Shown piece after piece: positions 1-64,000 of a stretch of 64,000 nucleotides of DNA (positions are counted from its first letter, which is position 1; the number at the start of each line of letters is the position of its first letter). The notes under the pieces are model-generated. The model saw nothing but the letters and a program-made list of their open reading frames with translations, made no database searches and was not told the DNA's origin. Source of the stretch: an uncultured archaeon (GTDB lineage: Archaea; Nanohalarchaeota; Nanosalinia; Nanosalinales; Nanosalinaceae); contig CAYQYU010000002.1 of the NCBI GenBank assembly GCA_964421955.1, forward strand, positions 1 through 64,000, given 5' to 3'. The position numbers were made by a program, and so were the translations under genes.

Positions 1-60
1 TTGAACCCGGGTCTTCACCGTGACAGGGTGAAATGATGGGCCAGACTACACCAGCACCGC
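1..60 (-). tRNA. tRNA-Asp(GTC), 3' end cut by the window edge
   Basis: Reverse complement GCGGTGCTGGTGTAGTCTGGCCCATCATTTCACC-CTGTCAC-GGTGAAGACCCGGGTTCAA: anticodon stem TCACC/GGTGA with GTC, and the T-loop start GTTCAA. Confidence 0.92.
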
Positions 61-171
61 AGCAAACTCCTGGAAGTTTGATCACCAGGCTCCGCATCAG
101 CAAAGCTGAGCGGGCTTCAGTATTTGAACCGTTTAACTGGAATTCTTTTAAACTATATTCTGATAGGTTGG

Positions 172-894
172 TCAGTTAGGAGAAGGAGTTAGTTTGGGAG
201 AAGTTGTAGAGACGTACGGGTTGGCGGGATCAAGTTCCGTCAGGGTTTCTACAACGCCTTCAAACTGTTCGGTATAGTTGGTTACTATTACTTCCGCCCC
301 CGTATTGTGATATTCAAATCTACCGCCCTCATAATCCGCTACGAAACCTGGTTCGTCTCTAGGTATATCGTGTTTCGGTACGTATCCGATGTCAAAATTT
401 CCTGTAACACTGTCGTCTATTCGGTCTTCCACTTCCTGCGGGGTTTCATCAGGACCGATTTCGAACTCATTGCTGTTCTGGTAGTAGTCCACTCTTACAG
501 TGGGTCTAAGTGAGTTGAAGTTCTGCAAGAGTTCTTTCCATGTCAAGTCCTGCCTGTCTTTAATGACGACCTGGTTTCTATCGAACTCGTCTGCGGTAAA
601 GATCGCTTCCGTAGGCGAGCTTGGGCGGCCTGGGTCGCCTCCGATACCTATAATAAGTTTGTCGGGTCCAAGGTCTTCACCTCGGTCAACATATCTTGAG
701 TAAGTAACTTCAGAGTAATCTGTGTTTCCGCCGGTCAATCGATCTTCTACCGCCAGCAGCTGTGTCGGCCGGTCTCTGCCTTGGAGTGTATCGTAGAGTT
801 CGGATTCTGTGCTAACAATTTCGCTAAAATCTCCGTTCAGGTACGCATTTACACCTTCCAGGACAGATGGTCTACCGGTCTCAAGATCTTTCAT
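172..894 (-). CDS. hypothetical acidic protein
   Basis: 240-aa acidic ORF with ATG start; no recognised motif. Confidence 0.7.
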   Translation of the reverse strand: MKDLETGRPSVLEGVNAYLNGDFSEIVSTESELYDTLQGRDRPTQLLAVEDRLTGGNTDYSEVTYSRYVDRGEDLGPDKLIIGIGGDPGRPSSPTEAIFTADEFDRNQVVIKDRQDLTWKELLQNFNSLRPTVRVDYYQNSNEFEIGPDETPQEVEDRIDDSVTGNFDIGYVPKHDIPRDEPGFVADYEGGRFEYHNTGAEVIVTNYTEQFEGVVETLTELDPANPYVSTTSPKLTPSPN

Positions 895-919
895 ACCGTT
901 TTATTAGGTGCTAAAAGTT

Positions 920-1483
920 TTATCTGTTGAGTCTAGATCGTAATTCGTAGCTCTGTTCTATCTCTTCTATCTCGGTCTCTGGTACAGTCTGTCTTGCGTG
1001 GTTGTATAGCTCGTTAACTTCTTCCAGCCATTGATTTGGCCTGTAGATCCCCACGATGTACGATATTTCTGGCAGGTAAAGATCCAGTTCTTCTTCTTTT
1101 GGAGATGTTACCAAAAGTTCTTTCCAGTCAGGAACCTCTCTTTTAGTCTGGGGAGAGACTTCAGAAAGGTCTCTCACTTCTCTAGGAGTATGGGCTTCAA
1201 GTACTTCTCTATCATCATATGAGACCTGTAATTTCGCTGGTAACTGGTCAACCAGCTCTAGACGTATATCCAGATCTTCAAAACCTCGACGCAGGTCATC
1301 ACTCCCGTTGAAGCAGTGGCTGAAATACGAGCCTCTGTTGCTAATGATATTCATTGGTTCCGGCTCTGTGTAGGCCATTGCGACTGCTCTGGCTTTATGG
1401 ATTATGTTGTTGTCGGAAAGTTCCTCTTCAAGCTCAGCGAGAGACTTTTCAGCTTCAAGCCGGCTAACAGCATCGGTTGCCAT
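920..1483 (-). CDS. hypothetical acidic protein
   Basis: 187-aa acidic ORF, TATA-like sequence upstream. Confidence 0.7.
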   Translation of the reverse strand: MATDAVSRLEAEKSLAELEEELSDNNIIHKARAVAMAYTEPEPMNIISNRGSYFSHCFNGSDDLRRGFEDLDIRLELVDQLPAKLQVSYDDREVLEAHTPREVRDLSEVSPQTKREVPDWKELLVTSPKEEELDLYLPEISYIVGIYRPNQWLEEVNELYNHARQTVPETEIEEIEQSYELRSRLNR

Positions 1484-1561
1484 ACAGCTTTATTATGGTC
1501 AAAAATACTTAAGCTAAGGGCTTGGAAACAGTTTAAAGACTGAGGACACCTCCAATTAAAT

Positions 1562-2746
1562 ATGCCAGACAAACATATTATAATCGGTGATGGAGTCGCG
1601 GGTGCTACCGCCGCGGAGATCATCAGGGAAGAGAATGAGGATGCAGATATCAAGATATTCACGGACGAATCCGAGCCGCTCTACAACAGGATCATGCTGA
1701 AGACCTACATGAAAGGCCGGCTTCCGAAGCAGTACACCAGGATGCACGACGAGAACTGGTACGAGAAGCGGGGCATAGATCTCCACCTGGAGACCAGAGT
1801 AGCGGAGGTTGACACCGATGCGAAAGCTGTGGAAACAGAGGATGGCAACTCCCACTCTTACGACAAACTTCTGGTTGCTACAGGTGGTTCGCCGAGAGAA
1901 CTTCCGCAGGATGAGGACTACGAGAACCTCCACTACATGTGGACGATGCAGGATGCCGACCACATAAAGAACGCGGCAGAAGAGTCAGAGACCGCGGTCG
2001 TTATCGGTGGAGGCCTCCTTGGAATCGATCTTGCGGTGGCGTTCGCGGAAAACGACTGTGAGACTTACTACCTTATACGAGAAGAGAACTGGTGGAGCAG
2101 GGGTCTTGATCCTGAGGGAGCGGTGATCATCCACGGGAAACTTGAGGAGAAAGGAGTAAATATTGTCACAGAGACAGAGGTCGAAAGACTGGAGGCCGAG
2201 GAAGGCAGAGTAACGGAAGTCTTGGACAGCAGTGGCAAAACATACGAATGTGATGCGGTCGCAGTCGCGATAGGGCAGACGCCCAACTCGGGAATTATCG
2301 ATGTGGAGAAGAACGGCCCCGGGATGATACAGGTGGATGAGAAGCTACAGTCCTCCGAGCCTGATGTTTACGCTGCTGGGAACATGGTTGAGTACACTAG
2401 CCCTGTATTTGGTTCTGGCACGGTAAGAGGTAGCTGGGACCACAGCGAGGCGATGGGAGATACCGCTGGAAAAAACATGGCTGGAGGAGATGAAGAGTTT
2501 GACTACGTTAACACCTACGGCGTCGGCCATTTTGACGTCCAGTTCTTGGCGATAGGAGACTGGAGCGGCGACCCTGTGTCGAAGAAGTACAGCGAGGACG
2601 AATACCGCCGGCTGTTTTTCCGCGATGATAAGCTTGTAGGCGCCGTCATGATTGGTTACACTGGACGGCAAGAAAAGATAAAGGATATGATAGCTAAAGC
2701 AGAGAATGTGGGTGATAGGAGCTCTCTAATTGAAAAAACAGGCTAG
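1562..2746 (+). CDS. NAD(P)/FAD-dependent oxidoreductase (ferredoxin/rubredoxin reductase-like)
   Basis: GDGVAG FAD motif, YDKLLVATG, GGGLLG NAD motif, VYAAGN. Confidence 0.9.
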   Translation: MPDKHIIIGDGVAGATAAEIIREENEDADIKIFTDESEPLYNRIMLKTYMKGRLPKQYTRMHDENWYEKRGIDLHLETRVAEVDTDAKAVETEDGNSHSYDKLLVATGGSPRELPQDEDYENLHYMWTMQDADHIKNAAEESETAVVIGGGLLGIDLAVAFAENDCETYYLIREENWWSRGLDPEGAVIIHGKLEEKGVNIVTETEVERLEAEEGRVTEVLDSSGKTYECDAVAVAIGQTPNSGIIDVEKNGPGMIQVDEKLQSSEPDVYAAGNMVEYTSPVFGSGTVRGSWDHSEAMGDTAGKNMAGGDEEFDYVNTYGVGHFDVQFLAIGDWSGDPVSKKYSEDEYRRLFFRDDKLVGAVMIGYTGRQEKIKDMIAKAENVGDRSSLIEKTG

Positions 2747-2810
2747 ATGTTACTCCTCAGTTATAATTAATAAAAGTTTTCGTGTTCACTATGTATACCG
2801 TGGTTCTTGA

Positions 2811-3866
2811 ATGACTGAAGAAGCATCAGATCTACTAGTGATGTCTCTGGGGCCTGAGGACCTGCATCTGGCCTCGAATAGAGACTGGAATATCGAGCTA
2901 AAGCTCGACTGGGACAATGTGGGCCCTGATGGAGAGGTAGGCTCAGATAGCGATATTGTGGCGCTACTAGAGCAGAATGATGTGGATTCAGAACAGCTAG
3001 TTGATGTACACCTGCCTCCTGGAACCAGTTCAAGTAATCCTGGAATGTCTGTGACTAGAGAAAATATCGGAAATATAACAGACTTCAGCTACAACCAGCT
3101 GGGTAGTATGTCCGACGTTTTCATGACCACTCATCCTCCGAAGAAGTTTCGCTACCTCGATCAGCTCTGGGTTTTCCACGATCTCTTCCAGAGCATGGAT
3201 CGCGAAATATCCATCGAGAACACATCAGCAAAGTCGGACTGGTACACGCCGGAGGCGGCTGCCTTCTTTGGATTTGTGGGAAAAGAGTATCCCAACTCTT
3301 TCGAGGACCTGTTTCTCACGATTGACAGCGCCCACCTTCCACAGGACGACTATGTTGAACAGGACTTTGACCGCTACTACGACCCTGAAGATGAGGATGT
3401 CAGGGATCTGATGGCAAGAACTGATACTGATAAGGAGTGGCTATTCGAGATAGACTACGACCGTGTAGGCGACATAGTACGGCAGATAAACGAAGATCTG
3501 GAAGGTGAGGACGAGATCTTCCCCGTGAGATACCTGGCCTACATGGGCGACAATTTCAGGGAGACCGTAGAGGAGTATTTCCCTGAGAATGGGGGAATCA
3601 TAACCAATAACGCTCTCACCGGCGATACCTACCTGCCTCTGCTCAGGACGCTTTCAATGACTGGAGAAAGGGTGAGAAGCGTTCACCTCAACGATCCGGA
3701 TGCGAACGACGTCCCTTCAATGGATAACTACCGTTCCAGCCCTGCCCTACAGGCTTCTCTTGATTACCTGTCGGACAGAGACATATATGTCGTACTTGAG
3801 CCTGAGGGAGATCTTGATGGGGAAACTGCCGATAACTACATGGAAGAAGTGCGTTCTATGATCTAG
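2811..3866 (+). CDS. hypothetical protein, possibly a xylose-isomerase/AP-endonuclease-like TIM barrel
   Basis: Motifs VHLP, SIENT, IDSAH, VHLND and VLEP in the expected order, with a long insertion. Confidence 0.55.
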   Translation: MTEEASDLLVMSLGPEDLHLASNRDWNIELKLDWDNVGPDGEVGSDSDIVALLEQNDVDSEQLVDVHLPPGTSSSNPGMSVTRENIGNITDFSYNQLGSMSDVFMTTHPPKKFRYLDQLWVFHDLFQSMDREISIENTSAKSDWYTPEAAAFFGFVGKEYPNSFEDLFLTIDSAHLPQDDYVEQDFDRYYDPEDEDVRDLMARTDTDKEWLFEIDYDRVGDIVRQINEDLEGEDEIFPVRYLAYMGDNFRETVEEYFPENGGIITNNALTGDTYLPLLRTLSMTGERVRSVHLNDPDANDVPSMDNYRSSPALQASLDYLSDRDIYVVLEPEGDLDGETADNYMEEVRSMI

Positions 3867-3987
3867 CAGCCAGTTAGATTTATTAACAGGGTCCAGATAC
3901 TATTGTAATGTAACATATGTATTCCTATATCTCTGTCAGAACCGTTTAGTGATAAACTTTATAAGTAAGTAATCAAAAAGTAGTAAC

Positions 3988-4740
3988 ATGTCTGATGTAG
4001 GCTCCTACGATGATGTTCGTGGAGATGAGTGGATGAAGGCAGATCAGCTCAACGGTTTCTGTGCAAAGCTTGACCGCGAACTGGATGAAAGGAAAAATCT
4101 GTACGGCCTCGATGGTGAAGAAGACGATTTTATGATCTACGCCGTTGGCGGAGCCCAGACGATGAGTTTCCATATTCCCGACATGAACGAGAGAGTCGCG
4201 AACGATCTGGACTACATGATATCACATACTAATCAGCCACAGGACGCCCGGTCGTTCACCGAAGGGAAAGTTCTCCAGGATGCCCTGAACGAACTTGGAT
4301 TTGAATTCACCACGGGCGAGCCGGACAGGGAATACGATCCAAGAAGGCAAGACTGCCAGACGCTTACAAATGTAGATGGCTCAAGGAACGGACTCCCCGT
4401 TACTAATCTTGACCTCATCGCGAGCGAGAAGCCGCTCGACAAATACCCTATTTCATGGGTCGAGAAGTATGGCGAGCCTGTCTCCGACAACCTTGGAATA
4501 CTCGGTCTAGAGGCAACTGCAGTCAGGAAAATTTTCCGGAATACTGTCGACTACCAGGGCCATGAGGACGACAACCAGACCTTTGACATAGGAGCTATTT
4601 CGGGCTATGTAGCAGGAAAGCCCAGTGGAGAAGACTTTAGTATGCGGACTTTTGAGGGTGCATGGGAGGAGCTTCTTGAGGCGAATCCTGACAAGGAGAA
4701 ACCGGTTTCCGAGGCAAAGGCAGTCCTGAAAGGACGCTAG
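3988..4740 (+). CDS. putative nucleotidyltransferase (AbiEii/DUF6036-like)
   Basis: YAVGGA...NDLDY (GG plus DxD) and a later LDLI strand. Confidence 0.5.
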   Translation: MSDVGSYDDVRGDEWMKADQLNGFCAKLDRELDERKNLYGLDGEEDDFMIYAVGGAQTMSFHIPDMNERVANDLDYMISHTNQPQDARSFTEGKVLQDALNELGFEFTTGEPDREYDPRRQDCQTLTNVDGSRNGLPVTNLDLIASEKPLDKYPISWVEKYGEPVSDNLGILGLEATAVRKIFRNTVDYQGHEDDNQTFDIGAISGYVAGKPSGEDFSMRTFEGAWEELLEANPDKEKPVSEAKAVLKGR

Positions 4741-4757
4741 ATAGAAATTTTCTCTTT

Positions 4758-5747
4758 CTATTCTTCCACTTCATCAAGAGCATCAAGAGCCTTTGGAGAT
4801 ACGAACGCAAGATCCTGCCAGTCTTTTGTCATTCTCGGGCAGGCGCAGTTGACGTAGATATCAATGCCGTAGCCTTTGTAGTCGGCCTCGAAGATCCTGT
4901 CCTCGACGAATACGTATACATCCTTGCCGTGTCTTTCAAGCTTCTCTTTCGCGATCTCCACCGCGTTCATGTAGTTCTGGCCTTTCTTGCTCGAGGTAAC
5001 GATGCCCCACTTCTGCTTGTCGCTGTGCTTCATCACTCTCGCGACTTCAGCCCGCATCTCATCGTCGAGCGAGTTCGGCGGCTCGATCCAGATCTCCTTG
5101 GTGTACGGGTCGACGACATAGACTTTCTTCCCGGTCTCAGACACCTGGGAAGGGTGGAAGTGGCCGCTGCCGAGGAAGACGAAAGCGTCGACCTTCTCGG
5201 CGATGTTGTGGGCTGCGCCAGCATCGCATCCGAGAACCTGGCCAGGCTCTGTGGTGCGTAAACCAGTTTTGCCCTCGACAACCTCGTAGCCTTTCTCTTC
5301 AAGGAATTCCCGCGCCTTTTCTGCACGGTCCATGTACTGTGTGACTCCGACCAGGCCAAGCCGTTCTTCCTCAATCTCCTCGTATTCTTCTTCAAGAACC
5401 GACATTATGTCCCTGTCCTCCCGGTAGGGAAGGTAGTATACATCCGTGTCGTCCATGTCCGCGCCTTCCGGGTGTAAAAAGCGTGTGTGTCCAACGTGGA
5501 TCAATGCGTCTGCTCCCATGCGTTTTGCCTTCTCGTCCGCGATTCCACAGGCGCCGAAAGTTGAGGCACCGATTATTACTGCTTCGATTCCGTTATCTTC
5601 AAGTTGATCCGCGAACTCGATCAGCTGTGGCTTGATACCGTCTGGTCCCTGTAAACCGATGCGGTCGTAGTCCTCGTCCTTGATTTCCTCTAGGACTTCC
5701 CCAAAAGTCTCGTAGTTGAACTGTTCACGCTGTTTTTGCTGTGACAT
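4758..5747 (-). CDS. dph2: diphthamide biosynthesis enzyme Dph2
   Basis: LQGPDG, GACGIAD, GQVLGC, GHFHP, CACPR; all three Fe-S cysteines present. Confidence 0.93.
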   Translation of the reverse strand: MSQQKQREQFNYETFGEVLEEIKDEDYDRIGLQGPDGIKPQLIEFADQLEDNGIEAVIIGASTFGACGIADEKAKRMGADALIHVGHTRFLHPEGADMDDTDVYYLPYREDRDIMSVLEEEYEEIEEERLGLVGVTQYMDRAEKAREFLEEKGYEVVEGKTGLRTTEPGQVLGCDAGAAHNIAEKVDAFVFLGSGHFHPSQVSETGKKVYVVDPYTKEIWIEPPNSLDDEMRAEVARVMKHSDKQKWGIVTSSKKGQNYMNAVEIAKEKLERHGKDVYVFVEDRIFEADYKGYGIDIYVNCACPRMTKDWQDLAFVSPKALDALDEVEE

Positions 5748-5773
5748 GTTCGGTATATAAGGGGCAAAACTTT

Positions 5774-7306
5774 TTACTTCGAAAGCTCTCTTAGCCGCTC
5801 CAGGATAAACTTCTTCTCCTGTTTTCGGACTGCTTTTTCTAGATGTCCAGGTCTCTGTGATCCAAAAGCATCGAACCCTGACTTAATGGCCTGTCTGATC
5901 ACGTCCGGATCGGGCCTGTCGAGCAGGAGAAGCTTCAGATCAGCCTCCAGGTATTCGAGAGCGGCTTCCATACCTTCTCGGGGCAGTTTGCGTGCGTCCA
6001 CAACTGCGCTGTCGCCGTCGAACGAGAAGATCTCTCCGTAACTCGAGATATATCCTGAGCGAGGAATATGTTCGCCGTGAACCTGCCGGTCAGTCACGGC
6101 ATAACGGCCGCTGAAAGGCGGTGAGAGGTATATCCCGTCTCCCATGTTGATCGGCAGCACCTCTGTCGCGGTTACAGAACTGTAGTCGGTACCCTGGTTC
6201 TGTTGAGCTGCTGGTGGAAACCCTGGTTCGTCGGCGTCCTCAATTTCGACTTCTCCGGCTCCGAGTGAAACGTTCTGACCTCTATCGAGTTCGCCCTGGA
6301 AGCTGAATATCGCGGGTTTTTCGTCCTGCCGGGCGAGCTGTGCATCCGTGGAAGTATATCCTCCTTTTCTAGATACCAGTGCATCCTGGTATTTATCGGG
6401 AGCAACTGTTTCGTCCGAAAAATGTATCTCACGGCCAACTGTTCCATCTATGTTGCCTTCTGACACCCTTATACCTGACAGGTCCGTCTCGGGGGAGTCA
6501 AAGGGATCGCTGTTCCCTGAAGGGAACGCATCGACTATGTAGAAGCTTCCCCGCTTGTAGACAAATTTTACGTCAATATTTTCCTGCTCGAGCTCCTGGA
6601 AAAGCTGGACAATCTCGTCCTCTTCAAAGGTAGTGTTTATCTCGGTTGTCTGCCGCTCATGGTTACCGGTCATGTGGTTCCTTTTCACGGTCACCTGTCT
6701 CTGGGGTATCTCGAATTCCTGCATCTGGCCGTCCTTCAACAGGTAGAGCATCGGCCTGGTTATGCCCTGTTCGAGCGAGGTTCCCAGTCCTTCAACCGCC
6801 TCAAGCAGCTGGTAGTTTCCCATGTAAGAGGTTATTGCAGCGCCGGTGTAGCCGGGCTCCACCATCCTCTGGACTATTATAGCGGGGTGTTCCTCCTCTG
6901 TCTCCACGCGGTAGAAAGAGGCCACAACTTCTTTCACAGCCTTTTCTAGTTCTGATGGTCCGACGTCCAGCCGGGAGGTGAATACCCCTCTCCGGCTTCC
7001 CGATATCCTTACTGACACGCGCTGCTTCTCACGCTGTCCTCCCACGAGACTTTTTGCCTTGCCCGAGGCCTCCCTGACCTCGGAGCTCATACCTATCTCG
7101 TCGTAAGCCTCTTCAAGCTCCTGGCCGAGTTCGGAGGGCATAGAACTCTTGATTATTTCTTCAGGGCTTTCATTGCCATTTGCGAGCTGCTGGATTTCTC
7201 CCCGGGTTATGACGAAGAAGTTTGGAACATTCATGTCAAGCCGGTCGAGCCTTGCAGCTTTCTGCCCCGAATGTTCTGGCGAAATATTTCCTTTCCACTC
7301 GACCAT
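5774..7306 (-). CDS. PEP-synthase-like protein (PEP/pyruvate-binding plus swivel domains), degenerate
   Basis: GQKAARL, VPNFFVI, VQRMV, EAVEGLG, GGYTSTDAQLAR; phosphoacceptor His missing. Confidence 0.75.
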   Translation of the reverse strand: MVEWKGNISPEHSGQKAARLDRLDMNVPNFFVITRGEIQQLANGNESPEEIIKSSMPSELGQELEEAYDEIGMSSEVREASGKAKSLVGGQREKQRVSVRISGSRRGVFTSRLDVGPSELEKAVKEVVASFYRVETEEEHPAIIVQRMVEPGYTGAAITSYMGNYQLLEAVEGLGTSLEQGITRPMLYLLKDGQMQEFEIPQRQVTVKRNHMTGNHERQTTEINTTFEEDEIVQLFQELEQENIDVKFVYKRGSFYIVDAFPSGNSDPFDSPETDLSGIRVSEGNIDGTVGREIHFSDETVAPDKYQDALVSRKGGYTSTDAQLARQDEKPAIFSFQGELDRGQNVSLGAGEVEIEDADEPGFPPAAQQNQGTDYSSVTATEVLPINMGDGIYLSPPFSGRYAVTDRQVHGEHIPRSGYISSYGEIFSFDGDSAVVDARKLPREGMEAALEYLEADLKLLLLDRPDPDVIRQAIKSGFDAFGSQRPGHLEKAVRKQEKKFILERLRELSK

Positions 7307-7383
7307 GATAACAAGTAGGCGGCTTCCTGATTAAAATCTTCCGGCCTCTAACCTTCAAATTGCCGGTTAAACTTTGTCGGATC

Positions 7384-7908
7384 TTACCTGTCAAGCTTGA
7401 CCCTGAAACCGACAGGTAGCTTCTTTCCTGCGCGCTCCATAGCCTTTCTTGCCTCGGGAATGTCTCCCTCGTCAACCCTGGTGCGGAAGATTACCTGGCT
7501 ATCGTCAACGAGTGCCGCTCTCCCTGTTGGTCTTCCAAAAGGCTTTCTCATACCCTCGTAGTACCTGTCCGCGCCTGCAACTCCGGCCAGAGGGTGGTAC
7601 CTGAGAACGTGGTGAGGGTAAGGCAGAAGCTTGAGGTGGTAGTCCTCCATCGGATCAAGAACCTTGCTGAGGTAGGAGTTGGCCGCGATCCTTGCGGATT
7701 CAAGCGCCTCTGACCTGATCGCACAGCCTTCCTCTATTTCGAGGACTACTGCAGAGTCGAAGTCGCCGTCCTTTACGCCCTGCTCGTACTGCGTTACACG
7801 TGGAGCAGGAGCTCCCTTGACGTAGTTGTCCTTTGCCTTCTTCTGGGACTGCCTGGTGTAAGGCTGGCCGGGCTTCTCCCTGTAGATTCGTGCTGGACGG
7901 TCTCCCAT
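7384..7908 (-). CDS. rpl10e: 50S ribosomal protein L10e (uL16)
   Basis: RPARIYR, ALESARIAAN, YPHHVLR, ADRYYEGMRKPFGRP. Confidence 0.97.
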   Translation of the reverse strand: MGDRPARIYREKPGQPYTRQSQKKAKDNYVKGAPAPRVTQYEQGVKDGDFDSAVVLEIEEGCAIRSEALESARIAANSYLSKVLDPMEDYHLKLLPYPHHVLRYHPLAGVAGADRYYEGMRKPFGRPTGRAALVDDSQVIFRTRVDEGDIPEARKAMERAGKKLPVGFRVKLDR

Positions 7909-7964
7909 TTTTTAGAAACCTCTTATACAGAAGCTGTCCGGATTAAGTTTTAAATAGGGCTCGG

Positions 7965-8492
7965 CTACTGTGACATCAGCTTCTCTTTCATCTCTACATC
8001 TTCAAAGTACTCGCGCAGGTATTCGTCTACAATAGCTTCATAACCCGCGTCCTCCTCGTTCGATAGGTGCCAGAAATCGTCAGCCAGCTCCACTGTGCGG
8101 TCAAGGAAGTGGTTGGCATCGTTCTCAGAGATCCCCGGGTTTCCCAGCATCCTGTTGAGATCGGCCATGTAAAGTTCCATTTCTCCTATAGCTTCCTTGT
8201 AGTCCGCATCATTCGCTAGCCTGCTGTAGGACTGCATTATGTAGGATGTATCTGCGAAGAACTCTTCAAGCAGGTTATCTTCTACCTGCTGTATCAGTCT
8301 CAGCTCCATTATCCGCTGATCCAGCGCGGGGTCAGTTTCCAGATCTTCCGCGGGACCGAACTCTTTGTTCTGGATGGCATAGCTCACAAAGTCGCTCTTG
8401 TCTCTGAACCTCCCTTCCTTCACTAGACGTTCCATGAGGTAGTTCGTGTCGTCATCGAACTCCATCTCAAACTCTTCTTCGTCCCGGGACAT
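7965..8492 (-). CDS. hypothetical protein with N-terminal ribbon-helix-helix-like domain
   Basis: MERLVKEGRFRDKSDFVSYAI; start moved to ATG at 8492. Confidence 0.6.
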   Translation of the reverse strand: MSRDEEEFEMEFDDDTNYLMERLVKEGRFRDKSDFVSYAIQNKEFGPAEDLETDPALDQRIMELRLIQQVEDNLLEEFFADTSYIMQSYSRLANDADYKEAIGEMELYMADLNRMLGNPGISENDANHFLDRTVELADDFWHLSNEEDAGYEAIVDEYLREYFEDVEMKEKLMSQ

Positions 8493-8580
8493 ATTTCCCG
8501 GATTGTCGGTAAAAATTATAAGCTGGACGGTACTATAAGCCACTTATATAAGGCTTAAAATACTTCCAGAAAGACCCTGT

Positions 8581-8715
8581 TCACCTTGCTACATTTCGGT
8601 GTTCCATGCAGAATTCGTGACAGTAACCTTCACCAGTTTCGTAGAATTCGCTGGTGTTCATCACTCTGCTTCCGCAGAGAATACAGTCTCCGATATGCAT
8701 AGAGATTTGAGTCAT
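8581..8715 (-). CDS. 44-aa zinc-finger microprotein (not in ORF track)
   Basis: MTQISMHIGDCILCGSRVMNTSEFYETGEGYCHEFCMEHRNVAR; CxxC...CHxxC; G-rich SD-like sequence upstream. Confidence 0.7.
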   Translation of the reverse strand: MTQISMHIGDCILCGSRVMNTSEFYETGEGYCHEFCMEHRNVAR

Positions 8716-8824
8716 CCCCTTCTCCCCTCCGTCAACTTTTTGACGACTCTGCATTATAAAGGTGTGTCTGATTGACCATAATCTTCCGAACAGTATTTTT
8801 AATCTCCTTGCCGGATAATGATAC

Positions 8825-10099
8825 GTGACCCCTCTGAAAATTTACCAGATAGGAGTAGGAAGCTTTGGAAGATATGGCTTTGAGAAACTGGTCGAGATGC
8901 ACCGCAACCTCGATGAAGTCGATGTTGAGCTGAAGGGTGTTTGTGAGAAAGATTTTGATGCGCTTGAGGCCGCGGAAAAGTTTGCCCGTGCTCACGGTAT
9001 AGAGATCGAGAAGTTCCAGAAAATCGATGATCTCTACAGTGCGGCAGAAGGGGAAGAGGGCGAGGTAATGATCTACGACGCGGGCTCCACTGACACTCAC
9101 GCGGAGCACATCTTCCGGTCGATGAGAAACGATTTTTTCCATCTGGCGGAGAAACCGCCATCGCTCACCCGGGAGCAGCACCTTGAAGAGAAAAGGCTCG
9201 CGGAAGAGAAAGATGTTTTCTGGAAAGTTGACTTCATCGAGCGCGAGAGCCCGGTAGTGAAGAAGACCACAGAGCTGCTCGAAAACGAGAGCATAGATTC
9301 GATCAAGATATTTCGAGAGAGTTCAGCCGGAACCCAGAAAATGCTCCAGCCTGCTAAACGATCCGGTGTCAAAGGAGGCGACGTACTTGACAAGATGGTC
9401 CACGAGGTATACGTACTGGACTTTCTCGAAGCCACAGGAGTGATGTCCCGGCTCGAACTCGAGAATGCCAGGTCGCGCTACCTGATGCCGAAGAATCCCG
9501 GGGCAGACAGGTTGATGACTGTCGACGGCGGGACCTCGGATGAAATAAATGATAGAACTGCGACAGCCCAGACCCGGGCAAAGTTCAACGCTCCTGGGGT
9601 GGAGATTAGACTCCATTCGAGCTGGCTCGGCCTGAGTGAAGAAGCCCAGGAGGAGGCCGAGAGACTCGAGGAAATCACCGGTTACACGTTCTTCAATGAT
9701 AGCTATGTCGAGGCCGATGGAAACGCGTTCCGGGACCAGGAGGCTCGCTTCTTTGTCATAGAGGGATCCAGGAATCTGGCGGGTGACATGCTCCACGGCA
9801 AACTTTTCGACCTTGATACTGGAGATGAGATAGAGACTCCTGACCTTCTGCACGACCAGCTTTACAGGGTGATAGAAAAGGCAGTGCTGCAGGCATCAGG
9901 CCGCGAGGATAGAGATTTTTCCGATAGGGAAGTCGATGTTTTCATGAACGCAGTTTTTGACGCACGTGATCGCGCAATCCAGAACGCTGGCGAGTTCTTT
10001 GAAGAGCTTGAATCTTCGAACAGAAAGGTTGCGGAAATGATAGTTGAAGACACCGAGATGGAAGAGGACAGAGTTGAGGAAGAGGAGGTCCCGGCATGA
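8825..10099 (+). CDS. Gfo/Idh/MocA family oxidoreductase
   Basis: IGVGSFG, AEKPP, GGDVLDKMVHE. Confidence 0.75.
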   Translation: MTPLKIYQIGVGSFGRYGFEKLVEMHRNLDEVDVELKGVCEKDFDALEAAEKFARAHGIEIEKFQKIDDLYSAAEGEEGEVMIYDAGSTDTHAEHIFRSMRNDFFHLAEKPPSLTREQHLEEKRLAEEKDVFWKVDFIERESPVVKKTTELLENESIDSIKIFRESSAGTQKMLQPAKRSGVKGGDVLDKMVHEVYVLDFLEATGVMSRLELENARSRYLMPKNPGADRLMTVDGGTSDEINDRTATAQTRAKFNAPGVEIRLHSSWLGLSEEAQEEAERLEEITGYTFFNDSYVEADGNAFRDQEARFFVIEGSRNLAGDMLHGKLFDLDTGDEIETPDLLHDQLYRVIEKAVLQASGREDRDFSDREVDVFMNAVFDARDRAIQNAGEFFEELESSNRKVAEMIVEDTEMEEDRVEEEEVPA

Positions 10100-11172
10100 A
10101 GGCTGTAATTCCTGTGGCGAAGAAGAAGGATTCAATGTTCCCGTTCTCCGATACCCGGCCCACCGGTTTAATGCCGGTGATGGGGAAGCCGCTGGTGAAA
10201 CACCTGGTATCTACTCTGCAGGACGCGGGAGTCGAGGATATCTACCTCGTGACGAACTACATGGAGGACGAATTTGAGGAAGAGTTTGGAGAGTATACCA
10301 ACGTCAACCTTGTAAGCCAGGAAGAGCTTAGAGGTACTGCGACCGCGGTGGCAACCTGCAGCTTCATCGAGGAGGACTTTCTAGTGGTCAACGGCGATGT
10401 CCTTGTCTCGGAGCGCGATCTGGAATCGCTGCTGGAGAGGCATAATAGCGGTGCGACGATACTTGCTACAGGAACTGACAGTCCGGAGAAGTTCGGAGTC
10501 CTTAGCATAGAGGACGACCGCGTGAAGGCCATAGATGAGAAGCCAGAGGAGGCCGATAACCAGCTGGTAAATACTGGAATCTACGTTTTCACACCCGAGA
10601 TATTTGACATTATAGAGGAATCCGGTGCTGAGGAACTGACTGATGCGGTTGAAGAACTTATAGAGCGGAGAGAGGTGAGGTTCGAGTTCCTGGAGGATTA
10701 CTGGATCGATATCGGATCTCCGAAGAAGCTGCTGAAGGCGGACAGGATAAAGAGAGAGTATGACCTTGAGCCAGAAGACGATGGTGCGGAGGTAAGCGAG
10801 GATGCGGTGGTCGAGAACTCCTACATCGGCGAAGAAGCTGTGCTGGAATCTGGATCAGTTGTCAGGGACAGCTATGTTGCCCCAGAAGCGGTTGTCGGCC
10901 CAAACACTGTTGTCAAGGACTCTACCATTTCCAGGGGTTCCCGGGTTGAAGCGTCGTGTGTAGATTCTTCTCTCGTGTTTGAGGACACGGTCATAGATCC
11001 TTTAGTTTATATCGAGGACACCGTTCTGGGCGAGCAGACAGACATAAAGCCCGGAACCGTTATAAGAGAGTCTTTCATAGGTCCAAGGAGCTTCATAGAA
11101 GTGAACAACTCGATCTATGGCGTAAAGTTTGTGCCAGATGCAAGGACTGACCTGAGTGAGATAAGCAAGTAA
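10096..11172 (+). CDS. sugar-phosphate nucleotidyltransferase homolog with hexapeptide repeats, degenerate active site
   Basis: NGDV, FGV, EKP, NTGIY, WIDIG retained; GxGTR loop replaced by AKKKDSM. Confidence 0.8.
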   Translation: MKAVIPVAKKKDSMFPFSDTRPTGLMPVMGKPLVKHLVSTLQDAGVEDIYLVTNYMEDEFEEEFGEYTNVNLVSQEELRGTATAVATCSFIEEDFLVVNGDVLVSERDLESLLERHNSGATILATGTDSPEKFGVLSIEDDRVKAIDEKPEEADNQLVNTGIYVFTPEIFDIIEESGAEELTDAVEELIERREVRFEFLEDYWIDIGSPKKLLKADRIKREYDLEPEDDGAEVSEDAVVENSYIGEEAVLESGSVVRDSYVAPEAVVGPNTVVKDSTISRGSRVEASCVDSSLVFEDTVIDPLVYIEDTVLGEQTDIKPGTVIRESFIGPRSFIEVNNSIYGVKFVPDARTDLSEISK

Positions 11173-11298
11173 AAGACTATTGAGAGGCCGGGGAAGCGTA
11201 GTTCATAAGCTTTGTTTTTGAGTCTTGAACCTGTCTTCATGCAATATAGAGTTTAAACAAGAAAATAGGTTTTATTCTCCAGGAGGACGTGGAGAAAA

Positions 11299-12729
11299 TT
11301 GGAATACTTGCCTGACCAGCCGGATCTTCCTGAATTGATGCAGGAATACGGGTTCAGCGCCTACGATTTCAGGGGTGCTGAAGTGGATGAAGATGACGCA
11401 TACCGGCTTGGCTTCGCACTCTCCGATTTCTTCGATCCAGGAACGGTGGTAGTGGGCAGAGACCACAGGTCGCGCTCGAAAAGGATGAAGGACGCGCTGA
11501 TCGCCGGGCTCCGGCCTGAGATAGAGGTGGAAGATGTCGGGATGGCTACGACCGACCTGGTCTCTTACACCACTATGGTAAAGGAAACTTCAGGAGGAGT
11601 CGCAGTGACCGCTTCCCACATGCCCCCTGGCTATCATGGTATAAAACCTCTTACCAGCGAAGGCAGAATATTTGACGAAGGAGAGCTCAGGAAGACTCTG
11701 GAACTTTACAGGGAGAACAGTGAAAGGAAGAGTGTATACCCTGAATTCCAAGAGAGACATCTTGGCAAGCCTTACGAGAACTATGTCGAAGCGTTGGTTT
11801 CAAGGTACGATGAGATGTTTGAGGAGGACCTATCCGGCATGCGTATTGGAGTGGACACGGGAAATGGCGTGGGAGTCCTGACACTTCCATTTGCCCTGAA
11901 AAGTCTGGGAGTGGAAGAGGACGATCTCTACCTCGTTAACCAGGAAATCGATCCCGATTTCCCAGGCAGGGATCCTGATCCGGTCAGGGACGAGCTGAGA
12001 GAGCTTTCGGAACTGGTCTTTGAAGAAGAGCTCGATATCGGCCTGGCGCTGGATGGAGATGCAGACCGTGTAGTCTACGTTAACGAGAAAGGTGAAAAGA
12101 TTTCAGGTGATGAATCCCTGGGAATACTCGCCGAGAAATACCTTGAAGGTACTGAAGCAGAACGTCCACTGATTGCCTGTTCGGGAAACACCTCCCAGCT
12201 GGTTGAAGATAAGGTGGTCAGGGCAGGAGGTTTTATGGACTACCAGCCTGTGGGAGCGGTCTTCCCTGCGAAGAGGGCTCTTGAGAACGATGATGTGATT
12301 ATTGGAGGTCAGCCGAACGGCCACTTTCTTGATCCTTCTTTCACCCCGTACGACAGCGGGACGCTTTTTGGAGTTCTGATGCCGGGTGTTATGAAGCAGA
12401 GGCTGAAAAGTCTTGGAGACCTACAGCGAGATTTGCCACAGTATGATATCTCGAGAATGAATTTCGAGACTGGAGAAAAAGAGAAGGCCCTGGAGGTCCT
12501 GAGAAACATGGTGGGGATAAGGGCTGCGGACCGTGACTTCAACGGAATTTACAGGACCAAGATAGGTGGGGGCGCTCTCAGTGATGTCGGTCTCTCCCGC
12601 AATCTTATTTTCAGATCGAGCGGTAGCGAGGATGTGCTACGTCTAACACTGGAGAGCAAGATAAATGCTGAGTTACTGGGTGAGCTGGGAGATGAACTTC
12701 AGAGGGAACTTGAAGAACAAAGCAGTTAA
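11299..12729 (+). CDS. phosphomannomutase/phosphoglucomutase family protein
   Basis: YDFRG, GRDHR, TASHMP, DGDADR, RSSGSE; start uncertain. Confidence 0.88.
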   Translation: MEYLPDQPDLPELMQEYGFSAYDFRGAEVDEDDAYRLGFALSDFFDPGTVVVGRDHRSRSKRMKDALIAGLRPEIEVEDVGMATTDLVSYTTMVKETSGGVAVTASHMPPGYHGIKPLTSEGRIFDEGELRKTLELYRENSERKSVYPEFQERHLGKPYENYVEALVSRYDEMFEEDLSGMRIGVDTGNGVGVLTLPFALKSLGVEEDDLYLVNQEIDPDFPGRDPDPVRDELRELSELVFEEELDIGLALDGDADRVVYVNEKGEKISGDESLGILAEKYLEGTEAERPLIACSGNTSQLVEDKVVRAGGFMDYQPVGAVFPAKRALENDDVIIGGQPNGHFLDPSFTPYDSGTLFGVLMPGVMKQRLKSLGDLQRDLPQYDISRMNFETGEKEKALEVLRNMVGIRAADRDFNGIYRTKIGGGALSDVGLSRNLIFRSSGSEDVLRLTLESKINAELLGELGDELQRELEEQSS

Positions 12730-12762
12730 AATTGACCCTGCCAACATCCTACAGGTGAATAT

Positions 12763-13974
12763 ATGAAGGCAGTTCTTCTTGCAGCGGGAGAAGGAACCAG
12801 GATGCGGCCTCTAACCGGGGACACGCCGAAACCTCTGCTGCCTGTTGCAGGGAAACCCATTATCCAGCACACAATCGACAGTATTGAGGGCCTTGTCGAT
12901 GAGATAATAGTTGTCGCGGGGTACAGGAAGGAACAGGTCGAAGAATACTTTTCCGGGACCAGTATCAGGGTTATCGAACAGGAAGAAGCTCTCGGAACCG
13001 CGGACGCGGCTCTCCAGGCCCAAGAACACGTTGACGGTAAGACGCTGATAATAAACGGTGACGACATCTACAGGGTGAATGAGAGGGAGCTGGAGGAAGC
13101 TGAGACCGCTATAGTTTCGGGTAGAGTTGATAACCCAGGGGGCTACGGAGTTCTTGAGGTGGATGGAGATCGAATCGTATCCATCGAGGAGAAGCCGGAA
13201 AACCCGTCTTCAGATCTTGTCAACACAGGATTTTACCTGGTCCAGGAGGATTTTTTCTCCCTGCTGGACGATGTCGAGGAATCAGATAGAGGAGAATATG
13301 AGATCACCGATGCCCTTGAAAAATACATCGAAAACCGGGGAATAAAGCCTGTAGAGGCCGATATCTGGATTCCCTGCAGCTATCCCTGGCAGCTCGTTGA
13401 AGCGAACCAGAAGTTGATCCAGGAGGTCGAGGGAAACATAGCTGGAGAGGTTGCGGAGACTGCGGAGATATCGGGCGAGGTCATAATTGAAGCCGGCGCC
13501 AGGGTGGAGTCCCAGACCGTTATAGAGGGGCCGGCGATCATCAGGTCCGGTGCAGAAGTTGGTCCGCATGCGTATATCAGGCCGGGAACAGTTGTTCACA
13601 GGGACGTGGAGATCGGCTCCTCCGAGGTCAAGAACTCCGTTTTCAGGGAGGGTGCGGCTGCACCTCACTTCAACTACGTTGGGGATTCATACCTCGGGAA
13701 GGACGTAAATCTCGGTGCGGGAACAAAGACCGCGAACAAGAGGAACGACTCCCGCGATATCAGGGTGGAAGTCAAGGGAGAGCTCGTGGAGTCGGGAAGA
13801 AGCAAGCTCGGTACATTCATAGGTAGCGGGGCGAGGATAGGTGTTAACTGCTCTATCAACCCTGGCACAAAGATCGGGACGGGCGCGATCACGGACAGCA
13901 ACGAGAAGATTTCAAGAAACCTTGAATCGAACGTCGCACTTGTGGACGGTGAGATCCGTGAAAATAGGAATTGA
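12763..13974 (+). CDS. glmU: bifunctional sugar-1-phosphate nucleotidyltransferase/acetyltransferase (archaeal GlmU)
   Basis: LAAGEGTRMRPLT..PKPL, RGEYEITD, PHFNYVGDS, NLGAGT, hexapeptide repeats. Confidence 0.9.
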   Translation: MKAVLLAAGEGTRMRPLTGDTPKPLLPVAGKPIIQHTIDSIEGLVDEIIVVAGYRKEQVEEYFSGTSIRVIEQEEALGTADAALQAQEHVDGKTLIINGDDIYRVNERELEEAETAIVSGRVDNPGGYGVLEVDGDRIVSIEEKPENPSSDLVNTGFYLVQEDFFSLLDDVEESDRGEYEITDALEKYIENRGIKPVEADIWIPCSYPWQLVEANQKLIQEVEGNIAGEVAETAEISGEVIIEAGARVESQTVIEGPAIIRSGAEVGPHAYIRPGTVVHRDVEIGSSEVKNSVFREGAAAPHFNYVGDSYLGKDVNLGAGTKTANKRNDSRDIRVEVKGELVESGRSKLGTFIGSGARIGVNCSINPGTKIGTGAITDSNEKISRNLESNVALVDGEIRENRN

Positions 13975-14452
13975 CTTCGACCGGGTTCTTTTCAGGACGG
14001 GCGACTTCAAGGACTTTCTGGACGACAGGATAGACGGATTCATAGAGACCTATCCCGAGAAAGGAGTATATGATCCAGAGCTGCACGCGAAAAATCTGGG
14101 TGTCAGTAGTGGAAGAATACTTCAGGCTCTCGAACGGTCCTCGGACTTCATGTATGGTGATCTGGACAAGCTTGAAAAACTGGACAGGCATGAACTGGTG
14201 CTTGTGACGCGGGGAGATATAGAGTTCCAGAAGCTGAAAGTGAAATATTCCGGGATCCTTGAATACATCGACAGAGTTGTGATAGTTAACAGTGGGCCTA
14301 AAGATCAGGTGGATATAGACCTTCTCGTGGACGACAGGAAGTCTGAGATTGACCGGGTCGATGTTGAAGGGTTCCAGTTCGACAGGGAGGAGCATTCTCT
14401 TGAAGACGTGGTCGAGTGGGTGAAACGGCTTGAAGCCCGAAAAAGTGTTTAG
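13958..14452 (+). CDS. HAD-superfamily hydrolase
   Basis: GTG start at 13958; IGIDFDRVLF motif I, VTRG, LVDDR. Confidence 0.8.
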   Translation: MKIGIDFDRVLFRTGDFKDFLDDRIDGFIETYPEKGVYDPELHAKNLGVSSGRILQALERSSDFMYGDLDKLEKLDRHELVLVTRGDIEFQKLKVKYSGILEYIDRVVIVNSGPKDQVDIDLLVDDRKSEIDRVDVEGFQFDREEHSLEDVVEWVKRLEARKSV

Positions 14453-15740
14453 GAGATATGACGTAAGAGGCAGCTACCCCGGAGAAATTGATGAAGAGTT
14501 CGCGGAGAGACTGGGGAAGGCTCTCGGAACTTTTTCCAGAAGAAACTATTCCCGAGAGGTGGTTGTCGGAAAGGATACCAAGCAGTCCTCAGGAGATCTG
14601 AAAAGATCATTTATCCGGGGACTGAGAAAGGTGGGAGTATCGGGGCTGGACGCTGGTACAGGACCGACGGACTACGTTGCATTTGCGGGGAAGAAGGAGG
14701 GATGTGTATCAGTCCAGGTAACCTCGTCGCATCTCCCGCTGGATACCAATGGCTTCAAGTTCATGTACCCGGAAGGAAACGGCTTCCTCAACGAGGATCT
14801 CTACAGAATCCAGGACATTTTCCGGGAGCAGAACTTTGAAACAGGCAGAGGTGAAACGGTCGAACTGGAAACCATAAGGGACACGTACTTCCGCGAGATG
14901 AAGAATTACTTCCACCAGAACTTTGACTCGACGGGAAAGAAAGTGGTTGTAGAAACGCTGGGGGGTGCCGCAACGGGTTTCCTTCCAGAACTGCTCGAAT
15001 CAGTCGGCGCTGAGGTAATCGATATCGCATCGGAAAAAAATGCTGGCGGCCCATACATCAATCCTCCAGACCCTGAACCTCACCGAATGGGACACGTAGA
15101 GAGAAAGGTTGAAGAGGAAGACGCCGACCTCGCTGTCGTGACCGACATGGATGCCGACCGGGTAAGAGTTTACCACGGCGGCGACTGGTTGACCGGCGAT
15201 GAACTGTTCGCGATACTTGCACGGGAAATTGACAGTGATGTGGTCGCGTCGATTGACACCTCCCAGGCGGTCGAGGAGGTTGTCGAGAAACAGGGTCACG
15301 AGGTGGATTATACCCGGGTTGGCGATCCATTTGTGGTTGACAGGGCGCTCGAAAATAGGGTCTCACTAGCGGGCGAGCCGAACGGCCACTACTGCTTCCC
15401 GGAATTCGTGGCATACAACTCCGGAATTCTCTCGGCACTTCTGGTCGCGGGCCTCGATATCTATGAATCTCTCGACAGTATACCGGAGTACTACACTGAA
15501 GCTGAAAAGGTAGAGGTCGGGGGGAAAGAGAAGAGGATGGCCGCAGTTGTCAACCATGTCATCGACAACTACGAGGTTGTCTCGGATATTGACGGCATAA
15601 AGTTCAGGCACGGTGACACATCAGTTCTCATAAGGTCCTCGGGTTCCTCGCCCTATATCAGGATCAAGACCGACTCGAAGTCTTCGAAAGAGGCGCTTGA
15701 AGCAGTGGATCTCGCGAAAGAAATAATCCGGAACCCATAA
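14430..15740 (+). CDS. phosphohexomutase (PMM/PGM/GlmM family)
   Basis: YDVRG, TSSHLP, DMDADR, RVGD, GEPNGH, RSSGS. Confidence 0.9.
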   Translation: MKPEKVFRRYDVRGSYPGEIDEEFAERLGKALGTFSRRNYSREVVVGKDTKQSSGDLKRSFIRGLRKVGVSGLDAGTGPTDYVAFAGKKEGCVSVQVTSSHLPLDTNGFKFMYPEGNGFLNEDLYRIQDIFREQNFETGRGETVELETIRDTYFREMKNYFHQNFDSTGKKVVVETLGGAATGFLPELLESVGAEVIDIASEKNAGGPYINPPDPEPHRMGHVERKVEEEDADLAVVTDMDADRVRVYHGGDWLTGDELFAILAREIDSDVVASIDTSQAVEEVVEKQGHEVDYTRVGDPFVVDRALENRVSLAGEPNGHYCFPEFVAYNSGILSALLVAGLDIYESLDSIPEYYTEAEKVEVGGKEKRMAAVVNHVIDNYEVVSDIDGIKFRHGDTSVLIRSSGSSPYIRIKTDSKSSKEALEAVDLAKEIIRNP

Positions 15741-15765
15741 AACTCTCTTCGCACAAGGGTTCTAT

Positions 15766-15981
15766 ATGCCGGAGACGCTTTACGAATTCAATGACGGTCC
15801 CTATGACATTCTGGACTTTTCAGTTGAAACTGATGATGGAAAAGTGGTTATAGAACTCAACGATGGCGACCTCGGGAGGCTGCCGATCGAGTCGATGGAC
15901 GCGGTTGAGCACCTCAGAGAGGCGCTTGAAGAGGTTGAGGCGCATTTCAAGCAGTTGAAGAGGAGGCAGGAAGAACTCTAG
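15766..15981 (+). CDS. hypothetical protein
   Basis: 71-aa acidic ORF. Confidence 0.7.
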   Translation: MPETLYEFNDGPYDILDFSVETDDGKVVIELNDGDLGRLPIESMDAVEHLREALEEVEAHFKQLKRRQEEL

Positions 15982-15984
15982 ATA

Positions 15985-16470
15985 TCAGGGTTCAAAGGTT
16001 GCGGTGCATTTAAGGTAGTAGTGTGTCTTGGTGTTGCCGTTGCACCTGCTGTCAACGTATAGAGGAGGTGTCGAGTTCACACAGGACGAGACAGTTGCCT
16101 GTCTCTGGGTGCTCTCGTCCCATCCATAGGTGGGATCCTTGTAGATGCAGTTGCATGTCCTGTAGGAATCAATCTCGCCTTCAACATCAAGAATACTGTC
16201 ACGGGTCCTGTCAAGATTACATGATTTTATCTGTAGCTTCCCTGCCTCGCTGTCCATGGCGTGCTCCGAAATCCTGTTCTGGCCAGTGTAGTTCGTGAGC
16301 TCTCCCTTGACCCTGACCTTCTCGCCGGTGTAGTACTCCGGGTTCTCAACAACTTCCCCCAGCGGATCGTACCTGAGCTTTTCCGCCAAGTCCTGCTGGC
16401 TGTTATCTTGGCCGTCCAGGTGAACATTGATGACATAGTTGCTCCCGACTATCACAAGACTAAGAAACAC
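15985..16470 (-). CDS. putative exported Cys-rich protein with an OB-fold-like segment
   Basis: Hydrophobic N-terminus, NPEYYTGEKVRVKGEL, six Cys; start uncertain. Confidence 0.55.
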   Translation of the reverse strand: MFLSLVIVGSNYVINVHLDGQDNSQQDLAEKLRYDPLGEVVENPEYYTGEKVRVKGELTNYTGQNRISEHAMDSEAGKLQIKSCNLDRTRDSILDVEGEIDSYRTCNCIYKDPTYGWDESTQRQATVSSCVNSTPPLYVDSRCNGNTKTHYYLKCTATFEP

Positions 16471-16661
16471 TAGTTCCCATAACTCGATAGATTTCCCCCT
16501 CCTGACAACCAGAGATTATTTCCTGCCCAATAAATAACTTCGACATCGAAGATTCAGTAGAATCTTCTGGACTCTCAAACTCTTCTTGAACGATCAACTC
16601 TCACAGGGTTCGAGTAGACAGTGAAAATAAAGAAAGAGAAAAGTGGGTTAAGGCAGAGACC

Positions 16662-16829
16662 TTAAACGTCTCGTGCCTTTACTGTTCTGCGTCCGTTTGC
16701 TTCTGCTCTCTCTACAGCTGCGTTGATTAGACTCTTCACTTCGTTGTCTAGAGCGCTGTAGAAGTCAGAACCGACGTTCACTCCGCTTGCTGCGTCGCGG
16801 ACGCCAGACTTTTTGAGTACATCTACCAT
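16662..16829 (-). CDS. 55-aa minimal histone-fold protein (DUF1931-like; not in ORF track)
   Basis: MVDVLKKSGVRDAASGVNVGSDFYSALDNEVKSLINAAVERAEANGRRTVKARDV; GGTGA SD upstream and T-rich tract downstream. Confidence 0.9.
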   Translation of the reverse strand: MVDVLKKSGVRDAASGVNVGSDFYSALDNEVKSLINAAVERAEANGRRTVKARDV

Positions 16830-16977
16830 GGCTATTCACCAATTAGCTATTGTAGAGAGGGTTTTTTATAGGTATGGGACCTACGGCCTCTAAAACAGGT
16901 TGTCCCGACCTGTGGGCACGATTCTGTTATTCCGGCCTGATGAAAAATAAAACTTAAATACCCTCTATTAGTCGCCG

Positions 16978-17835
16978 TCAAAGCTGCCTGGCGATATTTC
17001 TTCCTTTATAAATTATTGCCCCGATCACCAGGAACGGCAGCAGGTAGCCGAGCCCGACTATGATCAGGTTCAGGCTGCTGAATATCGCGCGGTATGCGTT
17101 CATGAACGACTCCCTTAGGTCGAATTCGGTGGTCAGGGACTCAGGTTCCTCGAAGTTTACCGTGACCTCTGTGTATTCTATTCTCCTGTCGAGGCCGGTG
17201 AGCTGGTTCTCCAGGTACTGTATCCGTGAACGCAGGTGAGACATCCGGTCCTGAATTTCTATGAGGTCGCTGGTATCGTTTGTCCTGTTGATAAGTTTCT
17301 CGAGCTGCCGCAGTTCCTGTCGCCTGTTCCTTAGCTCAAGTTCAATCTCGGTATACCGGTCGGTGACGTCGTCACTGTTCTTCTGGCTGGATTTCACTTC
17401 CCAGTTCTGCTCAAGTGCGTCAAGGAATGCAGTGACGTTTTCCTCCGGAACCCTGACTGCCAGAGTTCCCCTTGTATCCGTTTCTCGGCTGAAAGAGCTG
17501 GAGTCAACAATCCCGGCGTATTCCTCTGTAAATTGCTGTACTCCGTTCATCGCCTCTTCCACGTCAGGCACCTCAAGGTCTATATTGTACCGGGTTATTC
17601 TCTTCCTCTCAGTTGATGATCCCGAAGCACCATCACTCTCCGCACCTGAGGGTGCGTCGGCAGAGTAGCCCAGGGAAGATGATGATTTCAGTTCCTGTCT
17701 TGCAGGGGATGAGAAATCTTCCTGTGTGTTTCCAAGTCCGGTGAACTGGGATGCCACGCCAATAGCAAGTGCGAGAAAGAGTACAAGTGCCGCGGCCAGA
17801 TATCTCCGGTCTACAAAATCTTCCAGCGCTTCCAT
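16978..17835 (-). CDS. DUF4349 family membrane protein
   Basis: N-terminal TM, DDVTDRYTE, coiled coil, IEYTEVTV, C-terminal TM LLPFL. Confidence 0.85.
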   Translation of the reverse strand: MEALEDFVDRRYLAAALVLFLALAIGVASQFTGLGNTQEDFSSPARQELKSSSSLGYSADAPSGAESDGASGSSTERKRITRYNIDLEVPDVEEAMNGVQQFTEEYAGIVDSSSFSRETDTRGTLAVRVPEENVTAFLDALEQNWEVKSSQKNSDDVTDRYTEIELELRNRRQELRQLEKLINRTNDTSDLIEIQDRMSHLRSRIQYLENQLTGLDRRIEYTEVTVNFEEPESLTTEFDLRESFMNAYRAIFSSLNLIIVGLGYLLPFLVIGAIIYKGRNIARQL

Positions 17836-17877
17836 ACACTATGAATCTTGATCTGAACTTATAAACCGATGGCTTCT

Positions 17878-17895
17878 GTTCGATGATTATCGAAC
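17878..17895. promoter_or_regulatory. perfect 7-4-7 palindrome GTTCGAT-gatt-ATCGAAC between divergent DUF4349 and regulator genes
   Basis: 12 bp upstream of the DUF4349 TATA (17859-17865), and close to the regulator's own TATA. Confidence 0.75.
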
Positions 17896-17938
17896 CTAGA
17901 TGTTAAAGTAAAAAACAGTTCCTCCTCAGAAAAAGAGT

Positions 17939-18490
17939 ATGGAACTTGACTTCGGCACCGTGAAAGCTCTCTCCTCACCCACCAGGATAAAGATACTCAA
18001 CCAGGTGCTTGAGGAGGAGTCTACGCCAACGAGCCTGAGCAATAGCCTCGGCAAGAGCAAGTCAACGGTTTCCTCGCATCTTGAAACGCTTGTGGAAGCC
18101 GGGCTTGTAGACAGGGACGCGGAGGAGGGCCGCCGCCGGGTGGTTTACCAGCCTACCAGGAAGGCGCAGCATATCGTGAACGGGAGAGAGAAGCGGGTAA
18201 AATTCTCGCTGACTTCCTCGATAGTCTCGGGTTTTGTCGGTGTCACGCTTGTGGGGAGCCAGGTCTTCTCAAGTATAAAGTCCGCATCGGGCACATTCCA
18301 GTCACAGGGAGAGGCCGGGATTTCAGCAATGACCGCCGAGGGCATGGACACGGCGGCGAGAGGTGCGGAGGCGGCTTCACAGGGAGCATTCGATCCAGGT
18401 ATGGCAATACTCGCCTCGGGAATCGGTCTGCTGGGCCTGAGCGCTGCCGCTTTCCTCTACGGAATCGCAATGAGGAAGCTCGGTCGGTGA
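17939..18490 (+). CDS. ArsR-like winged-helix regulator with two C-terminal TM helices
   Basis: KALSSPTRIKIL...KSTVSSHLETLVEAGLV, then two hydrophobic segments. Confidence 0.85.
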   Translation: MELDFGTVKALSSPTRIKILNQVLEEESTPTSLSNSLGKSKSTVSSHLETLVEAGLVDRDAEEGRRRVVYQPTRKAQHIVNGREKRVKFSLTSSIVSGFVGVTLVGSQVFSSIKSASGTFQSQGEAGISAMTAEGMDTAARGAEAASQGAFDPGMAILASGIGLLGLSAAAFLYGIAMRKLGR

Positions 18491-18626
18491 TGTATCGGGG
18501 GTTACTCTTGAGGCCGGGTGGAAGTAAGATATTAAACTGTGGAGAGATAATTCTGTTTAGAAGCTTTCAACACCACCAAGAGCTCCAGTAAAAAGGAAAT
18601 GACAAGTTTTTCTTGTGAACAACATT

Positions 18627-19073
18627 ATGGCAACCTGTGAACTTTGCGGACAATCGACTGATTCTGTGTCAAAAGTCAAAATCGAAGGAGCCGTGCTGAA
18701 GGTCTGTAGCTCATGCAAAGACCTTGGTGAAGAAGTCAGCGGCGGCAAGAAGAAAAAGAGGAAGACCCGGAAGAAATCCCAGGGGTCCAGAGAAGAGAAC
18801 ATCCTTGCCTCGGATTATGGTAAACGCGTCAAGGAGGCCCGGGAAGAGGAAGGCATCTCGATCAGTGAGCTGGCGGAAGAGCTGAACGAGAAATCGTCGC
18901 TCATAAGCAAGATTGAGAAACAGGACCTGAAGCCCGATAAATCGCTCGCCGAAAAGCTCTCGAAAAGACTCGAGATAACTCTCTATACCAATCCCGAGGT
19001 AACTGATTACGATTCCCCCGAAGGCGACTCGAGGAAGGCAACCCTTGAGGACGTGGCGAACGTAAAGGACTAG
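18627..19073 (+). CDS. mbf1: archaeal multiprotein bridging factor aMBF1
   Basis: CELCG...VCSSC zinc ribbon, Cro-type HTH, C-terminal TLEDV. Confidence 0.9.
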   Translation: MATCELCGQSTDSVSKVKIEGAVLKVCSSCKDLGEEVSGGKKKKRKTRKKSQGSREENILASDYGKRVKEAREEEGISISELAEELNEKSSLISKIEKQDLKPDKSLAEKLSKRLEITLYTNPEVTDYDSPEGDSRKATLEDVANVKD

Positions 19074-19534
19074 ATTTTGAACTCCTGGTCCAGCATCAGG
19101 TGTGACAGCAGCCCGACTCCCAGCGCGATACCGGGGATAGGAGTTGCGACCACGAATATTCCTGCGATGGTCGCCAGGGACATGGCCGTAACAGCGAAAC
19201 TAAGTGTGTGCGTGATGCCACGGTGCCTGATTTCGAGCCGGGAGAGCAGGAGGTAGACTCCAAGGAATGCCGCGATCGCCGCAGCGAAGCGGAACGGGAC
19301 AGGCAATGGTAGAAGAAAGGTCACGAGTCCGGCCGCGACGCTCAGGAATGACTTGACCGCCCGGTGAACGTAGGAATTCTTGTGGTCGATATCAGGAATT
19401 ATCGAGCCAAGGAAGACCGCGAGAACGGAGATCGCTACCTCGACTTCTCCGAGCACGAGAAGGTCTTTCAGGCCGTACGCCACGAATACTGCGACAAGCA
19501 GTCCAAAAAGCACGTGCTCGCTGAAGTCACCCAT
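19070..19534 (-). CDS. membrane metal-dependent hydrolase (YdjM-like)
   Basis: PDIDH, HRGITHT, SHLMLD, hydrophobic. Confidence 0.85.
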   Translation of the reverse strand: MGDFSEHVLFGLLVAVFVAYGLKDLLVLGEVEVAISVLAVFLGSIIPDIDHKNSYVHRAVKSFLSVAAGLVTFLLPLPVPFRFAAAIAAFLGVYLLLSRLEIRHRGITHTLSFAVTAMSLATIAGIFVVATPIPGIALGVGLLSHLMLDQEFKI

Positions 19535-19821
19535 CCTGAACTATTTCTCGATCCTGGCTTAAGTTTCCGTTGCAAACCACCCTTAGACCGTGGAGGATGA
19601 CCTCCCCACTGGGCCCGCAGACGTCTAGCTCCGACCCCTCAGACGCAAATTTAAAAATCTCAGGGCTCAAGGCCTTTTTGACGTGATCTAATGCAGGGTG
19701 GGCGTTTTCACTCCGGCAAGCTTTGCAGCCCCTGAAGACCTTCTGGACAGTTCAAGTTCTACCCGATGGGAAAACCGGTTTAAAATCCCGCAGAGTAAAC
19801 CCGTTTCAGGAGTTGGGCAGA

Positions 19822-21120
19822 ATGACTGAAATCAAGGGACTGAAAGGATTCTACGACCGCTACCCGGATGAATTTGGGTCATGGCGGGAACTTATCGATA
19901 CAGTTGAGGAGACAGCAAGGGAGTTCGGTTTCCGTGAGATAGACACTCCAAGCGTTGAAAAGACCGATCTTTTCCGGGTGAAGTCTGGCGAGGAGCTGCT
20001 CGACCAGATGTACCGTTTCGAGGATAAAGGCGGCAGGGACGTTTCCCTCATACCGGAACAGACTCCTACCCGCTCTCGATTAGTCCAGTCACGCAAAGAC
20101 CTAAAGTCGCCGATCAAGTGGTTTGACACCTCGAAGCGGTGGAGGTACGAGAACGTCCAGAAAGGTCGCGATAGAGAATTCTTCCAGACTGACATCGATA
20201 CCTTTGGAGTTGAATCCGTCGAGGCCGACGCAGAAGTTATCGCGTGTGCCGCCACGATCTACAAGAAGCTCAACCTAGAGGATCGTGTGAAGTTTAAACT
20301 GAATGATAGAAAGCTACTGGAATCGATACTTGAGGCCCATGGAATCGGCAACGCTGAAGAAGTGATGCAGGTTATCGATGATAGGGAGAAGATGTCCAGG
20401 GAAGAGTTCCTTGGGGAGCTTGAAGATGCAGGCCTGGGATCCGGGAAGGCGGAGGAAGTTGAGGAAATAACTTCGATCTCCGGACCAATAGCGGAAAGGA
20501 TCGATGAGCTGAAGCAGCAGGCGCCCGGAGATGCACAGGACGCAGTTGAAAGAATCGGAGACCTTTCCAGGGCGCTTGAGTCATATGGTGTCGCCGAGAT
20601 GTGCGAACTCGACCTTTCAATCGTACGCGGACTCGCTTACTACACTGGCCTGGTGTTCGAGGCCTTTGACAGCAAGGGCGAGCTTCGGGCGCTTTTCGGT
20701 GGTGGCCGATACGACTCGCTTGTGGGTCTTTTTGGCTCACGGGAAGTTCCTGCGGTAGGCTTCGCCTTTGGTTACTCCCCTACCGTGGAGCTTCTCAGGA
20801 AGGAAGACCGGTGGCCTCTGAGAAGCATCGAGACCGATGTCTACGTTCTGAGCGTGTCCCAGTCAGTCAGAGATCGTGCCCTCGAATATGCACGGGAGTT
20901 GAGGGCCCGCGGCCTATCTGTCGAGACCGATCTAAAGGACCGGGGTTTTGGTGACCAGCTAGATTATGCGGACTCGGTGAATGCAAAGCGTGTCCTTGTG
21001 GTTGGAGAAAGAGACCTTGAGAAAGGCGAGGTCACGATGAAGCACATGGATGCCGGCGAGGAAGAGAATATTGGAGAAGATGAAGTCATAGAGCACCTGG
21101 AGTCTGAGGGCTTCTTCTAG
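19822..21120 (+). CDS. hisS: histidine--tRNA ligase
   Basis: LKGFYD, PEQT, WRYENVQKGRDREFFQ, RGLAYYTG, GGGRYD. Confidence 0.97.
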   Translation: MTEIKGLKGFYDRYPDEFGSWRELIDTVEETAREFGFREIDTPSVEKTDLFRVKSGEELLDQMYRFEDKGGRDVSLIPEQTPTRSRLVQSRKDLKSPIKWFDTSKRWRYENVQKGRDREFFQTDIDTFGVESVEADAEVIACAATIYKKLNLEDRVKFKLNDRKLLESILEAHGIGNAEEVMQVIDDREKMSREEFLGELEDAGLGSGKAEEVEEITSISGPIAERIDELKQQAPGDAQDAVERIGDLSRALESYGVAEMCELDLSIVRGLAYYTGLVFEAFDSKGELRALFGGGRYDSLVGLFGSREVPAVGFAFGYSPTVELLRKEDRWPLRSIETDVYVLSVSQSVRDRALEYARELRARGLSVETDLKDRGFGDQLDYADSVNAKRVLVVGERDLEKGEVTMKHMDAGEEENIGEDEVIEHLESEGFF

Positions 21121-21551
21121 CCGTCGGACCTCTCGAGTTCTCTCTTGTGATCCTCGAGTTTTCGCCTGTTGGATTTCAGGAACTCCAGTATCTGCTGGAA
21201 ATCGTGGATGTTAAGGCCCTCGATGTCTAGACGGGAGTCGTCGAACCTCTCTATGTAGCCGTTGTCCCTGAGCGCTTTGATGCCCTTGCCAAACGCTGTT
21301 CGGTCGAAATCGAAGTCCACCTTTTCACCGATGTTTTTCACCCGGGGATGTGCTCTCCCGTACTGGAAGTTCCCATTTTCATCCCAGTAACCACATTCCC
21401 TGATACCCTGGTATATCTTGTCTATGTTGTTCATCAGGCTTGTGAACCTTCTCCTGTTCTCGTCATCGTCTTCAAGGTACCGCTGGAACTTCTCAAGCAC
21501 TTCTTCCTTGCTGTAGGAGGACATGGCTTCAACCAGAGTTTGGGCAGACAA
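21117..21551 (-). CDS. hypothetical protein, possible winged helix
   Basis: RTAFGKGIKALRDNGYIERF. Confidence 0.55.
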   Translation of the reverse strand: MSAQTLVEAMSSYSKEEVLEKFQRYLEDDDENRRRFTSLMNNIDKIYQGIRECGYWDENGNFQYGRAHPRVKNIGEKVDFDFDRTAFGKGIKALRDNGYIERFDDSRLDIEGLNIHDFQQILEFLKSNRRKLEDHKRELERSDG

Positions 21552-21566
21552 CGGTTAAAGTTTTTT

Positions 21567-21947
21567 CTAGAACTCTGAAAGGTTTTTCTGCCTCTCCTCT
21601 TTTTCTTCCATGTAGAAGTTGTATTCCCGTGCGACCCAGCGGGAGAGAAGATCCACAATCGAGTCCACCTGCTGGTTGGTCAGTTCCTTGTTTTCCGGTA
21701 TGCTGTGAGAGAGCGAGAGTTCCTCTCTTGAAGCTGCGTTACAGGCATGCATCGCCTTGTAGACCGGGTTTCCACCTACCGGTGTCTGTGCACCGTCATT
21801 CTCCGGTTGCTTCATCAGTTTTTCTTCGACTATTTTCCGGGCCTGGTTCCTGATAGCGCCTATACCTATCTCCCTGATCAGGTGAATATCGTTCTCGTCC
21901 AGCCTCGGTCTTGTGGCGTCTCTCCCGGGAAGTTTGAGTCTACGCAT
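21567..21947 (-). CDS. DUF4186 family protein
   Basis: NDGAQTP..GNPVYKAMHA, HSIPENKELT.QQVD.IV. Confidence 0.75.
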   Translation of the reverse strand: MRRLKLPGRDATRPRLDENDIHLIREIGIGAIRNQARKIVEEKLMKQPENDGAQTPVGGNPVYKAMHACNAASREELSLSHSIPENKELTNQQVDSIVDLLSRWVAREYNFYMEEKEERQKNLSEF

Positions 21948-21994
21948 GTCCAGAATTTGACTCTTTAACGTTTTAACAGTGGAGACAGAAGAGT

Positions 21995-22426
21995 TCAGCG
22001 GCTTTCTCTTTTCTCGGCAGCTATCTTGAGCTCCGTGAGACCCTGCTCCAGCAGCTGTGCGAGACTCTTGTCAGCATCGCTGAGTTTCCGGTTCACGGCG
22101 TCGGCCTCTTCAAACTTCTCCTTCCTGAAAAGGTTCACGTAGAGTTTCACCGCCTGTTTCGGATTCGATACCTGATGGTTGAGATCCACCATAACTGTCA
22201 TGAAGGTCTCAAGGTCTCCCCGGTTTTTCAGGAACTCCAGGAGCAGCCTCTCAAATTTCCCGTAAATATTGCTGTCCCTGGAACTTATACTCCTCTCTGT
22301 ACCGAAGGCATCCTGTCCTTTACCGAAGTTCGGATCACCGTGTTGCTCCGCTATCTGGTTCAGTATATTCCTGATCTCCGAGTACTTTTTCTTCGAATTT
22401 CCGAACAGAAATCCTTTGATACTCAT
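21995..22426 (-). CDS. hypothetical protein
   Basis: 143-aa ORF divergent from ychF. Confidence 0.6.
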   Translation of the reverse strand: MSIKGFLFGNSKKKYSEIRNILNQIAEQHGDPNFGKGQDAFGTERSISSRDSNIYGKFERLLLEFLKNRGDLETFMTVMVDLNHQVSNPKQAVKLYVNLFRKEKFEEADAVNRKLSDADKSLAQLLEQGLTELKIAAEKRESR

Positions 22427-22480
22427 AGCATAAACCCCGGGACACGGCTTAATAAAGATTCGATAAACCCTTCGAACATA

Positions 22481-23677
22481 ATGCCCTACAAAATTGGACT
22501 CGTTGGAAAACCATCCGTAGGCAAGTCAACGTTCTTTAACGCAGCGACCATGAACACCGTCGAGGAGGGGAACTATCCATTCACAACTATCGAGCCCTCT
22601 GTTGGAGAGGCGTATGTCCGCGTGAAATGTGCGGCTCCTGATTTTGACGAAGAATGTGATCCCAGCGTCGGCTTCTGCAAAAAAGGGACACGTTTCGTCC
22701 CGGTCCAGCTCGTGGATGTCGCAGGTTTGATTCCCGGAGCCCACGAAGGAAAGGGCCTGGGAAACAAGTTCCTGACTGATCTCAACGAGGCAGACGTACT
22801 TGTCCATATTGTCGATTTCTCGGGCAAGACTGACGAGGAGGGTGAGCCAACGGACAGTCATGATCCCCGGGAGGATATCGACTTCCTTGAGGAAGAGCTG
22901 GACATGTGGTACCTGGAGATACTTGAGAAGGGGATCGAGCGTTTCGAAAACAAGCAACGGCAACCAGATGTCAAGCTGGAGGAAGAACTTGCCGAGCAGA
23001 TGTCGGCGTTCAAGATTGGGAAGAACAGGGTGAAACAGTTGATACTTTCAGAGGACCTGAGCCTGGAGCCAGACGACTGGAGCCCTGAGGAAAGGAAGTC
23101 ACTGGCCCGGTCAATCCGGAAGGAGACGAAGCCAATGGTCATCGCCGCGAACAAGATGGATGATGAGGAGGCGAGGGAGAACTACGAGGAAATTAAAGAT
23201 GATCCCGATTATAAGGACCTGACGATTGTCCCGTGTTCCGCCCATGCCGAGAAGGCGCTGAAGAATGCCTCGGAAAGGGGAGTTATTGACTATATCCCCG
23301 GGGACGATGAATTCGAGATCGAGGAGGAAATTTCGGGCAAGCAACAGGAAGGCCTGGAGAATATCAGGGAGTTCATCAACAGCTATGGGGGTACCGGTGT
23401 TCAGGAGGCGCTTGAGACCGCGCTTTTCGATGAGCTTGGAGTCATCGCGGTATTTCCAGGAGGCGCGGACGGTCTCGGCGACGAGCACGGTAACATACTG
23501 CCCGACTGCTTTCTAGTGCCCGGGAACGCGACTGCGGAAGACTTTGCGTTCGAAATTCATTCCGATATCGGCGAGGGCTTTCTCCACGCGATTGACTGCC
23601 GGGAGAACAGACAGATAGGAGCCGATCAAGAACTCGAGCACCGGGACGTTATAGAGATCGTTTCCGCGAACCAGTAG
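22481..23677 (+). CDS. ychF: redox-regulated ATPase YchF/OLA1
   Basis: GKPSVGKST, YPFTTIEP, DVAGL, ANKMD, TGS domain IHSD; start at ATG 22481. Confidence 0.95.
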   Translation: MPYKIGLVGKPSVGKSTFFNAATMNTVEEGNYPFTTIEPSVGEAYVRVKCAAPDFDEECDPSVGFCKKGTRFVPVQLVDVAGLIPGAHEGKGLGNKFLTDLNEADVLVHIVDFSGKTDEEGEPTDSHDPREDIDFLEEELDMWYLEILEKGIERFENKQRQPDVKLEEELAEQMSAFKIGKNRVKQLILSEDLSLEPDDWSPEERKSLARSIRKETKPMVIAANKMDDEEARENYEEIKDDPDYKDLTIVPCSAHAEKALKNASERGVIDYIPGDDEFEIEEEISGKQQEGLENIREFINSYGGTGVQEALETALFDELGVIAVFPGGADGLGDEHGNILPDCFLVPGNATAEDFAFEIHSDIGEGFLHAIDCRENRQIGADQELEHRDVIEIVSANQ

Positions 23678-23685
23678 ATAAGAAA

Positions 23686-24327
23686 TTAGAAGAGGCTGGA
23701 GAACCAGCTGAAGAGTCCTTGAAGCAATCCTCCCTGGCTGTCTCCGTCGTTATCGTATTCTTCCCGGGGTTCAGACACCCATTCAGGTCTTTCCAGAGTA
23801 TCTACTGTCTCGCCGTTATGCTGGACCTCGAGCCGGAACGGCTCGCCAGTGAATGTTTCACTCGTCTCGAAGCTGGCCATGTACTCTATACCAGAGATGA
23901 CCTGTATGCACGCGGTCTGGCTGTCGAGTTCGTCCCTAACCGTCCTTATGTTCAAGGTGTAGGAATTGTTGTTCCCTCCCTCGATTTCGTGTTCAATCAC
24001 GTGGCAGGGTGTCGGAGCTGTTATCCGGCCGTTAAAGCTTACTTTTTTCTTCCCGTCACGGGAATAGCTGACGTTGAAGATCGCGTTACCGGTATCTGTT
24101 GAAGAGCGGTTGACCATGGAAACCTCTGTCCTGTACTCGGTGCCGTTCGCTCCCACGGCTGTGGTCGCAGATGCGCTTGAACTTGTACTGCCTGTCGCCC
24201 CACTCATTATGCAGGCATGGCCTGGTGGACAGTCCGGTTTTGAACCGTTTTCGTACGCTATTCCTGCAGCTAGACTTACAAAGATTAACAGAGATGCCGC
24301 GAGCAAGAGTTCTCGTCTCATACACAT
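23686..24327 (-). CDS. secreted protein with a PrcB-C-like Ig-type domain
   Basis: Signal peptide; GRITAPTPCH...CIQVI...LEVQHNGE; amphipathic tail GLFSWFSSLF. Confidence 0.7.
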   Translation of the reverse strand: MCMRRELLLAASLLIFVSLAAGIAYENGSKPDCPPGHACIMSGATGSTSSSASATTAVGANGTEYRTEVSMVNRSSTDTGNAIFNVSYSRDGKKKVSFNGRITAPTPCHVIEHEIEGGNNNSYTLNIRTVRDELDSQTACIQVISGIEYMASFETSETFTGEPFRLEVQHNGETVDTLERPEWVSEPREEYDNDGDSQGGLLQGLFSWFSSLF

Positions 24328-24364
24328 TTCTTCCCGTTCCCGGCTTTATAAGAGCTTATTCACT

Positions 24365-24382
24365 GTTCGATCTGGATCGAAT
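24365..24382. promoter_or_regulatory. second copy of the palindrome, GTTCGAT-ctgg-ATCGAAT
   Basis: 13/14 match to 17878-17895; 12 bp upstream of the TATA (24346-24352) of the 23686-24327 gene. Confidence 0.72.
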
Positions 24383-25347
24383 TAGTCCCACTGCACTATC
24401 CCTCTGTCATCGTAGAGCTGCGGGTAGGTTCTCCGGGTCCAGCGCTCGAAATCTCCGATCTCTTCCTGGACCTCGGCTCCTGCTGCTCCGGCCTTCTCCT
24501 CTACTGTTCCTGTTATCTCGTCGTCTGTATTCTCTGGTCTCAGTTGGGGGTGGTAGTCGGGATCTATCCTGACCAGTCCCTGGCCGTCATACCACTGGGG
24601 GAATGTCTTCATTGTCCATTCCTCAAGTTGCCGGTCAAGACCTCCTGCGTCTTCAGCCAGTCCTCTATCTCCAGTTTCTTCCTCTACCTGGTCGGCCTCC
24701 TGCCCGGTTCGCTCGCCGATGCTTCTACCTTCCTTCATGCCGGCTAGGGCAGGACTGTAACCCGGGGACTGTATGCGCTGTATCTTGGTCCCGTTATGGT
24801 AGATTTCCAGCGCAAAGTCGTCCTGGAACTGGAACAGGCCCTGGTAGTGAACCCGTCCCTTACAGGTCTGCCCGTCCTGCTGCTGGGGCTCCGTGAACTG
24901 GATGTTCATCCTGTAGAGGTTCTCCTGGACTCCGGAGGCATCCGCAACCTCGAAGTCAAGCCCGGACTCCGGACTTGGAGTCTCTATAACTCCCCTGAAG
25001 TTGGCTTCCCGGGCATTGTCTTGCGATGAGAACTGGACGTCCGCCAGTCCCTCTCTGCTCTGTTGGCCCATGCAGCTGGAATCCACCTTCCAGACATCCA
25101 TCCACGGCGCAGGACCTCCCTGTGACCGTAGCGGCTGCAGATGTGGCTTGACCGGGAAACTTGCTGTGCTCTCGTTTTCCCTGTACTCCCAGGTTGCGTT
25201 GGATTGCTGGTTCATTCCCTTCTGGTCAGGCATGTTACTCTGGTTAGTCATATTCGACTGGCTTTGCTCTTGGGCGGCCACTGCTCCCACAGAAATTGAG
25301 AATACGAGGAACAGGGCGGATGCGGTGAGGAGAACTTGTCTTCTCAT
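24382..25347 (-). CDS. secreted protein, paralog of the adjacent gene, with a duplicated C-terminal motif
   Basis: Signal peptide; FRGVIETPSP...LEIYHNG; repeats EEWTMKTFPQWYDGQGLV and ERWTRRTYPQLYDDRGIV. Confidence 0.7.
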   Translation of the reverse strand: MRRQVLLTASALFLVFSISVGAVAAQEQSQSNMTNQSNMPDQKGMNQQSNATWEYRENESTASFPVKPHLQPLRSQGGPAPWMDVWKVDSSCMGQQSREGLADVQFSSQDNAREANFRGVIETPSPESGLDFEVADASGVQENLYRMNIQFTEPQQQDGQTCKGRVHYQGLFQFQDDFALEIYHNGTKIQRIQSPGYSPALAGMKEGRSIGERTGQEADQVEEETGDRGLAEDAGGLDRQLEEWTMKTFPQWYDGQGLVRIDPDYHPQLRPENTDDEITGTVEEKAGAAGAEVQEEIGDFERWTRRTYPQLYDDRGIVQWD

Positions 25348-25490
25348 ACGCGAAGACTCTCTTTGAGGGTTTAAATACAACAGTTAACTCCTCTGTACAT
25401 GTTTCGCTGGAGGCCGTTTCCGATGTCAAAAACCACGACTCTCCTATAAAGATTGGGGTTCAAAACGTTCTGTAGAGGAAAGTTTTCGTT

Positions 25491-26624
25491 ATGAGTTTTT
25501 CAGATCTTGACATATCAAGTGAAGTTGTAGATAACCTAGAAGAACACGGTATCACGGAACCTACCGAGGTACAGGAAAAATCTATTCCATACGTGCTCGC
25601 AAGCATGGACGTCCTGGTCGAGTCAGAGACCGGCTCCGGAAAGACGCTCGCATTCTCACTCCCAATAATTGAACGTGTCTCGGGAGAACGGACACAGGCA
25701 CTGATTCTTTCACCCACAAGGGAGCTCGCGAAGCAGATCTCGGAGGAGATTGACAAGGCCGCTACGGATAATGTTGAAACAGTTACTATCTACGGGGGAG
25801 TATCTTACGGCCCACAGGTAAAGGGTGCAAAGACTGCCAATATCGTTGTCGGGACACCGGGAAGAGTGCTTGACCTGTTGAAGCAGAACAAGTTACAGGT
25901 CGGCGACCTTGATTACCTGGTTCTGGATGAAGCGGACAGGATGCTCGACATGGGATTCCAGGACGAGCTGGAGGCGATAATTGATTTCTGCCCGAGAGAA
26001 AGGCAGAACCTTCTTTTCGGGGCGACCATCCCAAGCGACCTGAAGAAGATGTGCGACAAGTACGACATTGATCCTGAAACGATCCGGATCAAGTCGAAAC
26101 AGCATACGAGAAACCTGAGCGAGAAGTACGTCGACACGAAACGGAACCGGAAGCTGTCGATGCTATACACTCTACTCAAAGACCGGGAACGAGATCTCTC
26201 CCTGGTTTTCTGCCGGACGAAGAATACCACCCGGTGGCTTGCGGACAAGCTCCGGAAGAACGGTATAGACGCGCAAGAGCTGAACGGCGACATGTCCCAG
26301 CACCAGCGCGAGAAGACCGTTGAAAAGTTTGAAAACGGCGAGATCAAGGTCATCGTCGCGACGGATGTCGCGGCAAGAGGACTTGATATTGACGGCATCT
26401 CCCATGTTTTCAATTACGATGTTCCCGACAAGTTTGACACCTACACCCACCGTATAGGCCGTGCGGGGAGACAGGGAGAGGACGGTGAGGCGGTCACGCT
26501 GCTTGAAAAGGATGACCACCGGCAGTTCCGGAAGATCAAGCGCAGGAAGAAGGGCGTCAAGAACTCGACGAAGATCGAGAGGATTGACAAGGACGAACTC
26601 GACCTGAAAAAGGCAAGAACCTGA
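25491..26624 (+). CDS. DEAD-box RNA helicase
   Basis: Q motif, TGSGKT, PTRELA, TPGR, DEAD, ARGLD, HRIGRAGR. Confidence 0.96.
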   Translation: MSFSDLDISSEVVDNLEEHGITEPTEVQEKSIPYVLASMDVLVESETGSGKTLAFSLPIIERVSGERTQALILSPTRELAKQISEEIDKAATDNVETVTIYGGVSYGPQVKGAKTANIVVGTPGRVLDLLKQNKLQVGDLDYLVLDEADRMLDMGFQDELEAIIDFCPRERQNLLFGATIPSDLKKMCDKYDIDPETIRIKSKQHTRNLSEKYVDTKRNRKLSMLYTLLKDRERDLSLVFCRTKNTTRWLADKLRKNGIDAQELNGDMSQHQREKTVEKFENGEIKVIVATDVAARGLDIDGISHVFNYDVPDKFDTYTHRIGRAGRQGEDGEAVTLLEKDDHRQFRKIKRRKKGVKNSTKIERIDKDELDLKKART

Positions 26625-26635
26625 GTCATAGGGAC

Positions 26636-26746
26636 TTAAGACCAGGCCAGGAGGGTCGCGCCGAAGAGCTTGAATGCCCCGATTATTGCGATCACCATGA
26701 AGAACATCAGGATCGCGTAAACCTTCACCTTGTCTTCCAGAGTCAT
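26636..26746 (-). CDS. 36-aa single-pass membrane microprotein (not in ORF track)
   Basis: MTLEDKVKVYAILMFFMVIAIIGAFKLFGATLLAWS; fills the intergenic gap. Confidence 0.6.
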   Translation of the reverse strand: MTLEDKVKVYAILMFFMVIAIIGAFKLFGATLLAWS

Positions 26747-26915
26747 TAGACCTGTTAAACCTTTCTCTTCTAGCTGTATAAAAATTCTCTTTTTCAGCCC
26801 CTCTCTGTGGGCGATAAAGTTTAGTCTGAATAAAAGATGCCGGGTCGAAAACCACTGGTCTACCTTTTAAAGCTTCGGTTCTATCTGAGCTTATTCAAGG
26901 AGGTGTATTTATTCT

Positions 26916-27110
26916 ATGAAAGGTACAGTCAAGTTCTTCCATGACAGGAAGAACTACGGTTTCATCGAGACAGATGAGATGGACGACGACGTATTCTTCC
27001 ACGACAGCGAAGTCGAAGACGGTCTGACAGTTGAAGAAGGGACCGAAGTCGAGTTCGAGCAGGAAGAAGGCGACCGTGGACCAAAGGCAGTCAGCGTAAC
27101 AGAAGCTTAA
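26916..27110 (+). CDS. cspA: cold-shock protein
   Basis: GTVKFF, YGFI, DVFFH, GPKAVSV; strong SD GGAGGTG. Confidence 0.93.
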   Translation: MKGTVKFFHDRKNYGFIETDEMDDDVFFHDSEVEDGLTVEEGTEVEFEQEEGDRGPKAVSVTEA

Positions 27111-27137
27111 ACCGCAAGGTTTGCTTCTGTCCACATA

Positions 27138-27165
27138 TCTATCCTATCTTTTTCTTCAGTTTTAC
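27138..27165 (+). terminator. T-rich archaeal terminator after csp
   Basis: tctatcctatcttttttcttcagttttt-type pyrimidine tract just downstream of the stop. Confidence 0.45.
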
Positions 27166-27227
27166 TCGATAATTCCTTGTGTGTCCATCCGCCAGTAATT
27201 AAATATGTGCTCTACAATATATGTTCT

Positions 27228-27875
27228 GTGTCAGGGACCAGAGATCACGGCCCGGAAGAAGAATTTCTCGACCAGTTCGACAGCTTCGGCGGCTCAGTTA
27301 TGACACTGGAGCAGCACGCCGGTAACTATGTTGATGCGCTGGGCCAGCACCTGTCCGGATCTCATAATGAAAACCCGGGGCTTGAGATGGCGGTCGAAAA
27401 TGTTGCGTGGTCGCTGGAGAGGGTTTGGGATGAGATGGAGAGGATTGGCCGGAATATTTCAGAACGGGAGATGACGGCGACCGTGAGGTACAACGGTGAT
27501 CTTGCAGCTATCGACTTGGATGAACCTGTGGAGGCCAACGGTGAAAACTACTGTCCTCTCGATGAGTTCAGGGACATCGTGTTCATCTCCCACCATATGA
27601 ACCGGGAAGGCCTGGAGATAGCCGGAGAAGATGGTAACGGAACGATCCAGGCAATGATAACTGCCTCGGAAGATCTTGTCAATTCCTACCAAATGCTTGA
27701 AAAACAGTATGATCGACTTCTGTCGGCGGAGCTCCTGGCCCGCAAATATTTTGACACAGGAGAAGTCCTGGAACCTTACGAGGTCGAGCCACCGCTGTAC
27801 AGTATGCTTAACAACACTGAACACCAGGAAAAGCTCAATCGACTCAATAGCAGGATTAAGGAGGACGGAACCTAG
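27228..27875 (+). CDS. hypothetical acidic protein
   Basis: Long acidic ORF; probable GTG start at 27228. Confidence 0.65.
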   Translation: MSGTRDHGPEEEFLDQFDSFGGSVMTLEQHAGNYVDALGQHLSGSHNENPGLEMAVENVAWSLERVWDEMERIGRNISEREMTATVRYNGDLAAIDLDEPVEANGENYCPLDEFRDIVFISHHMNREGLEIAGEDGNGTIQAMITASEDLVNSYQMLEKQYDRLLSAELLARKYFDTGEVLEPYEVEPPLYSMLNNTEHQEKLNRLNSRIKEDGT

Positions 27876-28058
27876 AGCTCAAGATGTAAGCGTTCTTCTC
27901 CAGCAAATCTAATGTTCAGAGTGAGATCATCGCCCAGCTGTATCTCGTTGTACTCTGAGCTTCCTGAAAGTTTCATCCAAAATATGTCGCTAGCAATTAA
28001 TAATGCATTAAAAGCTTTCTGGAGGCCATACTTAGTTTTTCACCACCGTTCTATTCCT

Positions 28059-28397
28059 ATGACCGGCGACTTCAACGAGACGGTTGCAGGGCTGCTTGAG
28101 GACAACGGAGCGGTGAACCGCTTCTCGATCCACGAGGAACGAGGGCACGCGAGCGCAGTCGCCCACTCGCGGGCGGGAATAGACGAGAAGAACAGGATAG
28201 TCAGCGACCCCCTGTCCGAGGGCTACGATGTCACCTATGAGGGAACCTGGTACGGATGGGAACACTATATCATCCAAGACGTGGATCCGGGAGACGTTCC
28301 CGGTGATCTTGACAAACTTGTTCCGGAGTACAGGAGCGAGGCCCCTGACTCCTACACCGTCCCGAGCTTCAGCGAATGGCTTGAAGACAGGGAATAA
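28059..28397 (+). CDS. hypothetical acidic protein
   Basis: Acidic composition begins at ATG 28059. Confidence 0.65.
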   Translation: MTGDFNETVAGLLEDNGAVNRFSIHEERGHASAVAHSRAGIDEKNRIVSDPLSEGYDVTYEGTWYGWEHYIIQDVDPGDVPGDLDKLVPEYRSEAPDSYTVPSFSEWLEDRE

Positions 28398-28415
28398 AAT
28401 GCTGGACAACAATTT

Positions 28416-28742
28416 ATGAATATGCTCGAAAATTTTGACCGCATTAATGCCGCCGCAGCCTTCTTTGCGATGTTCGTTCTCGCGGGCATACTCACAGCAC
28501 CCACTCAGAGCTATCGTGTTATGACTGAGATATACTGCTCGTGCGATGTTAACGAGGGAGATGTTCCCTGTAACGATGTCACCCAGATCGACTATATTTT
28601 CTACACCGGCCTAGTAAATATCTATCGAGAGCATAACATGAAGGAGATTGTCGAGTGCCGGAACGGCAACAGAAGCGGAACTCACAACCGTATGGAGAGC
28701 CAGCAATACGGTGTAGAGTTTTTGTCAACACGAGCTGCCTAG
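28416..28742 (+). CDS. small exported/membrane Cys-containing protein
   Basis: N-terminal TM, four Cys. Confidence 0.55.
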   Translation: MNMLENFDRINAAAAFFAMFVLAGILTAPTQSYRVMTEIYCSCDVNEGDVPCNDVTQIDYIFYTGLVNIYREHNMKEIVECRNGNRSGTHNRMESQQYGVEFLSTRAA

Positions 28743-28780
28743 ACTAGAAGACACTTTCAGGTCGACGAGCTCCTGGCATC

Positions 28781-28798
28781 GTTCGCTTTTCACCGAGC
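28781..28798. promoter_or_regulatory. degenerate third copy of the palindrome, GTTCGcT-tttc-AcCGAgC
   Basis: 11/14 match; 11-12 bp upstream of the TATA (about 28811) of the 28839 gene. Confidence 0.5.
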
Positions 28799-28838
28799 GT
28801 TTCCGGGGGATTAAAAGAAGTGTGATGAGATACCTAGA

Positions 28839-29654
28839 GTGAAGAGGAGCTTCCAAGTGAGAAAATGGCTCAAGATCGCGGGCATTTTACTGGCGGCAAT
28901 CATCGTACTGACAGCTGTAGCGATCGGTATTGTGGTTCTGGTAATATTCTCCATCGGGACGAGTGGCCCGGATCCTGGTTCCTTCATGCACCAGGTCGAG
29001 TACACCGCGGAGTTCAGATTCAACGGTACTTTGAATGACACCGAGATAATTGTTCCCTACCCCGATGATGGAAGGTTCCAGTCCGCAATCAGGGGAAACT
29101 CGGACGCCCGACTGTCGAACGAATTGAACGCATCGCTGTCGATTGTGAATACCTCTCGAGGTGAGATGCTGAAACTTGATGTCGGCGATTTCACGCCCAG
29201 GACTGACAGTGAGAGATTTGAGAGAGAATTCAGGAGGCTGGAGAACAATACGGACCGTGAGATACGCCGCGTGAATGTCACGGGTCTCGCGAAGTACAGC
29301 TCCTACAACCTTTTGGTCCGTTTTGACTACAACAGGTCGCTTGACACCAGGAACGGCCTAACAAACGAGCCTCACCTTGAATCAACCAGCGCGGAGTGCC
29401 GCGGTCCAAGAGAGTCGGGCTGCGCCATGACCGGGGCGTTCCTGAACTACACTGCCTCCAACTCGACGCACATGGAGCTCAGCGTCAGAATCAGCGGCAG
29501 GAACTCCTGGTGGAACTGGGGATGGTCCGGCAACAGCTACAGCCAGCGCTTCTACAACAGCTTCTACGACAACCAGAATTTGGTCGGTTCCCAGAAAGGA
29601 TGGATTACACTCAGAGGAAGAGAAGACCAGGGAGAAGGAAGCTACAGGTATTGA
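28839..29654 (+). CDS. membrane-anchored extracellular (glyco)protein
   Basis: N-terminal TM, many N-x-S/T sequons, C-terminal GRNSWWNWGWSGNSY. Confidence 0.75.
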   Translation: MKRSFQVRKWLKIAGILLAAIIVLTAVAIGIVVLVIFSIGTSGPDPGSFMHQVEYTAEFRFNGTLNDTEIIVPYPDDGRFQSAIRGNSDARLSNELNASLSIVNTSRGEMLKLDVGDFTPRTDSERFEREFRRLENNTDREIRRVNVTGLAKYSSYNLLVRFDYNRSLDTRNGLTNEPHLESTSAECRGPRESGCAMTGAFLNYTASNSTHMELSVRISGRNSWWNWGWSGNSYSQRFYNSFYDNQNLVGSQKGWITLRGREDQGEGSYRY

Positions 29655-29659
29655 GCGCT

Positions 29660-30202
29660 TCACGTGATTCTAAGCGTTTCTCTGTTACCCAACGCAAAAC
29701 CGGTGATATCTTCCACCAGTACTTCCACGTTTTCCTCGAATATCTCTGGAAAAACTTCATGGAGGTGGTCTACTAACTCTGCACTGTACTCAAAATGATA
29801 GGAATCACTGAAAACGGAAAAACTTGTTTCATCTTCGGGAAAACCGGTTGCCTGTTCCCCGCCTGCACAAAAACCCAGGTTCCGTGCGACGCCTTTAACC
29901 ATTACATCCCCGAAGTCCAGGTTGTAGTTGACACAATAGGTTCTCTCAAAGTCCAGTTGCTCGCCCTGGCTTTCAGAGATATAGAGTTCTGATACCGGAA
30001 TATACTTTTCAAAGGTCTCGGCTATCTCCTCCTTGCTCCCGGGGGCAGATGAGTAAAGGGCAAAACCTTCCGGCTCCCAGTAAACAACCACGCAGTTACC
30101 TTCATATTTGAACGTCCCCATGACCGAAACCTCATCGGTGTAAAAACGGTTGACGTTATCTATTGTCTCGAACTCGTCAAGAAGTCTGTCCCTCTCGGCC
30201 AT
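29660..30202 (-). CDS. hypothetical acidic protein
   Basis: 180-aa ORF, TATA-like TTTAAG about 25 bp upstream. Confidence 0.7.
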   Translation of the reverse strand: MAERDRLLDEFETIDNVNRFYTDEVSVMGTFKYEGNCVVVYWEPEGFALYSSAPGSKEEIAETFEKYIPVSELYISESQGEQLDFERTYCVNYNLDFGDVMVKGVARNLGFCAGGEQATGFPEDETSFSVFSDSYHFEYSAELVDHLHEVFPEIFEENVEVLVEDITGFALGNRETLRIT

Positions 30203-30244
30203 GACCTCATCTTCGAACCAAAACTTAAACCAGTCCCGGCCGAT

Positions 30245-30814
30245 CTAGGTTTCCCCCGGAAACTGATTCTTTAAGTAGTGCTGGATAGCATCCTCTTCAA
30301 AGCCCATCAATGCATCATATCTATCGCGGTAGTGCCGGGAGCTGTTGATGTACTTTACCAGATCCCCAATTACCTGATAAACTGCTTCGTCTCTTGCATC
30401 TTCACCTAGAATTGAAGGCAGCACGGTCCTCAAAGGCTCCAGCCAAGCCTAAAATGTTCCTTTACCTTTATTCCTGAGGTACGTCTTCTTGGTCCCTATT
30501 TTCTTGCACTTGTCACATGCCACGTGAAATTTGAGAACCGGATTGTGTTCTTTACCCCAGTTCTCAACCTGCACCACGTGGACTCTTTCCTCACAATCAG
30601 GGCATCGAAAGGAAAATTTGTCGCTGCTGTCCTCGACTACTTCCGGGTCAAATTCTTGAGGCCAGTCACCTTTCACCCGTGTGTAACCGAAATCCTCGTA
30701 GAGGAAATTGCTTACTTCCGGATGGAAAGTGGAGCTTATCTTGACCTCATCACCGAATTCTACATCCGGAAGCAAATTTGCTTCTTCCAGCAGTTCGGTA
30801 GCAGGGTCGCTCAT
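30245..30814 (-). pseudogene. zinc-ribbon protein apparently split by an in-frame TAG at 30449-30451
   Basis: CPDC...CDKC ORF (30449-30814) continues in frame after TAG as AWLEPLRTVLPSILGEDARDE... to 30245. Confidence 0.5.
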
Positions 30815-30823
30815 TTTACTCCC

Positions 30824-33745
30824 TCAGCACTTGCTCCAGCCGCAGCCGGGGCATTTTTTGCAGCCTTCCTGGAGGATGAGCATTCCTCCGCAGTCAGGGC
30901 ATTCTGGTGTGGTGCCGTCCTTGACGATTTCCGCTGCGTCGGCAATTTTCTCCGTTTCGGTCTTGCCGGCCTGTTGTGTCTCGGTTTCGCCCGTGTCGAA
31001 GCTGTCGATGGTGTGCTGCGGGGTGTCGCCGCCTTTCAGGTGGCGTTTCATCGCCTCGGCGATCGCGTCGGGAACTGAATGGATCTGTGTTCCTGAGTCC
31101 CATGCGATCTGTGGCGAGCGGATGTCGTCGAGCTGTTTGATGACGTCTTCCGCGTCCGCGCCCGAACGTAGAGCGAGCGAGATCGTGCGGCCGAGGGCTT
31201 CCGTGAAGGACTGGGTGTAGCCACCCGACTTTCCTACCTGGGTGAACACTTCGAACGGCTCCCCGTTGCTATCGTTGATCGTCACAAACAGGTCGCCGTA
31301 AGCGGTTTCTATCTCCTGGGTCGTCCCGATCACCGTCTTCGGGCGGTCCTGGACTCCCGGCGAATCACCCATCGAGGTGTGTTCGCCGTTGCCCTCGTCG
31401 TCGGCCTCGACTCCTTCCTGTGAAATCTCCTGGTCGAGATCCTGCTCCTGGACCTCTAAGTCAGTGTCTCCGACAACCTCCTCGAACTCGTTGCTTTCTA
31501 TCAGGGCTTCCGCGCCGCCGAATTCGTCCACGACCTCGGAGAGCAGGTCGACCTTGTCCATGTCCGTTAGAGTGTTCTCCTTGTTGGTCTGCATGACCTG
31601 GACATCCCGGGTTCCGTCACGGTACACTGTCATGCCCTTGATGCCCTTGTTGTAGGCGCGCATGTAGACCTCGCGGACCTCCTCTTTCGAAGCCTCGTTC
31701 GGGAAGTTGCAGGTCTTCGAGATGCCGGAGTGGTTGTGTTTCTGGAACGCCGCTTGAATATCAACGTGCTCCTTCGGGCCGACACGGTCAGAGGTCATGA
31801 AGAGCTGCTTCATCGCCGGCGGAAGCACGTCATTTGAAAGGGAGTTCACGCCCTCCCACTCGTTGTTCCGCATCTTTTCCTCGACCTCTTCACGCACCTT
31901 TTCAACGTCGACGTTGTTGGCCTCCAGCGCCTTGATGAAGTAGTCGTCGAACTCGACGAGCATATCCTCGCCCTGGATGTCCTTCGCAACGTTCTTGAAG
32001 TACGCGACCTGGTAGATTGGTTCGCAGCCGCCCGAGGTGTTTCCTATCATTGAAGTGGTTCCGGTTGGCGCGATCGTAACCGTGTTGTGGTTTCTCATCT
32101 CTAGGCCGTCCTCGAACTGCTCCGGGTCATAGCCTCCAGAGTAGTTCTTGAACCATTCCTCGTGTTCAGTTGGGTTGGCCCACTTCGACTTCTCCCATTC
32201 TCCAAAGGTTCCTCGGACTTCCGCAAGTCTATGCGATTCCTCGACGGAGAACTGGGTGATGAGTCTCTGGATTTCCTTGGCCGCTGCCTGTGATTCGTCG
32301 CTTCCGTACCGCATCCCCAGCTGGATCAGCATCTGGGCGAAGCCCATCAGTCCTAGGCCGATCTTTCTCATCTCGCTCACTTTCTCCTCAATCTCCTCCA
32401 GCGGGAAGTCGCTCATCGTCACAACGTTATCTAAAAAGCGGGTGCCGGTCTTCGCGATGCGTTCAAGTTCATCGACCATGATGGCCTCCTGGATGAACTC
32501 CTGCATCGCGATGTCGAGTTCCTCTTCGCTCGAGTACTCGACCTCGTGCTCCTGGCACCACTCGTGGAAGTTGAGTCCAAGGCCGTCTCCCTGGTCTTCA
32601 ACCAGCAGCGAGAGGTTAATGTGGCCGAGGTTGCAGGCCTCATAGTTTTCGAGAGGCTGCTCCGCGCACGGGTTGGTGGCCTCCATCCGGTGCTCCGGGT
32701 GCTTCTCGACGTCGAAGCTGTGTTTGTCATTGGCCTCGTCGTAGACGTAGAAGCCCGGCTCGCCGTTCCTCCAGGCGCCGTCGATAAGGCACTCCCAGAT
32801 GAAGCGGGCGGGAATCTTCATATCCTCTCCCGGCTCAAGTTCTATATCGTATTCTTCTATCTCGTCTCCAAAGGTACTGGCAAAGTCACGCCAGAAGTTG
32901 TCGTCCTTCCCCTGGTCACTTCCGGATGCTTCCGGGTACCAGTCTTCATCGCTGTTGTAGAACTCCGCGGTTTTTCTCGTGACCTCGTGCGTGTCCCCTG
33001 TTGCAGGATTGATCAACTCGTACTCCTCATCGTTCTTGACCGCCTCCATGAAGTCATGTGTTAGACCCACTGAGATGTTGAAATTCGATAAATTGCCCTC
33101 CTTTCTTTTCGATGTTATGAACCTCAGTACGTCAGGGTGGTCGACGCGCATTATTCCCATCTGGGCTCCGCGTCTCTTTCCTCCCTGTTTTATGGTTCCG
33201 CACATCGTGTCGAATACCTGCTGGAAAGTCATCGGTCCCGAGGCGATTCCCCCTGTCGAGGAGACAGGATCGCCCTTTGGACGAAGCAGGTGGAAAGGAT
33301 AGCCGACGCCTCCTCCAGTCTGGAAGATGTTCGCCGCATCATGTACCGCGCCAAATATTGAGTCCATATCATCTTCAGGATGCACCACGAAGCAGGCGGA
33401 AAGCTGCTGCAGTTCTGCGCCTGCGTTCATCAGTGTCGGTGAGTTAGGCATGAATTTCAGGTTGGTCATAAGGTCGTAGAACTGCTGCCATGACTCCCTG
33501 TAGTTGACATCGTCGTACTGCTTGTCCGGCATTGCGACATTCTTCGCGACCCGCTCGAACATTTCTTCAGGTGTCTCGACAACCTCGCCGTCCTCGTCCT
33601 TTAGAAGGTAGCGAGCCGGTAAAATACGTTCGTACGCGTTTTCAGTCAGTCTTTCTTCTACGGTCTCCCCTGTGACGCGCTTCACGGGAAGCTGGAACTC
33701 AGATTTTGAATTAACAGTGTCAGCTTCTGAAACAGTGTTGGTCAT
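30824..33745 (-). CDS. nrdJ: adenosylcobalamin-dependent (class II) ribonucleotide reductase with TSCPD domain and C-terminal zinc ribbon
   Basis: [35 protein letters not shown]; C-terminal CPDC...CPGCGWSKC. Confidence 0.95.
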
Positions 33746-33808
33746 ACTTGTTGATCCCCCATGATTATGAAATCGGATTGTGTGTGAACTGAGTGAGTAT
33801 GAATTGAA

Positions 33809-34249
33809 TTATTCATTTTGAAGTGCCTCGACTTCCTTCTGGAATGATTCCGCGTTTTCAAACGAGTCGTACACAGACGCGAACCGGATGTAGGCAACCT
33901 CATCGCGTTTCTGTAACTCCTGCTTGACAAGCTCGCCGATTTCCTCTGTGGTGACTTCTTCCCGGGACAGCACCTGCTTCTTCACAGATTCAACCATCTC
34001 GTTGACCTCTTCCCCGGTGATAGAAGTCTTCTCGACCGCTCTTTCAATTCCGGAGCGGATCTTTTCCTCCTCGAAGTCCTTGACATCGCCCGACCGCTTC
34101 AACACCTTGATATCAAACTTCTCCACCGTTTCGTAGGTGGTGAAACGTCTCTCGCACTCCGGGCACTCCCTGCGCCTCCTTACTTTCTCTCTGGATTCCC
34201 TGGTGTCAACTACCCCGGTCGATCCGTGTTCGCAGTATGGGCATTTCAT
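33809..34249 (-). CDS. nrdR: transcriptional repressor NrdR
   Basis: MKCPYC...RRRRECPEC.RRFTTYE, ATP cone, DEVAYIRFASVY. Confidence 0.97.
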   Translation of the reverse strand: MKCPYCEHGSTGVVDTRESREKVRRRRECPECERRFTTYETVEKFDIKVLKRSGDVKDFEEEKIRSGIERAVEKTSITGEEVNEMVESVKKQVLSREEVTTEEIGELVKQELQKRDEVAYIRFASVYDSFENAESFQKEVEALQNE

Positions 34250-34304
34250 TGGTTACACATTGGATATACCTGACTCTAGTTGTTTTAATGCATTCCTGTG
34301 CTAT

Positions 34305-34353
34305 CCACAACATGTCGGGGAGAAACCTCTCCCTTCCCCCTCATATGTAGTGT
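34305..34353. promoter_or_regulatory. tandem NrdR boxes (34305-34320 and 34338-34353)
   Basis: ccaCaAcATgTcGggg and ccctcAtATgTaGtgt versus consensus acaCwAtATaTwGtgt; 33 bp apart; TATA at about 34383-34389. Confidence 0.7.
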
Positions 34354-34486
34354 CTTCGCATCCCAAATTTACGTTCCTCTACTTATAAACTCTGCCATGT
34401 TGAAGAGGTTCGAACTAACTGAATAGCTGTTACGTACACCATACTTCACACCAATCTATATAGAACTCATTATCGCAAACCGGATT

Positions 34487-35410
34487 ATGGCTGCTCAGGA
34501 AGCTGAAAAATGGTTTACAGTAACGCGGGCAGATGCCGAGGAATGGAAAGTCGGCGCGATAGCAGAGGCCGTAGACCAGAAGATATCAGAACTCGCGGAG
34601 CTCTGGAACCTGGAAACGGAAGAGATCGTGAACGAGCAGAGGCCCCTCCAACTCGAGATCGAGGGCTTCGGGGCCTGGGTCGGCGACGACATAGTATCGG
34701 TTTCAGATCCCGACCTCTATAGAGCTGGGATGTGCGAGGTGTTCGACGATCCTGGGATCATAGAGATGGTAGACATGAACTATCCCGTACCGTTCCACGA
34801 AGTTCTCGAGGAGGCTGGGCAGCTAGTTGGGCAGCGTGCCGATAACGGCTGGGACTACCGACCGTCCCTTGTAGACGGTGCAAGAGACGAGTTCCATGGT
34901 CTTCTTGCGCTTAGGCATACCTGCCCTGACTTCGTTGACAGCTACAGGAGTCTGGTGGAGTCCAACCTCGACACCGTGGTGCAGCTCAACAGCAAAGAGC
35001 AGGAGGACGCGATAATGGAGCTCGCTGGAAGAGAGGTCAACAGGGAAGATATTGTCAAGCTTTACAACAGGGAGCTGGACCAGGAATACGATTTCTCCAG
35101 GCACTCCGACAAGCTGCCGAACGCGTTCAGCACCAGGCTTGCGACAGAAGTGGTGCAGGGAGATATAGGCTTCAGTGAGCTTGACGCCGAGCAGGTGGCC
35201 CGGATGAGGCGCCGGAAGCTGAGGAGAGAATCCGTCCAGGAAAGATCGAACCTTGTCGCCTTCGACCTGGCCGATGGAATGTACGGTCTCGAAACAGGAT
35301 ACCGGCCCGAAGACGCTTTTAACAACGCCCACAATTTCAACTCATGGTTCGAGGAAACGGCCCGCGAGGTCGACAGGGAAATTTGCAACAAGTATGGAAT
35401 TCCTCGATAA
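34487..35410 (+). CDS. hypothetical acidic protein
   Basis: 307-aa ORF; weak zincin-like HEVLEEAGQ...DEFHG. Confidence 0.65.
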   Translation: MAAQEAEKWFTVTRADAEEWKVGAIAEAVDQKISELAELWNLETEEIVNEQRPLQLEIEGFGAWVGDDIVSVSDPDLYRAGMCEVFDDPGIIEMVDMNYPVPFHEVLEEAGQLVGQRADNGWDYRPSLVDGARDEFHGLLALRHTCPDFVDSYRSLVESNLDTVVQLNSKEQEDAIMELAGREVNREDIVKLYNRELDQEYDFSRHSDKLPNAFSTRLATEVVQGDIGFSELDAEQVARMRRRKLRRESVQERSNLVAFDLADGMYGLETGYRPEDAFNNAHNFNSWFEETAREVDREICNKYGIPR

Positions 35411-35465
35411 CCGGAAGACTTTTAAATAGAAGGCATTATTGTTACTATATGGTGACAATTCACTA

Positions 35466-35711
35466 ATGCCTGAGGATTATGACGAGGATTTTGGACTTTC
35501 TGACGCCTCTGAACCCGGTAGAGAATCCGCTGTAGGCGGCGAAGTAACTCTTGACGGTACAGTTGACGAGATGCTGGAGAACGCCGGCATCTCTCAGGAG
35601 AATCAGTACGACAGGTTCCTGTACGGCGAAGACAACGGCTCGGTCAAATCAGCCCTGGGATCGGGATACGTCATGGGTGCGAGACCCGAGGAAGATCCAA
35701 GGTCGTTCTAG
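35466..35711 (+). CDS. hypothetical acidic protein
   Basis: ATG at 35466 with GGTGA SD. Confidence 0.6.
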   Translation: MPEDYDEDFGLSDASEPGRESAVGGEVTLDGTVDEMLENAGISQENQYDRFLYGEDNGSVKSALGSGYVMGARPEEDPRSF

Positions 35712-35761
35712 GGGATAACCCATACCTATTTTTTCAATTTTGGCTATTAAGTGATTATTAC

Positions 35762-37558
35762 ATGACAGAAGAAATCGTTCCGGACACCTCGATTCTTATA
35801 GACGGCAAGCTCTCCGAGCTGGCAGAAAAGGGAGAGATAGACTCGGAAGTCGTGATACCAGAATTCGTTGTTGACGAGCTAGAGAACCAGGCCAACCGTG
35901 GCCTAGAAGTGGGCTACGCCGGCATAGAGGAGATCAAGAAGATCAGGAAGCTTGGTGAGGAAAAAGGCTTCGAGGTGTCCTTCACAGGAAGACGTCCAAC
36001 AGGGGAAGAGATAGAACTTGCCTCCAGCGGTAGAATCGATGCGCTGATAAGAGACGTCGCAGAGGAACGCGGAGCAACTCTTTATACAGGAGATATCGTC
36101 CAGGGCAGGATAGCTGAGGCCAAGGGTATCTACGTCAAGGTGTTCGAGAAGGAGCACGTCGAGAAGTTCCCGCTCGAAGACTACTTTGACGAGGAAACAA
36201 TGAGCGTCCACCTTAAGCAGGGAGGTGTTCCGAAGGCGAAGCGGGGAATGCCCGGGGAGTTCGCGCTTGAGGATATCGGAGACGAAGAAATTACCCGGGA
36301 GGAGATTAACAGGATAATACAGGAGACTATCGAGACCGCGGAAGTATCCGACGAGGGTCTCATAGAACTCGAGAAAGAGGGCGCGACAGTCCTTCAACTC
36401 GGCCGCTACAGGATCGCGATCGCACGACCACCGTTTTCTGAAGCGCCGGAAGTCACCGCGGTGAGGCCGGTCGCAAAGGTCTCGCTAGAGGACTACGATC
36501 TTTCAGAAAAACTGATCGACAGGCTTGACAGGCGAGCAGAAGGAGTACTGATCGCGGGAGCACCAGGACACGGAAAGTCGACTTTTGCCCAGGCGCTTGT
36601 CGAGCACTACGAGAACGAAGGAGAAATTGTGAAGACTATGGAAAAGCCCCGGGACCTTGACGTCGGCCCGGATATTACGCAGTACGCGGAACTCGAAGAA
36701 TCTATGGAGAACACCGGCGACTTTTTACTGCTTGTCAGGCCGGACTACACAGTATACGATGAGGTCCGTAAAACCTCGGACTTCGAGGTCTACAGCGACA
36801 TGAGGATGGCCGGGGTCGGGATGCTCGGGGTTGTCCACGCATCCGAGGGAGTTGACGCAGTCCAGCGGCTGATCGGCCGTGTGGAACTTGGCATGATACC
36901 CCAGATCTGTGACACCGTTATACACATCGAGAACGCCGAGGTCGCGAAGGTCTACAAGCTCGAACTCACAGTGAAGGTTCCCGAGGGAATGACAGAGGAA
37001 GATCTCGCGAGACCTGTTGTACTCATAAGTGAGCTTGATACAGGCAAGCCAGAGTACGAGATCTATACCTACGGGGAGGAAACAGTGGTCATACCGGTCG
37101 ACGGAGAGCAGAGAGCTTCCGGAGCCCAGAGACTCGCGATGGAGCAGCTTGAACACCTGCTAGGCGCAAGGGGTATCGACGACGCGAGCATTGAATTTAT
37201 CTCCGACAACCACATCCGTTTGCTTGTTGAAGAAGACGAAATACCCCATATAATTGGAACAGGCGGGGAACGGATCGAACAGCTCGAGGAAGAGCTTGGT
37301 CTCTCGATAACCGTCGAGCCCAAGAAGGGAACACTGAAGGAGACAGCGGGCTTCGATGTCGAGGAGCGCGGCAACTCGGTGATCATTGAGGTCGGGAAAG
37401 ACATGACTGGAGAGGAAATTGATGTCTACGATGGCGACGAGTTCCTGTTCACCGCGACCGTCGGGAAGAAGGGAGAAGTTTCTGTTACGAAGCAGAGCGA
37501 GCTCGCGTCACGAATTCTCGGTGCCGCGGAATCCGGAAAGCTTGATGTCCGTGTGTGA
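35762..37558 (+). CDS. PINc/VapC-family ATPase with KH domain (PINA)
   Basis: PIN VPDTS, Walker A GAPGHGKST, RPDYTVYDEVR, KH IIGTGG. Confidence 0.93.
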   Translation: MTEEIVPDTSILIDGKLSELAEKGEIDSEVVIPEFVVDELENQANRGLEVGYAGIEEIKKIRKLGEEKGFEVSFTGRRPTGEEIELASSGRIDALIRDVAEERGATLYTGDIVQGRIAEAKGIYVKVFEKEHVEKFPLEDYFDEETMSVHLKQGGVPKAKRGMPGEFALEDIGDEEITREEINRIIQETIETAEVSDEGLIELEKEGATVLQLGRYRIAIARPPFSEAPEVTAVRPVAKVSLEDYDLSEKLIDRLDRRAEGVLIAGAPGHGKSTFAQALVEHYENEGEIVKTMEKPRDLDVGPDITQYAELEESMENTGDFLLLVRPDYTVYDEVRKTSDFEVYSDMRMAGVGMLGVVHASEGVDAVQRLIGRVELGMIPQICDTVIHIENAEVAKVYKLELTVKVPEGMTEEDLARPVVLISELDTGKPEYEIYTYGEETVVIPVDGEQRASGAQRLAMEQLEHLLGARGIDDASIEFISDNHIRLLVEEDEIPHIIGTGGERIEQLEEELGLSITVEPKKGTLKETAGFDVEERGNSVIIEVGKDMTGEEIDVYDGDEFLFTATVGKKGEVSVTKQSELASRILGAAESGKLDVRV

Positions 37559-37596
37559 TCGTTCTTCTTATTAAGCCGGTTTCCAAAATCTAGAGT

Positions 37597-38760
37597 GTGA
37601 GACAGTTACAGATCACGGTTCCCGCGGCTTCAAAGCAGGATGTCGAAGAGGTTCTAAAGGACTACTCCAGCGATATTTCCTCGAAGAACGTGGAGCAGAA
37701 CGGGTCAAACGCGATCGAATTCACCGCCTCAATCGAGTCAGGAGAAGATATTGACAAGCTCTCGGAAGAGCTGAAGGAGGTGGAGAATATTGATTCAGGA
37801 GAACTATCTATACGTGTTCTTGAACAGGAGTCGCTGATCAAGAAAGGGCAGAAGACCAGTGGATCTAACTCATCTCTTTCACACGAGGAGCTCTACACCA
37901 AGGCCCAGGAATCCTCTGGCTTCACAAAGGAGCAGTGGGGGCTGATTGCGGTCTCGTCCGCCATCGCTGCGTACGGCCTTGCGCTCGACAATATAATAGT
38001 TGTTATAGGTGCGATGATGCTCGCGCCGATACTATCGCCTTTTGTCTCCGGCGCGATTTCCATAGTCGTGGGCGACCAGTCGCTGATGAAGAAGTCACTT
38101 TTCGCGGGACTGAAGAGCGTGCTTATCGCGATTGCAGTTTCTTTTGTCGTGATGGTGCCGTTTCCCGTTGACAACAACGCGGTGCTCCAGCTGGTTGCGT
38201 CGCCAGGCATACTCACGATACTGCTCTCCGTTCTTGTTGGAGTGGCCGCCGCGCTTTCATTTGCGACAGGGTTCAGAGACCAGATTGCAGGTGTCGCAGT
38301 CGCCATCGCGCTGGTTCCGCCGCTCGCGGCGACAGGTATCGGACTGAAGATGCAGGACCTCGTGTTCGCGGCCCAGGCGGGATCTGTGGCAACGATCAAC
38401 ATTCTCGCGGTAATTGTCTCGGGTTCACTAACTTTCCGGATGCTCGGGATGAAACCGTCGACCTACTACAGGGAGAAGCAGGCCGAGAGACTGAGGTACG
38501 TTGTTCCAGCTGCATTCCTCCTTATGGCTATACTTGCAGCACCAGTGGCTTACTCATCCTATCAGGGCTACCAGGACTACATCTCCGAGCAGCATGTGAG
38601 AAATGTGGCCTCGGACCATTTCGGTGACAACCTGCTTGAGGTCGAACTGGAAGACAATCACCTGACGGTCCTGGTGCTCGGAGAACACCAGACGCAGGAC
38701 TTCAGGGAGGAACTGCCTGAGCACCTTTCAGTGGAGGTAAAACAGCTCCAAACCGGGTAG
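37597..38760 (+). CDS. TIGR00341/DUF389 membrane protein
   Basis: VIGAMMLAP, GVAVAIALVPPLA. Confidence 0.88.
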   Translation: MRQLQITVPAASKQDVEEVLKDYSSDISSKNVEQNGSNAIEFTASIESGEDIDKLSEELKEVENIDSGELSIRVLEQESLIKKGQKTSGSNSSLSHEELYTKAQESSGFTKEQWGLIAVSSAIAAYGLALDNIIVVIGAMMLAPILSPFVSGAISIVVGDQSLMKKSLFAGLKSVLIAIAVSFVVMVPFPVDNNAVLQLVASPGILTILLSVLVGVAAALSFATGFRDQIAGVAVAIALVPPLAATGIGLKMQDLVFAAQAGSVATINILAVIVSGSLTFRMLGMKPSTYYREKQAERLRYVVPAAFLLMAILAAPVAYSSYQGYQDYISEQHVRNVASDHFGDNLLEVELEDNHLTVLVLGEHQTQDFREELPEHLSVEVKQLQTG

Positions 38761-38791
38761 TTATTTAAAAAAGTAAAGCAAAGGAGTGCAC

Positions 38792-39151
38792 ATGGCAGTT
38801 GGAGAACTTGTGCTGACAATTAACACCGCAGGAACACTTGCGATCGGCTCCATCTGCTTCTTCATAGTTTACACGACTTTCAAGGGCATCGAGGACCAGA
38901 AGATCCAGGAGTTCTCGAAACGTTTCATGATGGCAATTGCCGTCCTGATCCTCTATGTCTCATACCTGATGACCTACGAGGCATTTTTCTCGAACTCGAC
39001 TCTTGCCCGCTACCCTCTTTACCTTATACTGATCGGGGTGTTTGTCTACATGATATATGCTGCCATCGGCTTTGAGCAGGTCGCGGAGGAGTATGGCTTC
39101 TCCGAGAGATCGAAGCTGGACAAGATGGAGCACGAAGAAATGGGTCGCTAG
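38792..39151 (+). CDS. small membrane protein (3 TM)
   Basis: Three hydrophobic segments. Confidence 0.7.
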   Translation: MAVGELVLTINTAGTLAIGSICFFIVYTTFKGIEDQKIQEFSKRFMMAIAVLILYVSYLMTYEAFFSNSTLARYPLYLILIGVFVYMIYAAIGFEQVAEEYGFSERSKLDKMEHEEMGR

Positions 39152-40317
39152 CGGTGCTCGGTTCTCTTGTCGTGTTCCTTCCTGATAACTGTATTGAGTT
39201 CGTTCAGGGCCTCATCTAGCGTGTCCAGCAGATCCCATCCTTCCTCGTTTATCGCTGTAACTCCGTACTCGCTTGAGAGATTAAGGTCAAGCTCCCAGCG
39301 GTGTTTTTTACCATCCTTCTCCTTCTTCTTGACCCTGAGCTTCAGCTCCTCCGGCCGCTTCAGTTTTCTTCCCAGCGATCCCTGGAGCTGCTTCCGGATC
39401 TTGTTGTGAAGAACTGCCTTTTCCTCTGGAAGGTCCGCTCCTGTGATCTGGACCATTATGGTCTGCTGCTTTGCAAGCTCCGCGAGGTAGTCAACTAGAT
39501 CCTTCAGAGTGATAATTGCCTCCGGATAGCTGTCTTCGACAAAGATTATGTCATCTTCTCCTTCATCCAGCATCTTCTTCACTGCCTCGATTCCTGCCAT
39601 GTGATCCTCGCTGGTTGACGGGTTCTCCTGCATCAGCTGGTCAACAGTTATCTCAGACATGTCCTCGCGCTCTCTTCCACCCGCGATATAGACTTTGTCG
39701 CTTTGCCTGTCTCCCGAGGTTCCTCCCGAGGGCTGTCGGTCGCGCTTGATCATCATCCCGAGAATGTCTACGCTGTCAATAATGCCCGAGAGATCGCCGT
39801 CGCCGCCGACTACCGGTAGCCGGGAAATGTTGTTGTCCAGCATCGCGTGCCGGACCTCGTCGAGCACATCGTCTTCGCTCACAGTTATTAGTCCTCTTGT
39901 CGCGAGCCTGCCAGTTGAAACTTCCTTCAGCTCCGTGACTTCTCCCAGAGCTTCAAGGAACTCATAGTCGCCTATAATTCCCTTTAGCTTCTCACCTTCA
40001 AGCGCCACCATCATCTTTCTTCCCGAGTTGATCCTGAGATCGGAGAGTTCCACCAGATTGTCTCCGGCATCAAATTCCGGCGGCTGGTGCATCATTTTTT
40101 CAGGAGCAGTTATCTCCGGGTTGAACTGGACGAAACGCACAAGTTCACGGTAACTTACCGCTCCAGCAAACTTGCCTTCCTCGTCCAGAACAGGGATTGC
40201 CCGGAGCTCGTTCTCCTCCATCCTGTTCTTTATCTGGGATACAGACTCCTCTGTGGAGGCAGTCACCGGGTCCCGGTTCATTACTTCCTCGGCCGAAATC
40301 TCGAACGCTGATCTCAT
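39148..40317 (-). CDS. four-CBS-domain protein with C-terminal HPF/RaiA-like domain (archaeal ribosome hibernation factor type)
   Basis: CBS motifs (AIPVLD, ISRLPVV); C-terminus RWELDLNL...EGWDLLDTLDEALNELNTVIRK resembles HPF. Confidence 0.8.
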   Translation of the reverse strand: MRSAFEISAEEVMNRDPVTASTEESVSQIKNRMEENELRAIPVLDEEGKFAGAVSYRELVRFVQFNPEITAPEKMMHQPPEFDAGDNLVELSDLRINSGRKMMVALEGEKLKGIIGDYEFLEALGEVTELKEVSTGRLATRGLITVSEDDVLDEVRHAMLDNNISRLPVVGGDGDLSGIIDSVDILGMMIKRDRQPSGGTSGDRQSDKVYIAGGREREDMSEITVDQLMQENPSTSEDHMAGIEAVKKMLDEGEDDIIFVEDSYPEAIITLKDLVDYLAELAKQQTIMVQITGADLPEEKAVLHNKIRKQLQGSLGRKLKRPEELKLRVKKKEKDGKKHRWELDLNLSSEYGVTAINEEGWDLLDTLDEALNELNTVIRKEHDKRTEHR

Positions 40318-40328
40318 CAGTTGAAACC

Positions 40329-40829
40329 TCAGTCAACCAGGAACTTGTCCGGGTTGTCGTCCATATCTATGAAGTTGTCCGCAGCTTCCCTGAGCTCTTT
40401 CGCCGAGGACTTTCCGAAGCTCATGACCTCGACACGGCATCCTTCCGCCCTGAGATGGGTTACAAGCGATGCGAAGTCTCCATCACCCGTTACAAGGACG
40501 ATGGTGTCGAGCTTCTGGGCCTGCTGGATCATATCGATCGTCATTCCAAGGTCCCAGTCTCCCTTCTTCTGTCCGCCGTAGAACTCCTTGAGCTCTTTCA
40601 CACGGACTTCATATCCGATACGTCTCAGGGCTTCGAAAAAGTCTTCCTCGTCGGGAGTATCCGCCTTGATAACGTAGGCGGAAGCCCTCACTAGCTTCCG
40701 GTTCATGACTGCGTGGTCAAGAAGCTTTGAGAAGTCAACCTTTGATTCGTACAGGTTTTTTGCGCTGTAGTACATATTCTGGACGTCGACGTATACGCCG
40801 ACTCTCTGATCTTTGTGTATATCTGACAT
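40329..40829 (-). CDS. NYN domain (LabA/DUF88) protein
   Basis: VYVDVQN, KGDWD, TGDGDF, SAKELREAADNFID. Confidence 0.92.
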   Translation of the reverse strand: MSDIHKDQRVGVYVDVQNMYYSAKNLYESKVDFSKLLDHAVMNRKLVRASAYVIKADTPDEEDFFEALRRIGYEVRVKELKEFYGGQKKGDWDLGMTIDMIQQAQKLDTIVLVTGDGDFASLVTHLRAEGCRVEVMSFGKSSAKELREAADNFIDMDDNPDKFLVD

Positions 40830-40850
40830 TCGTTATTCACCGTAAAAGAA

Positions 40851-40871
40851 AATCGATCACAAGAATCGATT
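40851..40871. promoter_or_regulatory. palindrome AATCGAT-N7-ATCGATT between the TATA box and the NYN start
   Basis: Perfect 7-7-7 inverted repeat adjacent to TATATA at 40873-40878. Confidence 0.5.
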
Positions 40872-40909
40872 CTATATACAGTTCAAACGCGGTGGACAGA
40901 CTTAAAAGG

Positions 40910-41866
40910 CTACCCATCGGGCGATGGATTCGGCAGGTACCGGTCGAGCTTCGGCAAAGTATTGCCGTTCCGGAAAATTTCGACTAGAGAGCCACATATA
41001 GCCTGCCTGACGAAATAGTAGAGTGATACGTACGCGACTGCCTCCCCCGAGATCTGTGAGGCGATGAATAGCGATATCGCGATACCTTTCGAGCCCGATA
41101 CAAACGCGAGTGCGCGGGCCTTTCTCTCCATTACACCTAATCCGCGTGAGATGAAGTATGCTGCGCCAAACGAGAAAAGCGTGAAGCCAGCAAGTATCAG
41201 CACTCCGATGCCGAGATCGCCGAGGAATCCCAGTCCCTGAGTCTCGTATATCAGCCTGAACTGGACCGCAAAAACGAGCACTAGAAGCCATAGCGCAACT
41301 TTTGAGAAATGGTGCCTGAGGTCGTTGATGACAAAGTTCTCGAGGCGCTGGCTCCCGGCCCCAAGTGCAAGCGGTACTCCCAGGAAAAGCAGGTTGTTGA
41401 CTGCGATGTCTACCACCTGTACTGATGCCGAGAAGCCCAGGAGCAGTAGAGGTATAACCAGAATGCCCAGTATCAACGATGAACCCGAAACTATGAGCGC
41501 AAGGTCGCCCTCCCCCTTGCTGAGGTTGGAGAATACCACAGGGGATCCTATCGCCGCTGCAGAGACACCGATTGCGATGAAGGCGTCCGCCAGGGCTCCC
41601 CCGACCGCTGTAGCAATGAGAAAGGCGGTGACAGGAGTGAGTATGTAGACAAAGGAAAGGCCCAGTAGAGCCTCCCTCGGATGGTGTACAGATTTTCTTA
41701 GCCGGTCAATGTCGAGATGGAGGCCAATCAGGAAGAAGAGTATCGCGATGAGTGCCGTAAACAGGGTATTGGAAATTAGCGAACCCGTTATGAAGTACGA
41801 AACGGTCACTGCACCCAGTACTATCGCCAGGAACTCTAGGTCCAGCTTTATACCGTGGACAGGCAT
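40910..41866 (-). CDS. bile acid:sodium symporter family transporter
   Basis: About 10 TMs, FFLIGL, SNLSKGEGDLAL. Confidence 0.82.
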   Translation of the reverse strand: MPVHGIKLDLEFLAIVLGAVTVSYFITGSLISNTLFTALIAILFFLIGLHLDIDRLRKSVHHPREALLGLSFVYILTPVTAFLIATAVGGALADAFIAIGVSAAAIGSPVVFSNLSKGEGDLALIVSGSSLILGILVIPLLLLGFSASVQVVDIAVNNLLFLGVPLALGAGSQRLENFVINDLRHHFSKVALWLLVLVFAVQFRLIYETQGLGFLGDLGIGVLILAGFTLFSFGAAYFISRGLGVMERKARALAFVSGSKGIAISLFIASQISGEAVAYVSLYYFVRQAICGSLVEIFRNGNTLPKLDRYLPNPSPDG

Positions 41867-42000
41867 GGAAAAGTTTAGAGCGCTGCCCGTTTATTTAACT
41901 ATCATACAAAGTTGTGCTCTCACTTCCCCTGGAACGTCTGGTGTTAAGTATATCTTTTCATTTAAACCAGAGGAGGGATATTAAGCACAGGAGGTAATAA

Positions 42001-42370
42001 ATGGACGTCATAGATGAAATGGTGGATGATATTCCGACCGAGAGACCCTGGGAAGAAATCAACATGGCCCTGGGAAACGATACACGGAGATACGTGATTT
42101 ACCATTTCATAGAGCATGAAAAAGACGTTGAAAACGAAGAAAGACTGGCGGAAGAAGTTGTAAAGAGAAAAAAACGAGATTGGGTCGGGTGGGCTTGTAT
42201 CCATCGGAAACGAAAGAATCAGGTTAAGACATTCAACTATTCCAAAACTGGAGGACCTTGGATTTATCGAATACGATGAGAGAACAGGCGATGTTGTCTA
42301 CAACGCCGATCCTGACCTGGAGGCAATCGCGAGGTTTGCTCTCCAGTACGAAAGAAAGCACCTTCTCTGA
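42001..42370 (+). pseudogene. frameshifted haloarchaeal-type winged-helix protein (DUF7344-like)
   Basis: N-terminal half ALGNDTRRYVI...LAEEVVKR; after the AAGAG-A7 tract near 42170 the +1 frame reads ...RLRHSTIPKLEDLGFIEYDERTGDV...HLL*. Confidence 0.8.
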
Positions 42371-42446
42371 GTTCTTTGTACATTCGACTGGCTTTGTGAG
42401 ACTGTAACTTTACTTTTAATTGAAAATAACCTTATTCAGCCATGTT

Positions 42447-43598
42447 ATGACACAGGACCCCTCTCGAAGGCAGGTTCTCAAAGCTCTGGGAGGAACCGCC
42501 GCACTGGCATCCGCTGCAGGATGTTCAAGTATTGAAGACCTTACCGGCGGTGGTGCCCCGGAAACAACCCCGACTCCAGAGGAAAATGGTACAAACACGA
42601 CCCCGGACAAGGACCGGGACCTCCAGGACGACCTGAAACGGCTGAACAACTTCAAGCTCGGGGAGAGAGGCTTCGAGTCCTGGGAAGATGCCAACAGAAT
42701 TCTCACAGTTGACGGCGCCCGTAATATCGAGGGAGCTGTGAGAATTCAGGATGTAACAGGAGAGGGAGAAATACAGGCAAGGTACCTCCAGGGAGCCGGG
42801 GCGGTCGAGGCCTTCCTTGCGGATTCTGCGTACAGGATGGGCGAGTTACTTCGGGTGGTGATGGATGGCGAACTCGAAAACAACAGTTTCAACTCGCTAG
42901 CGCTGTCAGCCATTGACCAGGAAGGATTCGGTTATGGTATACGGATGAACGAGGAGCTCACCAAAAACTTCTACAACCAGATTGAGGGCCTCGGGGACCA
43001 GGGGCTTGACTCTGAGATGCAGTCCATGCTCATCCAGCCGGAGAAAGGCAAGACAAACAGGTATCATGCCCCGGAGGACAAGACGCCTGGCATCTACCTG
43101 GAGCAGGGACAGAGAAGAAATCTCAGTTTCGGTGACGAGACATATATTGTCCAGGCTCTTGATATAAGGAACGAAGGAGCCGAAATACTGGTAAAAACCG
43201 GTGATGAAGAGGTAACGCCGTTCATAGAGTTTGATACGCTGGAAAGAGTGGAAAACCGGCGCCTTAGAGCAGTCGATGACCCTGTTGGAGACTACGGTGA
43301 TGGAATAGCCGTCGAATCACTCCTCCTGGACTGTGACAAATTGCAGGAAAATATCTATACCGGCGACACGCGCAACCTCACTCACAGGGATCATGACTAC
43401 GCGATTGAGGTAGAAGAAATTCTTGACGGTGAAAGAGTCAATATCACGAACCACGATCCTGGGGGCAATGAGATCATCAAGGAGCTGGGGCAGGGAGACC
43501 GATACGAGTTCGACATGAATATGAGCTACACCTTCGACCAGGTTCTGCAAACTAATGGAAGCGAGGGTGTCGCAGTTATCTCGGTCGAGCAGTGCTAG
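42447..43598 (+). CDS. Tat-exported lipoprotein
   Basis: SRRQVLK twin-Arg motif, lipobox AAGC, Thr/Pro linker. Confidence 0.82.
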   Translation: MTQDPSRRQVLKALGGTAALASAAGCSSIEDLTGGGAPETTPTPEENGTNTTPDKDRDLQDDLKRLNNFKLGERGFESWEDANRILTVDGARNIEGAVRIQDVTGEGEIQARYLQGAGAVEAFLADSAYRMGELLRVVMDGELENNSFNSLALSAIDQEGFGYGIRMNEELTKNFYNQIEGLGDQGLDSEMQSMLIQPEKGKTNRYHAPEDKTPGIYLEQGQRRNLSFGDETYIVQALDIRNEGAEILVKTGDEEVTPFIEFDTLERVENRRLRAVDDPVGDYGDGIAVESLLLDCDKLQENIYTGDTRNLTHRDHDYAIEVEEILDGERVNITNHDPGGNEIIKELGQGDRYEFDMNMSYTFDQVLQTNGSEGVAVISVEQC

Positions 43599-44434
43599 TT
43601 CCTGAGACTCCTGATTTTCTCGATGTTTCTCCCAAAATCATCCTGTCCACCTGGAGTCTCTAGCATCATCGGCAGGTTCTCTAGTTTCTCCGAGTTGACG
43701 ACGTTCCTGAATCCTTCCTCACCAATATTGCCCTCGCCGATGTGCTCGTGGTTGTCCTTCTCGCTGCCCCGGGGATCTTTTGAATCGTTGAGGTGGAGAA
43801 CCTTGATGCGGTCAAGCCCGAGGTCCTCCTCGAGCTCCTGGACCATATCCTCGAATCCCTCCTCGCTTCTCAAGTCATAGCCCGCTGAGTGTGCGTGGCA
43901 GGTGTCAACACAGACACCTATCTTCTCATCGGGAGTATCTGCATGATCGATCATCTGCCGGAGCTCCCCAAAACTTTTGCCGAGCGTCGTACCCTTGCCT
44001 GCAGTGTTTTCGAGCAATAGAGTGACTCCTTCAGGGATATCGAGCGAGTCGATACCCTCCGCGATACGTTCAATGCCGTTTTCCCTTCCCGAGCCCGTGT
44101 GGGCGCCGGGATGAAAGACCACGTATTCTACTCCTAATATTTCTGCAGCCTCCAGCTCTGCCTGGAGACAGTTAAGCGATTTCTCGAAAAGGTCGTCCTT
44201 CGGCGTCGCGAGATTAACAAGATAGGTTGAGTGGATCACGTAGGGTTTCTGGTCTTTCTTTTCCATAAGTTCCTGGAATTTTTCTCCTTCTTCCCCTGAA
44301 TACTCGGCGACCTTCCAGCCCCGGGGACTTCCCGCAAAGATCTGGCCACAGTTGCCGCTGATTTTTTCCTGGCGTTCAATAGCTTTTTCCACTCCTCCGG
44401 AAACCGAAACGTGTGCACCTATTCTGAAACTCAT
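43595..44434 (-). CDS. nfo: endonuclease IV
   Basis: IGAHVS, FHPG, LENTAG, DTCH, HLNDSK, DNHEHIG, LETP. Confidence 0.96.
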   Translation of the reverse strand: MSFRIGAHVSVSGGVEKAIERQEKISGNCGQIFAGSPRGWKVAEYSGEEGEKFQELMEKKDQKPYVIHSTYLVNLATPKDDLFEKSLNCLQAELEAAEILGVEYVVFHPGAHTGSGRENGIERIAEGIDSLDIPEGVTLLLENTAGKGTTLGKSFGELRQMIDHADTPDEKIGVCVDTCHAHSAGYDLRSEEGFEDMVQELEEDLGLDRIKVLHLNDSKDPRGSEKDNHEHIGEGNIGEEGFRNVVNSEKLENLPMMLETPGGQDDFGRNIEKIRSLRN

Positions 44435-44503
44435 GTTGAAAAATTCCGGATACTAACTTCAAAATAGTTTCGAGTCATGAAAATTGTCTACTGACGTACT
44501 TTA

Positions 44504-44575
44504 CGCCCTGGGCATGGGAGACCGGGTTGTTGACGACACTTTGTTGAACCGGCCTGTCCCGGCTAGTTGAGGGTG
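44504..44575 (+). other. long imperfect intergenic hairpin, candidate small RNA
   Basis: Nested pairings CGCCCT/AGGGTG, GGGA/TCCC, CCGG/CCGG, GTT/AAC, TTGACGA/TTGTTGA with G-U pairs. Confidence 0.35.
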
Positions 44576-44601
44576 ACCGGGAAAATAACTGAACTTGTTG
44601 A

Positions 44602-45960
44602 CTAGATCTTGTAGCTGTCTAGAGGCTCCAGAACTTCAGCTGTTTTCTGGGGTCTTGAACCTTCTATGGAGCCTCCTATCTCAACAAGAGCGTATTCCAC
44701 TCCAGGTTCTGCTCCTTCAATCACGTACGGTAGGCCGCTGCCATAGTGCTTCCCCCATGTTTCGCCTCCATCAGTTTCAACCATTTCGACAACTTTGACT
44801 TCCGGTTCGAGAGTATGCAGGTCCTGGTTCAGTTCGGCAATATCTTCCAGACCTCTATCTTCAAGGATGTTATGCACCGGTTCAAGGTCCAGGTCTTCTC
44901 TCTTATTTCCATTAGACTGTTCCCGTAACCGTCCTTTATTCTCCAGTTTTCTCCTGCGTTCCAGTTCTTCCCGGGATTCCGGGTTAGGCGAGGTGCCAGG
45001 CCTGAAGCCTTCTGATCCCCTGCCCGGTGTTCTCCTGGAACTTCTTCTGTTTCCAGTATGGTTGTTCCTGAAGCTTCTATTGTTTGATTCTCCGTCCCAT
45101 TGAGTGAATATTTCTCTTTCCTGCCGGCTTTCGTCCTCGCTCTCGTTTCTTTCCTCTACTTCCGAGATAAACTCATCCCAGTAGCTGGGATTATAATCTA
45201 TTACATTGAGCCCTGCATCCAGTGTCTCTGCCAGTTGTTCCGCCACTATATAGATTTCACTTCTTTCTTTGAGTTCCCCTGACACAGATTCAGTATCGTA
45301 GATCTGAGAGAAATCTTCCACATCGTATCCCGGAGTTAGAACATCGAGCTGGGGCGGAGGATGGTCCTGCATGAGCTCCTCGTCGAGCCGGTCCAGTATT
45401 TCTAGGTTCTCATCGCTGAAGCCAGTTACTTCATCTTCGGGGCTGTTGATTCTTTCCAGCATCCTCAGTCTCTCCACGAGTTCTTCTCCTGCCTGGTATC
45501 TCTTTCCTCTTGTCCTTCCCTCTGCTTGGAGATAGTCGTTATCTACCAGCTTTAATCTTATATTACTGACATACGAACTGTTATCTCCGAATTCTAATCC
45601 TCTTTCAAGTATCTTTCTTCGGGTTTCTTCACGCTTTTCTCCTTCTATAGCACCGGTCATTACATACAGGTCTCTTCCAAATGTTTCCTCGAGAGTTATA
45701 TCCTGATGAGCGGAGGACTGGAATTCTGGTGGGCTGGAGTAAGTTTTGGCTCCTCTTTTCCCTCTTGACTGGAGAAAACCTTCTTCCTCAAGTTCACTGG
45801 TCCATTCAGAAACAGTTCTTTGATGGATGTCAAGAAGATCAGCGATCGTAGAATCCGAGACGTTTCTTACCCTTGCTTTCCAGAGAGCTTTTTCTTCAGG
45901 ATCAAGCCCCAGGAGCTTTTCATCTACTGATGTTTCATTCCTTCTGGTCTCGGAACTCAC
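44602..45960 (-). CDS. protein with two winged-helix-like segments and a C-terminal TRAM-like domain
   Basis: HQRTVSEWTSELEEEGFL..G.R..K.Y repeated in a second unit; C-terminal YVIEGAEPG...AEVLE. Confidence 0.6.
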   Translation of the reverse strand: MSSETRRNETSVDEKLLGLDPEEKALWKARVRNVSDSTIADLLDIHQRTVSEWTSELEEEGFLQSRGKRGAKTYSSPPEFQSSAHQDITLEETFGRDLYVMTGAIEGEKREETRRKILERGLEFGDNSSYVSNIRLKLVDNDYLQAEGRTRGKRYQAGEELVERLRMLERINSPEDEVTGFSDENLEILDRLDEELMQDHPPPQLDVLTPGYDVEDFSQIYDTESVSGELKERSEIYIVAEQLAETLDAGLNVIDYNPSYWDEFISEVEERNESEDESRQEREIFTQWDGESNNRSFRNNHTGNRRSSRRTPGRGSEGFRPGTSPNPESREELERRRKLENKGRLREQSNGNKREDLDLEPVHNILEDRGLEDIAELNQDLHTLEPEVKVVEMVETDGGETWGKHYGSGLPYVIEGAEPGVEYALVEIGGSIEGSRPQKTAEVLEPLDSYKI

Positions 45961-46003
45961 AACGTCCTATAGGGATACGAGTTTTATTTATTCTATGGTG
46001 ACA

Positions 46004-46564
46004 TCACGTGTCGTGGTCCTGGTAGGGTTCGCCGTACTTGTCGCTGAGAAGATTGACTGCAGCCTTTGCGCCGTCACCCATTGCCACTGATGTCTGGTAC
46101 TCCCAGGTGTTGATCAAGCCTGCTGCGTAAAGGCCTTCCATTATGCGGTTGCCGTTGTTGGTTACCACGTGTTCATCCATCCAGTAAGGGCCTTCCACAC
46201 CCTCCTCGAACTCGATATCAAGAGGCTCGAGGTAGTCGGTCATCCCTGCGCTTGCGACTATAACGTACTCGGCCTCGTACTCGTCTTCCTCGGTGGAAAC
46301 CTTGAACCTACCATCGTTTTTCTCCAGCTTCTCGACGGTTTCCTCACGGTACTCCCCATCGAACTCCTCGAGCTTGTCTCTGCCGCTTCTCAGAAGTTCT
46401 TGTCCCGAGATCGATTCGTGACCGACCAGGTTCTGGATGTTCGCGGTGTTGTAAACCAGTGATTCATCCGAGTCGAGAACCAGGGTTTCCTCCCCAGCTT
46501 TTGAAGTAAAAACCCCGGCCTGTAGACCGGAGATACCGCCCCCGATCACGATTACATCCTTCAT
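46004..46564 (-). CDS. short FAD-dependent oxidoreductase (thioredoxin-reductase-like)
   Basis: DVIVIGGGISG, GLYAAG, QTSVAMGDGAKAA. Confidence 0.85.
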   Translation of the reverse strand: MKDVIVIGGGISGLQAGVFTSKAGEETLVLDSDESLVYNTANIQNLVGHESISGQELLRSGRDKLEEFDGEYREETVEKLEKNDGRFKVSTEEDEYEAEYVIVASAGMTDYLEPLDIEFEEGVEGPYWMDEHVVTNNGNRIMEGLYAAGLINTWEYQTSVAMGDGAKAAVNLLSDKYGEPYQDHDT

Positions 46565-46754
46565 GGCAACTTTTTGAGACCCGATAATTAAGAATACTTC
46601 CTCTGATCCTCAGAGATATCTACGGGATTGATATGACCCGGCCCCGGGATGGAGAAAGTTTTTGTAGAGCTGGAAGATGAAGAATTGGTGATGAAGATTG
46701 CAAGTCCAGAAGACTTTAAAGGATACTTTTCTAGATTTGCCAGGAGAAATACAC

Positions 46755-47294
46755 TTAGTCTTGCCAGATCGGGGATAATTTTTCCGTGATTCTTGAAAGC
46801 CTCCTACAGAGGTATAAACCGAATGAATCCTCGGAATTATCGGCTTTAACATACTCCTCGAGGTGCTGATTATCCGGGTAAACCTCATCTGCAAGCGCCC
46901 ATTTCACCTCATCAAAGTGTTCTCCTGGCTCTACTAGCCCTCGATCCTTGTTGTATTCCACAAGGTCAATTTTATCAAGAGTGTCGAGATGGCCCTGGTA
47001 AAGACCCACATAAACCTTTTCACGCTCTCCAGAGGTAATCTGCTCCGGGCTTTTGTCATTCTCAATTGCAGCAACGTGTTCAGCTAGTTCCCCCGTCTTG
47101 AAAGATTCCTTATGATCTCTATTCTCAAGCATGTACTCCATAATGTAGCGTCGTCGATTATTGCTGAGTAGTGTGAAAAGAGTGTTTTTGTCCAGCTCCT
47201 GATCTTCCTCCAGTGCGTCTTTTACAGCTTCAAGCTCATCATCTAGTTGATCCTGTTCTTCTGGACCCCTATTTTCATTTTTATCATCGTCCAT
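46755..47294 (-). CDS. haloarchaeal-type winged-helix protein (DUF7344-like)
   Basis: LFTLLSNNRRRY, ELAEHVAAIEN, VYVGLYQGHL..L...LVEYN. Confidence 0.8.
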   Translation of the reverse strand: MDDDKNENRGPEEQDQLDDELEAVKDALEEDQELDKNTLFTLLSNNRRRYIMEYMLENRDHKESFKTGELAEHVAAIENDKSPEQITSGEREKVYVGLYQGHLDTLDKIDLVEYNKDRGLVEPGEHFDEVKWALADEVYPDNQHLEEYVKADNSEDSFGLYLCRRLSRITEKLSPIWQD

Positions 47295-47388
47295 GGTATC
47301 AGAGTGGTTATCATGTGTGGGGTGTTCCAAGCTGGTTATGTAGAGATGAAATCGCGGAAAAATACAAAAGAAAGAGGGAGAAAGCCCC

Positions 47389-47997
47389 TCAGTCTTCAAA
47401 AGTTTCCACTATGTCCCGATAGCGTTCAGTCACGGAGGACCAGTCGACGACCTCGAAGAAATTCTCTATGAAGTCGCCGCGATCAGGCCCATAGTCGTGG
47501 TAGTAGCTGTGTTCCCATACATCAAGCGCCAGTATTGGATGTGCGCCCCAGACCGCGCCCTGGTCGTGCTTGTCAACCACCACGTTGTGCAACTCGTTGC
47601 TGTATGGAACGTAGACAAGTAATGCCCAGCCGGACGCGTTCTTTGCCGCGGCGACAAACTCTTTCTTCCAGTTATCGTACGATCCAAAGTCTTCCTGGAT
47701 GCGCTCTCTCAGCTTGCCTTCCGGCTTCCCTCCCCCGTCCGGAGCCATCGAGTCCCAGAAGACGTTGTGGAGAATGTTGCCGCAGAAGTTGTGGGTGAAA
47801 CTCCTGAGGATCGAACCCGTGTCCGAAAAATCTCCTTTTTCACGCTGTTTATCAAGATTTTTTTCGGCGTCATTCCAGCCGTTGACGTATCCCTGGTGAT
47901 GGGTGTCGTGGTGCCATTCAAGCACCTGCCGGGAGATGTGCGGGGTTAGAGCATCGTAATCGTATGGAAGTTTCATCAGTCCGTGTTCTTCAGACAT
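47389..47997 (-). CDS. sod: Mn/Fe superoxide dismutase
   Basis: LPYDYDAL, WHHDTHHQGY, DVWEHSYY. Confidence 0.97.
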   Translation of the reverse strand: MSEEHGLMKLPYDYDALTPHISRQVLEWHHDTHHQGYVNGWNDAEKNLDKQREKGDFSDTGSILRSFTHNFCGNILHNVFWDSMAPDGGGKPEGKLRERIQEDFGSYDNWKKEFVAAAKNASGWALLVYVPYSNELHNVVVDKHDQGAVWGAHPILALDVWEHSYYHDYGPDRGDFIENFFEVVDWSSVTERYRDIVETFED

Positions 47998-48084
47998 AGA
48001 GAATTCACCTATGCTTAAAGCTTGTAAGAAGAGAGTTAAACAGTTTAGGGTGGAAATAGAAAGGGAAGAAAAAGGAGTCGGGAG

Positions 48085-48723
48085 TTACTGTCCCGAACTG
48101 TTGAGCTGTGGTTGCTGCTGTGCCTGGGCCAGCCTCTGCTGTAGAGGCACCGGGTTCATCATCTGGCCTGTCAGAGGATTGGTCTGGATCGGTATCAGTA
48201 GTTCACCGTCAAAGGTAACATAAGCCGGCTGTGACTGGCTGACCGTGCCGTTCGGACCATCCCGAGACATGCTGACATTGACGTAGTACAGTCCATGCCT
48301 TGCTTCTGGTGTGGAAACTTCCACACTGCCGTTGAATCCGCCAGCGGATATAAGCTCACGGACATCTCCCTGTACCTGTGAAGCAGCGACTCTATCCTGG
48401 CCTCCCGCGCCGGGCGACATCACAAAGCTCGCGGCTACAAGGCCGACGAGGAGTCCGACAATCAGGCCTCCTCCAAGGGCTGAAACAGGTGAGACCGAGC
48501 TAAGCAACATTTCGTCCTCTGCATCTTCTTTGCCAATCTCGTACTCCTGCTGTTCGAGCTGCTTCTCGATCCACTCCCTGAGAGTCTTCCTGTTCTTACC
48601 ATCGATCTCCAACTCAAGAAGTTCCTCAAAATCAGCTTCTTCAAGCTCTCTTATAGCATTTTTCGCCTCTTTAACTGTTCCATCAAGAATGTCTTCATAA
48701 TCCGTATTATCTGCCATACACAA
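48085..48723 (-). CDS. single-pass membrane protein
   Basis: N-terminal helical E..GKNRKTL.EWI motif, TM, C-terminal GLYYV...YVTFDGELLIP. Confidence 0.7.
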   Translation of the reverse strand: MCMADNTDYEDILDGTVKEAKNAIRELEEADFEELLELEIDGKNRKTLREWIEKQLEQQEYEIGKEDAEDEMLLSSVSPVSALGGGLIVGLLVGLVAASFVMSPGAGGQDRVAASQVQGDVRELISAGGFNGSVEVSTPEARHGLYYVNVSMSRDGPNGTVSQSQPAYVTFDGELLIPIQTNPLTGQMMNPVPLQQRLAQAQQQPQLNSSGQ

Positions 48724-48810
48724 GCTTTAAAGCCAGAATCTTTTAAAAATTATTAGGAGAGACCGAAGGAGAGCATTCTCTGCCGGATAAAATCCTGGAA
48801 GTTAATTGGG

Positions 48811-49313
48811 TTACTGTATGTAGCCGATCTCTGTTCCGAATCCAGCCCTTTCAAATATTGTGGCAATATCTGATACGCGCTCTTCTGCATCTTCTTGTGT
48901 GTATGGCGGTAGCGTTTCAGCGGTTTCGAGTTTGAAATAATCGTCTGGTGCCAGGGTACATATCGGATGATTGTACCGTATGCCGGGAGTTCTTTACCAT
49001 GGTCTTCAACTATCGGCTCCACCAAGTCTATGTCTCCACGCACAGCCCGTTGAATAAATGGAGTGCCGTCCCTCTCCTCTCTAACCGTGTCAGCGAACTC
49101 CTCACCACTGAGATAGATACTGATTGAATCCTCCTCCACTACCTCATCCAACATAGCTTCGAAAGCATCCAGCGGATTGTCCGCAGTATTGACGTAATCA
49201 TAACCCTGGAGGAAAACCTGGTACTCCTGTATATCGTATCCGGACTCTTCCAGCGCCTGTCCTGCTGTGCTGAACGTATCGACAAAACGTGTTTTGAAAT
49301 CAGACCTCGACAA
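48811..49313 (-). pseudogene. acidic hypothetical protein with a probable frameshift near 48955
   Basis: Annotated tail turns basic after RYVP; the -1 frame gives acidic LAPDDYFKLETAETLPPYTQEDAEERVSDIATIFERAGFGTEIGYIQ*. Confidence 0.65.
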
Positions 49314-49426
49314 CTAGGACTAACTGATGACAACTCTTTTATCTTGGCTGTATCAACCAAGGGAAACATGGGGTCTCGAACTACAGAATTCGGTTTTGAT
49401 AGCTTGTTAAAAGTAAATATTGAAGT

Positions 49427-49618
49427 CTAACTGTCCCTTCGCCTCCGCCTTTCGGCGGTAACTAGCAGGAGTATTCCGATAAACATAATCGTCAGTCCTG
49501 GCGTTTCCAGCACAGCCATTTCTGGTTCAACCCTGCTGAGATAGTATAATACTACACCCGGTAGAAGAACTACAATACCAAAGATATCGATTTTGTTATA
49601 TTCCAGACCAAGATTCAA
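49427..49618 (-). CDS. small 2-TM membrane protein
   Basis: 63 aa, hydrophobic, AT-rich DNA. Confidence 0.7.
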   Translation of the reverse strand: MNLGLEYNKIDIFGIVVLLPGVVLYYLSRVEPEMAVLETPGLTIMFIGILLLVTAERRRRRDS

Positions 49619-49803
49619 CCAGAACCACCCCTGTCTCTAGAAGCTATCCATAAGAGAATTCCTGTCCAAGCCAAAATATTTCCAATAACAAAACCAAGAC
49701 CAGGAAGATTGAGGAACTGGAACAGAAAATAGATAGCTAAGCCTACAATTACAAAAATCCATCCTAGATCTCTCTTGTTTCCCAGAAGATCCCGTATATC
49801 CAT
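49615..49803 (-). CDS. small 2-TM membrane protein
   Basis: 62 aa, hydrophobic, overlaps next gene by 4 nt, TATA upstream. Confidence 0.72.
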   Translation of the reverse strand: MDIRDLLGNKRDLGWIFVIVGLAIYFLFQFLNLPGLGFVIGNILAWTGILLWIASRDRGGSG

Positions 49804-49959
49804 ACGAATAATGCTTGAACCTTAGTTTATAAGCTTAAATCAGATCTGTCGCCGGAAACACTATTTAAACCGTCTATGAACAAGATTTCCGATAGAATCG
49901 GAAGTATCATCGAAGACAGGTCTTCTCGGAATCCTCTCTATAAGAATCCCTGAAAGGAA

Positions 49960-50136
49960 TGGGGTCGGAGGGATTTGAACCCGCAACCTACCGCTAGCTC
50001 CTGCGCTAATTTTTAATCATCAGAGTCAGGTGACTCCTCATCCCTCCAAAGTTGGTTGCCCCGCAACCGTCACTTGCGTTTGCGTAGCGTAACACGCACT
50101 GGAGGCGGTCGCTCTGCCGAGTTGAGCTACGACCCC
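49960..50136 (-). tRNA. tRNA-Trp(CCA) with a 103-nt intron (49996-50098) at position 37/38
   Basis: Exon 1 GGGGTCGTAGCTCAACTCGGCAGAGCGACCGCCTCCAG; exon 2 AGCGGTAGGTTGCGGGTTCAAATCCCTCCGACCCCA; CTCC/GGAG bulge-helix-bulge core. Confidence 0.93.
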
Positions 50137-50189
50137 TTTGTCAGTGTAAAAAAACTCCTTGGTCAGCTTTAAATTACTTCCAACTCGGC

Positions 50190-50489
50190 TCAGGTGAACG
50201 AGAGCATCGCTGAGGTGTAGGCAGAGAACAGTACTACAAGCAGCAGCGAGGTCACCGCTATTAGGTCGAGGAACCTTTTCCAGTCGTCCTCCAGGCTCTC
50301 GGCCAGTGCCGCCGACACGAAAGTTATTGCCGACAGAACTGCGAGCCCGAAAAGTGTTCCCGAGACAGCTGATGATGTGGTGAAGGAAAGCCCGGCGAGA
50401 AATATAAGGCCGTAAAACAGGGGTTTCGAGACCTCTATCAGTCTCGAGTTATCAAGGCCGAATCCACCGGATTTATCGCTGGAAGCCAT
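50190..50489 (-). CDS. small membrane protein (3 TM)
   Basis: 99 aa, hydrophobic. Confidence 0.7.
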   Translation of the reverse strand: MASSDKSGGFGLDNSRLIEVSKPLFYGLIFLAGLSFTTSSAVSGTLFGLAVLSAITFVSAALAESLEDDWKRFLDLIAVTSLLLVVLFSAYTSAMLSFT

Positions 50490-50571
50490 ATCCTTTCACC
50501 CTTGATAATTTTTCCAGCTGGTATTTAAAACAGCCACCAGTATTTGAAACTCTTCGTGACTATACCAGTGT

Positions 50572-51531
50572 ATGATCCGGGAGAGGGACGGCATCCACAT
50601 CGACGCGGGAGAGAAAATAGTTGCGGACAGCAGAAGCTCCACGGGCGACATAAACCTGGTCAGCCACGCCCACTTCGACCATATCCACCAGGGTGATGCC
50701 ACTGTACTCTGCTCGGAACTGACCGCGTCACTTACGTCGGCGAGAACGGGAAACGATGTCGACTACATCGACAGCCACGACAACATAGAACTTCTTCCAT
50801 CAGGACACATACTGGGCTCAAGGGCAGCCCTGATAGAAGGGGATGAAACCGTGCTCTACACGGGCGATGTATCTACCCGCGACAGATTATACATGGACGG
50901 CTTCAAACCCGTCAACGCGGACATTCTGGTCGTCGAATCGACCTACGGGATTCCTGCTTACGAGTTTCCGACACAGGAGAAGATCAAGAAAGACATCAAG
51001 AGCTGGATTGAAACCAGGGATCAACCGATACTTGCTTTCGGCTACTCGCTTGGAAGAGCACAAAAACTCCAGCATCTGCTCCAGGAGATAACTTGCCGGC
51101 CAATACTTGTCCACCAGAAGATTGAGGAGATGAACAACGCGGTCGAAGAAGCCACTGATCTTGAATTCCGCGCAAAAGCTTTCACTGAGAACAGTGAGGA
51201 ACTTGAGAACGGCATTCTGGTCGCGCCCTCCAGTCTCTCAAGGAGCGACTGGGCTGACAGAATTGTGAAGGAGCATGATGCGGTAAAAGCTGGTTTCTCG
51301 GGCTGGGCTGTAAAAGACTCTTTCAGGTACCGGGGAGACTATGACAGGACATTCCCGATGTCAGATCACTGCGGCTTTGAAGAGCTCGTGTCACTGGTCA
51401 GGGAGGTTGACCCGGAAAAAGTGTATACGCACCACGGATTTGACGAAGCCTTCGCATCTTACCTGAAGAAAGAAGAAGGCTACAACGCCCGCGCCTTGAA
51501 GAACAACCAGTCGTCGCTGACCGAGTTCTAG
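50572..51531 (+). CDS. MBL-fold beta-CASP exonuclease (ligase-associated/mRNA-processing type)
   Basis: SHAHFDH, SGHILGS, YTGD, ESTYG, YSLGRAQ, SDHC, HHG. Confidence 0.9.
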   Translation: MIRERDGIHIDAGEKIVADSRSSTGDINLVSHAHFDHIHQGDATVLCSELTASLTSARTGNDVDYIDSHDNIELLPSGHILGSRAALIEGDETVLYTGDVSTRDRLYMDGFKPVNADILVVESTYGIPAYEFPTQEKIKKDIKSWIETRDQPILAFGYSLGRAQKLQHLLQEITCRPILVHQKIEEMNNAVEEATDLEFRAKAFTENSEELENGILVAPSSLSRSDWADRIVKEHDAVKAGFSGWAVKDSFRYRGDYDRTFPMSDHCGFEELVSLVREVDPEKVYTHHGFDEAFASYLKKEEGYNARALKNNQSSLTEF

Positions 51532-51954
51532 CTACCGGAAGAACAGCCTGTCGAGCGCAGCATCCACGAACTTCTGCTGCTTTGAACGGAAAAGTGGCTG
51601 GATGTCCTCTATGCAGCGCCTTCCCGTCGAGGTCAGCTGGGCGCCAAAGTCTTTCCTCGACGTTCTTATCACGTCCACCTTCTTCTCGAGTTCGGCCGAG
51701 ATATGCCTATTTTGTTCCTTGCCGTGGCTGTCAAAGTCAGTGAGCACCGCCACCTTTTCCGCGCCACGGGAAACGTCCTCTACCAGGTCTTCCACGGTTC
51801 TCTCCGCGGACAGGAATATTTTACCCGAGAAGCCGAGCTTCTGCATGACTGTCTTGTCGCTGAAGCCTTCAACCACAACAGAGTCGACGTCCCGGTCGAG
51901 CTTTTCCACCTCTTTCTCGAGTTTCTTTTTCTCCTCGAACCTGGTCCGGTCCAT
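51532..51954 (-). CDS. small Toprim-domain protein
   Basis: VVEGFSD, LTDFDSHG. Confidence 0.87.
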   Translation of the reverse strand: MDRTRFEEKKKLEKEVEKLDRDVDSVVVEGFSDKTVMQKLGFSGKIFLSAERTVEDLVEDVSRGAEKVAVLTDFDSHGKEQNRHISAELEKKVDVIRTSRKDFGAQLTSTGRRCIEDIQPLFRSKQQKFVDAALDRLFFR

Positions 51955-51988
51955 AAGTTGGATAACTCTTGAAAACTTAAATTATTCC

Positions 51989-52588
51989 ATGAAATCAAAC
52001 GACCAGCTGGTCGACAGCCTGAAGCATCAGGGCCACATAGAGGCAGAAAGGGTTGAAAAAGCGTTCAGGAATGTCGACAGGAAAGACTTTGTTCCCGAGG
52101 GGAAAAAGAGGTACGCATACAGCGATCAGCCGCTTCCAATAGGTCATGATGTGACAATATCTGCGCCACACATGGTTGCGATCAATACCGGGCTACTCGA
52201 CATCCAGCCTGGAGATTCTGTGCTTGAAATCGGCTCAGGCTCCGGTTACCAGCTCGCGATACTCGCGGAGCTGACCCGCGAAGAAGTGACCGGTGTCGAG
52301 CGCATCAGGGATCTCGTTGAAAAGTCGAGAGAGGTGCTCAAAGAATGGGACAATGTGGAGGTCATCCACGGAAACGGCCTTGAAGCAATTGACGGGAAAT
52401 TTGACCGCATCCTGTTCTCGTGCGGTGTGAAGTCACTCGAGCCCGCGAAGGAATTTCTTGCAGAGGACGGTGTTCTCGTGGCGCCGGTGGAGGACAATCT
52501 CGGCCAGGTATTGACCCGGTACAGGAATGGAAAAGAGGAGAGGCATTCACGGGTAAGATTTGTTGATTACCAGGACGAGCCGATCTAG
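51989..52588 (+). CDS. pcm: protein-L-isoaspartate O-methyltransferase
   Basis: AYSDQPLPIG..TISAPHM, LEIGSGSGY; start at ATG 51989. Confidence 0.93.
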   Translation: MKSNDQLVDSLKHQGHIEAERVEKAFRNVDRKDFVPEGKKRYAYSDQPLPIGHDVTISAPHMVAINTGLLDIQPGDSVLEIGSGSGYQLAILAELTREEVTGVERIRDLVEKSREVLKEWDNVEVIHGNGLEAIDGKFDRILFSCGVKSLEPAKEFLAEDGVLVAPVEDNLGQVLTRYRNGKEERHSRVRFVDYQDEPI

Positions 52589-53817
52589 ACAGTCTTGCTC
52601 ACTTTCTTGCCGAGGACAGGATTCACCGCGGACTGGTATAGACTTCTTACAGACTCCTGGAAAGCACCAAGCGACTCCTTCCTGTCACCGTAATCAACCT
52701 CGAGTTCAGGGGTAACCTCTATCTCCATCCTCAGCCTGTTTGAATGCATCTCCCCTAGTTCGCGGGAGTTCAGGAACCTGTCTCTCAGGCGGGAGGCCGC
52801 CTTCTCTGGAAGAATCACCTCGACCCTGTGTTGAACATCGTTCTTCGATTCGACCCGGGCCCGGAAACCTATGTCGCTTTCAGCAACCACTTCCGTGTAG
52901 CTGTCGCCGAACTGTCGAGCGGTCTTTATCTTGGGTGTGAACAGCGAGAGTATGTGATCCGGCGAGACTATTCCCGCGGTCTCCATCACCTCTCTTTCAA
53001 CTTCCTCCGGCTGGAGAAGGTAGGATGATTCCCTTGACCCAAAGGTATTTATCGCGGAATAGTAGACAGTCTTCTCCTGGTTACCCAGTCTCTCCTTGAC
53101 CTCGTCAACCTTTTCCCCGACCTCGTCCACAGCATCGATTGAGTACGGAATATCAAACAGGAAGACCTGGTCCCGCTCACGGTGACGCAGGACAGCATCC
53201 ACCGGGATTCTGTAATCGTACGAGCTTAACGGTGGCTTCTCAAGCTCCAGACCCACAAACTCTGTTTCGAGCTTCTCAAGCACCTCCAGCCCCTCATCAA
53301 GCCGGTTCTCGAACGGCTTCAGGCTCCTGAAGAGCAGCCGGGCCTGGCTCTGCGATAACTGGCGGCGCTCCATCATCTTGGAAACGTCCCGGACCAACTT
53401 GTCCTGGTCGGTGTATATCAATTCTTTCTGCAGGAACTGGTGGAAAGCCGAGAACCTCACCTGCTCAAAGCCTTCCGGGGAGATGTCACCTGACTCAGTG
53501 ACAAAAATTCCCCGGGTAGTGTGCTCCGCGAGCTCGGAAAGCTCAAGGCCGACATCAATCGGGTTGGTCTCGATCATATCGAGGTACTTCCTCATTCTCT
53601 TCCTGTCGTCTTCACCAACTTCTGGCTTCTTCTTCGCATCGACAATCCAGATCTCCTTCTTGTCCTCGCGAGTAACTCGCGCAAAACAGTCTGGCCTGGA
53701 ATCGCTGAGGCTCCCTATGCGTTCAAAGAAATCGAAGTAGCCCTCGTACTGTCTCATTACATCAAGCACGTCACGCTGGAACACTTCCCAGCCTCCATCT
53801 TCTGTGTCGGAGCTCAT
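52585..53817 (-). CDS. protein with an N-terminal PD-(D/E)xK nuclease-like domain
   Basis: WEVFQRDV...RPDCF...WIVDAKK. Confidence 0.6.
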   Translation of the reverse strand: MSSDTEDGGWEVFQRDVLDVMRQYEGYFDFFERIGSLSDSRPDCFARVTREDKKEIWIVDAKKKPEVGEDDRKRMRKYLDMIETNPIDVGLELSELAEHTTRGIFVTESGDISPEGFEQVRFSAFHQFLQKELIYTDQDKLVRDVSKMMERRQLSQSQARLLFRSLKPFENRLDEGLEVLEKLETEFVGLELEKPPLSSYDYRIPVDAVLRHRERDQVFLFDIPYSIDAVDEVGEKVDEVKERLGNQEKTVYYSAINTFGSRESSYLLQPEEVEREVMETAGIVSPDHILSLFTPKIKTARQFGDSYTEVVAESDIGFRARVESKNDVQHRVEVILPEKAASRLRDRFLNSRELGEMHSNRLRMEIEVTPELEVDYGDRKESLGAFQESVRSLYQSAVNPVLGKKVSKTV

Positions 53818-54723
53818 TTACTCAATTACCTCGTAGTCGTCTATTTCTCCGTCCCCGTCTATGTCAAGTCCCCTTACAATCCTGTAAAAATTCCCTGACC
53901 GGTAGTCTTCAACTATGTCCTCCAGGTTTTTGAATGCTCTCACTGCTGCCTCAGTCCCCCTGTTTCTTACGCCCGCGACAAGGTAGATCGCGCTACCAGT
54001 GTCCTCGGGATTCTGAACCTTTGCGACCACACCTATAGAATCCTCGCTGTAGTTTTCGTCCGCGGACTGCAACTCGTGGTAAGGGAATGAGTCGAGCGAG
54101 AAGCTCACGGGAAAAGCATCGTTGAACTTCTTCGCGATAGTGTTTGTGAGGACGCCGCCCAGGATCACAAGGTTGTCGTCGAACGCCCCCTCCCTCACAA
54201 CTTCCGTGTCGAGCCAGACCTCTATTTCCCCCGGATCTCCGTAGCCACCGAGCCTCAGCCCGATCTCTCCCGCGAGATGGCCGTCCCGGGCACGTACCTG
54301 GTCCTCACCATGCTGTTCCGGTGAACCGACAACTATCTTTCCATCTATTTCTCCTGAAATCACGAGCGGGTCAAGAAACTTTTCTACCTCTGCATTCATC
54401 TCTGGCATGAAGAACTCTTCTCCACCCGTCCCGAGGTCGAGAACGTATGCATCTGCTGACGGTCGGTAATAGGTCGCGGTGCCGCCGGACTTCTTCTCTT
54501 CACGATCCTTCTCAATCAGTCCCGCATCCTTCAGCTTCTTGAAGTGGTAGTGTGCCTGCTGTTTCCCGATACCGAGTTCTGAGGCGACCCTGGAAGAGTA
54601 TGAAGGTTCCCTGGCAAGCAGTTCCAGTATCTCCCTCCGGTTCTCGTCCGCGATAGCATCGATCTTTTCCGGGTCAAGATCTTCGGAGTCCACTATGCTG
54701 TCTTTCCTGATAATCCTGGCCAT
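53818..54723 (-). CDS. ArsR-like HTH regulator with a C-terminal ligand/S-layer-like domain
   Basis: QQAHYHFKKLKDAGLI; IVVGSP..HG, NLVILGG..N, LVAGVRNRGT, GLDIDGDGEIDD. Confidence 0.85.
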   Translation of the reverse strand: MARIIRKDSIVDSEDLDPEKIDAIADENRREILELLAREPSYSSRVASELGIGKQQAHYHFKKLKDAGLIEKDREEKKSGGTATYYRPSADAYVLDLGTGGEEFFMPEMNAEVEKFLDPLVISGEIDGKIVVGSPEQHGEDQVRARDGHLAGEIGLRLGGYGDPGEIEVWLDTEVVREGAFDDNLVILGGVLTNTIAKKFNDAFPVSFSLDSFPYHELQSADENYSEDSIGVVAKVQNPEDTGSAIYLVAGVRNRGTEAAVRAFKNLEDIVEDYRSGNFYRIVRGLDIDGDGEIDDYEVIE

Positions 54724-54877
54724 TACACAAATGTTTTAGCCGGTAATATATATTTTTTACCACTCCAAGTCCTCTTTAAATAGTCTGGCCCGTTAGCTTA
54801 AAGAGCCCCCTTATACCGGTTAAAGAGGCCTGATACCGGCCTTTTTATAATATACAGTGGTTATTAATCCTGTAGCT

Positions 54878-56605
54878 ATGTGTGGTATAGTCGGCTGTCG
54901 CGGGGACATGGATGTATTCGAGGAGATATTTGAGGGTCTGAAGAAGCTTGAATACCGGGGCTACGACTCCGCAGGCATCGCGACCGTTGGAAATCCATCT
55001 ATAAAGGTCGCGAAAGGGGTCGGCACAATAGCAGAGATCCTTGAAGACGAGCTCGACGGCAAAGTGGGCATAGGCCACACCAGGTGGGCGACACACGGAT
55101 CGGTAAATACCGAGAACGCCCATCCACACCTTGACTGTGAGGAGGAAGTGGCAGTGGTTCACAACGGCATAATAGACAACCACAAGCAGCTCAAGCAGGA
55201 GCTTGAAGACCACAATTTTGAGTCAGATACTGACACCGAGGTAATACCGCACCTTTTCGAGGAGGAGCTTGAATCAGGAAGCTCGATGCGGGAGGCCGCG
55301 GAAAATGTAATGGAGAAGCTAGAAGGCTCATTTGCGATACTTGCAACCTCAAAGGACGGCGAGATGGTCGCGATGAAGCAGAGCTCGCCGCTGGTGCTCG
55401 GACTCGCCGACGACGGAATATTTGTCGCGTCGGACGTGACACCTTTCCTGGAGCACACTGACCGTGCCGTGTTCCTCGAAGACCGGGATATCGCGGTTCT
55501 TGACGGGGACTACACGATCTACAATTCTGGAGAGGAGGTTGAAAGAGACGTGAAGGAGATCGACTGGGACGCCCAGGAAGCATCAAAGTCGGGATACGAT
55601 CACTTCATGCAGAAGGAGATCTATGAGCAGTCCACGACCGTGAAGAGAGCGGCCTTCCAGGACCGGTCAGATCTTGAAAAGGCCGCGAAAATGATTGAAG
55701 ACGCGGAAAACGTATACTTTACCGCCTGTGGGACTGCGGGAATTGCAGCCTCTCTCGGCGCAAAGTATCTGAGAGAAGCGGGCATAAAACCCGAGATGGA
55801 GCTCTCCCACGAGCTCGAGTACAGGACCGATGAAATAGGGGAGAACGATCTCGTGATAGCGGTGAGCCAGAGTGGCGAGACCGCGGATCTTCTCTCGGTA
55901 CTGAACCAGGTCGAGGCGGATGTGCTTGCGGTCGTCAACGTTGTTGGCTCCACGCTTGCTAGAAAGGCTGAACACAGGATATATGTTAACGCTGGCCCGG
56001 AGATCGGTGTCGCGTCTACAAAGGCCTTCACCGGCCAGATCGCGGTGCTGAAACTCCTGAAGTACGCAATAGAGGGAGAAATAGAGGAAGGCAGGAACTC
56101 CCTCCTCGGGACTGCGGGCAAAATTGAGGATGTAATCCAGGACAATGAGGAGACTATCGAGGAGCTCAGCGACTATCTCTCGGAGAAGGAGAACGCCTAC
56201 TTCATCGGTAGAAACCGTGGCCATGAAATGGCGCAGGAGGCCGCGCTAAAACTGAAGGAACTCTCCTACATACATGCGGAGGCCTTCAGGGGAGGCGAGT
56301 TCAAGCACGGGACTCTTGCACTCGTGGAAGAGGAAACTCCTGTTATCAGCTTCCTGAAGGAAGAAGGCTACGAGGACATCCTGTCGAACACAGCAGAGGC
56401 GAAAGGCAGGGGTGCGGACATAATAGCCGTGGGAAATGAACTGCCAGAGAGCGGCTTCGAGTTCGACATCGAGATTCCGGAGGATGACAACCCCGAGATC
56501 CTGGAGATCATTCCTTTCCAGATGCTGGCTTACAGGACCGCGATAAAGCGGGGCAACAACCCTGACCGACCGAGAAATCTTGCGAAAAGTATAACGGTAA
56601 AGTAA
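54878..56605 (+). CDS. glmS: glutamine--fructose-6-phosphate transaminase
   Basis: MCGIVG, EYRGYDSAG, GHTRWATHG, SQSGETAD, PRNLAKSITV. Confidence 0.97.
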   Translation: MCGIVGCRGDMDVFEEIFEGLKKLEYRGYDSAGIATVGNPSIKVAKGVGTIAEILEDELDGKVGIGHTRWATHGSVNTENAHPHLDCEEEVAVVHNGIIDNHKQLKQELEDHNFESDTDTEVIPHLFEEELESGSSMREAAENVMEKLEGSFAILATSKDGEMVAMKQSSPLVLGLADDGIFVASDVTPFLEHTDRAVFLEDRDIAVLDGDYTIYNSGEEVERDVKEIDWDAQEASKSGYDHFMQKEIYEQSTTVKRAAFQDRSDLEKAAKMIEDAENVYFTACGTAGIAASLGAKYLREAGIKPEMELSHELEYRTDEIGENDLVIAVSQSGETADLLSVLNQVEADVLAVVNVVGSTLARKAEHRIYVNAGPEIGVASTKAFTGQIAVLKLLKYAIEGEIEEGRNSLLGTAGKIEDVIQDNEETIEELSDYLSEKENAYFIGRNRGHEMAQEAALKLKELSYIHAEAFRGGEFKHGTLALVEEETPVISFLKEEGYEDILSNTAEAKGRGADIIAVGNELPESGFEFDIEIPEDDNPEILEIIPFQMLAYRTAIKRGNNPDRPRNLAKSITVK

Positions 56606-56660
56606 AATTTCAAGCGAAGACCGTAACTGTTCTTAAGCTTCGTCCCCAATCCCGATATTT

Positions 56661-57101
56661 ATGGAAAGGCTTTCAATTCTGCTGGCATCGTTGCTTCTTC
56701 TGGTGTCGGCAGCCTCCGCGACGAGCATCATTCCTCCAGATGAGCTAGTGAACCTGACTGAGGACAACACCGACAAACTGAAGAGTTCTTACAACGAGAA
56801 CATGGACCAGATACCAGGAATCGCAAAGAAGCTCATAGGCGACCAGAGAATAAACCTTTACCTTGAGAACCAGAGCCTCCGGGCTGAAATGGATCAGGCA
56901 AGGATAGAGACGCTAGAGAAGGATAAATGGGAGGAGCCTTCACTGGAGATATGGATGGACACGAAAGACGCAACAGAGATACTTGAATCTGAAGAACCGG
57001 GCAAAGAGCTGCAACAGAAGCTGAAAAGCGATGACATTCGGTACCAGGAACACGGGATTGTCAACCGGCTGAAATTTGCCGTGATCGGACTGTTTATCTA
57101 G
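56661..57101 (+). CDS. secreted hypothetical protein
   Basis: Signal peptide, 146 aa. Confidence 0.7.
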   Translation: MERLSILLASLLLLVSAASATSIIPPDELVNLTEDNTDKLKSSYNENMDQIPGIAKKLIGDQRINLYLENQSLRAEMDQARIETLEKDKWEEPSLEIWMDTKDATEILESEEPGKELQQKLKSDDIRYQEHGIVNRLKFAVIGLFI

Positions 57102-57790
57102 TCCAGGACCACTGGCTCCGAGCCGGTTTTCTCCCGGACATCTCTCTCGAACTTTTCAGTATCCGCAGTAGTTTCATCGATGAAGCCATAGTGTATCGGC
57201 ACCGCTTTCTCCGGCTGAATCTTTTTGATAGCTTCTATTGCCTCCTCCTGGTCCATTGTGTAGTGACCTCCTACCGGGAGGAATGCGACATCAATATTCT
57301 CTCCGGAAAGTGCTTCCATCTCGTCTATAGGATCGGTGTCCGAGGCATGGTAAAACTTGAGACCATCCATCTTGAAAATGACGCCGACGCAGAATCCCTC
57401 GGGATGGAAGGGTTCTCCGGGGAAGCGGAACTTGTCAACGTTATAAGCGGGCACTCCCCGAATCCTCATCCCGTGCGCCTTGACCGATCTACCTGGCTCG
57501 ATAACTTTATACTCGATATCTTCCGGGACATCGTCCTCCGACTCTTCCGTGCAGACTAGTACAGTATCACGTTTTTTCAGGGCCTGGATCGCCTTGACGT
57601 CAAAGTGGTCGAAGTGGTCGTGGGTCGATACTATGACATCCGCGTCCTCCATCTCCCGCAGTTCTTCATCACTTACAGGTTCGCTCCACGGGTCAACGTA
57701 CAGAACGAATCCATCGGAGTCACGGAGTTTTATCGACGCGTGTTCGAGCCAGTCAACTTCAACGGTATCAAAAATGGTTGATCCTCTCAT
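57098..57790 (-). CDS. MBL-fold metallohydrolase (UPF0173-like)
   Basis: YVDPW, THDHFDH, ASDT, LPVGGHYTM, PIHY. Confidence 0.9.
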   Translation of the reverse strand: MRGSTIFDTVEVDWLEHASIKLRDSDGFVLYVDPWSEPVSDEELREMEDADVIVSTHDHFDHFDVKAIQALKKRDTVLVCTEESEDDVPEDIEYKVIEPGRSVKAHGMRIRGVPAYNVDKFRFPGEPFHPEGFCVGVIFKMDGLKFYHASDTDPIDEMEALSGENIDVAFLPVGGHYTMDQEEAIEAIKKIQPEKAVPIHYGFIDETTADTEKFERDVREKTGSEPVVLD

Positions 57791-57830
57791 AGATAGAACA
57801 CCTGAGACCCAATTGACTCTCAAGGGATAT

Positions 57831-58472
57831 TTAGCTTTCGGACTCCAGTATCTCACATCTTATGCTCCTGTCCTCGAGCTCGGCCTTCAGGGACTGGGGG
57901 TTCACACCTTCAAAAAAGGGCGGACCATAGTGGTACGGAACAACAACTTCCGGCCTGATCCTGACCGACATCTTTACCGCCTCTTTGAAGTCCATGGTGA
58001 AGACGCCATCAACAGGCAGGAAAGCGACATCGACACGGTTCTCGAGGTCGTCGACCTCTTCGATCAACCCGGTGTCTCCAGCAATATAGAAGGCATTACC
58101 GTCCATAACTATCCGGTAGCCTAGGCCCTCGCCTTTGTCGTGGCTGTCGTTGTACATAGGAACTGCCTCGATTTCAACGCCGTAGATGTCAACAACCTCT
58201 CCTTCCTCAATATACTCGACATCCATACAGGGAAGCTCCAGTCCATTCATCGACTCCGGTACGACAAGACAGGTCCTGTCCTCGCACACCTTTTCAAGCA
58301 TCTCCGGATCGAAATGGCCCTCATCCCGGTGCGTCACAAGCACGATGTCAGCCTCGAACTCCGGCGATACCTCGGAGTACGGGTCCGCGGCCACAGTAAA
58401 ACCGTTGTCCACGAACCGGACCGATGAATGACCGTCCCAGTTTATCTCGATGCCGTTGTGGTCCATCTCCAT
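57831..58472 (-). CDS. MBL-fold metallohydrolase paralog with a degenerate metal motif
   Basis: THRDEGH in place of HxHxDH; AGDT, LPVDGVFTM, PYHY. Confidence 0.85.
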   Translation of the reverse strand: MEMDHNGIEINWDGHSSVRFVDNGFTVAADPYSEVSPEFEADIVLVTHRDEGHFDPEMLEKVCEDRTCLVVPESMNGLELPCMDVEYIEEGEVVDIYGVEIEAVPMYNDSHDKGEGLGYRIVMDGNAFYIAGDTGLIEEVDDLENRVDVAFLPVDGVFTMDFKEAVKMSVRIRPEVVVPYHYGPPFFEGVNPQSLKAELEDRSIRCEILESES

Positions 58473-58568
58473 CTAAAAACGGGTTAACAGAAATTTTAAA
58501 CAGTTCCCTTGCAAAGCGATTGTAATTAAAAAGTATTTCCAATCATACCCTTTTTAGGTATTCTTGAT

Positions 58569-58651
58569 GCGGGGGTAGCCAAGTGGTCAAAGGCGCAGGA
58601 CTTAGGATCCTGTCCCATAGGGGTTCGCAAGTTCGAATCTTGTCCCCCGCA
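58569..58651 (+). tRNA. tRNA-Leu(TAG)
   Basis: GCGGGGG/CCCCCGC acceptor stem, CAGGA-CTTAGGA-TCCTG anticodon arm, long variable arm, GTTCGAAT. Confidence 0.95.
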
Positions 58652-58707
58652 CTATTGACTCTTTCTTCGGTTCACGAATCCTCGGTTTATAAGGAGGATT
58701 CAAGACT

Positions 58708-59074
58708 ATGCCGAATATGTCAGACGACATACACGACAAAGAACGAGAGTTAAATCTCAACAACGAAACATTCAAAACCTCAGAATATGTCTCCGAGAGC
58801 TTTCGAGATGAAAATCCGGAAATACGCCTTAAAATCAGACCTCTACCCACAAGGAATCACACCAGACAACCTAACACAAGAAATACCATACGCAGAAAGA
58901 ATAGTTCCTCACTCTCTGCGTCACACCTATGCCACACGACTATTACGGGCAGGAGAACCTATGGCAAAAGTCTCCCGACTACTAGGACACGAAAGCGTCA
59001 AAACCACAGTAGACATATACGGACACCTAAACATAGAAGACCTGAGAGAAACCGCAGAGAAGGTGAACCTTTAA
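58708..59074 (+). pseudogene. tyrosine recombinase/integrase remnant
   Basis: PHSLRHTYAT...LLGHESVKTTVDIYGH (HxxR, H, Y) in 58787-59074; upstream catalytic Arg and core-binding domain absent. Confidence 0.85.
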
Positions 59075-59098
59075 AGAAAAATACGATAAGTTTCTCTT

Positions 59099-59647
59099 AT
59101 GCCTCAAGGATCAGGACGACCTATAGAATTAAAGCCAAATATGTGGGCGGGTGCTGTCCAACTTATTTTCGACAATTATTTGATGGACAGAGACTTTATG
59201 AAGAAGGATATGCCACACGAATTTCTTATATACGGCATATTAGGGATAGGTGTTGTCGGATATTATGCCGTAACGAGGTATACTTCTTACAGTATACCTA
59301 TATACACCCTTGCCGTACTACCTGTAATCGGATTTGTACTTCAGGTCTACTTCCTTCACGGAGAATTAAAGCACAGGAGCTACCTTATATACGAAAAATC
59401 TGTAGAAATACAGGATGATTTCTTTGACAAGGAATCAAACTCCGCAAGATTCGAGAACATAACAGATGTTAAACTCGAAAAACCTTTCGTCCAGAGACTT
59501 TTCGGAACAGGCAACATAAGGCTGTCCACAGCAGGTAAAGGAATGGAATCAGAACTCGTTATAAGATATTTGGACAACGCAGACGAGTATTATCAAGAGC
59601 TTTCAGACCTCGTAAACTCAAGAGAATACAATCAAGACCTACATTAG
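59099..59647 (+). CDS. membrane protein with bacterial PH domain (YdbS-like)
   Basis: 2 TMs, ENITDVKLEKPFVQRLFGTGNIRLSTAG. Confidence 0.85.
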   Translation: MPQGSGRPIELKPNMWAGAVQLIFDNYLMDRDFMKKDMPHEFLIYGILGIGVVGYYAVTRYTSYSIPIYTLAVLPVIGFVLQVYFLHGELKHRSYLIYEKSVEIQDDFFDKESNSARFENITDVKLEKPFVQRLFGTGNIRLSTAGKGMESELVIRYLDNADEYYQELSDLVNSREYNQDLH

Positions 59648-59658
59648 GCGATTAAATA

Positions 59659-60114
59659 ATGAATAATGAAAATCCTCAGAGAACGGTAAGACCGAATGTC
59701 ACGGCAGGAACAAGTATCAGAGGAGGAATGATACTGCTTGGAACTGCTGTCTTAACAGGGATTTTGATGTGGAGTTCCGATATTCCTTCTGTATTCGTCC
59801 TGATCGGAGGAATCCTACTTGCTTTAGCAGGAACAGGAGTCGTATTCTTCAACCTCAACTCCAGAGAATACCGCTTCTACAACAACGAAGTAGAAGTATA
59901 CGAAGGATTCATCAACATAACACAGAACAACACATCCTACGACCGAGTAACCGACATATCCTACAGTCAACCTATAACACAGCGAATATTCGGTACAGGC
60001 ACAGTCAAACTAAACACAGCAGGAAGCGGATACCACGAAATCAAAATAAGCTATGTAGACAACCCCCAACAAGAATACAAAACGCTTAAGAGAATAGTAG
60101 GAGACAGAAGATAA
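59659..60114 (+). CDS. membrane protein with bacterial PH domain (YdbS-like)
   Basis: 2 TMs, YDRVTDISYSQPITQRIFGTGTVKLNTAG. Confidence 0.87.
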   Translation: MNNENPQRTVRPNVTAGTSIRGGMILLGTAVLTGILMWSSDIPSVFVLIGGILLALAGTGVVFFNLNSREYRFYNNEVEVYEGFINITQNNTSYDRVTDISYSQPITQRIFGTGTVKLNTAGSGYHEIKISYVDNPQQEYKTLKRIVGDRR

Positions 60115-60117
60115 ATT

Positions 60118-60525
60118 ATGAAGAGTGAAAACTTGAACCAATACGCTCTACTGATTTTCTTGGCACTTACAGTCATCGCAAGTGGATGTATATCTAATAA
60201 TAGCCAGACTCAGAAAGAAGAACTACAACAGGAAGTAGATGAAACTCAGCAACAGGCACAGAAACTTCAGACCTGCGGAAGCATAAATATAGAGATTGTG
60301 GAAGCATCTTCTTCAGAGGCTGTAATCCAGCAGAACGCAGGTAACAACCCTGTTGGAGAAGTAGAGGTAACTTGGACGCTTCAAAATGGAGAGACAGCGA
60401 CCAAAACAGTATCTATAGATCGTTCAAGAGGCTTAGCACAAGCTACTAACAGCCTCACCGGAACACTACAGGAAGCGGTTGCTAAATCCACCAAATGTCA
60501 GGGTATAGAGGCTACTTATCCTTAA
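60118..60525 (+). CDS. lipoprotein with a pilin-like beta domain
   Basis: Lipobox ASGC, coiled stalk, Cys pair flanking a beta-rich domain. Confidence 0.7.
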   Translation: MKSENLNQYALLIFLALTVIASGCISNNSQTQKEELQQEVDETQQQAQKLQTCGSINIEIVEASSSEAVIQQNAGNNPVGEVEVTWTLQNGETATKTVSIDRSRGLAQATNSLTGTLQEAVAKSTKCQGIEATYP

Positions 60526-60556
60526 TTTCAAATAGAAGTTAATAGTCAGTAAAAGT

Positions 60557-60823
60557 ATGGACAGAGAGCTTATCGAAGCATTTGGTATCGACTTTGTAGG
60601 TTTGCTTCTATATGGCGGGATCTTGAGTATGATAACAAGTCCTCCGTTAGGTATGTCATCACAGCAATTAATGGGTGTAGGACTTATCTTTCCGCTTCTC
60701 GCTTATGTTGTGACCTACAAGCGCTATCCTGAACAGTTCTGGAAAGCCTTCTTCGGAAGCGTAGTATTAGGAGCAGTTCTCCTGATAGGAGGGTTCTGGC
60801 TGTTCGTCAATATGGTGATCTAA
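60557..60823 (+). CDS. small membrane protein (3 TM)
   Basis: 88 aa, hydrophobic. Confidence 0.72.
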   Translation: MDRELIEAFGIDFVGLLLYGGILSMITSPPLGMSSQQLMGVGLIFPLLAYVVTYKRYPEQFWKAFFGSVVLGAVLLIGGFWLFVNMVI

Positions 60824-61162
60824 ATGGAAAAAAGCACACAACTCAAAGTTATCGGAGGTCTTCTCGGACTCTGGGGATTAGTCAGACTTGCAACATCGGG
60901 AATGGCATTAACCTCGTCAGCACAGGTCAGCACACTCCTCATAGGAGTCGATATAGTGACAGGTCTGATACTGTTAGCAGGGAGCATAGGAGTATTCCTG
61001 AAGAAACAAGCAGGTTTCTACGCAGGACTACTAGGCGTTCTGCTCGTTCTCGGAGTCAACATCTACAACTTCGCTGTAGGAACAGGAGGAAACATAGTAG
61101 CAATACTAATAGTCGCAGTAGTAGGCTACTACCTCTACGACAGCAGAGAAATCTTCCAATAA
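60824..61162 (+). CDS. small membrane protein (4 TM)
   Basis: 112 aa, hydrophobic, abuts previous stop. Confidence 0.75.
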   Translation: MEKSTQLKVIGGLLGLWGLVRLATSGMALTSSAQVSTLLIGVDIVTGLILLAGSIGVFLKKQAGFYAGLLGVLLVLGVNIYNFAVGTGGNIVAILIVAVVGYYLYDSREIFQ

Positions 61163-61345
61163 GGGAATCCCCATTTCCTACTTCTTTATTTTTTAAGAAA
61201 GATATTCTTTCATACATCAGACATATAACTATTAGTTCTTCTTAATTGAGATAGAAGAGTTTCGTGTTCCGAAGGAAGATACAAGTATGCCTCGCCCCCG
61301 CACTCTTCTCCTATAATTTAAGTAAGGCGCTTAACGAGTCTTTTT

Positions 61346-62497
61346 GTGCACCTGGTTGACTGGGCGGAGAGAATTGATCTTGGGAAGGAGATTCAGGAGG
61401 TTTATCTCCACAGCTTTCTGTTCAAGCTGGCCGTGAAGCTGGTCGGTATCTTTCTTCCTCTATATATTCTTGAGAGAGGATTTTCCGTGGAGACTGTCTT
61501 CCTGTTCTTCCTGGCCTACTCTGGAACATACGTTGTTGGGAGTCTGCCGAACGCGGAAATTGCATCGAAGATCGGTTACAAACATACTTCGTTGCTTGCA
61601 AGCCCTATGATCCTGGTGTTCTATCTGTTACTCCGTTCCGTTGAGACGCAGCCCTCGCTAATCCTTGTGGCGATCCTGGGCGGTCTCGGTTTCAACATGT
61701 ACTGGACAGGTATGAATCCCGAGGTTGCGAGGAGCAGCCATAGCGAGAAGCGGGAAGAGGAGACCGGTTTCTTTTTCTCGATGCCTGCGCTTTCATCGGT
61801 GATATCGCCCGTAGTAGGCGGGCTTATACTTGCGGTTTCCGGCTTTAACGTTCTTTTCGCAGTCGCCGCTTTACTGATCGCGGCCTCGTTTATACCCTTC
61901 CTGTTCTCCCGTGAACACCATTCAGGGATGAATATCAGCCCACTGGAGTTCGCGAGGGAGGAGATGGACCTGAACGACTTCCTGACATTCCTGTTCAAGG
62001 GAGGTCCCTCCCAGGGAAAGAAGGTACTCTGGCCCCTATATCTTGCTCTGGTGATCAAAGGCTCGATCAGTATAGGTGGTGCAGGAGGGTTTATGGCTTT
62101 TGGTGGTGTGGTTACAAGCATCTTCATAGGTAAGATTACAAACGATGGTAACAGGAAGAAGGTGATCCTTGCCGGCACATCTATTGCCTCTGCATCATAT
62201 ATTTTGATGTCCTTCATTACAGAACCGGTGACTGCATTCGCTGTCTCAATGCTTAACGGCCTCAGCTTTACGGCCATCAGCATCCCAGTCTACAGTAAGG
62301 CCATGGAGCACTCAGAGAAAGAGGATATAATCGAGTACTTCGCGTTCCGAGAGATAGCGCTCTCAGTTGGGAGAATTGCAACGCTTCTGACTCTGCTTGC
62401 GGTTTTCAAGCTCACCCGCTTTAAATTCATACTTGGATTCTTATTTATCGCAGCCACAGTAGTCGCAGCAGGCTATTTCGGAAGCAGGATGGACTAG
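61346..62497 (+). CDS. MFS transporter
   Basis: About 12 TMs, GIFLPLYI, SKIGYK, SPVVGGLIL. Confidence 0.88.
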   Translation: MHLVDWAERIDLGKEIQEVYLHSFLFKLAVKLVGIFLPLYILERGFSVETVFLFFLAYSGTYVVGSLPNAEIASKIGYKHTSLLASPMILVFYLLLRSVETQPSLILVAILGGLGFNMYWTGMNPEVARSSHSEKREEETGFFFSMPALSSVISPVVGGLILAVSGFNVLFAVAALLIAASFIPFLFSREHHSGMNISPLEFAREEMDLNDFLTFLFKGGPSQGKKVLWPLYLALVIKGSISIGGAGGFMAFGGVVTSIFIGKITNDGNRKKVILAGTSIASASYILMSFITEPVTAFAVSMLNGLSFTAISIPVYSKAMEHSEKEDIIEYFAFREIALSVGRIATLLTLLAVFKLTRFKFILGFLFIAATVVAAGYFGSRMD

Positions 62498-63303
62498 AAC
62501 CAGAGAAAGTTTCTAATTCTTTCACTTACTCCTGGTTTAATCCGATTTATCCTCTCCATCTCCCGTTCCGTCAGTTTGAAGTCGAAGATATCAATATTTT
62601 CCCTTAAATGCGACTTCCTTGACGCCTTGGGTATCGCCGCGACGTTCTCCTGCTGGATCAACCATCTCAGGGTGACCTGTGCCGGGCTCCTGTGATATCT
62701 CTCGCCGATTTCCGACAGTGTCTCGTCTCCCGCGACCTTTCCCAGCGCCAGCGGTGTGTGCGCCGTCAGCAGGATATCGTTCTCCTGGCAGTACTCAAGC
62801 ATCTCCTGTCGCGGGCGATACGGGTTGAACTCCAGCTGGTTGGTGACTATAGGCGTCTCGGACTTCTCCCGGGCTTCCTCCAGCTGCTCAACCGAGAAGT
62901 TGCTGACGCCTATGTGCCTCACCTTCTCCTGGTCCTGGAGGCTGTTCATTGCCTCAAGCGTCTCTCCAACATCGTGCTTTGGCGGGGCATGGATCAGCAG
63001 GAGGTCGATGTAGTCCGTGCCCAGCTTCTCCAGGCTCTCATTGGTGGACTCGATCGCGCGCTGGAAGGAGGTGTTTCCCTTGTCGAGCTTCGTGACGAGG
63101 AATATCTCGTCCCGGGGAGTATCTGACCCAGCAATCGCGTCGCCTACCTCTTCCTCGTTGCCGTACATCTGCGCCGTGTCGATGTGCCGGTATCCAAGCT
63201 CGAGCGCGGAACGCACCGAGGACCTACACTCGCTACCGCTCATCCTGGCAGTTCCCAGGCCCAGTGCAGGAACCTTTACATTCTGGAGTTCGATGTATTC
63301 CAT
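62494..63303 (-). CDS. aldo/keto reductase
   Basis: LGLGT, GYRHIDTAQMY, LVTK, DLLLIH, IGVSNF, IPKAS. Confidence 0.95.
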   Translation of the reverse strand: MEYIELQNVKVPALGLGTARMSGSECRSSVRSALELGYRHIDTAQMYGNEEEVGDAIAGSDTPRDEIFLVTKLDKGNTSFQRAIESTNESLEKLGTDYIDLLLIHAPPKHDVGETLEAMNSLQDQEKVRHIGVSNFSVEQLEEAREKSETPIVTNQLEFNPYRPRQEMLEYCQENDILLTAHTPLALGKVAGDETLSEIGERYHRSPAQVTLRWLIQQENVAAIPKASRKSHLRENIDIFDFKLTEREMERINRIKPGVSERIRNFLWF

Positions 63304-63379
63304 GGGTTCTTTTTCTTGCCCGATTCTCAAGTATCTACCCCGGCTTTTTATTCTGGAATAGTCTATAATCGTTTGTAGA

Positions 63380-63595
63380 ATGTTTGAAGACGTCGATATT
63401 GGTGAGAGCCTGAAAAATTCAGCAGTGATTACCGGGTATTTCGTGCTGACAATCGGTATTCTGTTCGGCTTGGTCCAGAAAGGTTACATAGAGACTTCAA
63501 TTTTCGATCAACTGACCGTTCCTGTTGCGGTACTCGGTATAGCGGTCGTCTTCAATCTTGTTTTCGCTTTCACAATTGTGGATCAGGAATACTGA
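63380..63595 (+). CDS. small 2-TM membrane protein
   Basis: 71 aa, hydrophobic. Confidence 0.7.
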   Translation: MFEDVDIGESLKNSAVITGYFVLTIGILFGLVQKGYIETSIFDQLTVPVAVLGIAVVFNLVFAFTIVDQEY

Positions 63596-63607
63596 AAGCG
63601 GGAAAAA

Positions 63608-64000
63608 CTAGTTCTCATCGGTTGATTCAGTTGTAGATATGTATCCCTCGCCGGAAAAAGGAGTGTTTCTCTGTCTTTCTGACCCCTCAGCTCTTCCGGT
63701 CTGTTGCCCTCCTTCATCCTCTTCCCAGGAAGGCCTCTCAATAGCGTTCCGTAGCCCTCTGTTCGCGGCCTCGGGAGTCCTGTTCATGACTATCTTCAGC
63801 ACCGCCATACGCACCTCCCTGGACTCGTTCACATGTGCCTGTAATTCTGGAACTGTCCTTGCGGTAGCGGATACCTTCTCCATCTGCCGGGAGTAATGCC
63901 TGAGTGCGACCTCAGCCCTCTCCGAATCTCCCTGTTCTGAGAGCTCCTTTGCCTCTGCAAGTCTCTCCTGAGCGTATTCCAGTCTTTTCTCGGCCTTTTT
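63608..64000 (-). CDS. DUF5667-like protein, 5' end outside the window
   Basis: Frame open to the edge: KKAEKRLEYAQERLAEAKEL...PEAANRGLRNAIE. Confidence 0.7.
   Translation of the reverse strand, partial: KKAEKRLEYAQERLAEAKELSEQGDSERAEVALRHYSRQMEKVSATARTVPELQAHVNESREVRMAVLKIVMNRTPEAANRGLRNAIERPSWEEDEGGQQTGRAEGSERQRNTPFSGEGYISTTESTDEN

Follow-up and report, generated by a model that had tools for sequence, protein, structure and literature searches.

The window, a stretch of 64,000 nucleotides from a nanohaloarchaeon (DPANN), encodes a putative regulator with an ArsR-type winged helix-turn-helix (wHTH) domain and two predicted transmembrane (TM) helices. A gene for a DUF4349 membrane protein is divergent from it, and the palindromic site S1 lies between the two. 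A similar site, S2, precedes a gene for a secreted protein of an unnamed family; its final base is also the final base of the stop codon of an upstream paralogue. A weaker candidate, S3, precedes a gene for an N-terminally anchored membrane protein (Table 1). An earlier note on this DNA had described the three sites as perfect, 13/14 and 11/14 matches to a motif of two 7-nt half-sites separated by 4 nt, and the sequences agree. Its observation as a whole is upheld for S1 and S2, and S3 lies below threshold.

Table 1. Genes, candidate operators and promoter elements in the window.
Feature	Position	Strand	Details
DUF4349 membrane protein	16978..17835	-	285 aa; predicted divergent target of S1
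DUF4349 TATA box TTTATAAG	17858-17865	-	12 nt off S1
Putative operator S1	17878-17895		GTTCGATGATTATCGAAC; perfect palindrome, common to two divergent promoters
Regulator TATA-like box GTAAAAAA	17908..17915	+	12-13 nt past S1; TAAAAAA at 17909-17915
Regulator	17939..18490	+	183 aa; ArsR-type wHTH ~1-85, TM1 ~91-115, variable outside loop, TM2 ~153-182
Secreted protein, unnamed family	23686..24321	-	211 aa; predicted target of S2; ATG 24321
Secreted-protein gene TATA box TTATAAAG	24344-24351	-	13 nt off S2
Putative operator S2	24365-24382		GTTCGATCTGGATCGAAT; 13/14 match
Tandem paralogue of secreted-protein family, upstream	24382..25380	-	332 aa from TTG; 321 aa from ATG 25347
Candidate weak operator S3	28781-28798		GTTCGCTTTTCACCGAGC; 11/14 match
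TATA-like box TTAAAAGA	28811-28818	+	12 nt past S3
N-terminally anchored membrane protein	28839..29654	+	271 aa from GTG 28839; 265 aa from GTG 28857; possible S3 target

Hydropathy of the gene products in the window supports the claim that the targets are exported or membrane-anchored. The DUF4349 protein matches Pfam PF14257 over residues 77-275 (1.4e-44, 152.5 bits against a gathering cut-off of 27.7) and has an N-terminal and a C-terminal TM segment (residues 7-25 and 257-275). The S2 gene product carries an N-terminal signal-like segment, and the S3 gene product an N-terminal hydrophobic stretch at residues 7-44. According to the earlier note, bacterial DUF4349 genes are often found near ECF sigma/anti-sigma systems.

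In the window sequence, A/T-rich TATA-like boxes lie 12-13 nt from S1, S2 and S3. Transcription was assumed to be leaderless or to start with a short leader. The distance from the motif edge to the start codon is 42 nt for DUF4349, 43 nt for the regulator and 43 nt for the S2 gene, taking ATG 24321, which the orthologues favour over ATG 24327; measured from the motif centre, the distances to the ATG are 51, 52 and 52 nt. The gap proposed earlier was about 41-44 bp. At S3, the edge is 40 nt from GTG 28839 and 58 nt from GTG 28857. Six of seven S3 gene orthologues start where GTG 28857 stands, and this codon has GGAG 8 nt upstream; it is probably the start, 18 nt downstream of GTG 28839. The earlier statement that S1 is nearer to the regulator's own TATA box is wrong. 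A conserved TAAAAA box lies 13 nt away, and thus S1 is placed symmetrically between the two divergent promoters.

Conservation of the palindrome and its promoter position

The comparison set comprised 36 loci from other nanohaloarchaeal species, with about 20 kb per genome. A GTTCG-N8-CGAAC palindrome precedes the orthologous wHTH/two-TM regulator gene in 36/36 loci, bearing out the co-occurrence that the earlier note had suggested checking, and 35 of these palindromes have no more than one core mismatch. With the window included, 27 are perfect, nine have one core mismatch and one has two. The palindrome centre is 50-55 nt from the regulator ATG in 35/36 loci and 70 nt in the remaining one (L036), and the TAAAAA box is kept at the same offset on the regulator side in the 36 loci. 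All 94 of 94 symmetrised half-sites agree at core positions T2, T3 and G5, and the flanks are not conserved. The full motif first read from the window was too long: the core reads GTTCG-N8-CGAAC, with tGTTCGRt as the extended half-site, and the site consensus is tGTTCGRt-N4-aYCGAACa.

The neighbour on the far side of the palindrome varies. DUF4349 is divergent across it, as in the window, in only 13/36 loci, and no DUF4349 gene was found within 10 kb in 23/36. In the 13 divergent loci, DUF4349 starts 51-56 nt from the palindrome centre, on the side opposite to the regulator, with a TATA box at 11-13 nt from the palindrome. Because the far-side neighbour changes, the palindrome belongs with the regulator gene. 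Judged by these comparisons, it is a conserved cis-element that accompanies the wHTH/two-TM gene, a classic signature of autoregulation. The autoregulation proposed in the earlier note is consistent with an operator that is kept upstream of the regulator gene across species in 36/36 loci.

One may ask whether the palindrome, real and conserved, is bound by another factor, the wHTH/two-TM gene being a mere target. The tie between regulator and site rests on co-localisation, and another HTH protein, aMBF1, is a conserved neighbour in 28/36 loci. However, the site stands before the regulator gene in 36/36 loci, whatever the other neighbour. Across the regulator family, the recognition-helix segment KSKST.SSHL hardly varies, nor does the half-site. 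Moreover, aMBF1 is a general co-factor and is not known to recognise specific palindromes. We consider it improbable that a different protein is the binder.

The fixed promoter position was also found in a scan of 673,263 nt using a PWM made from the regulator sites alone. It returned 20 further matches of at least 11 bits, and for 13 of these an ORF begins 49-56 nt off. With 300 column-permuted PWMs, the mean was 5.35 matches overall and 0.83 with that geometry (maximum 11). The related-genome scan proposed in the earlier note favours a set promoter distance. Across about 60 promoters, the site always stands 11-13 nt upstream of TATA, clear of both the TATA box and the start region. At this distance the operator abuts the BRE, and the position just upstream of BRE/TATA noted in the window is reproduced across the 36 loci of other nanohaloarchaeal species.

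The second and third sites

A second PWM, trained on 47 sites from other genomes of which the weakest scores 15.4 bits, ranks S1 first in the window (25.9 bits) and S2 second (18.5 bits). The third match is intragenic, at 21298 (13.2 bits), and S3 is fourth with 12.3-12.7 bits. The promoter geometry, defined from other genomes as the distances to the TATA box and the gene start, is present at S1, S2 and S3, and absent from the other four motif-like matches tested (21298, 12301, 61535 and 7129).

S2 precedes a member of a protein family with 658 cluster representatives at E <= 0.001. The protein comprises a signal peptide, a beta-rich domain with two invariant cysteines, and a C-terminal amphipathic helix with a W..LF motif. 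It has no Pfam or NCBIfam match, and its AF2 model (mean pLDDT 73.5) has no PDB fold match at E <= 0.001. Among its orthologues, the site is 52-55 nt from the ATG in 10/12 loci, and likewise in the window; in two mutually related loci, L008 and L021, the secreted-protein gene lacks it. The upstream paralogue aligns with the family by hhalign (probability 97.6%, E 3.3e-12). It appears to have no operator of its own, as no PWM match was found in its upstream region.

S3 could represent a third, weak operator upstream of a membrane protein gene. It is also possible, if not quite probable, that S3 is a chance look-alike and that the regulon in the window consists of S1 and S2 only. Its score of 12.3 bits is lower than that of the weakest of the 47 validated sites and that of the intragenic match. 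Its promoter-proximal half-site reads CGAGC, a change absent from the validated sites, the weak ones among which retain a proximal CGAAC, and its distance to the probable start codon is unlike that of the other sites. The 14-base pattern with up to three mismatches occurs seven times in the window; the mean in shuffled sequences is 3.8, and 7/100 shuffles reach seven. The pattern is thus not enriched, and S3 is not significant by sequence alone.

The promoter context of S3, on the other hand, argues against chance. Under a first-order Markov null, 0.52 positions per 64 kb score at least as high as S3, and 0.85% of window positions fit the promoter geometry (1.9% with a wider start range). Multiplying the two gives an expectation of about 0.004-0.01 chance matches per window with such a score at the right TATA and gene-start distances. 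In the 673-kb scan, weak matches (11-15 bits) are over-represented with this geometry (4/7), and the S3 product is a membrane protein, as are the other targets. The S3 gene has no homologue in the 36 loci; its relatives at E <= 0.001 are 13 proteins, including the window's own and one from Nanohaloarchaeota QJJ-7. Of the three envelope genes proposed to share the site, two, at S1 and S2, are supported, whereas the third has a sub-threshold site with a changed proximal half-site.

The regulator protein and comparable systems

The ArsR-like regulator with two TM helices was correctly recognised in the earlier note. Residues 13-58 match Pfam HTH_5/ArsR (PF01022; 2.7e-14, 53.2 bits against a cut-off of 22), and no Pfam domain beyond the HTH families was found in it. 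Hydrophobic segments at residues 95-113 and 155-173 coincide with helices at 91-115 and 153-182 in the AF2 model. TM1 starts about 10 residues past the wing helix, and the outside loop is short, at about 40 residues, with a low-complexity and poorly conserved sequence. The wHTH plus two-TM layout is present in 22/22 aligned relatives, and full-length relatives are found in nanohaloarchaea. By sequence, the nearest solved structures to the wHTH are PH1932, CmtR (Rv1994c), NolR, ArsR and HlyU.

The protein scores 51.9 bits against NCBIfam NF033788 (ArsR/SmtB metalloregulators), below the cut-off of 55, and matches the SdpR autorepressor model weakly, also below cut-off. ArsR/SmtB and SdpR-type proteins share with it the HTH_5 wHTH and a palindromic operator at the own promoter. 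They are soluble repressors with sites overlapping the promoter and with metal ligands, whereas our regulator has two TM helices and a site upstream of the core promoter. Residues 1-90 contain no cysteine; the usual alpha3 metal-sensing site is therefore absent.

The closest counterparts in layout are ArnR and ArnR1 of Sulfolobus acidocaldarius, described as membrane-bound one-component activators of the archaellum operon (PMC6396743). They too are reported to have an N-terminal HTH and two C-terminal TM helices, inverted repeats upstream of BRE/TATA (TCGAC-N5-GTCGA at -43 to -84) and cell-surface structures as targets. The HAMP-like and sensor domains described between the HTH and TM parts of ArnR (PMC6396743) were not found in our regulator by Pfam or in the AF2 model; ArnR needs two boxes, whereas here there is a single palindrome with an 8-nt spacer; and the predicted targets here comprise DUF4349 and a secreted family that has no name, rather than type IV pili. 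No ArnR model appears among the regulator's NCBIfam or Pfam matches.

More generally, a DNA-binding domain and a TM region in one polypeptide define transmembrane transcription regulators (TTRs), and the protein fits this definition. The survey of Demey et al. (2023; PMC10269533) reports TTRs in 367/404 archaeal species, about four per genome, with two TM regions in 17% of all TTRs. As described, it is a census of architectures without operator or regulon; its main text contains no occurrence of nanohaloarchaea, DPANN or ArsR (PMC10269533).

ToxR, CadC and TcpP of bacteria are likewise described as membrane-bound one-component activators whose sites lie upstream of promoters; for some of them a partner protein in the membrane, such as ToxS or TcpH, is described. 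They combine an OmpR-type winged helix with a single TM segment and a folded periplasmic sensor, and they act on bacterial RNA polymerase. None of these features was found for our regulator; Trans_reg_C (OmpR-type) is not among the 17 Pfam matches.

Probable mode of action of the regulator

We think it probable that the regulator is a membrane-tethered, autoregulated one-component dimer that acts upstream of BRE/TATA to activate surface-protein genes. Its cytoplasmic ArsR-type winged helix is followed directly by a two-helix membrane hairpin, and the dimer would bind the palindrome tGTTCGRt-N4-aYCGAACa. A factor beside the BRE would most likely aid TFB/TBP binding and so activate transcription. 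At S1, one dimer midway between the divergent core promoters may drive its own gene, by positive autoregulation, together with DUF4349; at S2, a dimer would drive the secreted beta-rich protein. Among position-dependent archaeal regulators, SurR has a palindromic site upstream of BRE/TATA that goes with activation. TrmBL1, also with a palindromic site, is reported to activate when bound upstream of BRE/TATA and to repress when bound downstream (PMC4706686), and in ArnR the inverted-repeat boxes at -43 to -84 belong to a promoter that is activated (PMC6396743). Activation is favoured because the operator position matches these activating sites; proteins of the TrmBL1/SurR type are themselves soluble, of another wHTH family, and control sugar or redox regulons.

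The target promoters have good TATA boxes and therefore may not need an activator. The same protein and operator could instead form a repressor or autorepressor that hinders TFB at the BRE, a membrane-related signal de-repressing the surface-protein genes. Autorepression is the classical role of ArsR/SmtB and SdpR-type relatives; the regulator has an ArsR-type DNA-binding domain, with the weak sub-cut-off matches to both repressor models, and the TATA boxes are near-consensus. A footprint extending a few bases past the motif would reach the BRE. Against repression, the site lies 11-13 nt upstream of TATA in about 60 promoters, where characterised archaeal factors are reported to activate (PMC4706686, PMC6396743), and the wHTH lacks the cysteines of the alpha3 metal site. 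We regard repression as unlikely.

For the proposed activator, sensing by way of the membrane hairpin or of a partner protein is more likely than sensing of a ligand by the outside loop, because that loop is short, of low complexity and poorly conserved. The earlier note had suggested release by proteolysis and a response to envelope stress or host contact. No protease gene was found among the window ORFs scanned against Pfam, and nothing in the window or the 36 loci was found in favour of proteolytic release, envelope stress or host contact. Its wider interpretation is supported for the cis-element, the autoregulation signature, the position and the exported or membrane-bound targets; the full motif, the asymmetry of S1 and the third site are not.

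In agreement with the earlier note, literature searches found no description of such a regulon in the nanohaloarchaeal lineage. The kind of system is already known from ArnR and from transmembrane transcription regulators generally, and, as far as sequence comparison goes, the gene switch is real but not unprecedented. We also offer, as a highly speculative extension, that the regulator and a co-regulated DUF4349 protein acting as its sensor partner, a role modelled on that of ToxS or TcpH for ToxR or TcpP, form a minimal surface-sensing circuit, conserved across Nanohaloarchaeota, that turns on secreted and membrane proteins once the ectosymbiont is in contact with its haloarchaeal host. If true, no host-contact regulon would have been defined before this one in DPANN archaea.

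A palindromic operator upstream of the regulator gene

The three palindromic candidate operators in the window, S1, S2 and S3, lie where the earlier note placed them and have the sequences it gave. S1 and S2 alone are conspicuous by their sequence. Allowing up to three mismatches, the 14-base pattern has 7 matches in the window against 3.8 expected. The looser pattern TTCG-N8-CGAA, also proposed for scanning, has 3 against 1.76 expected, a count reached by 27 of 100 shuffles, and is uninformative by itself. Each of the three sites has an A/T-rich box 12–13 nt away. A similar gap to a start codon was found for the DUF4349 gene (42 nt), the regulator gene (43 nt) and the secreted-protein gene next to S2 (43 nt, ATG 24321); at S3 it holds, at 40 nt, solely with GTG 28839 as the start. 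S1 had been taken to lie nearer the regulator's own promoter, which is not the case: its centre lies 52 nt from one ATG and 51 nt from the other.

Scanning species-representative genomes with a regulator-family profile identified 36 loci, all nanohaloarchaeal by title except one evidently mislabelled record. The GTTCG-N8-CGAAC palindrome is present upstream of the regulator gene in every one of the 36, showing that the motif is conserved upstream of orthologues. Including the window, the core is perfect in 27 of 37 promoters, carries one mismatch in 9 and two in 1, and its centre is 50–55 nt from the regulator ATG in 36 promoters and 70 nt in the remaining one (L036). A conserved TAAAAA box follows the site by 13–15 nt, and the flanks are not alignable across loci. 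Half-site positions 2, 3 and 5 are invariant in 94/94 symmetrised half-sites, with a preference for R and T at positions 6–7 and for T at position 0. The 7-base arms described in the earlier note are therefore the window's variant of a more general tGTTCGRt, conserved across loci. An RNA structure was rejected as the origin of the palindrome: the half-sites are kept in sequence and not in pairing, single changes such as ATTCG, CGAAT or CTAAC being uncompensated. No Rfam family overlaps the operator sites. A palindrome whose half-sites do not vary, placed upstream of the gene for a winged helix-turn-helix (wHTH) protein whose recognition helix is likewise invariant, typically marks a dimeric autoregulator.

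The neighbour on the far side of the operator varies and is a DUF4349 gene in 13 of the 36 loci. In all 13, the divergent DUF4349 start is 51–56 nt from the same centre and a TTTATAA-like box is 11–13 nt from the site, distances that place S1 midway between two divergent core promoters. The DUF4349 protein has a transmembrane (TM) segment at either end and a coiled-coil-rich middle; of the few papers found to mention DUF4349, none is on archaea. Complex prediction with the membrane part of the regulator (residues 86–183, alignment A1) and DUF4349 (alignment A3) returned scores of 0.00 and 0.00, a 'no answer' that speaks neither for nor against an interaction.

Several loci deserve separate mention. 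In L035 the DUF4349 gene beside the regulator is broken by a stop after 32 codons, which reflects either a pseudogene or a mistake in the assembly. L036 and L006 are two regulator-gene copies in one MAG; L036, the second copy, is at a contig end and has an extra GTTCG half-site 10 nt upstream. The record of L027 is labelled Colwellia polaris, a bacterium, yet its regulator, aMBF1 and phosphomannomutase genes are in the usual nanohaloarchaeal order; the MAG label is probably wrong. With two core mismatches, this locus has the most degenerate operator. In L003, L006, L016, L026, L027, L028 and L030, all lacking DUF4349, a stretch reading TTTTTATAGGTA.GGG.GTTAAA.CC is conserved about 60–110 nt before the operator. 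Rfam gave no match for it in L006, L026 and L028, the three loci searched, and it may serve as the promoter region for a small divergent gene.

Operator sites before other genes

A position weight matrix (PWM) built from the 36 regulator sites only was run across 673,263 nt (the 36 loci and the window) at a threshold of 11 bits. It returned 20 further matches of at least 11 bits (21 with S1), 13 of which have an ORF start 49–56 nt away. With 300 column-permuted PWMs, the mean was 5.35 matches, and the mean number with the ORF-start geometry was 0.83 (maximum 11, none at 13). Twelve of the matches precede genes of a single family, that of the S2 gene in the window; among these genes, that of L018 is a truncated ORF of 31 codons. 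Twelve loci have a full gene of this family, and in 10 of them the site is 52–55 nt from the ATG. The gene is present without a site in L008 and L021, which are close relatives of each other. In the promoters of this family the TATA-side half-site is always CGAAC, and mismatches are confined to the distal half. Four strong or well-placed matches are listed individually in the table. The divergent 446-aa ORF in L001, whose N-terminus is sulfatase-like by eye only, is a possible lineage-specific extra target.

Proteins of the S2 family have a signal peptide and a beta-rich domain with two invariant cysteines, and most of 14 aligned members end in a conserved amphipathic W..LF helix at the extreme C-terminus. 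This motif and the two cysteines could be a membrane-anchor, surface-anchor or sorting signal. The TM segments of DUF4349 and the signal peptide of the S2 family show that the targets were correctly described as exported or membrane-anchored. The AF2 model of the S2 protein has a mean pLDDT of 73.5 and a confident core, where blocks across residues 50–177 reach the 80s and 90s; a fold search of the model against the PDB gave 0 matches at E <= 0.001. The family has no Pfam or NCBIfam model, and Atlas look-ups for the S2 protein and the 271-aa S3 protein returned unnamed archaeal clusters only. Nor is the family small: its profile matches 658 cluster representatives at E <= 0.001 and 235 at E <= 1e-10, and in some the domain is present two or three times. 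The adjacent secreted protein in the window is a paralogue (hhalign probability 97.6%), and the PWM scan found no operator of its own upstream.

Is S3 also an operator, or a chance match? Its score of 12.3 bits (12.7 if the PWM is built from regulator sites only) falls short of the lowest among 47 validated sites in other genomes (15.4), and a match at 21298 (13.2) exceeds it. Its proximal half-site, CGAGC, has a change absent from all validated sites. Under a Markov null, 0.52 positions per 64 kb reach at least the S3 score. We defined promoter geometry as an A/T-rich box 11–14 nt beyond the site plus the start of a long ORF 49–56 nt from its centre; 546 of 64,000 window positions have it (0.85%), or 1,214 (1.9%) with starts to 72 nt. 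About 0.004–0.01 chance sites are therefore expected per window. S1, S2 and S3 have this geometry, and 21298, 12301, 61535 and 7129 do not. The match at 21298, which is intragenic, was rejected as an operator and treated as chance. A protein search detected orthologues of the 271-aa protein, and tblastn found none in the 36 loci. In 6 of 7 aligned orthologues the start corresponds to the next in-frame GTG (28857), where a GGAG lies 8 nt upstream. The S3 gene probably has a short leader. Overall, S3 has about an even chance of being a weak real site.

Gene content of the window

The window proteins are acidic, and their arrangement around the operators is listed below. The 144-aa ORF that contains the rejected match is itself acidic, without a Pfam match or a tblastn homologue in the 36 loci; it fills the 446 bp that separate HisRS from DUF4186 here, two genes that abut in other loci. 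Six ORFs in the unnamed-gene block (232, 161, 108, 271, 180 and 121 aa) belong to no Pfam family, and tblastn finds no homologue of them in the 36 related loci; the block may be a variable part of the genome. A nucleotide-sugar gene cluster, with two phosphomannomutase-like genes, two of NTP-transferase/hexapeptide type and, further along, one that is GlmS-like, is consistent with synthesis of surface glycans close to the regulon. Over 177 nt, Rfam matches a tRNA (45.8 bits) where ARAGORN makes no tRNA call; this is probably an intron-containing tRNA gene. A 301-aa protein with an ArsR-type HTH_20/HTH_5 N-terminus, an 'S_layer_C' outer-domain match and no hydrophobic segment is a second ArsR-like regulator, soluble and of odd make-up.

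Features of the window and of related regulator loci (L numbers, other species)
Feature	Position	Strand	Score (bits)	Remark
Nucleotide-sugar gene cluster	8825-15740 and 54857-56605
Phosphomannomutase	14430-15740	+
DUF4349	16978-17835	-
S1	17878-17895
wHTH/2-TM regulator	17939-18490	+
aMBF1	18615-19073	+
YdjM-like membrane protein	19070-19534	-
HisRS	19723-21120	+
144-aa ORF	21117-21551	-
Rejected match	21298-21315		13.2
DUF4186	21567-21947	-
GTPase	end at 23677	+
Tandem secreted proteins, two	23686-24321 and 24382-25380	-		first is the S2 gene
S2	24365-24382
DEAD-box helicase	25491-26624	+
Unnamed-gene block	about 26.9-30.4 kb	mixed		includes 271-aa membrane protein (28839-29654)
S3	28781-28798
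Rfam tRNA match	49960-50136	-
Second ArsR-like protein	53818-54723	-
L015 match	15461		24.2	adjoins ORF resembling frameshifted membrane protein
L034 match	2201		23.5	no gene found alongside
L001 match	18602-18619		20.8	secreted-protein gene's site; also faces divergent 446-aa ORF, ATG 56 nt from centre
L023 match	14328		14.4	protein with hydrophobic stretch, start 53 nt away
L035 broken DUF4349	9759-9857	-
L036 regulator-gene copy	4193-4321

A probable membrane-tethered regulator and its relation to known systems

Residues 1–85 of the regulator are an ArsR-type winged helix with an HTH_5 match, and the nearest solved relatives are PH1932, CmtR, NolR, ArsR and HlyU. The structure model has helices at 5–10, 14–25, 30–37 and 41–53, a wing at 57–72 and a helix at 74–80. 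TM1 (about 91–115) is followed by an outside loop of about 40 residues that is low in complexity and poorly conserved, then by TM2 (about 153–182) and a short basic tail. There is no sensor domain and no cysteine in the DNA-binding part. The layout is conserved in 22/22 aligned relatives; among the 120 matches listed, nearly all cover 99–100% of the query, and 5 cover 61–86%. Its closest named relatives come from Candidatus Nanohaloarchaea, Nanohalovita, Nanohalobium and Nanohaloarchaea SG9; with the acidic proteins, this assigns the window to a nanohaloarchaeon (DPANN).

The fixed spacing of 11–13 nt between site and TATA box places the operator directly upstream of BRE. An archaeal factor in that position activates and one bound over or after TATA represses, as reported for TrmBL1 (PMC4706686); the flaB promoter, which is activated, is described as having its ArnR boxes at −43 to −84 (PMC6396743). 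We favour activation because the position upstream of BRE is an activating one for TrmBL1 and fits the ArnR boxes. The regulator would thus be a membrane-tethered activator with positive feedback, and at S1 one symmetric dimer would serve two divergent promoters. Repression by the same protein would accord with its ArsR and SdpR relatives, which usually repress; by analogy with TrmBL1 and ArnR, however, the operator position goes with activation, and we regard a repressor as rather unlikely. The whole model, a membrane-tethered autoregulated activator with this operator, seems to us somewhat probable; within it, we infer binding, oligomeric state, direction of control, transcription starts and signal alike. 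The existence of a conserved cis-regulatory unit is well supported. The proteolytic release and the role in envelope stress or host contact proposed in the earlier note gained no support from the analysis.

ArnR and ArnR1 of Sulfolobus are described as membrane-bound one-component factors with an N-terminal HTH and two C-terminal TM helices, which bind inverted repeats upstream of the core promoter (PMC6396743). Unlike ArnR, the nanohaloarchaeal regulator is without HAMP and sensor domains, and it has a single palindrome and other targets. A census reports HTH-plus-TM proteins in 367 of 404 archaeal species, and its main text makes no mention of nanohaloarchaea, DPANN or ArsR (PMC10269533). 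Membrane-bound one-component transcription factors are therefore already known as a kind; this factor, operator and regulon are undescribed in the papers found. Titles and abstracts on nanohaloarchaea with ArsR or regulon include none on such a regulon, in agreement with the earlier note, and we found no paper there on the factor, the operator or any nanohaloarchaeal regulon.

The genomes of DPANN archaea are very small and encode few regulators, and to our knowledge almost nothing is known about gene control in these archaea. Across many nanohaloarchaeal species, one short operator, one membrane-tethered factor and a few surface-protein genes have been retained together. The 90-residue DNA-binding domain and the 18-bp site offer a testable entry point, usable in binding assays, and expression of the two unnamed surface-protein families could be tracked in host co-cultures. 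The system is a minimal, sensor-less addition to the archaeal transcription factors bound to membranes, among which only ArnR and ArnR1 are named as characterised in the papers found, and it provides a tidy example of one dyad-symmetric site midway between two divergent archaeal core promoters. Its interest is moderate, and lies chiefly in a testable route into DPANN gene control.
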